Source of the DNA: the human T2T-CHM13v2.0 reference genome, Homo sapiens
Length of the DNA: 64,000 bases
Assembly (NCBI GenBank): GCA_009914755.4
Contig: CP086569.2
Coordinates: 27,776,001 to 27,840,000 of the forward strand
Direction: 5' to 3'
Shown: positions 1 through 64,000 of the stretch, one piece after another
Position numbering within the stretch: position 1 is the stretch's first letter
How the letters are laid out: each line of letters starts with the position of its first letter
The notes under the pieces: model-generated
The model's input: only the letters and a program-made list of their open reading frames with translations
What the model was told of the DNA's origin: nothing
The model's database searches: none
Translations under genes and position numbers: made by a program

Positions 1-253
1 GAGTGGACTGGAGTGGAGTAGATAGCAGTGCATTGGACTGTACGGGATAGAAGTGGCTTGGAGTGCCATGGAGTGGAGTGGAATGGAATGGAATGGAGTG
101 GAATGGACTGGAACGGAATGGAATGGAATGGAATGGAATGGATTTAAATGGCAGGGAATCAAAACGAATTGAATCATATTGAATCAAGTCGAATCGAGTG
201 GAGGAAAGAAATCGAATGAAATCGAATGGAATGAGTTGAATGGAGTCGAAAGT

Positions 254-3200
254 CAACCATGGAATCGAAAGTAATGTGGTAAAGTGGAGTGGAGTGGAGT
301 GTTATGGAGTGGAATGGAATGGGGTGACATGGAATTGAATACAGTGGAGAGGAGTGGAGTGGATTGGGCTAGAGTGGAATGGAAAGGGAAGGAATGGAAC
401 TGAATGGAGTGGAGTGGAATGGAGTGGAATGAAATGGAATGGAATGGAATGGAATGGAACGGAATGGAGTGGAATGGAATCGAATCACATGGAACTGAAT
501 GAAATCGAATTGAATGAAATTGACTGGAGAAAATGGAATCAAATGGAATCAAATCGAATGGATTCGAATGACATTGAATGGAATCGAAAGGAATGCAGTG
601 AGGTGGGGTTGAGTGGAATGGAATGGGATGAATGGAATTGAATGGAGTGGAGTGGAATGGAATGGAATGGAACGGAAAGGAATGAAATTGAACAAACTGG
701 AGTGGAGTGGATTGTAGTGGAGTGCAGGGGAGTGCAGTGGAATGAAGAGGAGTGTAGTTGAATGGAATGGAATGTATGGAACGTACTGGAATGGAATGGA
801 TAAGAATGGAATGGAATGGAATCGCATGGAATTGAATAGAATCAAATCGAATTGAATAGAATCAAATGGAAAAAATGGAGTCAAATGGAATCCAATGGCA
901 TAGAATCGAACGGTTTTGAATGGCAGTGAATGGAAACGAAAGGAATGCGATGAAGTGGAGCGCAGTGGAGTGGAAAGGAGTGCAATGGAATAGGGCGGAA
1001 CTGAATTTAATGGAACAGAGTGGATTGGAGTGGACTGGAGTGGAATGGAATGGGAAGGAATGGGATGGAAAGGAGTGGTGTGCAGTGGAGTGGAGTGGCA
1101 TGGAGTGGAGTGGAGTGGAATGGAGTGGAATGGAATGGAGTGGAATGGAGTGGATTGGAATGGAATGGAGTGCAGAGGAATGGAATGGAATGGTATAGAG
1201 TGGACAGGAATGGAGTGGCGTGGATTGGAATAGAATGGAATGGAATGGAATGGAATGGAACGGAACTGAATGCACTGGAATTGAATGTAATAGAATTGAA
1301 TCGCAGGGAATCAAACTGGTTTGAATCGAATCGAATGGAAAAAATGAAATCAAATGAAATTGAATGGAATCGAAATGAATGTAAACAATGGAATCCAACG
1401 GAGTCACATGGAATCGAATCAAATGCTTTTGAAAGGCTTAAAATGAAATCGCATGGAAGGCAGTGAATTGGAGTGGAGTGGAATAGAGAGGAATGAATTG
1501 GAATGGAGTGCAGTGGAATGTAGTGGATTCCAGTGGATTGGAGTGGATTGGATTGGAATGGAATGGAACAGATTGGATTGGAGTTGTGCAGAGTGGAGTG
1601 GACTGGAGTGGAGAGGAATGGAGTGGAGTGAAGTCGAGTTGAGTGGAATGGAATGGAGTGGAGCAGATTGGAATGCAAAAGAATGAAGTGGATTGGTATG
1701 GAATGGAATGGCGTGGAATGGAGTGGAATAGAATGGAATGGAATCGCATGGAAGGATATCAAATCAAATGGAATCGAACGGAAAATTATGAATCCAATGG
1801 AATCGAAAGGATTTTAAAGGAATGGATTCGAAAGGCATTGAATGGAATGGAAAGGAATACAGTGAAGTGGAGTGGAGTGAAGTGGATTGTTTTAGAGTGA
1901 AATGGGGTGGATTGGAACTCTATGGGGTGGAGTGGAGCAAAGTGGATTGGAGTGGAATGGAGTGCAATGGACTGGAGTGGAGTGGAATGGATTGGAGTGG
2001 AGTGTAGTGGATCGGAGTGTAGTGCCGTGGAGTGGACTAGAGTGGGGTGGAGTGGAGTGCATTGGAGTGGAATGGAGTGGAGTGCGGTGGAATGGAATGG
2101 AATGGCATCAAATCGCATGGTAATGAATGAAATGGAATCAAATGGAATGGAAATAATGGAATCTAAGGCAAACGAATGGAATCGAATTGCACTGATTCTA
2201 CTGACTTGGAAGAAAATGAAATGAAACGCGGTGAAGTGGAGTGGAGTGGAATGTATTAGGATGGAATGGAATTGAATGGTGTGGAGTGGAGTGGAGTGCC
2301 CAGGAGTGGAATGGGAAGAAATGGAATTGAACGGAGTGGAGTGGAGTGGAATGGAGGTGAATGGAGGGTAATGGAGTGGAATGGAGTGGAGTGGAGTAGA
2401 GTGGAATGGGTTGGAGTGGAATGCAGAGGACAGGAGTGGAGTGCAGTGGACTGTAGTGGAGAGAAGTTGAGTGGAGTGGATTGGATTGAAATAGAGTGGA
2501 GCAGAGTGAAATGGAATTGAATCACATGGTATTGAATCAAATCGAATGGAATTAAATCGAATGAAAAAACGGAATCAAAAGCAAACGAATGGAGTCAAAC
2601 CACATTGGTTAGACTGACATCGAATAATATCAAAAGAAATGTGGTGAAGTGGAGTGGAGTGTAATGAAATGGGGTGGAATGAAATTGAATGGAGTGGAGT
2701 GGAGTGGAGTCTACTGGAGTGGAATGGAATGGAATGGAAAGGAATGGAATAGAATGGAGTGAAGTGCAGTGCAGTGAAATGGAGTGGAAAGGAATGGAAT
2801 GGAAAGAATTGAATCAAATGGAATCGAAGTGAATCTAATCTAATGAAATTGAACGCAAAAAATGGAATGAGTAGAATCGAAAATGATGGATTCAAATGGC
2901 AACAAATAAAATTGAATGGAATGCGGTGAGGTGGAGGGGATTGGAATGGAGTTGAATGGAATGTGGTGTAATTGAATTGAATGGAGTGGAGTGGAGTGAA
3001 CTGGAGTGGAATGGAATGGAATGGGCAGGCATGGAATTGAAAGGCGTGGAGTGGAGTGGAATTGAGAGGAGTGGAATGGAGTAGGGTGGATTGTGATGGA
3101 GAATATTGGAAAAGAGTGGAGTGGAATGGAATGGAATGGAGTGGAGTGGAATGGAATGGAATTGAGTGAAGTGGAGTGTATTGGAATGGAGAGTAATGGA

Positions 3201-3461
3201 GTGGAGTGGACTGGAGTGGAGTAGATTGCAGTGCATTGGACTGTAGGGGATAGAAGTGGCTTGGAGTCCAAAGGAGTGGAGTGGAATGGAATGGAATGGA
3301 ATGGAATGGAATGGAATGGAATGGACAGGAACGGAATGGAATGGAATGGATTTAAATGGCAGGGAATCAAATCGAATTGAATCATATTGAATCAAGTCGA
3401 ATCGAGTGGAGGAAAGAAATCGAATGAAATCCAATGGAATGAATTGAATGGAGTCGAATGT
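254..3461. repeat. Array-1 half-unit with an A-type head and the P internal marker (3,208 bp).
   Basis: Bounded by the 'caaccatgg' anchors at 254 and 3462. The P marker is at 1784. Confidence 0.8.
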
Positions 3462-6349
3462 CAACCATGGAATCGAAAGTAATGTGGTAAAGTGGAGTGG
3501 AGAGGAGTGTTATGGAGTGGAATGGAATGGGGTGACATGGAATTGAATACAGTGCAGAGGAGTGGAGTGGATTGGTCTAGAGTGGAATGGAAAGGGAAGG
3601 AATGGAACTGAATGCCGTGGAGTGGAATGGAGTGGAATGGAATGGAATGGAATGGAATGGAATGGAATGGAACGGAATGGAGTGGAATGGAATGTAATGG
3701 AACGGAATGGAGTGGAATGGAATCGAATCACATGGAATTGAATGAAACCGAATTGAATGATATTGAATGGAGAAAATGGAATCAAATGGAATCAAATCGA
3801 ATGGATTCGAATGACATTGAATGGAATCGAAAGGAATACAGTGAGGTGGGGTTGAGTGGAATGGCGTGGAATGGAATGGGATGAATCGAGTTGAGTGGAG
3901 TGGAGTGGAATGGAATGGAATGGAAAGGAATGGAATTGAACAAAATGGAGTGTAGTAGAATGGAGTGGATTGGAGTGGAGTGCAGGGGAGTGCAGTGGAA
4001 TGAAGAGGAGTGTAGTTGAATGGAATGGAATGTATGGAACGTACTGGAATGGAATGGATAAGAATGGAATGGAATGGAATCTCATGGAATTGAATAGAAT
4101 CAAATCGAATTGAATAGAATCAAGGGGAAAAAATGGAGTCAAATGGAATCCAATGGCATAGAATCGGACGGTTTTGAATGGCAGTGATTGGAAACGAATG
4201 GAATGCGATGAAGTGGAGCGGAGTGGAGTGGAAAGGAGTGCAATGGAATAGGGTGGAACTGAATTTAATGGAACAGAGTGGATTGGAGTGGACTGGAGTG
4301 GAATGGAATGGGAAGCAATGGGATTGAAAGGAGTGGCGTGCAGTGGAGTGGAGTGGCATGGAGTGTAGTGGAGTGGAATGGAGTGGAATGGCATGGAGTG
4401 GAATGGAGTGGATTGGAATGGAGTGTATTACAGTGGAGTGGAGTGGATAGGATTGGAATGGAATGGAATGGATTGCAGTGGAGTGGTGCCGAGTGGAGTG
4501 GACTGGATTGGAGAGGAATGGAGTGGAGTGAAGTCGATTTGAGTGGAATGGAATGAAGTGGAGTGGAGTGGAATGCAGTGGAATGCAGTAGAATGAAGTT
4601 TATTGGAATGGAATGGAATGGCGTGGAATGGAGTGGAATGGAATGGAATGGAGTGGAATGGAATGGAATAGCATGGAATGAAATCGAATCCAATCGAATC
4701 CAATGGAAAACTATGAATCAAATGGAATCGAATGGATTCCAAATGAGTGGATTCGAATGGCATTGCATGGAGTGGAAAGGAATGCGGTGAAGTGGAGTGG
4801 AGTGGAATGTATTGGATTGGAATGGGGTGTATTGGAATTCTATGGAGTGGAGTGGAGTGGATTGGAGTGGAATGGAGTGGAATGAACTGGAGTAGAGTGG
4901 AATGGATTGGAGTGGAGTGTAGTGGACTGGAGTGGAGTGCTGTGGAGTCGAGTAGATTGTGGTGGGGTGGAGTGGATTGGAGTCGAATAGAGTGGAGTGG
5001 AGTGTAATGGAATGGAATGGAATCAAATCACATGGTAACAAATCAAATCGAATGGAAAAAATGTAATTGTATGCAAACGAATGGAATCGAATTGCACTGA
5101 TTCTACTGAGTTCGAATAAAATCAAATGAAATGCGGTGAAGTGGAGTGGAGTGGAATGAAATGGGTTGGGAAGGAATTCAATGGTGTGGAGTGCAGTGGA
5201 GTGTGCTGGAGTGGAATGGAATGGAATGGAATGGGAAGGAGAGGAATTTTACAGAGTGGAGTGGAATGGAGCGGAATGGAGTGTAATGGAGTGGAGTGGA
5301 GTGGAGTGGAATGGGTTGGAGTGGAGTGCAGTGGACAGGAGTGGAGTGCAGTGGACTGGGGTGTAGTGGAGTGGAAAAGAGTGGAGCGGAGTGGAATGGA
5401 ATGGAATGGAATGGAATGGAATCGCATGGTATTGAATCAAATCCAACTGAATTAAATCGAAAGGAAAAAATGGAATCGAATGCAAACAAATGGAATCGAA
5501 TCACATCGTTTCGACTGACATTGAATAAAATCAAAAGAAATGCGTTGAAGTGGAGTGGAGTGGAATGAAATGGGCTGGAATGGAATTGAATGGAGTTGAT
5601 TGCAGTGGAGTCGACTGGAGTGGAACGGAATGGAATGGGAAGGAATGGAATTAAATGGAGTGGAGTGCAGTACAGTGAAATGGAGTGGAATGGTATGGAA
5701 TGGGATGGAATGGAATTGCATAGAATAGAATCGAATTGAATCTAATGTAACTGAACGGAAAAAATGGAAATGAATAGAATCAAAAACAACGGATTCGACT
5801 GGCATCTAATAGAATGAAATGGAATGCGGTGAGGTGGAGTGGATTGTAATGGAGTTGAATGGAATGGGGTGTAATTGAATTGAGTGGAGTGGAGTGGAGT
5901 GAACTGGAGTGGAATGGAATGGAATGGGCAGGCATGGAATTGAAAGGCGTGGAGTGGTGTGGAATTGAGAGGAGTGGAATGGAGTAGGGTGGATTGTAGT
6001 GGAGAATATTGGAAAAGAGTGGAGTGGAATGGAATGGAATGGAGTGGACCGGAATGGAATGGAATTGAGTGAAGTGGAGTGTAGTGGAATGGAGAGTAAT
6101 GGAGTGGAGTGGACTGGAGTGGAGTACATAGCAGTGCATTGGACTGTAGGGGATAGAAGTGGCTTGGAATCCAAAGGAGTGGAGTGGAAGGGAATGGAAT
6201 GGAGTGGAATGGACTGGAACGGAATGGAATGGAATGGATTTAAATGGCGGGGAATCAAATCGAATTGAATCATATTGAATCAAGTCGAATCGAGTGGAGG
6301 AAAGAAATCGAATGAAATCGAATGGAATGAGTTGAATGGAGTCGAATGT
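3462..6349. repeat. Array-1 hybrid half-unit: an A-type head fused to a B-half (Q-type) tail. It is 2,888 bp, about 0.3 kb shorter than normal.
   Basis: An A-type head ('gtcaaccatgg', 'gatttaaatggcaggg') sits at 3462 where the alternation predicts a B head. Sequence 3830-4400 matches the post-A segment (compare 600-1200). From about 4430 to Q (4711) it matches the pre-Q segment of B halves (compare 10770-11050). A to Q here is 1,249 bp, against B to Q of about 1,557 bp elsewhere. Confidence 0.75.
3669..3728. repeat. 30-bp tandem duplication ('ggaacggaatggagtggaatggaatgtaat' then 'ggaacggaatggagtggaatggaatcgaat') in one array-1 A head.
   Basis: Direct reading. The homologous sites at 461-490 and 6541-6570 are single copy. 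Confidence 0.65.
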
Positions 6350-9300
6350 CAACCATGGAATCGAAAGTAATGTGGTAAAGTGGAGTGGAGTGGAGTGTTA
6401 TGGAGTGGAATGGAATGGGGTGACATGGAATTGAATACAGTGGAGAGGAGTGGAGTGGTTTGGGCTAGAGTGGAATGGAAAGGGAAGGAATGGAACTGAA
6501 TGGAGTGGAGTGGATATGGAGTGGAATGGAATGGAATGGAATGGAACGGAATGGAGTGGAATGGAATCGAATCACATGGAACTGAATGAAATCGAATTGA
6601 ATGAAATTGACTGGAGAAAATGGAATCAAATGGAATCAAATCGAATGGATTCGAGTGACATTGAATGGAATCGAAAGGAATGCAGTGAGGTGGGGTTGAG
6701 TGGAATGGAATGGGATGAATGGAATTGAATGGAGTGGAGTGGAATGGAATGGAATGGAACGGAAAGGAATGGAATTGAACAAAGTGGAGTGGAGTGTATT
6801 GGAGTGGAGTGCAGGGGAGTACAGTGGAATGAAGAGGAGTGTAGTTGAATGGAATGGAATGTATGGAACGTACGGGAATAGAATGGATAAGAATGGAATG
6901 GAATGGAATCGCATGGAATTGAATAGAATCAAATCGAATTGAATAGAATCAAAAGGAAAAAATGGAGTCAAATGGAATCCAATGGCATAGAATCGAACGG
7001 TTTTGAATGGCAGTGAATGGAAACGAAAGGAATGCGATGAAGTGGAGCGCAGTGGAGTGGAAAGGAGTGCAATGGAATAGGGTGGAACTGAATTTAGTGG
7101 AACAGAGTGGATTGGAGTGGACTGGAGTGGAATGGAATGGGAAGGAATGGGATTGAAAGGAGTGGCGTGCAGTGGAGTGGAGTGGCATGGAGTGGAGTGG
7201 AGTGGCATGGAGTGGAATAGAATGGAGTGGAATGGAGTGGATTGGAATGGAATGGAGTGGAGTGGAATGGAATGGAATAGTATAGAGTGGACAGGAATGG
7301 AGTGGAGTGGATTGGAATGGAATGGAATGGAATGGAATGGAATGGAACTGAATGGACTGGAATTGAATGTAATAGAATTGAATCGCAGGGAATCAAATTG
7401 GTTTGAATCGAATCGAATGGAAAAAATGAAATCAAATGAAATTGAATGGAATCGAAATGAATGTAAACAATGGAATCCAATGGAATCAAATGGAATGGAA
7501 TCAAATGGTTTTGAATGGCTTAAAATGAAATCGCATGGAAGGCAGTGAATTGGAGTGGAGTGGAATAGAGAGGAATGAATTGGAATGGAGTACAGTGGAA
7601 TGTAGTGGATTCCAGTGGAGTGGAGTGGATTGGATTAGAATGGAATGGAACAGATTGGATTGGAGTTGTGCAGAGTGGAGTGGACTGGAGTGGAGAGGAA
7701 TGGAGTGGAGTGAAGTCGAGTTGAGTGGAATGGAATGGAGTGGAGCAGAGTGGAATGAAAAAGAATGAAGTGGATTGGTATGGAATGGAATGGCGTGGAA
7801 TGGAGTGGAATAGAATGGAATGGAATCGCATGGAAGGATATCAAATCAAATGGAATCGAACGGAAAATTATGAATCCAATGGAATCGAAAGGATTCTAAA
7901 GGAATGGATTTGAAAGGCATTGAATGGAATGGAAAGGAATGCAGTGAAATGGAGTGGAGTGGAGTGGATTGTTATAGAGTGAAATATGGTGGATTGGAAC
8001 TCTATGGGGTGAAGTGGAGCGAAGTTGATTAGAGTGGAATGGAGTGCAATGGACTGGAGTGGAGTGGAATGGATTGGAGTAGAGTGGAGTGGATCGGAGT
8101 GTAGTGCCGTGGAGTGGACTAGAGTGGGGTGGATTGGAGTGCATTGGAGTGGAATGGAGTGGAGTGCGGTGGAATGGAATGGAATGGCATCAAATCGCAT
8201 GGTAATGAATCAAATGGAATCAAATGGAATGGAAATAATGGAATCAAAGGCAAACGAATGGAATCGAATTGCACTGATTCTACTGACTTCGAAGAAAATG
8301 AAATGAAACGCGGTGAAGTGGAGTGGATTGGAATGTATTAGGGTGGAATGGAATTGAATGGTGTGGAGTGGAGTGGAGTGCCCAGGAGTGGAATGGGAAG
8401 AAATGGAATTGAACGGAGTGGAGTGGAGTTGAATGGAGGGTAATGGAGTGGAATGGAGTGGAGTGGAGTAGAGTGGAATGGGTTGGAGTGGAATGCAGAG
8501 GACAGGAGTGGAGTGCGGTGGACTGGAGTGGAGTGGAGTTGAGTGGAGTGGATTGGATTGAAACAGAGTGGAGCAGAGTGGAATGGAATTGAATCACATG
8601 GTATTGAATCAAATCGAATGGAATTAAATCGAATGAAAAAATGGAATCAAAAGCAAACGAATGGAGTCAAACCACATTGGTTAGACTGACATCGAATAAT
8701 GTCAAAAGAAATGTGGTGAAGTGGAGTGGAGTGTAATGAAATGGGGTGGAATGAAATTGAATGGAGTGGAGTGGAGTCTACTGGAGTGGAATGGAATGGA
8801 ATGGAAAGGAATGGAATAGAATGGAGTGAAGTGCAGTGCAGTGAAATGGAGTGGAAAGGAATGGAATGGAAAGAATTGAATCAAATGGAATCGAAGTGAA
8901 TCGAATCTAATGAAATTGAAGGCAAAAAATGGAATGAGTAGAATCGAAAAAGATGGATTCAAATGGCAAAAAATAAAATTGAATGGAATGCGGTGAGGTG
9001 GAGTGGATTGGAATGGAGTTGAATGGAATGAGGTGTAATTGAATTGAATGGAGTGGAGTGGAGTGAACTGGAGTGGAATGGAATGGAATGGCATGGGCAG
9101 GAATGGAATTGAAAGGGTTGAAGTGGAATTGAGTGGTGTGGATCGGAGTAGACTTCATTGTAGTGGATTGGAGTGGAAAGAAGTGGAGTGGAATGGAATG
9201 GAATGCAATGGAGAGGAGTGGAATGGAGTGGAATGGAGAATAATGGAGTGGAGTGGACTGGAGCGGAGTGGAGTGTAGTGCATTGGACTGTCGGGGATTG

Positions 9301-12300
9301 AAGTGGCTTGGAGTGCAATGGAGTAGAGTGGAATGGAATGGAATGGAGTGGAATGCACTGGAATGAATTGGAATGAAATGGATTGGAATCGCATGGAATC
9401 GAATAGAATCGAATCATATAGAATTGAGTGAAATCGAATGGAAAAAAGAAATCGAAAGAAATTAAAAGGAATGAATCGAATGGAGTTGAATGTCATCCAG
9501 TGGAATTGAAAGGAATGCGGTAAAGTGGAGTGGAGTGGATTTAAATGGAGTGGAATGGAATGGGGAGACATGGAATTGAATAGAGTGGAGTGGAGTGGAT
9601 TGGACTGGAGTGGAATGGAATGGAATGGGAAGGAATGGAACTGAACGGAGTGGAGTGGAGTGGAGTGGAATGGAGTAGAATGTAATGGAGTGGAATGGAA
9701 TCTAATCCCTTGGAATTGAATCAAATCGAATCGAATGAAATCAGATGGAAAAATGGAATCAAATGGAATCAAGTCAAATAAATTCGAAAGGCATTGAAAG
9801 GAATCGAATTGAATGCGGTGAGGTGGAGTTGAGTTGAATGAAGTGGAATGGAATGATGTGTAATGGAATTGAATGGAGTGGAGAGGAGTGGAATGGAATG
9901 GAATGGAAAGAATGGAAATGAACAAAGTGGAGTGGAGTGGAATGGAGTGGATTGGAGTGCAGTGAAGCGGAGTGAAGTGCAATGAAGAGGAATGGCGTGG
10001 AGAGGAATGGAATGGAATGTTATGGAATGTACTGGAATGGAATGGATAAGAATGGAATGGAATGGAATCACATGGAATACAATAGAATTGAATGGAATTC
10101 AATAGAATCAAATGGGAAAAATGGAGTCGAAATGAATCGAATGGAATTGAATCGAATGGTTTTAAATGGTGGTGAATGGAAACACAAGGAAGGCGATGAA
10201 GTGGAGTGGAGTGGAATGGAAAGGAGTGCCATGGAATGGGGTAAAATTGAATGTAATGCAATGGAGTGGATTGGAGTGGACTGGAGTGGAATGGGAAGGA
10301 ATGGGAAGGAATGGAATTGAAAGGAGTCGAGTAGAGTGGAATGGAGTGGAGTGCAGTGGAATGGAGTGGCAAGAAACGGAGTGGAATAGAGTGGATTGAA
10401 ATGGAGTTGAATGCAGAGGAATGCAATGGAATGGAATAGAGTGGACAGGAATGGAGTGGAGTGGGTTGGAATGGAATGGACTGGAGAGGAATGGAAGATA
10501 ATGGACTGGACTGGACGGGAATGTAATGGAATCGCAGGGAATGGAATCGAATCGAATTGAATACAATCAAATGGAAAAATGGAATCAAACGGAATCGAAT
10601 GGAATTGAATTGAATGTAAAAAATGGAATCAAATGGAATGGAATCGAATGGTTTTGAATGGCATCAAATGAAATCGAATGGAAAGTAGTGAATTGGAGTG
10701 GAGTGGAATGGAGAGGAATGGATTGGAATGGAGTTCAATGGAGTGGAGTGGAATGGAGTGGAATAGAGTGGAGTGGAGTGGATAGGATTGGAATGGAATG
10801 GAATGGATTGCAGTGGAGTGGTGCAGAGTGGAGTGGACTGGAGTGGAGAGGAATGGAGTGGAGTGAAGTCGAGTTGAGTGGAATGGAATGAAGTGGAGTG
10901 GAGTGGAATGCAGTGGAATGCAGTAGAATGAAGTGGATTGGAATGGAATGGAATGGCGTGGAATGGAGTGGAATGGAATGGAATGGAGTGGAATGGAATG
11001 GAATGGAATAGCATGGAATGAAATCGAATCAAATCGAATGCAATGGAAAATTATGAATCAAATGGAATCGAATGGATTCCAAAAGAGTGGATTCTAATGG
11101 AATTGCATGGAGTGGAAAGGAATGCGGTGAAGTGGAGTGGAGTGGAATGTATTGGATTGGAATGGGGTGGATTGGAATTCTATGGAGTGGAGTGGAGTGA
11201 AGTGGATTGGAGTGGAATGGAGTGGAATGAACTGGAGTAGAGTGGAATGGATTGGAGTGGAGTGTAGTGGAATAGAGTGGAGTGCATTGTAGTGGAGTAG
11301 AGTGGGTTGGGGTGGAGTGGATTGGAGTAGAATAGAGTGGAGTGGAGTGTAATGGAATGGAATGGAATCAAATCACATGGTAACGAATCAAATCGAATGG
11401 AAAAAATGGAATTGAATGCTAACGAATGGAATGGAATTGCACTGATTCTACTGAGTTCGAATAAAATCAAATGAAATGCGGTGAAGTGGAATGGAGTGGA
11501 ATGAAATGGGTTGGAAAGGAATTCAATGGTGTGGAGAGGAGTGGAGTGTCCTGGAGTGGAATGGAATGGAATGGAATGGGAAGGAGAGGAATTTTACGGA
11601 GTGGAGTGGAATGGAGCGGACTAGAGTGTAATGGAGTGGAGTGGAGTGGAATGGGTTGGAGTGGAGTGCAGTGGACAGGAGTGGAGTGCCGTGGACTGGA
11701 GTGGAGTGGAGTGGATTGCAGTGGAAAAGAGTGGAGCGGAGTGGAATGGAATGGAATGTAATGGAATCGCATGGTATTGAATCAAATCCAACTGAATTAA
11801 ATCGAATGGAAAAAATGGAATCGAATTCCAACAAATGGAATCGAATCGCGTCGTTTCGACTGACATTGAATAAAATCAAAAGAAATGCGTTGAAGTGGAG
11901 TGGAGTGGAATGAAATGGGGTGGAATGGAATTGAATGGAGTTGATTGGAGTGGAGTCGACTGGAGTGGAACGGAATGCAATGGGAAGGAATGGAATTAAA
12001 TGGAGTGGAGTGCAGTACAGTGAAATGGAGTGGAATGGTATGGAATGGAAAGGAAGGCATTTGCATGGAATTGAATCGAATCGAATCGAATGTAATTGAA
12101 CGGAAAAAAATGGAACTGAATAGAATCGAAAACAATGGATTCGACTGACATCTAATAGAATGAAATGGAATGCGGTGAGGTGGAGTGGATTGTAATGGAG
12201 TTGAATGGAATGGGGTGTAATTGAATTGAATGGAGTGGAGTGGAGTGAACTGGAGTGGAATGGAATGGAATGGGCAGGCATGGAATTGAAAGGCGTGGAG

Positions 12301-12690
12301 TGGAGTGGAATTGAGAGGAGTGGAATGGAGTAGGGTGGATTGTAGTGGAGAGTATTGGAAAAGAGTGGAGTGGAATGGAACGGAATGGAGTGGAGTGGAA
12401 TGGAATGGAATTGAGTAAAGAGGAGTGGAATGGAGAGTAATGGAGTGGAGTGGACTGGAGTGGAGTAGATTGCAGTGCATTTTACTGTAGGGGATAGAAG
12501 TGGTTTGGAGTGCAATGGAGTGGAGTGGAATGGAATGGAATGGAGTGGAATGGACTGGAACGGAATGGAATGGAATGGATTTAAAAGGCAGGGAATCAAA
12601 TCGAATTGAATCATATGGAATCAAGTCGAATCGACTGGAGGAAAGAAATCCAATGAAATCGAATGGAATGAATTGAATGGAGTCGAATGT
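6350..12690. repeat. Array-1 HOR copy (6,341 bp) with marker order A(6350)-P(7866)-B(9494)-Q(11051).
   Basis: Anchor-to-anchor spacing. Marker distances are A to P 1,516 bp, P to B 1,628 bp, B to Q 1,557 bp and Q to A 1,640 bp. Confidence 0.85.
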
Positions 12691-15600
12691 CAACCATGGA
12701 ATCGAAAGGAATGTGGTAAAGTGGAGTGGAGTGGAGTGTTATGGAGTGGAATGGAATGGGGTGACATGGAATTGAATACAGTGGAGAGGAGTGGAGTGGA
12801 TTGGGTTAGAGTGGAATGGAAAGGGAAGGAATGGAACTGAATGGAGTGGAGTGGAATGGAGTGGAATGGAATGGAATGGAATGGAATGGAATGGAATGGA
12901 ATGGAGTGGAATGGAATCGAATCACATGGAACTGAATCAAATCGAATTGAATGAAATTGAATGGAGAAAATGGAGTCAAATGGAATCAAATCGAATGGAT
13001 TCGAATGACATTGAATGGAATGGAAAGGAATGCAGTGAGGTGGAGTTGAGTGGAATGGAGTGGAATGGAATGGGATGAATGGAATTGAATGGAGTGGAGT
13101 GGAATGGAATGGAAAGGAAAGGAAAGGAATTGAATTGAACAAAATGGAGTGGAGTAGAATGGAGTGGATTGGTGTGGAGTGCAGGGGAGTGCAGTGGAAT
13201 GAAGAGGAGTGTAGTTGAATGGAATGGAATGGTATGGAACGTACTGGAATGGAATGGATAAGAGTGGAATGGAATGGAATCGCATGGAATTGAATAGAAT
13301 CAAATCGAATTGAATAGAAACAAATGGAAAAAATGGAGTCAAATGGAATCGAATGGCATAGAATCGAACGGTTTTGAATGGCAGTGAATGCAAACGAATG
13401 GAATGCGATGAAGTGGAGCGGACTGGATTGGAAAGGAGTGCAATGGAATAGGGCGGAACTGAATTTAATGGAGCAGAGTGGATTGGAGTGGACTGGAGTG
13501 TAAAGGAATGGAAGGAATGGGATTGAAAGGAGTGGCGTGCAGTGGATTGGAGTGGCATGGAGTGGAGTGGAGTGGAATGGAGTGGAATGGAATGGAGTGG
13601 AATGGAGTGGATTGGAATGGAATGGAGTGCAGAGGAATGGAATGGAATGGTATAGAGTGGACAGGAAAGGAGTGGAGTGGATTGGAATGGAATGGAATGG
13701 AAAGGAATGGAACTGAATGGACTGGAATGGAATGGAATAGAATGGAATTGCAGGGAATCAAATTGGATTGAATCGAATCGAATGGAAAAAGTGAAATCAA
13801 ATGAAATTGAATGGAATCGAATTGAATGTAAAAAATGGAATCCAATGGAATCAAATGGAATTCAATCAAATGGTTAGGAATGGTGAAAAATGAAATCGCA
13901 TGGAAGGCAGTGAATTGGAGTGGAGTGGAATAGAGAGGAATGAATTGGAATGTAGTGAAGTGGAATGGAGTGGATTCCAGTGGAGTGGAGTGGATTGGAT
14001 TGGAATGGAATGGAATAGATTAGATTGGAGTGGTGCAGAGTGGACTGGACTGGAATGGAGAGGAATGGAGTGGAGTGAAGTCGAGTTGAGTGGAATGGAA
14101 TGGAGTGGAGCAGAGTGGAATGCAAAAGAATGAAGTGGATTGGTATGGAATGGAATGGCGTGGAATGGAGTGGAATAGAATGGAATGGAATCGCATGGAA
14201 GGATATCAAATCAAATGGAATCGAACGGAAAATTATGAATCCAATGGAATCGAAAGGATTCTAAAGGAATGGATTCGAAAGGCATTGAATGGAATGGAAA
14301 GGAATGCAGTGAAGTGGAGTGGAGTGGAGTGGATTGTTTTAGAGTGAAATGGGTTGGATTGGAACTCTATGGGGTGGAGTGGAGCGAAGTGGATTGGATT
14401 GGAATGGAGTACAATGGACTGGAGTGGAGTCGAATGGATTGGAGTGGAGTGTAGTGGATCGGAGTGGAGTGCCGTGGAGTGGACTAGAGTGGGGTAGAGT
14501 GGAGTGCATTGGAGTGGAATGGGGTGGAGTGGGGTGGAATGGAATGGAATGGCATCAAATCGCATGGTAATGAATCAAATGGAATCAAATGGAACGGAAA
14601 TAATGGAATCGAAGACAAACGAATGGAATCGAATTGCACTGATTCTACTGACTTGGAAGAAAATGAAATGAAATGCGGTGAAGTGGAGTGGAGTGGAATG
14701 TATTAGGGTGGAATGGAATTGAATGGTGTGGAGTGGGGTGGAGTGCCCAGGAGTGGAATGGGAAGAAATGGGATTGAACGGAGTGGAGTGGAGTGGAATG
14801 GAGGGTAATGGAGTGGAATGGAGTGGAGTGGAGTAGAGTGGAATGGGTTGGAGTGGAATGCAGAGGACAGGAGTGGAGTGCGGTGGACTGGAGTGGAGTG
14901 GAGTTGAGTGGAGTGGATTGGATTGAAATAGAGCGGAGCAGAGTGGAATGGAATTGAATCACATGGTATTGAATCAAATCGAATGGAATTAAATCGAATG
15001 AAAAAATGGAATCAAAAGCAAACGAATGGAGTCAAACCACATTGGTTAGACTGACATCGAATAATATCAAAAGCAATGTGGTGAAGTGGAGTAGAGTGTA
15101 ATGAAATGGGGTGGAATGAAATTGAATGGAGTGGAGTGGAGTCTACTGGAGTGGAATGGAATGGAAAGGAAAGGAATGGAATAGAATGGAGTGAAGTGCA
15201 GTGCATTGAAATGGAGTGGAAAGGAATGGAATGGAATGGAATCAAATGGAATCGAAGTGAATCGAATCTAATGAAATTGAATGGAAAAAATGGAATGAGT
15301 AGAATCGAAAAAGATGGATTCAAATGGCAACAAATAGAATTGAATGGAATGCGGTGAGGTGGAGGGGATTGGAATGGAGTTGAATGGAATGGGGTGTAAT
15401 TGAATTGAATGGAGTGGATTGGATTGGAGTGGACTGGAGTGGAATGGAATGGCATGGGCAGGAATGGAATTGAAAGGGTTGAAGTGGAATTGAGTGGTGT
15501 GGATCGGAGTAGACTGCATTGTAGTGGATTGGAGTGGAAAGAAGTGGAGTGGAATGGAATGGAATGCAATGGAGTGGAGTGGAATGGAGTGGAATGGAGA

Positions 15601-18600
15601 GTAATGGAGTGGAGTGGACTGGAGCGGAGTGGAGTGTAGTGCATTGGACTGTAGGGGATTGAAGTGGCTTGGAGTACAATGGAGTGGAGTGGAATGGAAT
15701 GGAATGGAGTGGAATGCACTGGAATGAATTGGAATGAAATGGATTGGAATCGCATGGAATCGAATAGAATCGAATCATATAGAATTGAGTGAAATCGAAT
15801 GGAAAAAAGAAATCGAAAGAAATTAAAAGGAATGAATCGAATGGAGTTGAATGTCATCCAGTGGAATTGAAAGGAATGCGGTAAAGTGGAGTGGAGTGGA
15901 TTTAAATGGAGTGGAATGGAATGGGGAGACATGGAATTGAATAGAGTGGAGTGGAGTGGATTGGACTGGAGTGGAATGGAATGGAATGGGAAGGAATGGA
16001 ACTGAACGGAGTGGAGTGGAGTGGAGTGGAATGGAGTAGAATGTAATGGAGTGGAATGGAATCGAATCCCTTGGAATTGAATGAAATCGAATCGAATGAA
16101 ATCAGATGGAAAAAATGGAATCAAATGGAATCAAATCAAATGAATTCGAAAGGCATTGAAAGGAATCGAATTGAATGCGGTGAGGTGGAGTTGAGTTGAA
16201 TGAAGTGGAATGGAATGATGTGTAATGGAATTGAATGGAGTGGAGAGGAGTGGAATGGAATGGAATGGAAAGAATGGAAATGAACAAAGTGGAGTGGAGT
16301 GGAATGGAGTGGATTGGAGTGCAGTGAAGCGGAGTGAAGTGCAATGAAGAGGAATGGCGTGGAGAGGAATGGAATGGAATGTTATGGAATGTACTGGAAT
16401 GGAATGGATAAGAATGGAATGGAATGGAATCACATGGAATACAATAGAACTGAATGGAATTCAATGGAATCAAATGGGAAAAATGGAGTCGAAAGGAATC
16501 GAATGGAATTGAATCGAATGGTTTTAAATGGTGGTGAATGGAAACACAAGGAAGGCGATGAAGTGGAGTGGAGTGGAATGGAAAGGAGTGCCATGGAATG
16601 GGGTAAAATTGAATTTAATGCAATGGAGTGGATTGGAGTGGACTGGAGTGGAATGGGAAGGAATGGGAAGGAATGGAATTGAAAGGAGTCGAGTAGAGTG
16701 GAATGGAGTGGAGTGGAATGGAGTGGCAAGAAAAGGAGTGGAATGGAGTGGATTGAAATGGAGTTGAATGCAGAGGAATGGAATGGAATGGAATAGAGTA
16801 GACAGGAATGGAGTGGAGTGGGTTGGAATGGAATTGACTGGAGAGGAATGGAAGATAATGCACTGGACTGGACTGGAATGTAATGGAATCGCAGGGAATG
16901 GAATCGAATCGAACTGAATAGAATCAAATGGAAAAATGGAATCAAATGGAATCGAATGGAATTGGATTGAATGTAAAAAATGGAATCAAATTGAATGGAA
17001 TCGAATGGTTTTGAATGGCATCAAATGAAATCGAATGGAAAGTAGTGAATTGGAGTGGAGTGGAATGGAGAGGAATGCATTGGAATGGAGTTCCATGGAG
17101 TGGAGTGGAATGGAGTGGATTAGAGTGGAGTGGAGTGGATAGGATTGGAATGGAATGGAATGGATTTGTAGTGGAGTGGTGCAGATTGGAGTGGACTGGA
17201 ATGGAGAGGAATGGAGTGGAGTGAAGTCGAGTTGAGTGGAATGGAATGAAGTGGAGTGGAGTGGAATGCAGTGGAATGCAGTAGAATGAAGTGGATTGGA
17301 ATGGAATGGAATGGCGTGGAATGGAGTGGAATGGAATGGAATGGAGTGGAATGGAATGGAATGGAATAGCATGGAATGAAATCGAATCAAATCGAATGCA
17401 AGGGAAAATTATGAATCAAATGTAATCGAATGGATTCCAAATGAGTGGATTCGAATGGCATTGCATGGAGTGGAAAGGAACGCGGTGAAGTGGAGTGGAG
17501 TGGAATGTATTGGATTGGAATGGGGTGGATTGGAATTCTATGGAGTGGAGAGGAGTGAAGTGGATTGGAGTGGAATGGAGTGGAATGAACTGGAGTAGAG
17601 TGGAATGGATTGGAGTGGAGTGTAGTGGAATGGAGTGGAGTGGTGTGGAGTGGAGTAGAGTGGGTTGGGGTGGAGTGGATTGGAGTAGAATAGAGTGGAG
17701 TGGAGTGTAATGGAATGGAATGGAATCAAATCACATGGTAACGAATCAAATCGAATGGAAAAAAATGGAATTGAATGCAAACGAATGGAATGGAATTGCA
17801 CTGATTCTACTGAGTTCGAATAAAATCAAATGAAATGCGGTGAAGTGGAATGGAGTGGAATGAAATGGGTTGGAAACTAATTCAATGGTGTGGAGAGGAG
17901 TGGAGTGTCCTGGAGTGGAATGGAATGGAATGGAATGGGAAGGAGAGGAATTTTACGGAGTGGAGTGGAATGGAGCGGACTAGAGTGTAATGGAGTGGAG
18001 TGGAGTGGAATGGGTTGGAGCGGAGTGCAGTGGACAGGAGTGGAGTGCGTGGACTGGAGTGGAGTGGAGTGGATTGCAGTGGAAAAGAGTGGAGCGGAGT
18101 GGAATGGAATGGAATGTAATGGAATCGCATGGTATTGAATCAAATCCAACTGAATTAAATCGAATGGAAAAAATGGAATCGAATTCCAACAAATGGAATC
18201 GAATCGCGTCGTTTCGACTGACATTGAATAAAATGAAAAGAAATGCGTTGAAGTGGAGTGGAGTGGAATGAAATGGGGTGGAATGGAATTGAATGGAGTT
18301 GATTGGAGTGGAGTCGACTGGAGTGGAACGGAATGGAATGGGAAGGAATGGAATTAAATGGAGTGGAGCGCAGTACAGTGAAATGGAGTGGAATGGTATG
18401 GAATGGAATGGAAGGGAATTGCATGGAATTGAATCGAATCGAATCTAATGTAATTGAACGGAAAAAAATGGAACTGAATAGAATCGAAAACAATGGATTC
18501 GACTGGCATCTAATAGAATGAAATGGAATGTGGTGAGGTGGAGTGGATTGTAATGGAGTTGAATGGAATGGGGTGTAATTGAATTGAATGGAGTGGAGTG

Positions 18601-19043
18601 GAGTGAACTGGAGTGGAATGGAATGGAATGGGCAGGCATGGAATTGAAAGGCGTGGAGTGGAGTGGAATTGAGAGGAGTGGAATGGAGTAGGGTGGATTG
18701 TAGTGGAGAGTATCGGAAAAGAGTGGAGTGGAATGGAACGGAATGGAGTGGAGTGGAATGGAATGGAATTGAGTAAAGAGGAGTGGAATGGAGAGTAATG
18801 GAGTGGAGTGGACTGGAGTGGAGTAGATTGCAGTGCATTTTACTGTAGGGGATAGAAGTGGCTTGGAGAGCAATGGAGTGGAGTGGAATGGAATGGAGTG
18901 GAATGGACTGGAACGGAATGGAATGGAATGGATTAAAAAGGCAGAGAATCAAATCGAATTGAATCATATGGAATCAAGTCGAATCGACTGGAGGAAAGAA
19001 ATCCAATGAAATCGAATGGAATGAATTGAATGGAGTCGAATGT
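12691..19043. repeat. Array-1 HOR copy (6,353 bp).
   Basis: A anchor at 12691, P at 14232, B at 15855, Q at 17410, next A at 19044. Confidence 0.85.
12863..12905 (+). repeat. Pure (GGAAT)n tract of about 8 units inside the array-1 A head. Homologous tracts lie at 19221-19260 and 25581-25625. The equivalent site near 440-475 is shorter and interrupted.
   Basis: Direct reading. Confidence 0.8.
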
Positions 19044-22000
19044 CAACCATGGAATCGAAAGGAATGTGGTAAAGTGGAGTGGAGTGGAGTGTTATGGAGT
19101 GGAATGGAATGGGGTGACATGGAATTGAATACAGTGGAGAGGAGTGGAGTGGATTGGGTTAGAGTGGAATGGAAAGGGAAGGAATGGAACTGAATGGAGT
19201 GGAGTGGAATGGAGTGGAATGGAATGGAATGGAATGGAATGGAATGGAATGGAATGGAGTGGAATGGAATCGAATCACATGGAACTGAATCAAATCGAAT
19301 TGAATGAAATTGAATGGAGAAAATGGAGTCAAATGGAATCAAATCGAATGGATTCGAATGACATTGAATGGAATCGAAAGGAATGCAGTGAGGTGGAGTT
19401 GAGTGGAATGGAGTGGAATGGAATGGGATGAATGGAATTGAATGGAGTGGAGTGGAATGGAATGGAAAGGAAAGGAAAGGAATTGAATTGAACAAAATGG
19501 AGTGGATTAGAATGGAGTGGATTGGTGTGGAGTGCAGGGGAGTGCAGTGGAATGAAGAGGAGTGTAGTTGAATGGAATGGAATGGTATGGAACGTACTGG
19601 AATGGAATGGATAAGAGTGGAATGGAATGGAATCGCATGGAATTGAATAGAATCAAATCGAATTGAATAGAAACAAATGGAAAAAATGGAGTCAAATGGA
19701 ATCGAATGGCATAGAATCGAACGGTTTTGAATGGCAGTGAATGCAAACGAATGGAATGCGATGAAGTGGAGCGGACTGGATAGGAAAGGATTACAATGGA
19801 ATAGGGCGGAACTGAATTTAATGGAGCAGAGTGGATTGGAGTGGACTGGAGTGTAAAAGAATGGGAAGGAATGGGATTGAAAGGAGTGGCGTGCAGTGGA
19901 TTGGAGTGGCATGGAGTGGAGTGGAGTGGAATGGAGTGGAATGGAATGGAGTGGAATGGAGTGGATTAGAATGGAATGGAGTGCAGAGGAATGGAATGGA
20001 ATGGTATAGAGTGGACAGGAAAGGAGTGGAGTGGATTGGAATGGAATGGAATGGAAAGGAACGGAACTGAATGGACTGGAATGGAATGGAATAGAATGGA
20101 ATTGCAGGGAATCAAATTGGATTGAATCGAATCGAATGGAAAAAGTGAAATCAAATCAAATTGAATGGAATCGAATTGAATGTAAAAAATGGAATCCAAT
20201 GGAATCAAATGGAATTCAATCAAATGGTTTGGAATGGTGAAAAATGAAATCGCATGGAAGGCAGTGAATTGGAGTGGAGTGGAATAGAGAGGAATGAATT
20301 GTAATGGAGTGAAGTGGAATGTAGTGGATTCCAGTGGAGTGGAGTGGATTGGATTGGATTGGAATGGAATAGATTGGATTGGAGTGGTGCAGAGTGGACT
20401 GGACTGGAGTGGAGAGGAATGGAGTGGAGTGAAGTCGAGTTGAGTGGAATGGAATGGAGTGGAGCAGAGTGGAATGCAAAACAATGAAGTGGATTGGTAT
20501 TGAATGGAATGGCATGGAATGGAGTGGAATAGAATGGAATGGAATCGCATGGAAGGATATCAAATCAAATGGAATCGAACGGAAAATTATGAGTCCAATG
20601 GAATAGAAAGGATTCTAAAGGAATGGATTCGGAAGGCATTGAATGGAATGGAAAGGAATGCAGTGAAGTGGAGTGGAGTGGAGTGGATTGTTTTAGAGTG
20701 AAATGGGTTGGATTGGAACTCTATGGGGTGGAGTGGAGCGAAGTGGATTGGATTGGAATGGAGTGCAATGGACTGGAGTGGAGTGGAATGGATTGGAGTG
20801 GAGTGTAGTGGATCGGAGTGGAGTGCCGTGTAGTGGACTAGAGTGGGGTGGAGTGGAGTGCTTTGGAGTGGAATGGGGTGGAGTGGGGTGGAATGGAATG
20901 GAATGGCATCAAATCGCATGGTAATGAATCAAATGGAATCAAATGGAACGGAAATAATGGAATCGAAGGCAAACGAATGGAATCGATTGCACTGATTCTA
21001 CTGACTTCGAAGAAAATGAAATGAAATGCGGTGAAGTGGAGTGGAGTGGAATGTATTAGGGTGGAATGGAATTGAATGGTGTGGAGTGGGGTGGAGTGCC
21101 CAGGAGTGGAATGGGAAGAAATGGGATTGAACGGAGTGGAGTGGAGTGGAATGGAGGGTAATGGAGTGGAATGGAGTGGAGTGGAGTAGAGTGGAATGGG
21201 TTGGAGTGGAATGCAGAGGACAGGAGTGGAGTGCGGTGGACTGGAGTGGAGTGGAGTTGAGTGGAGTGGATTGGATTGAAATAGAGCGGAGCAGAGTGGA
21301 GTGGAATTGAATCACATGGTATTCAATCAAATCGAATGGAATTAAATCGAATGAAAAAATGGAATCAAAAGCAAACGAATGGAGTCAAACCACATTGGTT
21401 AGACTGACATCAAATAATATCAAAAGAAATGTGGTGAAGTGGAGTGGAGTGTAATGAAATGGGGTGGAATGAAATTGAATGGAGTGGAGTGGAGTCTACT
21501 GGAGTGGAATGGAATGGAAAGGAAAGGAATGGAATAGAATGGAGTGAAGTGCAGTGCATTGAAATGGAGTGGAAAGGAATGGAATGGAATGGAATGGAAT
21601 GGAATCAAATGGATTCGAAGTGAATCGAATCTAATGAAATTGAACGGAAAAAATGGAATGAGTAGAATCGAAAAAGATGGATTCAAATGGCAACAAATAG
21701 AATTGAATGGAATGCGGTGAGGTGGAGGGGATTGGAATGGAGTTGAATGGAATGGGTTGTAATTGAATTGAGTGGAGTGGATTGGATTGGAGTGGACTGG
21801 AGTGGAATGGAATGGCATGGGCAGGAATGGAATTGAAAGGGTTGAAGTGGAATTGAGTGGTGTGGATCGGAGTAGACTGCATTGTAGTGGATTGGAGTGG
21901 AAAGAAGTGGAGTGGAATGGAATGGAATGCAATGGAGTGGAGTGGAATGGAGTGGAATGGAGAGTAATGGAGTGGAGTGGACTGGAGCGGAGTGGAGTAT

Positions 22001-25000
22001 AGTGCATTGGACTGTAGGGGATTGAAGTGGCTTGGAGTGCAATGGAGTGGAGTGGAATGGAATGGAATGGAGTGGAATGCACTGGAATGAATTGGAATGA
22101 AATGGATTGGAATCGCATGGAATCGAATAGAATCGAATCATATAGAATTGAGTGAAATCGAATGGAAAAAAGAAATCGAAAGAAATTAAAAGGAATGAAT
22201 CGAATGGAGTTGAATGTCATCCAGTGGAATTGAAAGGAATGCGGTAAAGTGGAGTGGAGTGGATTTAAATGGAGTGGAATGGAATGGGGAGACATGGAAT
22301 TGAATAGAGTGGAGTGGAGTGGATTGGACTGGAGTGGAATGGAATGGAATGGGAAGGAATGGAACTGAACGGAGTGGAGTGGAGTGGAGTGGAATGGAGT
22401 AGAATGTAATGGAGTGGAATGGAATCGAATCCCTTGGAATTGAATGAAATCGAATCGAATGAAATCAGATGGAAAAAATGGAATCAAATGGAATCAAATC
22501 AAATGAATTCGAAAGGCATTGAAAGGAATCGAATTGAATGCGGTGAGGTGGAGTTGAGTTGAATGAAGTGGAATGGAATGATGTGTAATGGAATTGAATG
22601 GAGTGGAGAGGAGTGGAATGGAATGGAATGGAAAGAATGGAAATGAACAAAGTGGAGTGGAGTGGAATGGAGTGGATTGGAGTGCAGTGAAGCGGAGTGA
22701 AGTGCAATGAAGAGGAATGGCGTGGAGAGGAATGGAATGGAATGTTATGGAATGTACTGGAATGGAATGGATAAGAATGGAATGGAATGGAATCACATGG
22801 AATACAATAGAACTGAATGGAATTCAATGGAATCAAATGGGAAAAATGGAGTCGAAAGGAATCGAATGGAATTGAATCGAATGGTTTTAAATGGTGGTGA
22901 ATGGAAACACAAGGAAGGCGATGAAGTGGAGTGGAGTGGAATGGAAAGGAGTGCAATGGAATGGGGTAAAATTGAATGTAATGCAATGGAGTGGATTGGA
23001 GTGGACTGGAGTGGAATGGGAAGGAATGGGAAGGAATGGAATTGAAAGGAGTTGAGTAGAGTGGAATGGAGTGGAGTGCAGTGGAATGGAGTGGCAAGAA
23101 AAGGAGTGGAATGGAGTGGATTGAAATGGAGTTGAATGCAGAGGAATGGAATGGAATGGAATAGAGTAGACAGGAATGGAGTGGAGTGGGTTGGAATGGA
23201 ATGCACTGGAGAGGAATGGAAGATAATGGACTGGACTGGACTGGAATGTAATGGAATCGCAGGGAATGGAATCGAATCGAACTGAATAGAATCAAATGGA
23301 AAAATGGAATCAAATGGAATCGAATGGAATTGGATTGAATGTAAAAAATGGAATCAAATGGAATGGAATCGAATGGTTTTGAATGGCATCAAATGAAATC
23401 GAATGGAAAGTAGTGAATTGGAGTGGAGTGGAATGGAGAGGAATGCATTGGAATGGAGTTCAATGGAGTGGAGTGGAATGGAGTGGATTAGAGTGGAGTG
23501 GATAGGATTGGAATGGAATGGAATGGATTTGCAGTGGAGTGGTGCAGAGTGGAGTGGACTGGAGTGGAGAGGAATGGAGTGGAGTGAAGTCGAGTTGAGT
23601 GGAATGGAATGAAGTGGAGTGGAGTGGAATGCAGTGGAATGCAGTAGAATGAAGTGGATTGGAATGGAATGGAATGGCGTGGAATGGAGTGGAATGGAAT
23701 GGAATGGAGTGGAATGGAATGGAATGGAATAGCATGGAATGAAATCGAATCAAATCGAATGCAAGGGAAAATTATGAATCAAATGTAATCGAATGGATTC
23801 CAAATGAGTGGATTCGAATGGCATTGCATGGAGTGGAAAGGAATGCGGTGAAGTGGAGTGGAGTGGAATGTATTGGATTGGAATGGGGTGGATTGGAATT
23901 CTATGGAGTGGAGTGGAGTGAAGTGGATTGGAGTGGAATGGAGTGGAATGAACTGGAGTAGAGTGGAATGGATTGGAGTGGAGTGTAGTGGAATGGAGTG
24001 GAGTGGTGTGGAGTGGAGTAGAGTGGGTTGGGGTGGAGTGGATTGGAGTAGAATAGAGTGGAGTGGAGTGTAATGTAATGGAATGGAATCAAATCACATG
24101 GTAACGAATCAAATCGAATGGAAAAAATGGAATTGAATGCAAACGAATGGAATGGAATCGCACTGATTCTACTGAGTTCGAATAAAATCAAATGAAATGC
24201 GGTGAAGTGGAATGGAGTGGAATGAAATGGGTTGGAAAGGAATTCAATGGTGTGTAGAGGAGTGGAGTGTCCTGGAGTGGAATGGAATGGAATGGAATGG
24301 GAAGGAGAGGAATTTTACGGAGTGGAGTGGAATGGAGCGGACTAGAGTGTAATGGAGTGGAGTGGAGTGGAATGGGTTGGAGTGGAGTGCAGTGGACAGG
24401 AGTGGAGTGCCGTGGACTGGAGTGGAGTGGATTGGATTGCAGTGGAAAAGAGTGGAGCGGAGTGGAATGGAATGGAATGTAATGGAATCGCATGGTATTG
24501 AATCAAATCCAACTGAATTAAATCGAATGGAAAAAATGGAATCGAATTCCAACAAATGGAATCGAATCGCGTCGTTTCGACTGACATTGAATAAAATCAA
24601 AAGAAATGCGTTGAAGTGGAGTGGAGTGGAATGAAATGGGGTGGAATGGAATTGAATGGAGTTGATTGGAGTGGAGTCGACTGGAGTGGAACGGAATGGA
24701 ATGGGAAGGAATGGAATTAAATGGAGTGGAGTGCAGTACAGTGAAATGGAGTGGAATGGTATGGAATGGAAAGGAAGGGAATTGCATGGAATTGAATCGA
24801 ATCGAATCTAATGTAATTGAACGGAAAAAAATGGAACTGAATAGAATCAAAAACAATGGATTCGACTGGCATCTAATAGAATGAAATGGAATGCGGTGAG
24901 GTGGAGGGGATTGGAATGGAGTTGAATGGAATGGGGTGTAATTGAATTGAATGGAGTGGAGTGGAGTGAACTGGAGTGGAATGGAATGGAATGGGCAGGC

Positions 25001-25411
25001 ATGGAATTGAAAGGCGTGGAGTGGAGTGGAATTGAGAGGAGTGGAATGGAGTAGGGTGGATTGTAGTGGAGAGTATTGGAAAAGAGTGGAGTGGAATGGA
25101 ACGGAATGGAGTGGAGTGGAATGGAATGGAATTGAGTAAAGAGGAGTGGAATGGAGAGTAATGGAGTGGAGTGGACTGGAGTGGAGTAGATTGCAGTGCA
25201 TTTTACTGTAGGGGATAGAAGTGGCTTGGAGTGCAATGGAGTGGAGTGGAATGGAATGGAATGGAGTGGAATGGACTGGAACGGAATGGAATGGAATGGA
25301 TTTAAAAGGCAGGGAATCAAATCGAATTGAATCATATGGAATCAAGTCGAATCGACTGGAGGAAAGAAATCCAATGAAATCGAATGGAATGAATTGAATG
25401 GAGTCGAATGT
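19044..25411. repeat. Array-1 HOR copy (6,368 bp).
   Basis: A at 19044, P at 20586, B at 22218, Q at 23771, next A at 25412. Confidence 0.85.
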
Positions 25412-28400
25412 CAACCATGGAATCGAAAGGAATGTGGTAAAGTGGAGTGGAGTGGAGTGTTATGGAGTGGAATGGAATGGGGTGACATGGAATTGAATAC
25501 AGTGGAGAGGAGTGGAGTGGATTGGGTTAGAGTGGAATGGAAAGGGAAGGAATGGAACTGAATGGAGTGGAGTGGAATGGAGTGGAATGGAATGGAATGG
25601 AATGGAATGGAATGGAATGGAATGGAGTGGAATGGAATCGAATCACATGGAACTGAATCAAATCGAATTGAATGAAATTGAATGGAGAAAATGGAGTCAA
25701 ATGGAATCAAATCGAATGGATTCGAATGACATTGAATGGAATGGAAAGGAATGCAGTGAGGTGGAGTTGAGTGGAATGGAGTGGAATGGAATGGGATGAA
25801 TGGAATTGAATGGAGTGGAGTAGAATGGAATGGAAAGGAAACGAAAGGAATTGAATTGAACAAAATGGAGTGGAGTAGAATGGAGTGGATTGGTGTGGAG
25901 TGCAGGGGAGTGCAGTGGAATGAAGAGGAGTGTAGTTGAATGGAATGGAATGGTATGGAACGTACTGGAATGGAATGGATAAGAGTGGAATGGAATGGAA
26001 TCGCATGGAATTGAATAGAATCAAATCGAATTGAATAGAAACAAATGGAAAAAATGGAGTCAAATGGAATCGAATGGCATAGAATCGAACGATTTTGAAT
26101 GGCAGTGAATGCAAACGAATGGAATGCGATGAAGTGGAGCGGACTGGATTGGAAAGGAGTGCAATGGAATAGGGCGGAACTGAATTTAATGGAGCAGAGT
26201 GGATTGGAGTGGACTGGAGTGTAAAGGAATGGGAAGGAATGTGATTGAAAGGAGTGGCGTGCAGTGGATTGGAGTGGCATGGAGTGGAGTGGAGTGGAAT
26301 GGAGTGGAATGGAATGGAGTTGAATGGAGTGGATTAGAATGGAATGGAGTGCAGAGGAATGGAATGGAATGGTATAGAGTGGACAGGAAAGGAGTGGAGT
26401 GGATTGGAATGGAATGGAATGGAAAGGAATGGAACTGAATGGACTGGAATGGAATGGAATAGAATGGAATTGCAGGGAATCAAATTGGATTGAATCGAAT
26501 CGAATGGAAAAAGTGAAATCAAATGAAATTGAATGGAATCGTATTGAATGTAAAAAATGGAATCCAATGGAATCAAATGGAATTCAATCAAATGGTTAGG
26601 AATGGTGAAAAATGAAATCGCATGGAAGGCAGTGAATTGGAGTGGAGTGGAATAGAGAGGAATGAATTGGAATGGAGTGAAGTGGAATGGAGTGGATTCC
26701 AGTGGAGTGGAGTGGATTGGATTGGAATGGAATGGAATAGATTAGATTGGAGTGGTGCAGAGTGGACTGGACTGGAGTGGAGAGGAATGGAGTGGAGTGA
26801 AGTCGAGTTGAGTGGAATGGAATGGAGTGGAGCAGAGTGGAATGCAAAAGAATGAAGTGGATTGGTATGGGATGGAATGGCGTGGAATGGAGTGGAATAG
26901 AATGGAATGGAATCGCATGGAAGGATATCAAATCAAATGGAATCGAACGGAAAATTATGAATCCAATGGAATCGAAAGGATTCTAAAGGAATGGATTCGA
27001 AAGGCATTGAATGGAATGGAAAGGAATGCAGTGAAGTGGAGTGGAGTGGAGTGGATTGTTTTAGAGTGAAATGGGTTGGATTGGAACTCTATGGGGTGGA
27101 GTGGAGCGAAGTGGATTGGATTGGAATGGAGTACAATGGACTGGAGTGGAGTCGAATGGATTGGAGTGGAGTGTAGTGGATCGGAGTGGAGTGCTGTGGA
27201 GTGGACTAGAGTGGGGTAGAGTGGAGTGCATTGGAGTGGAATGGGGTGGAGTGGGGTGGAATGGAATGGAATGGCATCAAATCGCATGGTAATGAATCAA
27301 ATGGAATCAAATGGAACGGAAATAATGGAATCGAAGACAAACGAATGGAATCGAATTGCACTGATTCTACTGACTTGGAAGAAAATGAAATGAAATGCGG
27401 TGAAGTGGAGTGGAGTGGAATGTATTAGGGTGGAATGGAATTGAATGGTGTGGAGTGGGGTGGAGTGCCCAGGAGTGGAATGGGAAGAAATGGGATTGAA
27501 CGGAGTGGAGTGGAGTGGAATGGAGGGTAATGGAGTGGAATGGAGTGGAGTGGAGTAGAGTGGAATGGGTTGGAGTGGAATGCAGAGGACAGGAGTGGAG
27601 TGCGGTGGACTGGAGTGGAGTGGAGTTGAGTGGAGTGGATTGGATTGAAATAGAGTGGAGCAGAGTGGAATGGAATTGAATCACATGGTATTGAATCAAA
27701 TCGAATGGAATTAAATCGAATGAAAAAATGGAATCAAAAGCAAACGAATGGAGTCAAACCACATTGGTTAGACTGACATCGAATAATATCAAAAGCAATG
27801 TGGTGAAGTGGAGTGGAGTGTAATGAAATGGGGTGGAATGAAATTGAATGGAGTGGAGTGGAGTGGAGTCTACTGGAGTGGAATGGAATGGAAAGGAAAG
27901 GAATGGAATAGAATGGAGTGAAGTACAGTGCATTGAAATGGAGTGGAATGGAATGGAATGGAATGGAATCAAATGGAATCGAAGTGAATCGAATCTAATG
28001 AAATTGAACGGAAAAAATGGAATGAGTAGAATCGAAAAAGATAGATTCAAATGGCAACAAGTAGAATTGAATGGAATGCGGTGAGGTGGAGGGGATTGGA
28101 ATGGAGTTGAATGGAATGGGGTGTAATTGAATTGAATGGAGTGGATTGGATTGGAGTGGACTGGAGTGGAATGGAATGGCATGGGCAGGAATGGAATTGA
28201 AAGGGTTGAAGTGGAATTGAGTGGTGTGGATCGGAGTAGACTGCATTGTAGTGGATTGGAGTGGAAAGAAGTGGAGTGGAAGGGAATGGAATGCAATGGA
28301 GTGGAGTGGAATGGAGTGGAATGGAGAGTAATGGAGTGGAGTGGACTGGAGCGGAGTGGGGTGTAGTGCATTGGACTGTAGGGATTTGAAGTGGCTTGGA

Positions 28401-31400
28401 GTGCAATGGAGTGGAGTGGAATGGAATGGAATGGAGTGGAATGCACTGGGATGAATTGGAATGAAATGGATTGGAATCGCATGGAATCAAATAGAATAGA
28501 ATCATATAGAATTGAGTGAAATCGAATGGAAAAAAGAAATCGAAAGAAATTAAAAGGAATGAATCGAATGGAGTTGAATGTCATCCAGTGGAATTGAAAG
28601 GAATGCGGTAAAGTGGAGTGGAGTGGATTTAAATGGAGTGGAATCGAATGGGGAGACATGGAATTGAATAGAGTGGAGTGGAGTGGATTGGACTGGAGTG
28701 GAATGGAATGGAATGGGAAGGAATGGAACTGAACGGAGTGGAGTGGAGTGGAGTGGAATGGAGTAGAATGCAATTGAGTGGAATGGAATCGAATCCCTTG
28801 GAATTGAATCAAATCGAATCGAATGAAATCAGATGGAAAAAATGGAATCAAATCAAATGAATTCGAAAGGCATTGAAAGGAATCGAATTGAATGCGGTGA
28901 GGTGGAGTTGAGTTAAATGAAGTGGAATGGAATGATGTGTAATGGAATTGAATGGAGTGGAGAGGAGTGGAATAAAATGGAATGGAAAGAATGGAAATGA
29001 ACAAATTGGAGTGAAGTGGAATGGAGTGGATTGGAGTGCAGTGAAGCGGAGTGAAGTGCAATGAAGAGGAATGGCGTGGAGAGGAATGGAATGGAATGTT
29101 ATGGAATGTACTGGAATGGAATGGATAAGAATGGAATGGAATGGAATCACATGGAATACAATAGAATTGAATGGAATTCAATAGAATCAAATGGGAAAAA
29201 TGGAGTCGAATGGAATCGAATGGAATTGAATCGAATGGTTTTAAATTGTGGTGAATGGAAACACAAGGAAGGCGATGAAGTGGAGTGGAGTGGAATGGAA
29301 AGGAGTGCCATGGAATGGGGTAAAATTGAATTTAATGCAATGGAGTGGATTGGAGTGGACTGGAGTGGAATGGGAAGGAATGGGAAGGAATGGAATTGAA
29401 AGGAGTCGAGTAGAGTGGAATGGAGTGGAGTGCAGTGGAATGGAGTGGCAAGAAACGGAGTGGAATGGAGTGGATTGAAATGGAGTTGAATGCAGAGGAA
29501 TGGAATGGAATGGAATAGAGTGGACAGGAATGGAGTGGAGTGGGTTGGAATGGAATGGACTGGAGAGGAATGGAAGATAATGGACTGGACTGGACTGGAA
29601 TGTAATGGAATCGCAGGGAATGGAATCCAATCGAATTGAATAGAATCAAATGGAAAAATGGAATCAAATGGAATCGAATGGAATTGGATTGAATGTAAAA
29701 AATGGAATCAAATGTAATGGAATCAAATGGTTTTGAATGGCATCAAATGAAATCGAATGGAATGTAGTGAATTGGAGTGTAGTGGAATGGAGAGGAATGG
29801 ATTGGAATGGAGTTCAATGGAGTGGAGTGGAATGGAGTGGATTAGAGTGGAGTGGAGTGGATAGGATTGGAATGGAATGGAATGGATTGCAGTGGACTGG
29901 TGCAGAGTGGAGTGGACTGGAGTGGAGAGGAATGGAGTGGAGTGGTCGAGTTGAGTGGAATGGAATGATGTGGAGTGGAGTGGAATGCAGTGGAATGCAG
30001 TAGAATGAAGTGGATTGGAATGGAAAGGAATGGCGTGGAATGGAGGGGAAACGAATGGAATGGCGTGGAATGGAGTGGAATGGAATGGAATGGAGTGGAA
30101 TGGAATGGAGTGGAATAGCATGGAATGAAATCAAATCAAATCGAATGCAATGGAAAATTATGAATCAAATGTAATCGAATGGATCCCAAATGAGTGGATT
30201 CGAATGGCATTGCATGGAGTGGAAAGGAATGCGGTGAAGTGGAGTGGAGTGGAATGTATTGGATTGGAATGGGGTGGATTGGAATTCTATGGAGTGGAGT
30301 GGAGTGAAGTGGATTGGAGTGGAATGGAGTGGAATGAACTGGAGTAGAGTGGAATGGATTGGAGTGGAGTGTAGTGGAATGGAGTGGAGTGCTGTGGAGT
30401 GGAGTAGAGTGTGGTGGGGTGGAGTGGATTGGAGTAGAATAGAGTGGAGTGGAGTGTAATGGAATGGAATGGAATCAAATCACATGGTAACGAATCTAAT
30501 CGAATGGAAAAAATGGAATTGAATGCAAACGAATGGAATGGAATTGCACTGATTCTACTGAGTTCGAATAAAATCAAATGAAATGCGGTGAAGTGGAATG
30601 GAGTGGAATGAAATGGGTTGGAAACTAATTCAATGGTGTGGAGAGGAGTGGAGTGTCCTGGAGTGGAATGGAATGGAATGGAATGGGAAGGAGAGGAATT
30701 TTACGGAGTGCAGTGGAATGGAGCAGAATAGAGTGTAATGGAGTGGAGTGGAGTGGAATGTGTTGGAGTGGAGTGCAGTGGACAGGAGTGGAGTGCCGTG
30801 GACTGGAATGGAGTGGAGTGGATTGCAGTGGAAAAGAGTGGAGCGGAGTGGAATGAAATGGAATGTAATGGAATCGCATGGTATTGAATCAAATCCAACT
30901 GAATTAAATCGAATGGAAAAAATGGAATCGAATGCCAACAAATGGAATCGAATCGCGTCGTTTCGACTGACATTGAATAAAATCAAAAGAAATGCGTTGA
31001 AGTGGAGTGGAGTGGAATGAAAGGGGGTGGAATGGAAATGAATGGAGTTGATTGGAGTGGAGTCGACTGAAGTGGAACGGAATGGAATAGGAAGGAATGG
31101 AATTAAATGGAGTGGAGTGCAGTACAGTGAAATGAGGTGGAATCGTATGGAATGGAGTGGAATGGAATTGCATGGAATTGAATCGAATCGAATCTAATGT
31201 ATTTGAAAGGAAAAAAATGGAACTGAATAGAATCGAAAACAATGGATTCGACTGGCATCTAATAGAATGAAATGGAATGCGGTGAGGTGGAGTGGATTTT
31301 AATGGAGTTGAATGGAATGGGGCGTAATTGAATTGAGTGGAGTGGAGTGGAGTGAACTGGAGTGGAATGGAATGGAATGGGCAGGCATGGAATTGAAAGG

Positions 31401-31792
31401 CGTGGAGTGGAGTGGAATTGAGAGGAGTGGAATGGAGTAGGGTGGATTGTAGTGGAGAGTATTGGAAAAGAGTGGAGTGGAATGGAACGGATTGGAGTGG
31501 AGTGGAATTGAATGGAATTGAGTAAACAGGAATGGAATGGAGAGTAATGGAGTGGAGTGGACTGGAGTGGAGTAGATTGCAGTGCATTTTACTGTAGGGG
31601 ATAGAAGTGGCTTGGAGTGCAATGGAGTGGATTGGAATGGAATGGAATGGAGTGGAATGGACTGGAACGGAATGGAATGGATTTAAAAGGCAGGGAATCA
31701 AATCGAATTGAATCATATGGAATCAAGTAGAATCGACTGGAGGAAAGAAATCCAATGAAATCGAATGGAATGAATGGAATGGAGTCGAATGT
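25412..31792. repeat. Array-1 HOR copy (6,381 bp).
   Basis: A at 25412, P at 26953, B at 28582, Q at 30148, next A at 31793. Confidence 0.85.
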
Positions 31793-34665
31793 CAACCATG
31801 GAATCGAAAAGAATGTGGTAAAGTGGAGTGGAGTGGAGTGTTATGGAGTGGAATGGAATGGGGTGACAGGGAATTGAATACAGTGGACAGGAGTGGAGTG
31901 GATTGGGTTAGAGTGGAATGGAATGGAATGGAATGGAATGGAATGGAACGGAATAGAGTGGAATGGAATCGAATCACATGGAACTGAATCAAATCGAATT
32001 GAATGAAATTGAATGGAGAAAATGGAGTCAAATGGAATCAAATCGAATGGATTCGAATGACATTGAATGGAATCGAAAGGAATGCAGTGACGTGGAGTTG
32101 AGTGGAATGGATTGGAATGGGATGAATGGAATTGAAAGGAGTGGAGTGGAATAGAATGGAATGGAAAGGAATTGAATTGAAGAAAATGGAGTGGAGTAGA
32201 ATGGAGTGGATTTGAGTGGAGTGCAGGGGAGTGCAGTGGAATGAAGAGGAGTGTAGTTGAATGGAATGGAATATTATGGAACGTACTGGAATGGAATGGA
32301 TAAGAATGGAATGGAATGGAATCGCATGGAACTGAATAGAATCAAATCGAATTGAATAGAATCAAATGGAAAAAATGGAGTCAAATGGAATCGAATGGCA
32401 TAGAATTGAACGGTTTTGAATGGCAGTGAAAGGAAACGAATGGAATGCGATGAGGTGGAGCGGACTGGATTGGAAAGGAGTGCAATGGAATAGGGCGGAA
32501 CTGAATTTAATGGAGCAGAGTGGATTGGAGTGGACTGGAGTGTAATGGAATGGGAAGGAATGGGATTGAAAGGAGTGGCGTGCAGTGGAGTGGAGTGGCA
32601 TGGAGTGGAGTGGAGTGGAATGGATTGGAATGGAATGGAGTTGAATGGAGTGGATTAGAATGGAATGGAGTGCAGAGGAATGGAATGGAATGGTATAGAG
32701 TGGACAGGAAAGGAGTGCAGTGGATTGGAATGGAATGGAATGGAAAGGAATGGAACTGAATGGACTGGAATGGAATGGAATAGAATGGAATCGCAGGGAA
32801 ACAAATTGGATTGAATCGAATAGAATGGAAAAAATGAAATCAAATGAATTTGAATGGAATCGAATTGAATGTAAAAAATGGAATCCAATGGAATCAAATG
32901 GAATTCAATCAAATGATTTGGAATGGTGTAAAATGAAATCGCATGGAAGGCAGTGAATTGGAGTGGAGTGGAATAGAGAGGAATGAATTGGAATGGAGTG
33001 GAGTGGAATGGAGTGGATTCCAGTGGAGTGGAGTGGATTGGATTGGAATGGAATGGAATAGATTAGATTGGAGTGGTGCAGAGTGGACTGGACTGGAGTG
33101 GAGAGGAATGGAGTGGAGTGAAGTCGAGTTGAGTGGAATGGAATGGAGTGGAGCAGAGTGGAATGCAAAAGAATGAAGTGGATTGGTATGGAATGGAATG
33201 GCGTGGAATGGAGTGGAATAGAATGGAATGGAATCGCATGGAAGGATATCAAATGAAATGGAATCGAACGGAAAATTATGAATCCAATGGAATCGAAAGG
33301 ATTCTAAAGGAATGGATTCGAAAGGCATTGAATGGAATGGAAAGGAATGCAGTGAAGTGGAGTGGAGTGGAGTGGATTGTTTTAGAGTGAAATGGGTTGG
33401 ATTGGAACTCTATGGGGTGGAGTGGAGCGAAGTGGATTGGATTGGAATGGAGTACAATGGACTGGAGTGGAGTCGAATGGATTGGAGTGGAGTGTAGTGG
33501 ATCGGAGTGGAGAGCCGTGGAGTGGACTAGAGTGGGGTAGAGTGGAGTGCATTGGAGTGGAATGGGGTGGAGTGGGGTGGAATGGAATGGAATGACATCA
33601 AATCGCATGGTAATGAATCAAATGGAATCAAATGGAACGGAAATAATGGAATCGAAGACAAACGAATGGAATCGAATTGCACTGATTCTACTGACTTGGA
33701 AGAAAATGAAATGAAATGCGGTGAAGTGGAGTGGAGTGGAATGTATTAGGGTGGAATGGAATTGAATGGTGTGGAGTGGGGTGGAGTGCCCAGGAGTGGA
33801 ATGGGAAGAAATGGGATTGAACGGAGTGGCGTGGAGTGGAATGGAGGGTAATGGAGTGGAATGGAGTGGAGTGGAGTAGAGTGGAATGGGTTGGAGTGGA
33901 ATGCAGAGGACAGGAGTGGAGTGCGGTGGACTGGAGTGGAGTGGAGTTGAGTGGATTGGATTGGATTGAAATAGAACGGAGCAGAGTGGAATGGAATTGA
34001 ATCACATGGTATTGAATCAAATCGAATGGAATTAAATCGAATGAAAAAATGGAATCAAAAGCAAACGAATGGAGTCAAACCACATTGGTTAGACTGACAT
34101 CGAATAATATCAAAAGAAATGTGGTGAAGTGGAGTGGAGTGTAATGAAATGGGGTTGAATGAAATTGAATGTAGTGGAGTGGAGTGGAGTCTACTGGAGT
34201 GGAATGGAATGGAAAGGAAAGGAATGGAATAGAATGGAGTGAAGTGCAGTGCAGTGAAATGGAGTGGAAAGGAATGGAATCGAATGGAATGGAATAGAAT
34301 GGAATGGAATGGAATGGAATGGAATCAAATGGAATCGAAGTGAATTGAATCTAATGAAATTGAACGGAAAAAATGGAATGAGTAGAATCGAAAAAGATGG
34401 ATTCAAATGGCAACAAATAGAATTGAATGGAATGCGGTGAGGTGGAGGGGATTGGAATGGAGTTGAATGGAATGGGGTGTAATTGAATTGAATGGAGTGG
34501 ATTGGATTGCAGTGGACGGGAGTGGAATGGAATGGCATGGGCAGGAATTGAATTGAAATGGTTGAAGTGGAATTGAGTGGTGTGGATCGGAGTAGACTGC
34601 ATTGTAGTGGATTGGAGTGGAAAGAAGTGGAGTGGAATGGAATGGAATGCAATGGAGTGGAGTGG
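31793..34665. repeat. Array-1 terminal partial copy (A head, P marker, then the start of a B head). The A head is diverged and carries a deletion of about 45 bp near 31,905-31,925.
   Basis: A anchor at 31793. The segment 'ggaaagggaaggaatggaactgaatggagtggagtggaatggagtgg', present in other A heads, is missing here. P is at 33284. B-type diagnostic 'gggcaggaat...aaagggttgaagtggaattgagtggtgtggatcggagtagactgcattgtagtgg' lies at about 34,530-34,610. Confidence 0.75.
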
Positions 34666-34720
34666 AAAGGAATGGAATTGAGTGAAGTGGAGTGGAGTGG
34701 AATGGAGAGTAATGGTGTGG
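34640..34720. other. Junction between the two satellite HOR arrays (array-1 B type switching to array-2 type) within a homologous segment.
   Basis: Up to about 34,660 the sequence follows the array-1 B head ('gcaatggagtggagtgg'). From about 34,665 it follows array-2 diagnostics: 'aaggaatggaattgagtgaagtggagtggagtggaatggagagtaatgg', 'gtacgggatagaagtgccttggagtgccatgg', 'ggactggaaaggaatgg' and 'catattgaaacaagttgaatcgtctggagg'. Confidence 0.7.
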
Positions 34721-35090
34721 AGTGGACTTTATTGGAGTAGATAGTAGTGCATTGGACTGTACGGGATAGAAGTGCCTTGGAGTGCCATGGAGTGGAGTGG
34801 AATGGAATGGAATGTAGTGGAATGGACTGGAAAGGAATGGAATGGAATGGATTTAAATGGCAGGGAATCAAATCGGATTGAATCATATTGAAACAAGTTG
34901 AATCGTCTGGAGGAAAGAAATCGAATGAAATCGAATGGAATGAATGGAAGAGAGTGCAACGTTATAGAATGGAATGGAGACAGATGGAATGGAATGCAAC
35001 AGAGAGCAATGGTATAGAATGCAATGGAATCATATGGTAAGGAGTTGAATGGAATGGAATAATATGAAATGGAATGGAATGAAATGGAAT

Positions 35091-37879
35091 GCCCTTGCAT
35101 TAAATGGACTGGAATGGAATGGACTCGAACAGAGTGGAATGGAAAGGATTGAAATAGAATGGAATGTACTCCTTTGGAATGGTCTAATATGGATGCCATC
35201 GACTGGTAGGGAATCAAAAGGAATGTAATCGAATGGATTGGACTGGAATGCAATGGACTCGAAAAGATTGGAAACGGAGTGCAATGGAATGGAATGGAAT
35301 AGTATGGAATGGAAAGGAAAGGAATGGAGTGGAATAGACTAGAGTGGAATGGAATGGACTCAAAAGCAATGGGCTGGAATGGAACGGTCTTGAATGGACT
35401 GAAATCAAAAGGAATGGAATGGAATGCAATGCAATCAAATGGAATGGAATAAAATAGAATGAAAGAGAATCAAACGGAATTGAATCGAACGGAATCGAAT
35501 GGATTGGAAAGGAATAGAATGGAATGGAATGGAATTGACTCAAATGGAATGGAGTAGAATGGAATGGAGTCGAATGGAAGGCAAAGGAATGGAATCTATT
35601 GGAATGGAGTGTAATGGAATGGAATGGAAGGTATTGGAACGGACTCGCATGGAATGGACTGCAATAGAAAGTATTCGAATGGCATGAAAAAGAATTGAAT
35701 GGAATAGAAGAAAATGGAATCAAATCGAATGAAATGGAATGGAATAGAAAGGAATGGAATGAAATGGAATGGAAAGGATTCGAATGGAATGCAATCGAAT
35801 GGAATGCAATCGAATGGAATGCAATCGAATGGAATGGAATCGAACGGAATGGAATAAAATGGAAGCAAACTGGCAAGAAATGGAATCGAAATGAATGGAG
35901 TGTTATGGAACGGACTCAAAAGGAATTGAATGTAATAGAATGGAGTGGAGTGGACTCGAATATAATGGACTGGAATGGAATGGAATCACATGGAATGGGA
36001 ACGAATGGAATGGAATGGAAAGGAATGGAATCGAATGGAAGGGAATGAAATTGAATCAACAGGAATGGAAGGGAATAGAATAGACTTTAATGGAATGGAC
36101 TCTAATAGAAAGGAGACGAATGCTCAAATTGAATGGACTCGAATGGAATGGAAACGAAAGGAATGTCATCGAATGGAATTGAATCGATTGGAATGGAATC
36201 GCATAGAATGGAGAGGAATCAAATGGAATTGAATCGAATGGAAAGGAAGCGAATGGACTGAAATGAAATGGAATGGAATGGAATGGAAAGTAATGCAATG
36301 CAATAGAATGGAACGAAATTTCACGGAATGGAATCAAACAGAATGGAATCAAATCAATGGAATATAATCACATGGAATGGAATGTAATGGAAAGGAATTG
36401 AATGCAATAGATTGGATTGGAAGGGATTGGAATGCAATGGAATGGAAAGGACTCGAATTTCATGAAACGGAATGGAATGAATTGGAATGGAATGGACTCG
36501 AATGGAATGGGATGTCAAGGAATGACATCAAATGGAATGGCATCAAATGGAATGGAATCGAATGCAATGGAATGTTATGGAATGGAATGGAATGTATTGG
36601 AATGGAATGTCCTCTAATGGAATGGATTCGAGTGGAATGGAATCGAATATAATGGATACGAATGAAATGGAATTGAAATGAATGGGATCGAATAGAATGG
36701 AATATAATGGAATGTAAGGTAATGAAGTCGAATGAAATTGACTGGAATGGAATGTACATGAATGGAATGCAATCGAATGGAATAGAATCTAATGCAATAA
36801 AACCGACTCAAATGGAATAGAATGTAATGGAATGGAGTGCAGTGCAATGGAATGGAATGGAATGGAATGGAATGGAATGGAATGGAATGGGATGGGATGG
36901 AATGGGATGGAATGGTATGGAACGGATAATAATGGTCTGGAGTGAAATGGACTGGAAAGGAATGGACTCAAATTGAAAGGGCTCGAAAGGAATGGGGTCA
37001 AATGTAATGGTCTGGAATGGAATGAACTCGAATGTAATGCAATCCAATAGAATGGAATTGAATGGAATGGAATATAAAGAAATGGAATCGAAGAGAATGG
37101 AAACAAATGGAATGGAATTGTATGGAATTGAATCGAATCGAATCGAATGTAATTGAACGGAAAAAATGCAACTGAATAGAATCGAAAACAGTGGATTCGA
37201 CTGGCATCTAATAGAATGAAATGGAATGCGTTGAGGTGGAGTGGATTGTAATGGAGTTGAATGGAATGGGGTGTAATTGAATTGAATGGGGTGGAGTGGA
37301 GTGAACTGGAGTGGAATGGAATGGAATGGGCAGGCATGGAATTGAAAGGCGTGGAGTGGAGTGCAATTGAGAGGAGTGGAATGGAGTAGGGTGGATTGTA
37401 GTGGAGAGTACTGGAAAAGAGTGGAGTGGAACGGAATGGAATGGAGTGGAGTGGAATGGAATGGAATTGAGTGAAGTGGAGTGGAGTGGAATGGAGAGTA
37501 ATGGAGTGGAGTGGACTTGATTGGAGTAGATAGCAGTGCATTGGACTCTACGGGATAGAAGTGGCTTGGAGTGCCATGGAGTGGAGTGGAATGGAATGGA
37601 ATGGAGTGGAATGGACTGGAAAGGAATGGAATGGAATGGATTTAAATGGCAGGGAATCAAATCGAATTGAATCATATTGGAACAAGTTGAATCGACTGGA
37701 GGAAAGAAATCGAATGAAATCGAATGGAATGAATGGAAGAGAGTGCAATGTTATAGAATGGAATGGAGACAGATGGAATGGAATGGAACAGAGAGCAATG
37801 GTATAGAATGCAATGGAATCCTATGGAATGGAATTGAATGGAATGTAATAATATGAAATGGAATGGAATAGAATGAAAC
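35091..37879. repeat. Array-2 HOR copy 1 (2,789 bp). This is the most diverged copy and lies at the array edge.
   Basis: Anchor spacing. It has unique variants such as a triplicated 15-mer at 35785-35829 and a divergent 36,600-36,800 segment. Confidence 0.8.
35785..35829. repeat. Three tandem copies of the 15-mer 'ggaatgcaatcgaat', private to the edge HOR copy.
   Basis: Direct reading. ORF 35695..36048 reads 'EWNAIEWNAIEWNAIEWNG'. Other HOR copies have the 15-mer only once, for example 'EWNAIEWNGIERNG' in ORF 38484..38807. Confidence 0.8.
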
Positions 37880-40800
37880 GCCCTTGCATTAAATGGACTG
37901 GAATGGAATGGACTCGAACAGAGTGGAATGGAAAGCATTGAAATAGAATGGAATGGACTCCTTTGGAATGGTCTAGTATGGATGCAATCAACAGGCAGGG
38001 AATCAAAAGGAATATAATCGAATGGATTGGACTGGAATACAATGGACTCGAATAGATTGGAAACGGAATGCAATGGAATGGAATGGAATAGTATGGAATG
38101 GAATGGAATGGAATGGAGTGGAATAGACTAGAGTGGAATGGAATGGACTCGAAAGTAATGGACTGGAATGGAACGGTCTTGAATGGACTGGAATCAAACG
38201 GAATGGAATGGAATGCAATGCAATCAAATGGAATGGAATAAAATAGAATGAAAGAGAATCAAATGGAATTGAATGGAATGGAATCGAATGGATTGGAAAG
38301 GAATAGAATGGAATGGAATGGAATTGACTCAAATGGAATGGACTAGAATGGAATGGAGTCGAATGGAAGGCAAAGGAATGGAATCTATTGGAATGGACTG
38401 TAATGGAATGGAATGGAAGGGATTGGAATGGACTCGAATGGAATGGACTGCAATAGAAAGGATTCGAATGGAATGAAAAAGAATTGAATGGAATAGAACA
38501 GAATGGAATCAAATCGAATGAAATGGAATGGAATAGAAAGGAATGGAATGAAATGGAATGGAAAGGATTCGAATGGAATGCAATCGAATGGAATGGAATC
38601 GAACGGAATGGAATAAAATGGAGGCAAACTGGCAAGAAATGGAATCGAAATGAATGGAGTGTTATGGAACGGACTCCAAAGGAATTGAATGTAATAGAAT
38701 GGAGTGGAGTGGACTCGAATATAATGGACTGGAATGGAATGGAATCACATGGAATGGGAACGAATGGAATGGAATGGAAAGGAATGGAATCGAATGGAAG
38801 GGAATGAAATTGAATCAACAGGAATGGAAGGGAATAGAATAGACTGTAATGGAATGGACTCGAATAGAAAGGACACGAATGCTCAAATTGAATGGACTCG
38901 AATGGAATAGAAACGAAAGGAATGTCATCGTATGGAAATGAATCGATTGGAATGGAATCGCATAGAATGGAGAGGAATGAAATGGAATTGAATCGAATGG
39001 AAAGGAACCGAATGGACTGAAATGAAATGGAATGGAATTGAATGGAAAGTAATGCAATGCAATAGAATGGAACGAAATTTCACCGAATGGAATGAAACAG
39101 AATGCAATCAAATCAATGGAATATAATGAAATGGAATGGAATGGAATGGAAAGGAATTGAATGGAATAGATTGGATTGGAAGGGATTGGAATGCAATGGA
39201 ATGGAAAGGACTCGAATTTCATGAAACGGAATGGAATGAATTGGAATGGAATGGACTCGAATGGAATGGAATGTCATGGAATGGCATCAAATGCAATGGC
39301 ATCAAATGGAATGGAATCGAATGCAATGTAATGTTATGGAATGGAATGGAATGTATTGGAATGGAATGTCCTCTAATGGAATGGATTCGAGTGGAATGGA
39401 ATCGAATATAATGGAGTCGAATGAAATGGAATTGAAATGAATGGGATCGAATAGAATGGAATATACTGGAATGTAATGTAATGAAGTCGAATGTAATTGA
39501 CTGGAATGGAATGTACATGAATGGAATGCCATCGAATGGAACAGAATCTAATGTAATAAAACCGACTCAAATGGAATAGAATGTAATGGAATGGAGTGCA
39601 GTGCAATGCAATGGAATGTTATGGAATGGAATGGAATGTATTGGAATGGAATGTCCTCTAATGGAATGGATTCGAGTGGAATGGAATTGAATACAATGGA
39701 GTCGAATGAAATGGAATTGAAAGGAATGGGATCGAATAGAATGGAATATACTGGAATGTAATGTAATGAAGTCGAATGTAATTGACTGGAATGGAATGTA
39801 CATGAATGGAATGCAATCGAATGGAATAGAATCTAATGCAATAAAACCGACTCAAATGGAATAGAATGTAATGGAATGGAGTGCAGTGCAATGGAATGGA
39901 ATGGAATGGAATGGAATGGAGTGGAATGGAATGGGATGGAATGGGATGGAATGGTATGGAACGGATAATAATGGTCTGGAGTGAAATGGACTGGAAAGGA
40001 ATGGACTCAAATTGAAAGGGCTCGAAAGGAATGGGGTCAAATGTAATGGTCTGCAATGGAATGAACTCGAATGTAATGCAATCCAATAGAATGGAATCGA
40101 ATGGAATGGAATATAAAGAAATGGAATCGAAGAGAATGGAAACAAATGGAATGGAATTGTATGGAATTGAATCGAATCGAATCGAATGTAATTGAACGGA
40201 AAAAATGCAACTGAATAGAATCGAAAACAATGGATTCGACTGGCATCTAATAGAATGAAATGGAATGCGTTGAGGTGGAGTGGATTGTAATGGAGTTGAA
40301 TGGAATGGGGTGTAATTGAATTGAATGGGGTGGAGTGGAGTGAACTGGAGTGGAATGGAATGGAATGGGCAGGCATGGAATTGAAAGGCGTGGAGTGGAG
40401 TGGAATTGAGAGGAGTGGAATGGAGTAGGGTGGATTGTAGTGGAGAGTATTGGAAAAGAGTGGAGTGGAACGGAATGGAATGGAGTGGAGTGGAATGGAA
40501 TGGAATTGAGTGAAGTGGAGTGGAGTGGAATGGAGAGTAATAGAGTGGAGTGGACTTGATTGGAGTAGATAGCAGTGCATTGGACTGTACGGGATAGAAG
40601 TGGCTTGGAGTGCCATGGAGTGGAGTGGAATGGAATGGAATGGAGTGGAATGGACTGGAAAGGAATGGAATGGAATGGATTTAAATGGCAGGGAATCAAA
40701 TCGAATTGAATCATATTGGAACAAGTTGAATCGACTGGAGGAAAGAAATCGAATGAAATCGAATGGAATGAATGGAAGAGAGTGCAATGTTGTAGAATGG

Positions 40801-40918
40801 AATGGAGACAGATGGAATGGAATGGAACAGAGAGCAATGGTATAGAATGCAATGGAATCATATGGAATGGAATTGAATGGAATGGAATAATATGAAATGG
40901 AATGGAATGGAATGGAAT
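37880..40918. repeat. Array-2 HOR copy 2 (3,039 bp), which contains a 283-bp internal tandem duplication.
   Basis: Anchor spacing. The duplication is at 39325-39890. Confidence 0.85.
39325..39890. repeat. 283-bp tandem duplication inside an array-2 HOR copy (copy 1 about 39325-39607, copy 2 about 39608-39890). The two copies are different HOR-variant types.
   Basis: The string 'aataaaaccgactcaaatggaatagaatgtaatggaatggagtgcagtgcaatg' occurs at about 39555 and again at about 39835. Duplicate ORFs 39219..39518 and 39567..39803 both start 'MYIPFQSITFDF'. Copy 1 has 'gaatcgaatataatggagtcg...ttgaaatgaatggg', as at the homologous site in HOR copy 4. Copy 2 has 'gaattgaatacaatggagtcg...ttgaaaggaatggg', as in HOR copy 3. 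Confidence 0.8.
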
Positions 40919-43697
40919 GCCCTTGCATTAAATGGACTGGAATGGAATGGACTCGAACAGAGTGGAATGGAAAGCATTGAAATAGAATGGAATGGACTCC
41001 TTTGGAATGGTCTAGTATGGATGCAATCGACTGGCAGGGAATCAAAAGGAATGTAATCGAATGGATTGGACTGGAATACAATGGACTCGAATAGATTGGA
41101 AACGGAATGCAATGGAATGGAATGGAATAGTATGGAATGGAATGGAATGGAATGGAGTGGAATAGACTAGAGTGGAATGGAATGGACTCGAAAGCAATGG
41201 ACTGGAATGGAACGGTCTTGAATGGACTGGAATCAAACGGAATGGAATGGAATGCAATGCAATCAAATGGAATGGAATAAAATAGAATGAAAGAGAATCA
41301 AATGGAATTGAATGGAATGGAATCGAATGGATTGGAAAGGAATAGAATGGAATGGAATGGAATTGACTCAAATGGAATGGACTAGAATGGAATGGAGTCG
41401 AATGGAAGGCAAAGGAATGGAATCTATTGGAATGGACTGTAATGGAATGGAATGGAAGGGATTGGAATGGACTCGAATGGAATGGACTGCAATAGAAAGG
41501 ATTCGAATGGAATGAAAAAGAATTTAATGGAATAGAACAGAATGGAATCAAATCGAATGAAATGGAATGGAATAGAAAGGAATGGAATGAAATGGAATGG
41601 AAAGGATTCGAATGGAATGCAATCGAATGGAATGGAATCGAAAGGAATGGAATAAAATGGAAGCAAACTGGCAAGAAATGGAATCGAAATGAATGGAGTG
41701 TCATGGAACGGACTCAAAAGGAATTGAATGTGATAGAATGGAGTGGAGTGGACTCGAATATAATGGACTGGAATGGAATGGAATCACATGGAATGGGAAC
41801 GAATGGAATGGAATGGAAAGGAATGGAATCGAATGGAAGGGAATGAAATTGAATCAACAGGAATGGAAGGGAATAGAATAGACTGTAATGGAATGGACTC
41901 GAATAGAAAGGACACGAATGCTCAAATTGAATGGACTCGAATGGAATGGAAACGAAAGGAATGTCATCGAATGGAATTGAATCGATTGGAATGGAATCGC
42001 ATAGAATGGAGAGGAATCAAATGGAATTGAATCGAATGGAAAGGAACCGAATGGACTGAAATGAAATGGAATGGAATTGAATGCAAAGTAATGCAATGCA
42101 ATAGAATGGAACGAAATTTCACGGAATGGAATGAAACAGAATGGAATCAAATCAAAGGAATATAATGAAATGGAATGGAATGGAATGGAAAGGAATTGAA
42201 TGGAATAGTTTCGATTAGAAGGGATTGGAATGCAATGGAATGGAAAGGACTCGAATTTCATGAAACGGAATGGAATGAATTGGAATGGAATGGACTCGAA
42301 TGGAATGGAATGTCATGGAATGGCATCAAATGGAATGGCATCAAATGGAATGGAATCGAATGCAATGGAATGTTATGGAATGGAATGGAATGTATTGGAA
42401 TGGAATGTCCTCTAATGGAATGGATTCGAGTGGAATGGAATTGAATACAATGGAGTCGAATGAAATGGAATTGAAAGGAATGGGATCGAATAGAATGGAA
42501 TATACTGGAATGTAATGTAATGAAGTCGAATGTAATTGACTGGAATGGAATGTACATGAATGGAATGCAATCGAATGAAATAGAATCTAATGCAATAAAA
42601 CCAACTCAAATGGAATAGAATGTAATGGAATGGAGTGCAGTGCAATGGAATGGAATGGAATGTAATGCAATGGAGTGCAGTGCAATGGAATGGAATGGAA
42701 TGGGATGGAATGGGATGGAATGGTATGGAACGGATAATAATGGTCTGGAGTGAAATGGACTGGAAAGGAATGGACTCAAATTGAAAGGGCTCGAAAGGAA
42801 TGGGGTCAAATGTAATGGTCTGGAATGGAATGAACTCGAATGTAATGCAATCCAATAGAATGGAATCGAATGGAATGGAATATAAAGAAATGGAATCGAA
42901 GAGAATGGAAACAAATGGAATGGAATTGCATGGAATTGAATCGAATCGAATCGAATGTAATTGAACGGAAAAAATGCAACTGAATAGAATCGAAAACAAT
43001 GGATTCGACTGGCATCTAATAGAATGAAATGGAATGCGTTGAGGTGGAGTGGATTGTAATGGAGTTGAATGGAATGGGGTGTAATTGAATTGAATGGGGT
43101 GGAGTGGAGTGAACTGGAGTGGAATGGAATGGAATGGGCAGGCATGGAATTGAAAGGCGTGGAGTGGAGTGGAATTGAGAGGAGTGGAATGGAGTAGGGT
43201 GGATTGTAGTGGAGAGTATTGGAAAAGAGTGGAGTGGAACGGAATGGAATGGAGTGGAGTGGAATGGAATGGAATTGAGTGAAGTGGAGTGGAGTGGAAT
43301 GGAGAGTAATGGAGTGGAGTGGACTTGATTGGAGTAGATAGCAGTGCATTGGACTGTACGGGATAGAAGTGGCTTGGAGTGCCATGGAGTGGAGTGGAAT
43401 GGAATGGAATGGAGTGGAATGGATTGGAATGGACTGGAAAGGAATGGAATGGAATGGATTTAAATGGCAGGGAATCAAATCGAATTGAATCATATTGGAA
43501 CAAGTTGAATCGACTGGAGGAAAGAAATCGAATGAAATCGAATGGAATGAATGGAAGAGAGTGCAATGTTATAGAATGGAATGGAGACAGATGGAATGGA
43601 ATGGAACAGAGAGCAATGGTATAGAATGTAATGGAATCATATGAAATGGAATTGAATGGAATGGAATAATATGAAATGGAATGGAATGGAATGGAAT
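40919..43697. repeat. Array-2 HOR copy 3 (2,779 bp).
   Basis: Anchor spacing. It contains a 40-bp tandem duplication at 42621-42700. Confidence 0.85.
42621..42700. repeat. 40-bp tandem duplication ('tgtaatg[g/c]aatggagtgcagtgcaatggaatggaatggaa' twice), private to HOR copy 3.
   Basis: Direct reading. Other copies carry a single instance followed by a pure (GGAAT)n tract. Confidence 0.75.
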
Positions 43698-46450
43698 GCC
43701 CTTGCATTAAATGGACTGGAATGGAATGGACTCGAACAGAGTGGAATGGAAAGCATTGAAATAGAATGGAATGGACTCCTTTGGAATGGTCTAGTATGGA
43801 TGCAATCGACTGGCAGGGAATCAAAAGGAATGTAATCGAATAGATTGGACTGGAATACAATGGACTCGAATAGATTGGAAACGGAATGCAATGGAATGGA
43901 ATGGAATAGTATGGAATGGAATGGAATGGAATGGAGTGGAATAGAATAGAGGGGAATGGAATGGACTCGAAAGCAATGGACTGGAATGGAACGGTCTTGA
44001 ATGGACTGGAATCAAACGGAATGGAATGGAATGCAATGCAATCAAATGGAATGGAATAAAATAGAATGAAAGAGAATCAAATGGAATTGAATGGAATGGA
44101 ATCGAATGGATTGGAAAGGAATAGAATGGAATGGAATGGAATTGACTCAAATGGAATGGACTAGAATGGAATGGAGTCGAATGGAAGGCAAAGGAATGGA
44201 ATCTATTGGAATGGACTGTAATGGAATGGAATGGAAGGGATTGGAATGGACTCGAATGGAATGGACTGCAATAGAAAGGATTCGAATGGAATGAAAAAGA
44301 ATTGAATGGAATAGAACAGAATGGAATCAAATCGAATGAAATGGAATGGAATAGAAAGGAATGGAATGAAATGGAATGGAAAGGATTCGAATGGAATGCA
44401 ATCGAATGGAATGGAATCGAACGGAATGGAATAAAATGGAGGCAAACTGGCAAGAAATGGAATCGAAATGAATGGAGTGTTATGGAACGGACTCCAAAGG
44501 AATTGAATGTAATAGAATGGAGTGGAGTGGACTCGAATATAATGGACTGGAATGGAATGGAATCACATGGAATGGGAACGAATGGAATGGAATGGAAAGG
44601 AATGGAATCGAATGGAAGGGAATGAAATTGAATCAACAGGAATGGAAGGGAATAGAATAGACTGTAATGGAATGGACTCGAATAGAAAGGACACGAATGC
44701 TCAAATTGAATGGACTCGAATGGAATGGAAACGAAAGGAATATCATCGAATGGAATTGAATCGATTGGAATGGAATCGCATAGAATGGAGAGGAATGAAA
44801 CGGAATTGAATCGAATGGAAAGGAACCGAATGGACTGAAATGAAATGGAATGGAATTGAATGGAAAGTAATGCAATGCAATAGAATGGAACGAAATTTCA
44901 CGGAATGGAATGAAACAGAATGGAATCAAATCAATGGAATATAATGAAATGGAATGGAATGGAATGGAAAGGAATTGAATGGAATAGATTGGATTGGAAG
45001 GGATTGGAATGCAATGGAATGGAAAGGACTCGAATTTCATGAAACGGAATGGAATGAATTGGAATGGAATGGACTCGAATGGAATGGAATGTCATGGAAT
45101 GGCATCAAATGGAATGGCATCAAATAGAATGGAATCGAATGCAATGGAATGTTATGGAATGGAATGGAATGTATTGGAATGGAATGTCCTCTAATGGAAT
45201 GGATTCGAGTGGAATGGAATCGAATATAATGGAGTCGAATGAAATGGAATTGAAATGAATGGGATCGAATAGAATGGAATATACTGGAATGTAATGTAAT
45301 GAAGTCGAATGTAATTGACTGGAATGGAATGTACATGAATGGAATGCAATCGAATGGAATAGAATCTAATGCAATAAAACCGACTCAAATGGAATAGAAT
45401 GTAATGGCATGGAGTGCAGTGCAATGGCATGGAATGGAATGGAATGGAATGGAATGGAATGGAATGGGATGGAATGGGATGGAATGGTATGGAACGGATA
45501 ATACTGGTCTGGAGTGAAATGGACTGGAAAGGAATGGACTCAAATTGAAAGGGCTCGAAAGGAATGGGGTCAAATGTAATGGTCTGGAATGGAATGAACT
45601 CGAATGTAATGCAATCCAATAGAATGGAATCGAATGGAATGGAATATAAAGAAATGGAATCGAAGAGAATGGAAACAAATGGAATGGAATTGCATGGAAT
45701 TGAATCGAATCGAATCGAATGTAATTGAACGGAAAAAATGCAACTGAATAGAATCGAAAACAATGGATTCGACTGGCATCTAATAGAATGAAATGGAATG
45801 CGTTGAGGTGGAGTGGATTGTAATGGAGTTGAATGGAATGGTGTGTAATTGAATTGAATGGGGTGGAGTGGAGTGAACTGGAGTGGAATGGAATGGAATG
45901 GGCAGGCATGGAATTGAAAGGCGTGGAGTGGAGTGGAATTGAGAGGAGTGGAATGGAGTAGGGTGGATTGTAGTGGAGAGTATTGGAAAAGAGTGTAGTG
46001 GAACGGAATGGAATAGAGTGGAGTGGAATGGAATGGAATTGAGTGAAGTGGAGTGGAGTGGAAAGAAGAGTAATGGAGTGGAGTGGACTTGATTGGAGTA
46101 GATAGCAGTGCATTGGACTGTACGGGATAGAAGTGGCTTGGAGTGCCATGGAGTGGAGTGGAATGGAATGGAATGGAGTGGAATGGACTGGAAAGGAATG
46201 GAATGGAATGGATTTAAATGCAGGGAATCAAATCGAATTGAATCATATTGGAACAATTTGAATCAACTGGAGGAAAGAAATCGAATGAAATCGAATAGAA
46301 TGAATGGAAGAGAGTGCAATGTTATAGAATGGAATGGAGACAAATGGAATGGAATGGAACAGAGAGCAATGGTATAGAATGCAATGGAATCATATGGAAT
46401 GGAATTGAATGGAATGGAATAATATGAAATGGAATGGAATGGAATGGAAT
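43698..46450. repeat. Array-2 HOR copy 4 (2,753 bp).
   Basis: Anchor spacing. Confidence 0.85.
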
Positions 46451-49224
46451 GCCCTTGCATTAAATGGAAAGGAATGGAATGGACTCGAACAGAGTGGAAT
46501 GGAAAGCATTGAAATAGAATGGAATGGACTCCTTTGGAATGGTCTAGTATGGATGCAATCGACTGGCAGGGAATCAAAAGGAATGTAATCGAATGGATTG
46601 GACTGGAATACAATGGACTCGAATAGATTGGAAACGGAATGCAATGGAATGGAATGGAATAGTATGGAATGGAATGGAATGGAATGGAGTGGAATAGACT
46701 AGAGTGGAATGGAATGGACTCGAAAGCAATGGACTGGAATGGAACGGTCTTGAATGGACTGGAATCAAACGGAATGGAATGGAATGTAATGCAATCAAAT
46801 GGAATGGAATAAAATAGAATAAAAGAGAATCAAATGGAATTGAATGGAATGGAATCGAATGGATTGGAAAGGAATAGAATGGAATGGAATGGAATTGACT
46901 CAAATGGAATGGACTAGAATGGAATGGAGTCGAATGGAAGGCAAAGGAATGGAATCTATTGGAATGGACTGTAATGGAATGGAATGGAAGGGATTGGAAT
47001 GGACTCGAATGGAATGGACTGCAATAGAAAGGATTCGAATGGAATGAAAAAGAATTGAATGGAATAGAACAGAATGGAATCAAATCGAATGAAATGGAAT
47101 GGAATAGAAAGGAATGGAATGAAATGGAATGGAAAGGATTCGAATGGAATGCAATCGAATGGAATGGAATCGAACGGAATGGAATAAAATGGAGGTAAAC
47201 TGGCAAGAAATGGAATCGAAATGAATGGAGTGTTATGGAACGGACTCCAAAGGAATTGAATGTAATAGAATGGAGTGGAGTGGACTCGAATATAATGGAC
47301 TGGAATGGAATGGAATCACATGGAATGGGAACGAATGGAATGGAATGGAAAGGAATGGAATCGAATGGAAGGGAATGAAATTGAATCAATAGGAATGGAA
47401 GGGAATAGAATAGACTGTAATGGAATGGACTCGAATAGAAAGGACACGAATGTTCAAATTGAATGGACTCGAATGGAATGGAAACGAAAGGAATGTCATC
47501 GAATGGAATTGAATCGATTGGAATGGAATCGCATAGAATGGAGAGGAATGAAATGGAATTGAATCGAATGGAAAGGAACCGAATGGACTGAAATGAAATG
47601 GAATGGAATTGAATGGAAAGTAATGCAATGCAATAGAATGGAACGAAATTTCACGGAATGGAATGAAACAGAATGGAATCAAATCAATGGAATATAATGA
47701 AATGGAATGGAATGGAATGGAAAGGAATTGAATGGAATAGATTGGATTGGAAGGGATTGGAATGCAATGGAATGGAAAGGACTCGAATTTCATGAAACGG
47801 AATGGAATGAATTGGAATGGAATGGACTCGAATGGAATGGAATGTCATGGAATGGCATCAAATGGAATGGCATCAAATGGAATGGAATCGAATGCAATGG
47901 AATGTTATGGAATGGAATGGAATGTATTGGAATGGAATGTCCTCTAATGGAATGGATTCGAGTGGAATGGAATCGAATATAATGGAGTCGAATGAAATGG
48001 AATTGAAAGGAATGGGATCGAATAGAATGGAATATACTGGAATGTAATGTAATGAATTCGAATGTAATTGACTGGAATGGAATGTACATGAATGGAATGC
48101 AATCGAATGGAATAGAATCTAATGCAATAAAACCGACTCAAATGGAATAGAATGTAATGGAATGGAGTGCAGTGCAATGGAATGGAATGGAATGGAATGG
48201 AATGGAATGGAATGGAATGGAATGGAATGGGATGCAATGGGATGAAATGGTATGGAACGGATAATAATGGTCTGGAGTGAAATGGACTGGAAAGGAATGG
48301 ACTCAAATTGAAAGGGCTCGAAAGGAATGGGGTCAAATGTAATGGTCTGGAATGGAATGAACTCGAATGTAATGCAATCCAATAGAATGGAATCGAATGG
48401 AATGGAATATAAAGAAATGGAATCGAAGAGAATGGAAACAAATGGAATGGAATTGCATGGAATTGAATCGAATCGAATCGAATGTAATTGAACTCAAAAA
48501 ATGCAACTGAATAGAATCGAAAACAATGGATTCGACTGGCATCTAATAGAATGAAATGGAATGCGTTGAGGTGGAGTGGATTGTAATGGAGTTGAATGGA
48601 ATGGGGTGTAATTGAATTGAATGGGGTGGAGTGGAGTGAACTGGACTGGAATGGAATGGAATGGGCAGGCATGGAATTGAAAGGCGTGGAGTGGAGTGGA
48701 ATTGATAGGAGTGGAATGGAGTAGGGTGGATTGTAGTGGAGATTATTGGAAAAGAGTGGAGTGGAACGGAATGGAATGGAGTGGAGTGGAATGGAATGGA
48801 ATTGAGTGAAGTGGAGTGGAGTGGAATGGAGAGTAATGGAGTGGAGTGGACTTGATTGGAGTAGATAGCAGTGCAACGGACTTTACGGGATAGAAGTGGC
48901 TTGGAGTGCCATGGAGTGGAGTGGAATGGAATGGAATGGAGTGGAATGGATTGGAATGGACTGGAAAGGAATGGAATGGAATGGATTTAAATGGCAGGGA
49001 ATCAAATCGAATTGAATCATATTGGAACAAGTTGAATCGACTGGAGGAAAGAAATCGAATGAAATCGAATGGAATGAATGGAAGAGAGTGCAATGTTATA
49101 GAATGGAATGGAGACAGATGGAATGGAATGGAACAGAGAGCAGTGGTATAGAATGCAATGGAATCATATGAAATGGAATAGAGTGGAATGGAATAATATG
49201 AAATGGAATGGAATGGAATGGAAT
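46451..49224. repeat. Array-2 HOR copy 5 (2,774 bp).
   Basis: Anchor spacing. Confidence 0.85.
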
Positions 49225-51983
49225 GCCCTTGCATTAAATGGACTGGAATGGAATGGAATCGAACAGAGTGGAATGGAAAGCATTGAAATAGAATGGAATG
49301 GACTCCTTTGGAATGGTCTAGTATGGATGCAATCGACTGGCAGAGAATCAAAAGGAATGTAATCGAATAGATTGGACTGGAATACAATGGACTCGAATAG
49401 ATTGGAAACGGAATACAATGGAATGGAATGGAATAGTATGGAATGGAATGGAATGGAATGGAATGGAATAGACTAGAGTGGAATGGAATGGACTTGAAAG
49501 CAATGGACTGGAATGGAACGGTCTTGAATGGACTGGAATCAAACGGAATGGAATGGAATGCAATGCAATCAAATGGAATGGAATAAAATAGAATGAAAGA
49601 GAATCAAATGGAATTGAATCGAATGGAATCGAATGGATTGGAAAGGAATAGAATGGAATGGAATGGAATTGACTCAAATGGAATGGACTAGAATGGAATG
49701 GAGTCGAATGGAAGGCAAAGGAATGGAATCTATTGGAATGGACTGTAACGGAATGGAATGGAAGGGATTGGAATGGACTCGAATGGAATGAACTGCAATA
49801 GAAAGGATTCGAATGGAATGAAAAAGAATTGAATGGAATAGAACAGAATGGAATCAAATCGAATGAAATGGAATGGAATAGAAAGGAATGGAATGAAATG
49901 GAATGGAAAGGATTCGAATGGAATGCAATCGAATGGAATGGAATCGAACGGAATGGAATAAAATGGAAGCAAACTTGCAAGAAATGGAATCGAAATGAAT
50001 GGAGCGTTATGGAACGGACTCCAAAGGAATTGAATGTAATAGAATTGAGTGGAGTGGACTCGAATATAATGGACTGGAATGGAATGGAATCACGTGGAAT
50101 GGGAACGAATGGAATGGAATGGAAAGGAATGGAATCGAATGGAAGGGAATGAAATTGAATCAACAGGAATGGAAGGGAATAGAATAGACTGTAATGGAAT
50201 GGACTCGAATAGAAAGGACACGAATGCTCAAATTGAATGGACTCGAATGGAATGGAAACGAAAGGAATGTCATCGAATGGAATTGAATCGATTGGAATGG
50301 AATCGCATAGAATGGAGAGGAAAGAAATGGAATTGAATCGAATGGAAAGGAACCGAATGGACTGAAATGAAATGGAATGGAATTGAATGGAAAGTAATGC
50401 AATGCAATAGAATGGAACGAAATTTCACAGAATGGAATGAAACAGAATGGAATCAAATCAATGCAATATAATGAAATGGAATGGAATGGAATGGAAAGGA
50501 ATTGAATGGAATAGATTGGATTGGAAGGGATTGGAATGCAATGGAATGGAAAGGACTCGAATTTCATGAAACGGAATGGAATGAATTGGAATGGAATGGA
50601 CTCGAATGGAATGGAATATCATGGAATGGCATCAAATGGAATGGCATCAAATGGAATGGAATCGAATGCAATGGAATGTTATGGAATAGAATGGAATGTA
50701 TTGGAATGGAATGTCTTCTAATGGAATGGATTCGAGTGGAATGGAATCGAATATAATGGGGTCGAATGAAATGGAATTGAAAGGAATGGGATCGAATAGA
50801 ATGGAATATACTGGAATGTAATGTAATGAAGTCGAATGTAATTGACTGGAATGGAATGTACATGAATGGAATGCAATCGAATGGAATAGAATCTAATGCA
50901 ATAAAACCGACTCAAATGGAATAGAATGTAATGGAATGGAGTGCAGTGCAATGGAATGGAATGGAATGGAATGGAATGGAATGGAATGGAATGGAATGGG
51001 ATGGAATGGGATGGAATGGTATGGAACGGATAATAATGGTCTGGAGTGAAATGGACTGGAAAGGAATGGACTCAAATTGAAAGGGCTCGAAAGGAATGGG
51101 GTCAAATGTAATGGTCTGGAATGGAATGAACTCGAATGTAATGCAATCCAATAGAATGGAATCGAATGGAATGGAATATAAAGAAACGGAATCGAAGAGA
51201 ATGGAAACAAATGGAATGGAATTGCATGGAATTGAATCGAATCGAATCGAATGTAATTGAACGGAAAAAATGCAACTGAATAGAATCGAAAACAATGGAT
51301 TCGACTGGCATCTAATAGAATGAAATGGAATTCGTTGAGGTGGAGTGGATTGTAATGGAGTTGAATGGAATGGGGTGTAATTGAATTGAATGGGGTGGAG
51401 TGGAGTGAACTGGAGTGGAATGGAATGGAATGGGCAGGCATGGAATTGAAAGGCATGGAGTGGAGTGGAATTGAGAGGAGTGGAATGGAGTAGGGTGGAT
51501 TGTAGTGGAGAGTATTGGAAAAGAGTAGAGTGGAACGGAATGGAATGGAGTGGAGTGGAATGGAATGGAATTGAGTGAAGTGGAGTGGAGTGGAATGGAG
51601 AGTAATGGAGTGGAGTGGACTTGATTGGAGTAGATAGCAGTGCATTGGACTGTACGGGATAGAAGTGGCTTGGAGTGCCATGGAGTGGAGTGGAATGGAA
51701 TGGAATGGAGTGGAATGGACTGGAAAGGAATGGAATGGAATGGATTTAAATGGCAGGGAATCAAATCGAATTGAATCATATTGGAACAAGTTGAATCGAC
51801 TGGAGGAAAGAAATCGAATGAAATCGAACGGAATGAATGGAAGAGAGTGCAATGTTATAGAATGGAATGGAGACAGATGGAATGGAATGGAACAGAGAGC
51901 AATGGTATAGAATGCAATGGAATCATATGGAATGGAATTGAATGGAATGGAATAATATGAAATGGAATGGAATGGAATGGAAT
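49225..51983. repeat. Array-2 HOR copy 6 (2,759 bp).
   Basis: Anchor spacing. Confidence 0.85.
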
Positions 51984-54722
51984 GCCCTTGCATTAAATGG
52001 ACTGGAATGGAATGGACTCGAACAGAGTGGAATGGAAAGCATTGAAATAGAATGGAATGGACTCCTTTGGAATGGTCTAGTATGGATGCAATCGACTGGC
52101 AGGGAATCAAAAGGAATGTAATCGAATGGATTGGACTGGAATACAATGGACTCGAATACATTGGAAACGGAATGCAATGGAATGGAATGGAATAGTATGG
52201 AATGGAATGGAATGGAATGGAGTGGAATAGACTAGAGTGGAATGGAATGGACTCGAAAGCAATGGACTGGAATGGAACGGTCTTGAATGGACTGGAATCA
52301 AACGGAATGGAATGGAATGCAATGCAATCAAATGGAATGGAATAAAATAGAATGAAAGAGAATCAAATGGAATTGAATCGAATGGAATCGAATGGATTGG
52401 AAAGGAATAGAATGGAATGGAATGGAATTGACTCAAATGGAATGGACTAGAATGGAATGGAGTCGAATGGAAGGCAAAGGAATGGAATCTATTGGAATGG
52501 ACTGTAATGGAATGGAATGGAAGGGATTGGAATGGACTCGAATGGAATGAACTGCAATAGAAAGGATTCGAATGGAATGAAAAAGAATTGAATGGAATAG
52601 AACAGAATGGAATCAAATCGAATGAAATGGAATGGAATAGAAAGGAATGGAATGAAATGGAATGGAAAGGATTCGAATGGAATGCAATCGAATGGAATGG
52701 AATCGAACGGAATGGAATAAAATGGAGGCAAACTGGCAAGAAATGGAATCGAAATGAATGGAGTGTCATGGAACGGACTCCAAAGGAATTGAATTTAATA
52801 GAATGGAGTGGAGTGGACTCGAATATAATGGACTGGAATGGAATGGAATCACATGGAATGGGAACGAATGGAATGGAATGGAAAGGAATGGAATCGAACG
52901 GAAGGGAATGAAATTGAATCAACAGGAATGGAAGGGAATAGAATAGACTGTAATGGAATGGACTCGAATAGAAAGCACACGAATGCTCAAATTGAATGGA
53001 CTCGAATGGAATGGAAACGAAAGCAATGTCATCGAATGGAATTGAATCGATTGGAATGGAATCGCATAGAATGGAGAGGAATGAAACGGAATTGAATCGA
53101 ATGGAAAGGAACCGAATGGACTGAAATGAAATGGAATGGAATTGAATGGAAAGTAATGCAATGCAATAGAATGGAACGAAATTTCACGGAATGGAATGAA
53201 ACAGAATGGAATCAAATCAATGGAATATAATGAAATGGAATGGAATGGAATGGAAAGGAATTGAATGGAATAGATTGGATTGGAAGGGATTGGAATGCAA
53301 TGGAATGGAAAGGACTCGAATTTCATGAAACGGAATGGAATGAATTGGAATGGAATGGACTCGAATGGAATGGAATGTCATGGAATGGCATCAAATGGAA
53401 TGGCATCAAATAGAATGGAATCGAATGCAGTGGAATGTTATGGAATGGAATGGAATGTATTGGAATGGAATGTCCTCTAATGGAATGGATTCGAGTGGAA
53501 TGGAATCGAATATAATGGAGTCGAATGAAATGGAATTGAAAGGAATGGGATAGAATAGAATGGAATTTACTGGAATGGAATGTAATGAAGTCGAATGTAA
53601 TTGACTGGAATGGAATGTACATGAATGGAATGCAATCGAATGGAATAGAATCTAATGCAATAAAACCGACTCAAATGGAATAGAATGTAATGGAATGGAG
53701 TGCAGTGCAATGGAATGGAATGGAATGGAATGGAATGGAATGGAATGGAATGGAATGGAATGGGATGGAATGGGATGGAATGGTATGGAACGGATAATAG
53801 TGGTCTGGAGTGAAATGGACTGGAAAGGAATGGACTCAAATTGAAAGTGCTCGAAAGGAATGGGGTCAAATGTAATGGTCTGGAATGGAATGAACTCGAA
53901 TGTAATGCAATCCAATAGAATGGAATCGAATGGAATGGAATATAAAGAAATGGAATCGAAGAGAATGGAAACAAATGGAATGGAATTGCATGGAATTGAA
54001 TCGAATCGAATCGAATGTAATTGAACGGAAAAAATGCAACTGAATAGAATCGAAAACAATGGATTCGACTGGCATCTAATAGAATGAAATGGAATGCGTT
54101 GAGGTGGAGTGGATTGTAATGGAGTTGAATGGAATGGGGTGTAATTGAATTGAATGGGGTGGAGTGGAGTGAACTGGAGTGGAATGGAATGGAATGGGCA
54201 GGCATGGAATTGAAAGGCGTGGAGTGGAGTGGAATTGAGAGGAGTGGAATGGAGTAGGGTGGATTGTAGTGGAGAGTATTGGAAAAGAGTGGAGTGGAAC
54301 GGAATGGAATGGAGTGGAGTGGAATGGAATTGAGTGAAGTGGAGTGGAGTGGAATGGAGAGTAATAGAGTGGAGTGGACTTGATTGGAGTAGATAGTAGT
54401 GCATTGGACTGTACGGGATAGAAGTGGCTTGGAGTGCCATGGAGTGGAGTGGAATGGACTGGAAAGGAATGGAATGGAATGGATTTAAATGGCAGGGAAT
54501 CAAATCGAATTGAATCATATTGGAACAAGTTGAATTGACTGGAGGAAAGAAATCGAATGAAATCGAATGGAATGAATGGAAGAGAGTGCAATGTTATAGA
54601 ATGGAATGGAGACAGATGGAATGGAATGGAACAGAGAGCAATGGTATAGAATGCAATGGAATCATATGGAATGGAATTGAATGGAATGGAATAATATGAA
54701 ATGGAATGGAATGGAATGGAAT
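51984..54722. repeat. Array-2 HOR copy 7 (2,739 bp).
   Basis: Anchor spacing. Confidence 0.85.
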
Positions 54723-57454
54723 GCCCTTGCATTAAATGGACTGGAATGGAATGGACTCGAACAGAGTGGAATGGAAAGCATTGAAATAGAATGGAATGGA
54801 CTCCTTTGGAATGGTCTAGTATGGATGCAATCGACTGGCAGGGAATCAAAAGGAATGTAATCGAATGGATTGGACTGGAATACAATGGACTCGAATACAT
54901 TGGAAACGGAATGCAATGGAATGGAATGGAATAGTATGGAATGGAATGGAATGGAATGGAGTGGAATAGACTAGAGTGGAATGGAATGGACTCGAAAGCA
55001 ATGGACTGGAATGGAACGGTCTTGAATGGACTGGAATCAAACGGAATGGAATGGAATGCAATGCAATCAAATGGAATGGAATAAAATAGAATGAAAGAGA
55101 ATCAAATGGAATTGAATGGAATGGAATCGAATGGATTGGAAAGGAATAGAATGGAATGGAATGGAATTGACTCAAATGGAATGGACTAGAATGGAATGGA
55201 GTCGAATGGAAGGCAAAGGAATGGAATCTATTGGAATGGACTGTAATGGAATGGAATGGAAGGGATTGGAATGGACTCGAATGGAATGGACTGCAATAGA
55301 AAGGATTCGAATGGAATGAAAAAGAATTGAATGGAATAGAACAGAATGGAATCAAATCGAATGAAATGGAATGGAATAGAAAGGAATGGAATGAAATGGA
55401 ATGGAAAGGATTCGAATGGAATGCAATCGAATGGAATGGAATCGAACGGAATGGAATAAAATGGAGGCAAACTGGCTAGAAATGGAATCGAAATGAATGG
55501 AGTGTTATGGAACGGACTCCAAAGGAATTGAATGTAATAGAATGGAGTGGAGTGGACTCGAATATAATGGACTGGAATGGAATGGAATCACATGGAATGG
55601 GAACGAATGGAATGGAATGGAAAGGAATGGAATCGAATGGAAGGGAATGAAATTGAATCAACAGGAATTGAAGGGAATAGAATAGACTGTAATGGAATGG
55701 ACTCGAATAGAAAGGACACGAATGCTCAAATTGAATGGACTCGAATGGAATGGAAACGAAAGGAATGTCATCGAATGGAATTGAATCGATTGGAATGGAA
55801 TCGCATAGAATGGAGAGGAATCAAATGGAATTGAATCGAATGGAAAGGAACCGAATGGACTGAAATGAAATGGAATGGAATTGAATGGAAAGTAATGCAA
55901 TGCAATAGAATGGAACGAAATTTCACGGAATGGAATGAAACAGAATGGAATCAAATCAAAGGAATATAATGAAATGGAATGGAATGGAATGGAAAGGAAT
56001 TGAATGGAATAGTTTGGATTAGAAGGGATTGGAATGCAATGGAATGGAAAGGACTCGAATTTCATGAAACGGAATGGAATGAATTGGAATGGAATGGACT
56101 CGAATGGAATGGAATGTCATGGAATGGCATCAAATGGAATGGCATCAAATGGAATGGAATCGAATGCAATGGAATGTTATGGAATGGAATGGAATGTATT
56201 GGAATGGAATGTCCTCTAATGGAATGGATTCGAGTGGAATGGAATCGAATATAATGGAGTCGAATGAAATGGAATTGAAAGGAATGGGATCGAATAGAAT
56301 GGAATATACTGGAATGTAATGTAATGAAGTCGAATGTAATTGACTGGAATGGAATGTACATGAATGGAATGCCATCGAATGGAACAGAATCTAATGCAAT
56401 AAAACCGACTCAAATGGAATAGAATGTAATGGAATGGAGTGCAGTGCAATGGAATGGAATGGAATGGAATGGAATGGAGTGGAATGGAATGGGATGGAAT
56501 GGGATGGAATGGTATGGAACGGATAATAATGGTCTGGAGTGAAATGGACTGGAAAGGAATGGACTCAAATTGAAAGGGCTCGAAAGGAATGGGGTCAAAT
56601 GTAATGGTCTGGAATGGAATGAACTCGAATGTAATGCAATCCAATAGAATGGAATCGAGGAATGGAATATAAAGAAATGGAATCGAAGAGAATGGAAACA
56701 AATGGAATGGAATTGTACGGAATTGAATCGAATCGAATCGAATGTAATTGAACGGAAAAAATGCAACTGAATAGAATCGAAAACAATGGATTCGACTGGC
56801 ATCTAATAGAATGAAATGGAATGCGTTGAGGTGGAGTGGATTGTAATGGAGTTGAATGGAATGGGGTGTAATTGAATTGAATGGGGTGGAGTGGAGTGAA
56901 CTGGAGTGGAATGGAATGTAATGGGCAGGCATGGAATTGAAAGGCGTGGAGTGGAGTGGAATTGAGAGGAGTGGAATGGAGTAGGGTGGATTGTAGTGGA
57001 GAGTATTGGAAAAGAGTGGAGTGGAACGGAATGGAATGGAGTGGAGTGGAATGGAATGGAATTGAGTGAAGTGGAGTGGAGTGGAATGGAGAGTAATAGA
57101 GTGGAGTGGACTTGATTGGAGTAGATAGCAGTGCATTGGACTGTACGGGATAGAAGTGGCTTGGAGTGCCATGGAGTGGAGTGGAATGGACTGGAAAGGA
57201 ATGGAATGGAATGGATTTAAATGGCAGGGAATCAAATCGAATTGAATCATATTGGAACAAGTTGAATCGACTGGAGGAAAGAAATCGAATGAAATCGAAC
57301 GGAATGAATGGAAGAGAGTGCAATGTTATAGAATGGAATGGAGACAGATGGAATGGAATGGAACAGAGAGCAATGGTATAGAATGCAATGGAATCATATG
57401 GAATGGAATTGAATGGAATGGAATAATATGAAATGGAATGGAATGGAATGGAAT
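54723..57454. repeat. Array-2 HOR copy 8 (2,732 bp). It shares private variants with copy 3.
   Basis: Anchor spacing. The variant 'gaatagtttggattagaagg' at about 56000 matches 'gaatagtttcgattagaagg' at about 42200. Confidence 0.8.
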
Positions 57455-60188
57455 GCCCTTGCATTAAATGGACTGGAATGGAATGGACTCGAACAGAGTG
57501 GAATGGAAAGCATTGAAATAGAATGGAATGGACTCCTTTGGAATGGTCTAGTATGGATGCAATCGACTGGCAGGGAATCAAAAGGAATGTAATCGAATGG
57601 ATTGGACTGGAATACAATGGACTCGAATACATTGGAAACGGAATGCAATGGAATGGAATGGAATAGTATGGAATGGAATGGAATGGAATGGAGTGGAATA
57701 GACTAGAGTGGAATGGAATGGACTCGAAAGCAATGGACTGGAATGGAACGGTCTTGAATGGACTGGAATCAAACGGAATGGAATGGAATGCAATGCAATC
57801 AAATGGAATGGAATAAAATAGAATGAAAGAGAATCAAATGGAATTGAATCGAATGGAATCGAATGGATTGGAAAGGAATAGAATGGAATGGAATGGAATT
57901 GACTCAAATGGAATGGACTAGAATGGAATGGAGTCGAATGGAAGGCAAAGGAATGGAATCTATTGGAATGGACTGTAATGGAATGGAATGGAAGGGATTG
58001 GAATGGACTCGAATGGAATGAACTGCAATAGAAAGGATTCGAATGGAATGAAAAAGAATTGAATGGAATAGAACAGAATGGAATCAAATCGAATGAAATG
58101 GAATGGAATAGAAAGGAATGGAATGAAATGGAATGGAAAGGATTCGAATGGAATGCAATCGAATGGAATGGAATCGAACGGAATGGAATAAAATGGAGGC
58201 AAACTGGCAAGAAATGGAATCGAAATGAATGGAGTGTCATGGAACGGACTCCAAAGGAATTGAATTTAATAGAATGGAGTGGAGTGGACTCGAATATAAT
58301 GGACTGGAATGGAATGGAATCACATGGAATGGGAACGAATGGAATGGAATGGAAAGGAATGGAATCGAATGGAAGGGAATGAAATTGAATCAACAGGAAT
58401 GGAAGGGAATAGAATAGACTGTAATGGAATGGACTCGAATAGAAAGGACACGAATGCTCAAATTGAATGGACTCAAATGGAATGGAAACGAAAGCAATGT
58501 CATCGAATGGAATTGAATCGATTGGAATGGAATCACATAGAATGGAGAGGAATGAAACGGAATTGAATCGAATGGAAAGGAACCGAATGGACTGAAATGA
58601 AATGGAATGGAATTGAATGCAAAGTAATGCAATGCAATAGAATGGAACGAAATTTCACGGAATGGAATGAAACAGAATGGAATCAAATCAATAGAATATA
58701 ATGAAATGGAATGGAATGGAATGGAAAGGAATTGAATGGAATAGATTGGATTGGAAGGGATTGGAATGCAATGGAATGGAAAGGACTCGAATTTCATGAA
58801 ACGGAATGGAATGAATTGGAATGGAATGGACTCGAATGGAATGGAATGTCATGGAATGGCATCAAATGGAATGGCATCAAATAGAATGGAATCGAATGCA
58901 GTGGAATGTTATGGAATGGAATGGAATGTATTGGAATGGAATGTCCTCTAATGGAATGGATTCGAGTGGAATGGAATCGAATATAATGGAGTCGAATGAA
59001 ATGGAATTGAAAGGAATGGGATCGAATAGAATGGAATATACTGGAATGTAATGTAATGAAGTCGAATGTAATTGACTGGAATGGAATGTACATGAATGGA
59101 ATGCCATCGAATGGAATAGAATCTAATGCAATAAAACCGACTCAAATGGAATAGAATGTAATGGAATGGAGTGCAGTGCAATGGAATGGAATGGAATGGA
59201 ATGGAATGGAATGGAATGGAATGGGATGGAATGGGAAGAAATGGTATGGAACGGATAATAATGGTCTGGAGTGAAATGGACTGGAAAGGAATGGACTCAA
59301 ATTGAAAGGGCTCGAAAGGAATGGGGTCAAATGTAATGGTCTGGAATGGAATGAACTCGAATGTAATGCAATCCAATAGAATGGAATCGAATGGAATGGA
59401 ATATAAAGAAATGGAATCGAAGAGAATGGAAACAAATGGAATGGAATTGTATGGAATTGAATCGAATCGAATCGAATGTAATTGAACGGAAAAAATGCAA
59501 CTGAATAGAATCGAAAACAATGGATTCGACTGGCATCTAATAGAATGAAATGGAATGCGTTGAGGTGGAGTGGATTGTAATGGAGTTGAATGGAATGGGG
59601 TGTAATTGAATTGAATGGGGTGGAGTGGAGTGAACTGGAGTGGAATGGAATGGAATGGGCAGGCATGGAATTGAAAGGCGTGGAGTGGAGTGGAATTGAG
59701 AGGAGTGGAATGGAGTAGGGTGGATTGTAGTGGAGAGTATTGGAAAAGAGTGGAGTGGAACGGAATGGAATGGAGTGGAGTGGAATGGAATGGAATTGAG
59801 TGAAGTGGAGTGGAGTGGAATGGAGAGTAATAGAGTGGAGTGGACTTGATTGGAGTAGATAGCAGTGCATTGGACTGTACGGGATAGAAGTGGCTTGGAG
59901 TGCCATGGAGTGGAGTGGAATGGACTGGAAAGGAATGGAATGGAATGGATTTAAATGGCAGGGAATCAAATCGAATTGAATCATATTGGAACAAGTTGAA
60001 TTGACTGGAGGAAAGAAATCGAATGAAATCGAACGGAATGAATGGAAGAGAGTGCAATGTTATAGAATGGAATGGAGACAGATGGAATGGAATGGAACAG
60101 AGAGCAATGGTATAGAATGCAATGGAATCATATGGAATGGAATTGAATGGAATGGAATAATATGAAATGGAATGGAATGGAATGGAAT
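57455..60188. repeat. Array-2 HOR copy 9 (2,734 bp). It is near-identical to copy 10 over at least 1.4 kb.
   Basis: Anchor spacing. The minus-strand ORFs 57578..58393, 58390..58797 and 58794..59093 are identical to 60312..61127, 61124..61531 and 61528..61827. Confidence 0.85.
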
Positions 60189-62957
60189 GCCCTTGCATTA
60201 AATGGACTGGAATGGAATGGACTCGAACAGAGTGGAATGGAAAGCATTGAAATAGAATGGAATGGACTCCTTTGGAATGGTCTAGTATGGATGCAATCGA
60301 CTGGCAGGGAATCAAAAGGAATGTAATCGAATGGATTGGACTGGAATACAATGGACTCGAATACATTGGAAACGGAATGCAATGGAATGGAATGGAATAG
60401 TATGGAATGGAATGGAATGGAATGGAGTGGAATAGACTAGAGTGGAATGGAATGGACTCGAAAGCAATGGACTGGAATGGAACGGTCTTGAATGGACTGG
60501 AATCAAACGGAATGGAATGGAATGCAATGCAATCAAATGGAATGGAATAAAATAGAATGAAAGAGAATCAAATGGAATTGAATCGAATGGAATCGAATGG
60601 ATTGGAAAGGAATAGAATGGAATGGAATGGAATTGACTCAAATGGAATGGACTAGAATGGAATGGAGTCGAATGGAAGGCAAAGGAATGGAATCTATTGG
60701 AATGGACTGTAATGGAATGGAATGGAAGGGATTGGAATGGACTCGAATGGAATGAACTGCAATAGAAAGGATTCGAATGGAATGAAAAAGAATTGAATGG
60801 AATAGAACAGAATGGAATCAAATCGAATGAAATGGAATGGAATAGAAAGGAATGGAATGAAATGGAATGGAAAGGATTCGAATGGAATGCAATCGAATGG
60901 AATGGAATCGAACGGAATGGAATAAAATGGAGGCAAACTGGCAAGAAATGGAATCGAAATGAATGGAGTGTCATGGAACGGACTCCAAAGGAATTGAATT
61001 TAATAGAATGGAGTGGAGTGGACTCGAATATAATGGACTGGAATGGAATGGAATCACATGGAATGGGAACGAATGGAATGGAATGGAAAGGAATGGAATC
61101 GAATGGAAGGGAATGAAATTGAATCAACAGGAATGGAAGGGAATAGAATAGACTGTAATGGAATGGACTCGAATAGAAAGGACACGAATGCTCAAATTGA
61201 ATGGACTCAAATGGAATGGAAACGAAAGCAATGTCATCGAATGGAATTGAATCGATTGGAATGGAATCACATAGAATGGAGAGGAATGAAACGGAATTGA
61301 ATCGAATGGAAAGGAACCGAATGGACTGAAATGAAATGGAATGGAATTGAATGCAAAGTAATGCAATGCAATAGAATGGAACGAAATTTCACGGAATGGA
61401 ATGAAACAGAATGGAATCAAATCAATAGAATATAATGAAATGGAATGGAATGGAATGGAAAGGAATTGAATGGAATAGATTGGATTGGAAGGGATTGGAA
61501 TGCAATGGAATGGAAAGGACTCGAATTTCATGAAACGGAATGGAATGAATTGGAATGGAATGGACTCGAATGGAATGGAATGTCATGGAATGGCATCAAA
61601 TGGAATGGCATCAAATAGAATGGAATCGAATGCAGTGGAATGTTATGGAATGGAATGGAATGTATTGGAATGGAATGTCCTCTAATGGAATGGATTCGAG
61701 TGGAATGGAATCGAATATAATGGAGTCGAATGAAATGGAATTGAAAGGAATGGGATCGAATAGAATGGAATATACTGGAATGTAATGTAATGAAGTCGAA
61801 TGTAATTGACTGGAATGGAATGTACATGAATGGAATGCAATCGAATGGAATAGAATCTAATGCAATAAAACCGACTCAAATGGAATAGAATGTAATGGAA
61901 TGGAGTGCAGTGCAATGGAATGGAATGGAATGGAATGGAATGGAATGGAATGGAATGGAATGGAATGGAATGGGATGGAATGGGATGAAATGGTATGGAA
62001 CGGATAATAATGGTCTGGAGTGAAATGGACTGGAAAGGAATGGACTCAAATTGAAAGGGCTCGAAAGGAATGGGGTCAAATGTAATGGTCTGGAATGGAA
62101 TGAACTCGAATGTAATGCAATCCAATAGAATGGAATCGAATGGAATGGAATATAAAGAAATGGAATCGAAGAGAATGGAAACAAATGGAATGGAATTGCA
62201 TGGAATTGAATCGAATCGAATCGAATGTAATTGAACGGAAAAAATGCAACTGAATAGAATCGAAAACAATGGATTCGACTGGCATCTAATAGAATGAAAT
62301 GGAATTCGTTGAGGTGGAGTGGATTGTAATGGAGTTGAATGGAATGGGGTGTAATTGAATTGAATGGGGTGGAGTGGAGTGAACTGGAGTGGAATGGAAT
62401 GGAATGGGCAGGCATGGAATTGAAAGGCGTGGAGTGGAGTGGAATTGAGAGGAGTGGAATGGAGTAGGGTGGATTGTAGTGGAGAGTATTGGAAAAGAGT
62501 AGAGTGGAACGGAATGGAATGGAGTGGAGTGGAATGGAATGGAATTGAGTGAAGTGGAGTGGAGTGGAATGGAGAGTAATGGAGTGGAGTGGACTTGATT
62601 GGAGTAGATAGCAGTGCATTGGACTGTACGGGATAGAAGTGGCTTGGAGTGCCATGGAGTGGAGTGGAATGGAATGGAATGGAGTGGAATGGACTGGAAA
62701 GGAATGGAATGGAATGGATTTAAATGGCAGGGAATCAAATCGAATTGAATCATATTGGAACAAGTTGAATCGACTGGAGGAAAGAAATCGAATGAAATCG
62801 AACGGAATGAATGGAAGAGAGTGCAATGTTATAGAATGGAATGGAGACAGATGGAATGGAATGGAACAGAGAGCAATGGTATAGAATGCAATGGAATCAT
62901 ATGGAATGGAATTGAATGGAATGGAATAATATGAAATGGAATGGAATGGAATGGAAT
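60189..62957. repeat. Array-2 HOR copy 10 (2,769 bp).
   Basis: Anchor spacing. Confidence 0.85.
61909..61978 (+). repeat. Pure (GGAAT)n tract of about 11 units in array-2 HOR copy 10. The homologous tract ranges from about 5 to about 11 units in the other copies (for example about 36849-36890, 48176-48232 and 53703-53762).
   Basis: Direct reading of each HOR copy downstream of 'gagtgcagtgcaatgg'. Confidence 0.75.
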
Positions 62958-64000
62958 GCCCTTGCATTAAATGGACTGGAATGGAATGGACTCGAACAGA
63001 GTGGAATGGAAAGCATTGAAATAGAATGGAATGGACTCCTTTGGAATGGTCTAGTATGGATGCAATCGACTGGCAGGGAATCAAAAGGAATGTAATCGAA
63101 TGGATTGGACTGGAATACAATGGACTCGAATAGATTGGAAACGGAATGCAATGGAATGGAATGGAATAGTATGGAATGGAATGGAATGGAATGGAGTGGA
63201 ATAGACTAGAGTGGAATGGAATGGACTCGAAAGCAATGGACTGGAATGGAACGGTCTTGAATGGACTGGAATCAAACGGAATGGAATGGAATGCAATGCA
63301 ATCAAATGGAATGGAATAAAATAGAATGAAAGAGAATCAAATGGAATTGAATCGAATGGAATCGAATGGATTGGAAAGGAATAGAATGGAATGGAATGGA
63401 ATTGACTCAAATGGAATGGACTAGAATGGAATGGAGTCGAATGGAAGGCAAAGGAATGGAATCTATTGGAATGGACTGTAATGGAATGGAATGGAAGGGA
63501 TTGGAATGGACTCGAATGGAATGGACTGCAATAGAAAGGATTCGAATGGAATGAAAAAGAATTTAATGGAATAGAACAGAATGGAATCAAATCGAATGAA
63601 ATGGAATGGAATAGAAAGGAATGGAATGAAATGGAATGGAAAGGATTCGAATGGAATGCAATCGAATGGAATGGAATCGAACGGAATGGAATAAAATGGA
63701 GGCAAACTGGCAAGAAATGGAATCGAAATGAATGGAGTGTTATGGAACGGACTCCAAAGGAATTTAATGTAATAGAATGGAGTGGAGTGGACTCGAATAT
63801 AATGGACTGGAATGGAATGGAATCACATGGAATGGGAACGAATGGAATGGAATGGAAAGGAATGGAATCGAATGGAAGGGAATGAAATTGAATCAACAGG
63901 AATGGAAGGGAATAGAATAGACTGTAATGCAATGGACTCGAATAGAAAGGACACGAATGCTCAAATTGAATGGACTCGAATGGAATGGAAACGAAAAGAA
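62958..64000. repeat. Array-2 HOR copy 11, truncated by the window end.
   Basis: Anchor at 62958. The sequence continues in the same register. Confidence 0.8.

What the first reader, a model, noticed from the sequence alone, without database searches (positions are those of the whole stretch)
34400..35300. Two different HOR arrays abut here: a 6.35-kb-HOR array and a 2.75-kb-HOR array.
Left of about 34.66 kb the periodicity is about 6.35 kb (anchors 6350, 12691, 19044, 25412 and 31793). Right of it the periodicity is 2.73-2.79 kb (anchors 35091 through 62958). The array-2 unit contains a roughly 0.65-kb block (for example 37,100-37,740) that is collinear with the B-tail/A-head region of array 1 (for example 5,700-6,330). 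The minus-strand ORFs 5806..6273 and 37208..37675 are homologous, both starting 'MIQFDLIP.HLNPFHSIPFQSIPLHSIPFHSTP'. The switch from array-1 B-type diagnostics to array-2 diagnostics happens within this shared block at about 34,660-34,720, in register. This is the signature of unequal homologous recombination between related satellite families. It is not an insertion of foreign DNA, because there are no flanking non-satellite bases and no target-site duplication.
Basis: seen in the sequence. Interest (0 to 1): 0.6.

Follow-up and report, generated by a model that had tools for sequence, protein, structure and literature searches.

The report
Hybrid repeat joining two satellite arrays
Two different kilobase-scale tandem arrays of a (GGAAT)n satellite of the human satellite 2/3 type meet inside a 0.63-kb block that both share, and the copy at the join switches from one array's version to the other's within about 14-21 bases; this looks like an unequal homology-guided exchange, which is a tidy example of something already known.

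Summary
Left of about 34.65 kb the window is a 6.36-kb tandem repeat, and right of it a 2.73-2.79-kb repeat with one 3.04-kb unit. Everything is (GGAAT)n-derived on one strand, with no foreign DNA.

Only about 0.63 kb of the array-2 unit is homologous to array 1. Array 1 carries two paralogous copies of that block per unit. I call them P and Q, and the array-2 copy R. R is 92-98% identical to Q but only about 80% identical to P.

The junction copy (34,313-34,949) is P-type at 49 of 49 diagnostic sites up to 34,652. It is R-type at 34 of 36 sites from 34,667 on (0 of 2000 permutations reach this). The units on either side of the junction are the most diverged of their arrays, which argues against a misjoin.

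- These are nested tandem repeats, not monomer-based HORs.
- The partners were only about 80% alike, so the exchange was homeologous, at a 21-nt identical patch and one pentamer out of strict register.
- The junction copy is the mid-unit paralogue, not the 5,700-6,330 one.
- The ORFs are by-products of the repeat.

A second hybrid block (P/Q, about 2,950) lies in the same window. The junction could not be found in independent data. This is ordinary satellite evolution and of low-to-moderate interest.

The parts
1..34652 (+). Array 1: a 6.36-kb nested tandem repeat of (GGAAT)n-derived satellite. Each unit is a dimer of two halves of about 3.18 kb that are about 85% alike. It is rich in both GGAAT (22%) and GGAGT (18%) pentamers, and GC is about 0.435.
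   Evidence: 20-mer spacings and unit lengths. Interior units are 98.5-98.9% alike pairwise and 99.0-99.5% identical to the consensus. A parallel second diagonal at an offset of about 3.17-3.2 kb shows 0.80-0.92 identity. Pentamer spectrum. GC.
34667..64000 (+). Array 2: a 2.73-2.79-kb nested tandem repeat (one unit is 3,039 bp). Each unit is about 2.05 kb of array-specific sequence (Y) followed by the shared block (R). There are ten full units plus a partial one. GGAAT is 35% of pentamers and GC is about 0.39.
   Evidence: (units 98.0-99.7% alike).
34313..34949 (+). Junction copy (J) of the shared block, a P-left/R-right hybrid.
   Evidence: 34,326-34,652 is 98.5% identical to the P consensus and 80.8% to R. 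34,667-34,949 is 96.8% identical to R and 77.7% to P. A sliding profile shows 100% P up to about 34,630 and 95-98% R from about 34,660.
34653..34666 (+). Breakpoint interval between the last P-specific site (34,652) and the first R-specific site (34,667). In an ungapped reading it is a 21-nt patch, AATGGAGTGGAGTGGAATGGA (34,651-34,671), shared by both parents. That patch carries one private T>A change at 34,668 and one extra pentamer relative to strict register.
27934..28568 (+). Representative P-series block of array 1, at the end of the half-unit and in register with J. The others are 8,842-9,480, 15,207-15,841 and 21,563-22,204.
12021..12677 (+). Representative Q-series block of array 1, the paralogue that array 2's block resembles. 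The others are 5,676-6,336, 18,379-19,030, 24,742-25,398 and 31,140-31,779.
   Evidence: Q-R identity is 97.9% in the left part of the block and 92.2% in the right part, and falls to 59-65% outside the block on both sides.
37105..37738 (+). Representative R-series block of array 2. The others end at 40777, 43556, 46309, 49083, 51842, 54581, 57313, 60047 and 62816.
   Evidence: All R copies are uniform at the diagnostic sites.
2775..3448 (+). A second hybrid block inside array 1. It is P-type on the left and Q-type from about 2,950-3,010. A Q/'A-head'-type tract follows to about 4,350, ending at a deletion of about 330 bp.
34191..34886 (-). A 231-codon open frame spanning the junction. Together with 5806..6273(-) and 37208..37675(-), it is a by-product of (ATTCC)n, which reads IPFHS without stop codons.
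   Evidence: There is no exact copy and no meaningful homologue in the protein collections.

Best explanation
The window is pericentromeric-type classical satellite of the human satellite 2/3 kind: a (CATTC/GGAAT)n simple repeat that has evolved kilobase-scale nested tandem repeats.

Two such arrays lie head to tail on the same strand. Their units are unrelated beyond the pentamer, except for one discrete 0.63-kb block. Array 1 carries that block twice per 6.36-kb unit (P and Q, about 82% alike). Array 2 carries it once per 2.76-kb unit (R). R is a close relative of Q, so at some earlier time one array acquired the block from the other or from a common source.

The present junction was made by a single homology-guided unequal exchange. 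The exchange could have been a crossover between misaligned chromatids or homologues, or a local deletion between direct repeats. It paired a P block of array 1 with an R block of array 2 and resolved in a 21-nt identical patch. Everything to the left stayed array 1 and everything to the right stayed array 2.

Shown: the two arrays, the block, the single sharp switch, and the continuity of both flanks. Inferred: that the event was recombinational, that it is not recent (the edge units have since diverged), and the order of events.
For: Period-5 satellite runs throughout on one strand. Two periodicities and their unit tables are established.

Homology between the two units is confined to about 0.63 kb, with sharp ends on both sides. 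Q-R identity is 59% before the block, 97.9% and 92.2% inside it, and 64.5% after it.

The junction copy is 49/49 P-type and then 34/36 R-type, switching between 34,652 and 34,667. 0 of 2000 permutations reach this, and pairwise profiles agree. The flanks are 95-98.6% identical to array 1 on the left and 95-96% identical to array 2 on the right.

The units adjoining the junction are the most diverged from their array consensus. They score 97.0% and 96.8%, against at least 98.7% for the interior units without the insertion. Divergence in array 2 falls with distance from the join. This is as expected for real array edges.

A second paralogue exchange (P/Q hybrid at about 2,950, block 2,775-3,448) in the same window shows that such exchanges recur here.

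The literature holds that HSat2,3 form kb-scale nested tandem repeats whose periodicity varies along arrays (bioRxiv 10.1101/2021.07.12.452052). It also holds that they evolve by unequal exchange and conversion (PMC4022460; bioRxiv 10.1101/2022.12.01.518724).
Against: P and R are only about 80% identical, which is poor substrate for classical homologous recombination. The identical patch at the breakpoint is 21 nt, and a longer identical stretch about 200 nt upstream was not used. The hybrid is 5 nt longer than a strictly in-register product.

No independent copy of the junction was found. The 37-mer is absent from metagenome and genome contigs. The spanning ORF is absent from the protein and contig collections. 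No reads were available, and no reciprocal product was seen. The species and chromosome were not established.
Confidence: 0.7

Rival explanations
1. Replication-based template switching or microhomology-mediated end joining (MMBIR or MMEJ type) made the join, rather than crossover-type recombination. A broken or stalled end in a P block re-primed on the 21-nt identical patch of an R block.
For: The partners are only about 80% alike. The breakpoint sits in a short (21-nt) identical patch and not in the longest one. The product is one pentamer out of register, and there is a private substitution in the patch.
Against: The join falls at the homologous position of the only block the two units share, to within 5 nt. 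There are roughly 6.4 kb x 2.8 kb possible pairings, so this points to alignment over more than a microhomology. Identical short patches of GGAAT/GGAGT runs are common throughout both arrays (26 near-matches to the 37-mer). A microhomology-only mechanism would therefore rarely land in register.
Confidence: 0.12
2. There was no inter-array event. Array 2 grew out of the edge of array 1 by amplifying [block + adjacent sequence Y], and J is the founder block. Its two halves were later homogenised separately with their neighbours by conversion.
For: R is derived from, or shares a source with, an array-1 block (Q-R 92-98%). Both arrays are adjacent and co-oriented. One metagenome contig (L002) has B-body + Q-like block + Y-start, the arrangement such a founder would have.
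Against: The array-1 side of J is the P paralogue in its proper P context, whereas R is Q-like over its whole length. A founder in this position should therefore be Q-type, and an extra P x R step is needed anyway. L002 carries only about 50-75 nt of Y. It comes from a short-read assembly that could be chimeric across the shared block.
Confidence: 0.12
3. The junction is an assembly artefact: a false join or collapse through the shared block.
For: The join lies exactly in the one sequence both arrays share, which is where assemblers fail. No independent copy of the junction was found.
Against: The parents are about 80% alike across the block and identical for only 21 nt at the switch, which is far too little for an overlap-based join. 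J has private changes on both sides, being 98.5% and 96.8% identical to the parental consensus. The adjoining units on both sides are distinct edge-type variants with a divergence gradient, not copies of interior units.
Confidence: 0.05

Closest known systems
Human satellite 3 / satellite 2 (HSat2,3) nested tandem repeat arrays, for example the 3.6-kb DYZ1 unit on Yq12 and the 1.77-kb chr1 HSat2 unit
   Same: The base repeat is (CATTC/GGAAT)n on one strand. Kilobase repeat units lack any discrete monomer level. Units are 98-99% alike within an array. Neighbouring arrays have different periodicity. Near-identical pieces turn up as stray contigs in metagenome assemblies (PMC4022460; bioRxiv 10.1101/2021.07.12.452052; 10.1101/2022.12.01.518724).
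   Different: I could not tie the unit lengths of 6.36 kb (a dimer of 3.18 kb) and 2.76 kb to any named subfamily. Species, chromosome and subfamily are not established.
Hybrid repeat units produced by unequal crossing-over in tandem arrays (the Smith 1976 model; alpha-satellite HOR structural variants and hybrid HORs)
   Same: A chimeric unit shows a single switch of diagnostic sites inside a homologous segment. The flanks continue each parent, and there is no filler DNA or target-site duplication.
   Different: Here the parents are two different repeat families that share only a 0.63-kb module about 80% alike. They are not two registers of one homogeneous array. The exchange is one pentamer off register.
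Layered or locally expanded satellite arrays with diverged edges (T2T centromere maps)
   Same: The units next to the boundary are the most diverged, and the interior is more homogeneous.
   Different: The window shows only one boundary. Whether array 2 is a younger expansion inside array 1 cannot be seen.

Membership tests
HSat2,3-type (CATTC)n classical satellite | The sequence derives from a tandem CATTC/GGAAT pentamer. | tested here: met
   TRF calls one array over 68..63,990 with period 5, consensus ATGGA and 65% matches. GGAAT rotations make up 22% (array 1) and 35% (array 2) of pentamers.
HSat2,3-type (CATTC)n classical satellite | Kilobase-scale nested tandem repeat without a discrete monomer level. 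| tested here: met
   Units are 6.36 kb and 2.76 kb, at 98-99.7% identity. TRF reports no period other than 5, up to 500 bp.
HSat2,3-type (CATTC)n classical satellite | Carries the subfamily-specific 24-mers of Altemose et al. 2014 (assignment to 2A1...3B5). | tested here: inconclusive
   The held copy of Dataset S2 is truncated. The one part I read (1 of 10) lists only subfamily 2A1, and the file appears to be ordered by subfamily. No HSat3 markers could be compared.
HSat2,3-type (CATTC)n classical satellite | Human or hominoid pericentromeric or acrocentric location. | not testable with these tools
   No eukaryotic genome collection is available. The only indirect hint is that seven metagenome contigs carry the block, one of them 98.6% identical to array 2. 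This is compatible with host-DNA carry-over.
Monomer-based higher-order repeat (alpha-satellite-type HOR) | The unit is an integer number of similar-length monomers (for example 171 bp) that are 60-80% alike. | tested here: not met
   There is no intermediate period. Array 1 is a dimer of 3.18-kb halves, which is the only HOR-like trait.
Hybrid unit from unequal homologous exchange | The parents share a homologous segment, and diagnostic sites switch once inside it. | tested here: met
   49 P / 0 R, then 2 P / 34 R, with 0 of 2000 permutations reaching this.
Hybrid unit from unequal homologous exchange | The exchange is in register, and the flanks are collinear with each parent. | tested here: met
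   The flanks are collinear. Register is kept to within one 5-nt pentamer.
Hybrid unit from unequal homologous exchange | A reciprocal product, or presence/absence polymorphism of the event. | not testable with these tools
   This needs other haplotypes. The junction 37-mer is absent from the two collections scanned.

The most novel reading that the evidence does not exclude
The 0.63-kb block is a portable module shared by several HSat3-type nested repeats, and it acts as their preferred switch point. Four combinations would then point to module shuffling through one recombination-prone block, rather than a single accident:
- the P/R hybrid at 34.65 kb;
- the P/Q hybrid at about 2.95 kb;
- metagenome contigs with [array-2 Y][block][array-1 A-head] (L001, L006);
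- a metagenome contig with [array-1 B-body][block][array-2 Y-start] (L002).
Probability: 0.2. Interest if true: 0.5.

Novelty: new member of a known kind. Interest (0 to 1): 0.28.

Why it matters
Base-pair-resolved junctions between different satellite arrays show how such arrays are born, joined and trimmed. This one shows that exchange can occur between repeat families sharing only a short module about 80% alike. It also gives a unique 37-nt marker (34,648-34,684) for following this boundary across haplotypes. It does not change the accepted picture of satellite evolution by unequal exchange.

Tried and rejected
1. Whole-unit homology between the arrays. I tested whether array 2 is a diverged third version of the 3.18-kb half-unit of array 1. 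It is not: outside the block, best hits are 73-78% with no consistent diagonal.

2. Coding potential. The ORFs exist, but the minus strand is open almost everywhere (238 stretches of at least 100 codons). The junction ORF has no real homologues and no exact copy on record.

3. Independent confirmation of the junction. An exact 37-mer scan of metagenome contigs and genome contigs found nothing.

4. Subfamily assignment through the 24-mer list of PMC4022460. The held file is truncated, and the part I read lists only HSat2A1. Searches for published periodicities of 6.3 or 2.7 kb found none.

5. First blastn run with word size 11. It timed out on this repetitive sequence, so I re-ran it with longer words.

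6. A 26-sequence MAFFT alignment. It misaligned J locally in pentamer runs, giving spurious 'b' and '.' states. The claims about J therefore rest on the smaller alignment and on pairwise profiles.

7. Foreign insertion or transposable element at the join. Rejected, because the pentamer satellite and the strand skew are uninterrupted.
Full report
WHAT THE WINDOW IS

The whole 64 kb is one uninterrupted pentameric satellite on one strand. Tandem Repeats Finder reports a single period-5 array (consensus ATGGA, 68..63,990, 65% matches). GC skew is +0.59 to +0.76 in every 2-kb bin. GC falls from about 0.435 to about 0.39 at 34-36 kb.

[quoted passage not shown] It also notes that periodicity can change along an array (bioRxiv 10.1101/2021.07.12.452052). 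I could not establish species, chromosome or subfamily with the tools at hand.

CHECKING THE OBSERVATION

- Periodicity. Spacings of identical 20-mers cluster at 6,321-6,386 bp left of 34.6 kb. Right of 34.8 kb they cluster at 2,732-2,789 bp, plus a 3,039 class. A 1-kb k-mer heat map shows two separate repeat blocks meeting at bins 34-35. It also shows a faint periodic cross-signal between the two arrays.
- Unit lengths. Using the shared block as anchor, array-1 units are 6032, 6361, 6363, 6364 and 6381 bp. Interior units are 98.5-98.9% alike. Array-2 units are 2789, 3039, 2779, 2753, 2774, 2759, 2739, 2732, 2734 and 2769 bp, and are 98.0-99.7% alike.
- Verdict on the periodicity claim. It is right, except that one array-2 unit is 3.04 kb. 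That unit carries an extra 275 bp at 39,615-39,889, a near-duplicate of the sequence 285 bp upstream.

ANATOMY OF ARRAY 1

The 6.36-kb unit is a dimer. Every 150-nt window has a second-best hit on a parallel diagonal about 3.17-3.2 kb away, at 0.80-0.92 identity. Each half ends in a copy of a block of about 0.65 kb.
- Series P ends at 3448, 9480, 15841, 22204 and 28568.
- Series Q ends at about 6336, 12677, 19030, 25398 and 31779.

THE SHARED BLOCK

I slid 200-nt windows of the array-2 consensus over the array-1 consensus. Only array-2 positions of about 2,050-2,759 give a consistent diagonal. They match the Q block at 93-99% identity, with the P block a weaker second. The other 2 kb of the array-2 unit (Y) gives 73-78% best hits at scattered places, which is pentamer background.

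Identities between consensus sequences:

| Pair | Upstream of block | Left part of block | Right part of block | Downstream of block |
|---|---|---|---|---|
| Q-R | 58.9% | 97.9% | 92.2% | 64.5% |
| P-R | not quoted | 82.3% | 79.5% | not quoted |

So the block is a discrete module with sharp ends, at about 34,313 and 34,949 in junction coordinates.

THE JUNCTION

- Flanks. 33,500-34,220 is 95-98.6% identical to the in-register array-1 copies. 34,950-35,700 is 94.5-96.0% identical to all array-2 copies. The stretch between them is only 84-88% identical to either.
- Diagnostic sites. I aligned 5 P, 5 Q and 10 R copies with the junction copy J. At every column where the P and R consensus differ, J is P-type up to 34,652 and R-type from 34,667.
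- Counts. With each indel counted once, and within the block only, there are 49 P and 0 R sites on the left and 2 P and 34 R sites on the right. The maximum chi-square breakpoint lies between 34,652 and 34,667, and 0 of 2000 permutations reach it.
- Pairwise profiles agree. J is 100% P up to about 34,630 and 95-98% R from about 34,660. J's right part is R-type and not Q-type, at 96.8% versus 89.8%.
- Register. Read without gaps, both parents share the 21-mer AATGGAGTGGAGTGGAATGGA here. J carries a private T>A change at 34,668 inside it. J is also one pentamer longer than a strictly in-register product.
- Marker. The 37-mer 34,648-34,684 is unique in the window. Its nearest relatives differ at 2 or more positions.

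IS THE JUNCTION REAL?

Without reads this cannot be proved, but three points argue against a misjoin.
1. The parents are about 80% alike over the block and identical for only 21 nt at the switch.
2. J has private changes on both sides.
3. The units adjoining the join are the most diverged of their arrays, at 97.0% and 96.8% to consensus against at least 98.7% for the interior units without the insertion. In array 2 divergence declines with distance from the join: 96, 91, 98, 98, 99 and 100% in successive 500-bp bins.

That is the pattern of true array edges. It also means the event is not very recent.

Attempts to find the junction elsewhere failed. The 37-mer is in neither metagenome contigs nor genome contigs. 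The 231-aa minus-strand frame that spans the junction is not on record and has no real homologues.

MECHANISM

The most economical reading is one homology-guided unequal exchange between a P block and an R block. Because R is Q-like along its full length, array 2's unit existed before this event. The event then joined the P context of array 1 to the Y context of array 2.

If the arrays were already neighbours through a Q-type block, the present join is simply a deletion of 3.2 kb or more between direct repeats. If they were not neighbours, it is an inter-array crossover. I cannot tell which.

The low identity of the partners, the short identical patch and the 5-nt offset leave room for a replicative template switch instead of a crossover. 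Against pure microhomology joining, similar short patches occur all over both arrays (26 near-matches to the 37-mer). Yet the join sits at the homologous position of the only shared module.

THE ORFs

Both cited ORFs exist at the stated coordinates and are 139/155 identical. But (ATTCC)n reads IPFHS without stop codons. The minus strand has 238 open stretches of at least 100 codons, covering 129 kb summed over three frames. The ORFs only restate the DNA homology.

OTHER FINDINGS IN THE WINDOW

- A second hybrid. The block at 2,775-3,448 is P-type on the left and Q-type from about 2,950-3,010. A Q/'A-head'-type tract follows to about 4,350. There the path jumps back to the other half-unit, with a loss of about 330 bp. 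This explains the short, 94%-identical first unit.
- Related contigs from outside. A degenerate probe for the block found seven short metagenome contigs.
  - L007 is 98.6% identical to array 2.
  - L001 and L006, which are 96.8% alike to each other, combine array-2 Y-end + block + the array-1 sequence that normally follows Q.
  - L002 combines array-1 B-body + block + about 50-75 nt of array-2 Y-start.
  - These may be further real module combinations. They may also be short-read assembly chimeras through the shared block, and I give them little weight.

COMPARISON WITH WHAT IS KNOWN, AND VERDICT

Satellite arrays are known to evolve by unequal exchange and conversion (PMC4022460). [quoted passage not shown]

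This junction is a clean, base-resolved instance of that process between two different NTR families sharing a short module. It is a new member of a known kind.

Interest is low to moderate.

Noticed in passing
window 2,775-4,350: A second hybrid block. The copy ending at 3,448 is P-type on the left and Q-type from about 2,950-3,010. It is followed by about 1.3 kb of the sequence that normally follows Q. There is then a jump back to the other half-unit with a loss of about 330 bp, which makes the 6,032-bp, 94%-identical unit. This could be a conversion tract or a double exchange between the two halves of the array-1 unit.
   Followed up: yes
L001:1-2395, L006:1-1782, L002:1-1099 (metagenome contigs): These contigs combine modules in ways not seen in the window. 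L001 and L006 (96.8% alike to each other) have array-2 Y-end + block + array-1 'A-head'. L002 has array-1 B-body + block + about 50-75 nt of array-2 Y-start. Their blocks carry the same variant as the window's two leftmost blocks (ends 3448 and 6336). They may be real further junctions or mixed units, or they may be short-read assembly chimeras.
   Followed up: partly
window 39,615-39,889: The one 3,039-bp array-2 unit carries 275 extra bases. The sequence 285 bp upstream is 83% identical, against a 64-72% background, so this is a local tandem duplication inside one unit.
   Followed up: partly
window 28,569-37,738: The last array-1 unit and the first array-2 unit are each about 3% from their array consensus, while interior units are 0.5-1.3% away. 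In array 2 the divergence is highest in the first 1 kb after the join. This is an edge effect of homogenisation.
   Followed up: yes
window 51,843-62,816: The four rightmost complete array-2 units are more alike (99.0-99.7%) than the units nearer the junction (98.0-98.9%). This suggests a more recently homogenised or expanded core towards the right.
   Followed up: no
window 34,240-34,312: The pure (GGAAT)n tract just upstream of the block differs in length between P copies, Q copies, R copies and J. J has about 25 extra bases relative to the P consensus. This is pentamer slippage at the block's left boundary.
   Followed up: no
L003, L004, L005 (metagenome contigs): These are relatives of the array-2 unit at only 84-91% identity. 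Other, more diverged versions of this repeat therefore exist elsewhere in the source genome(s).
   Followed up: no
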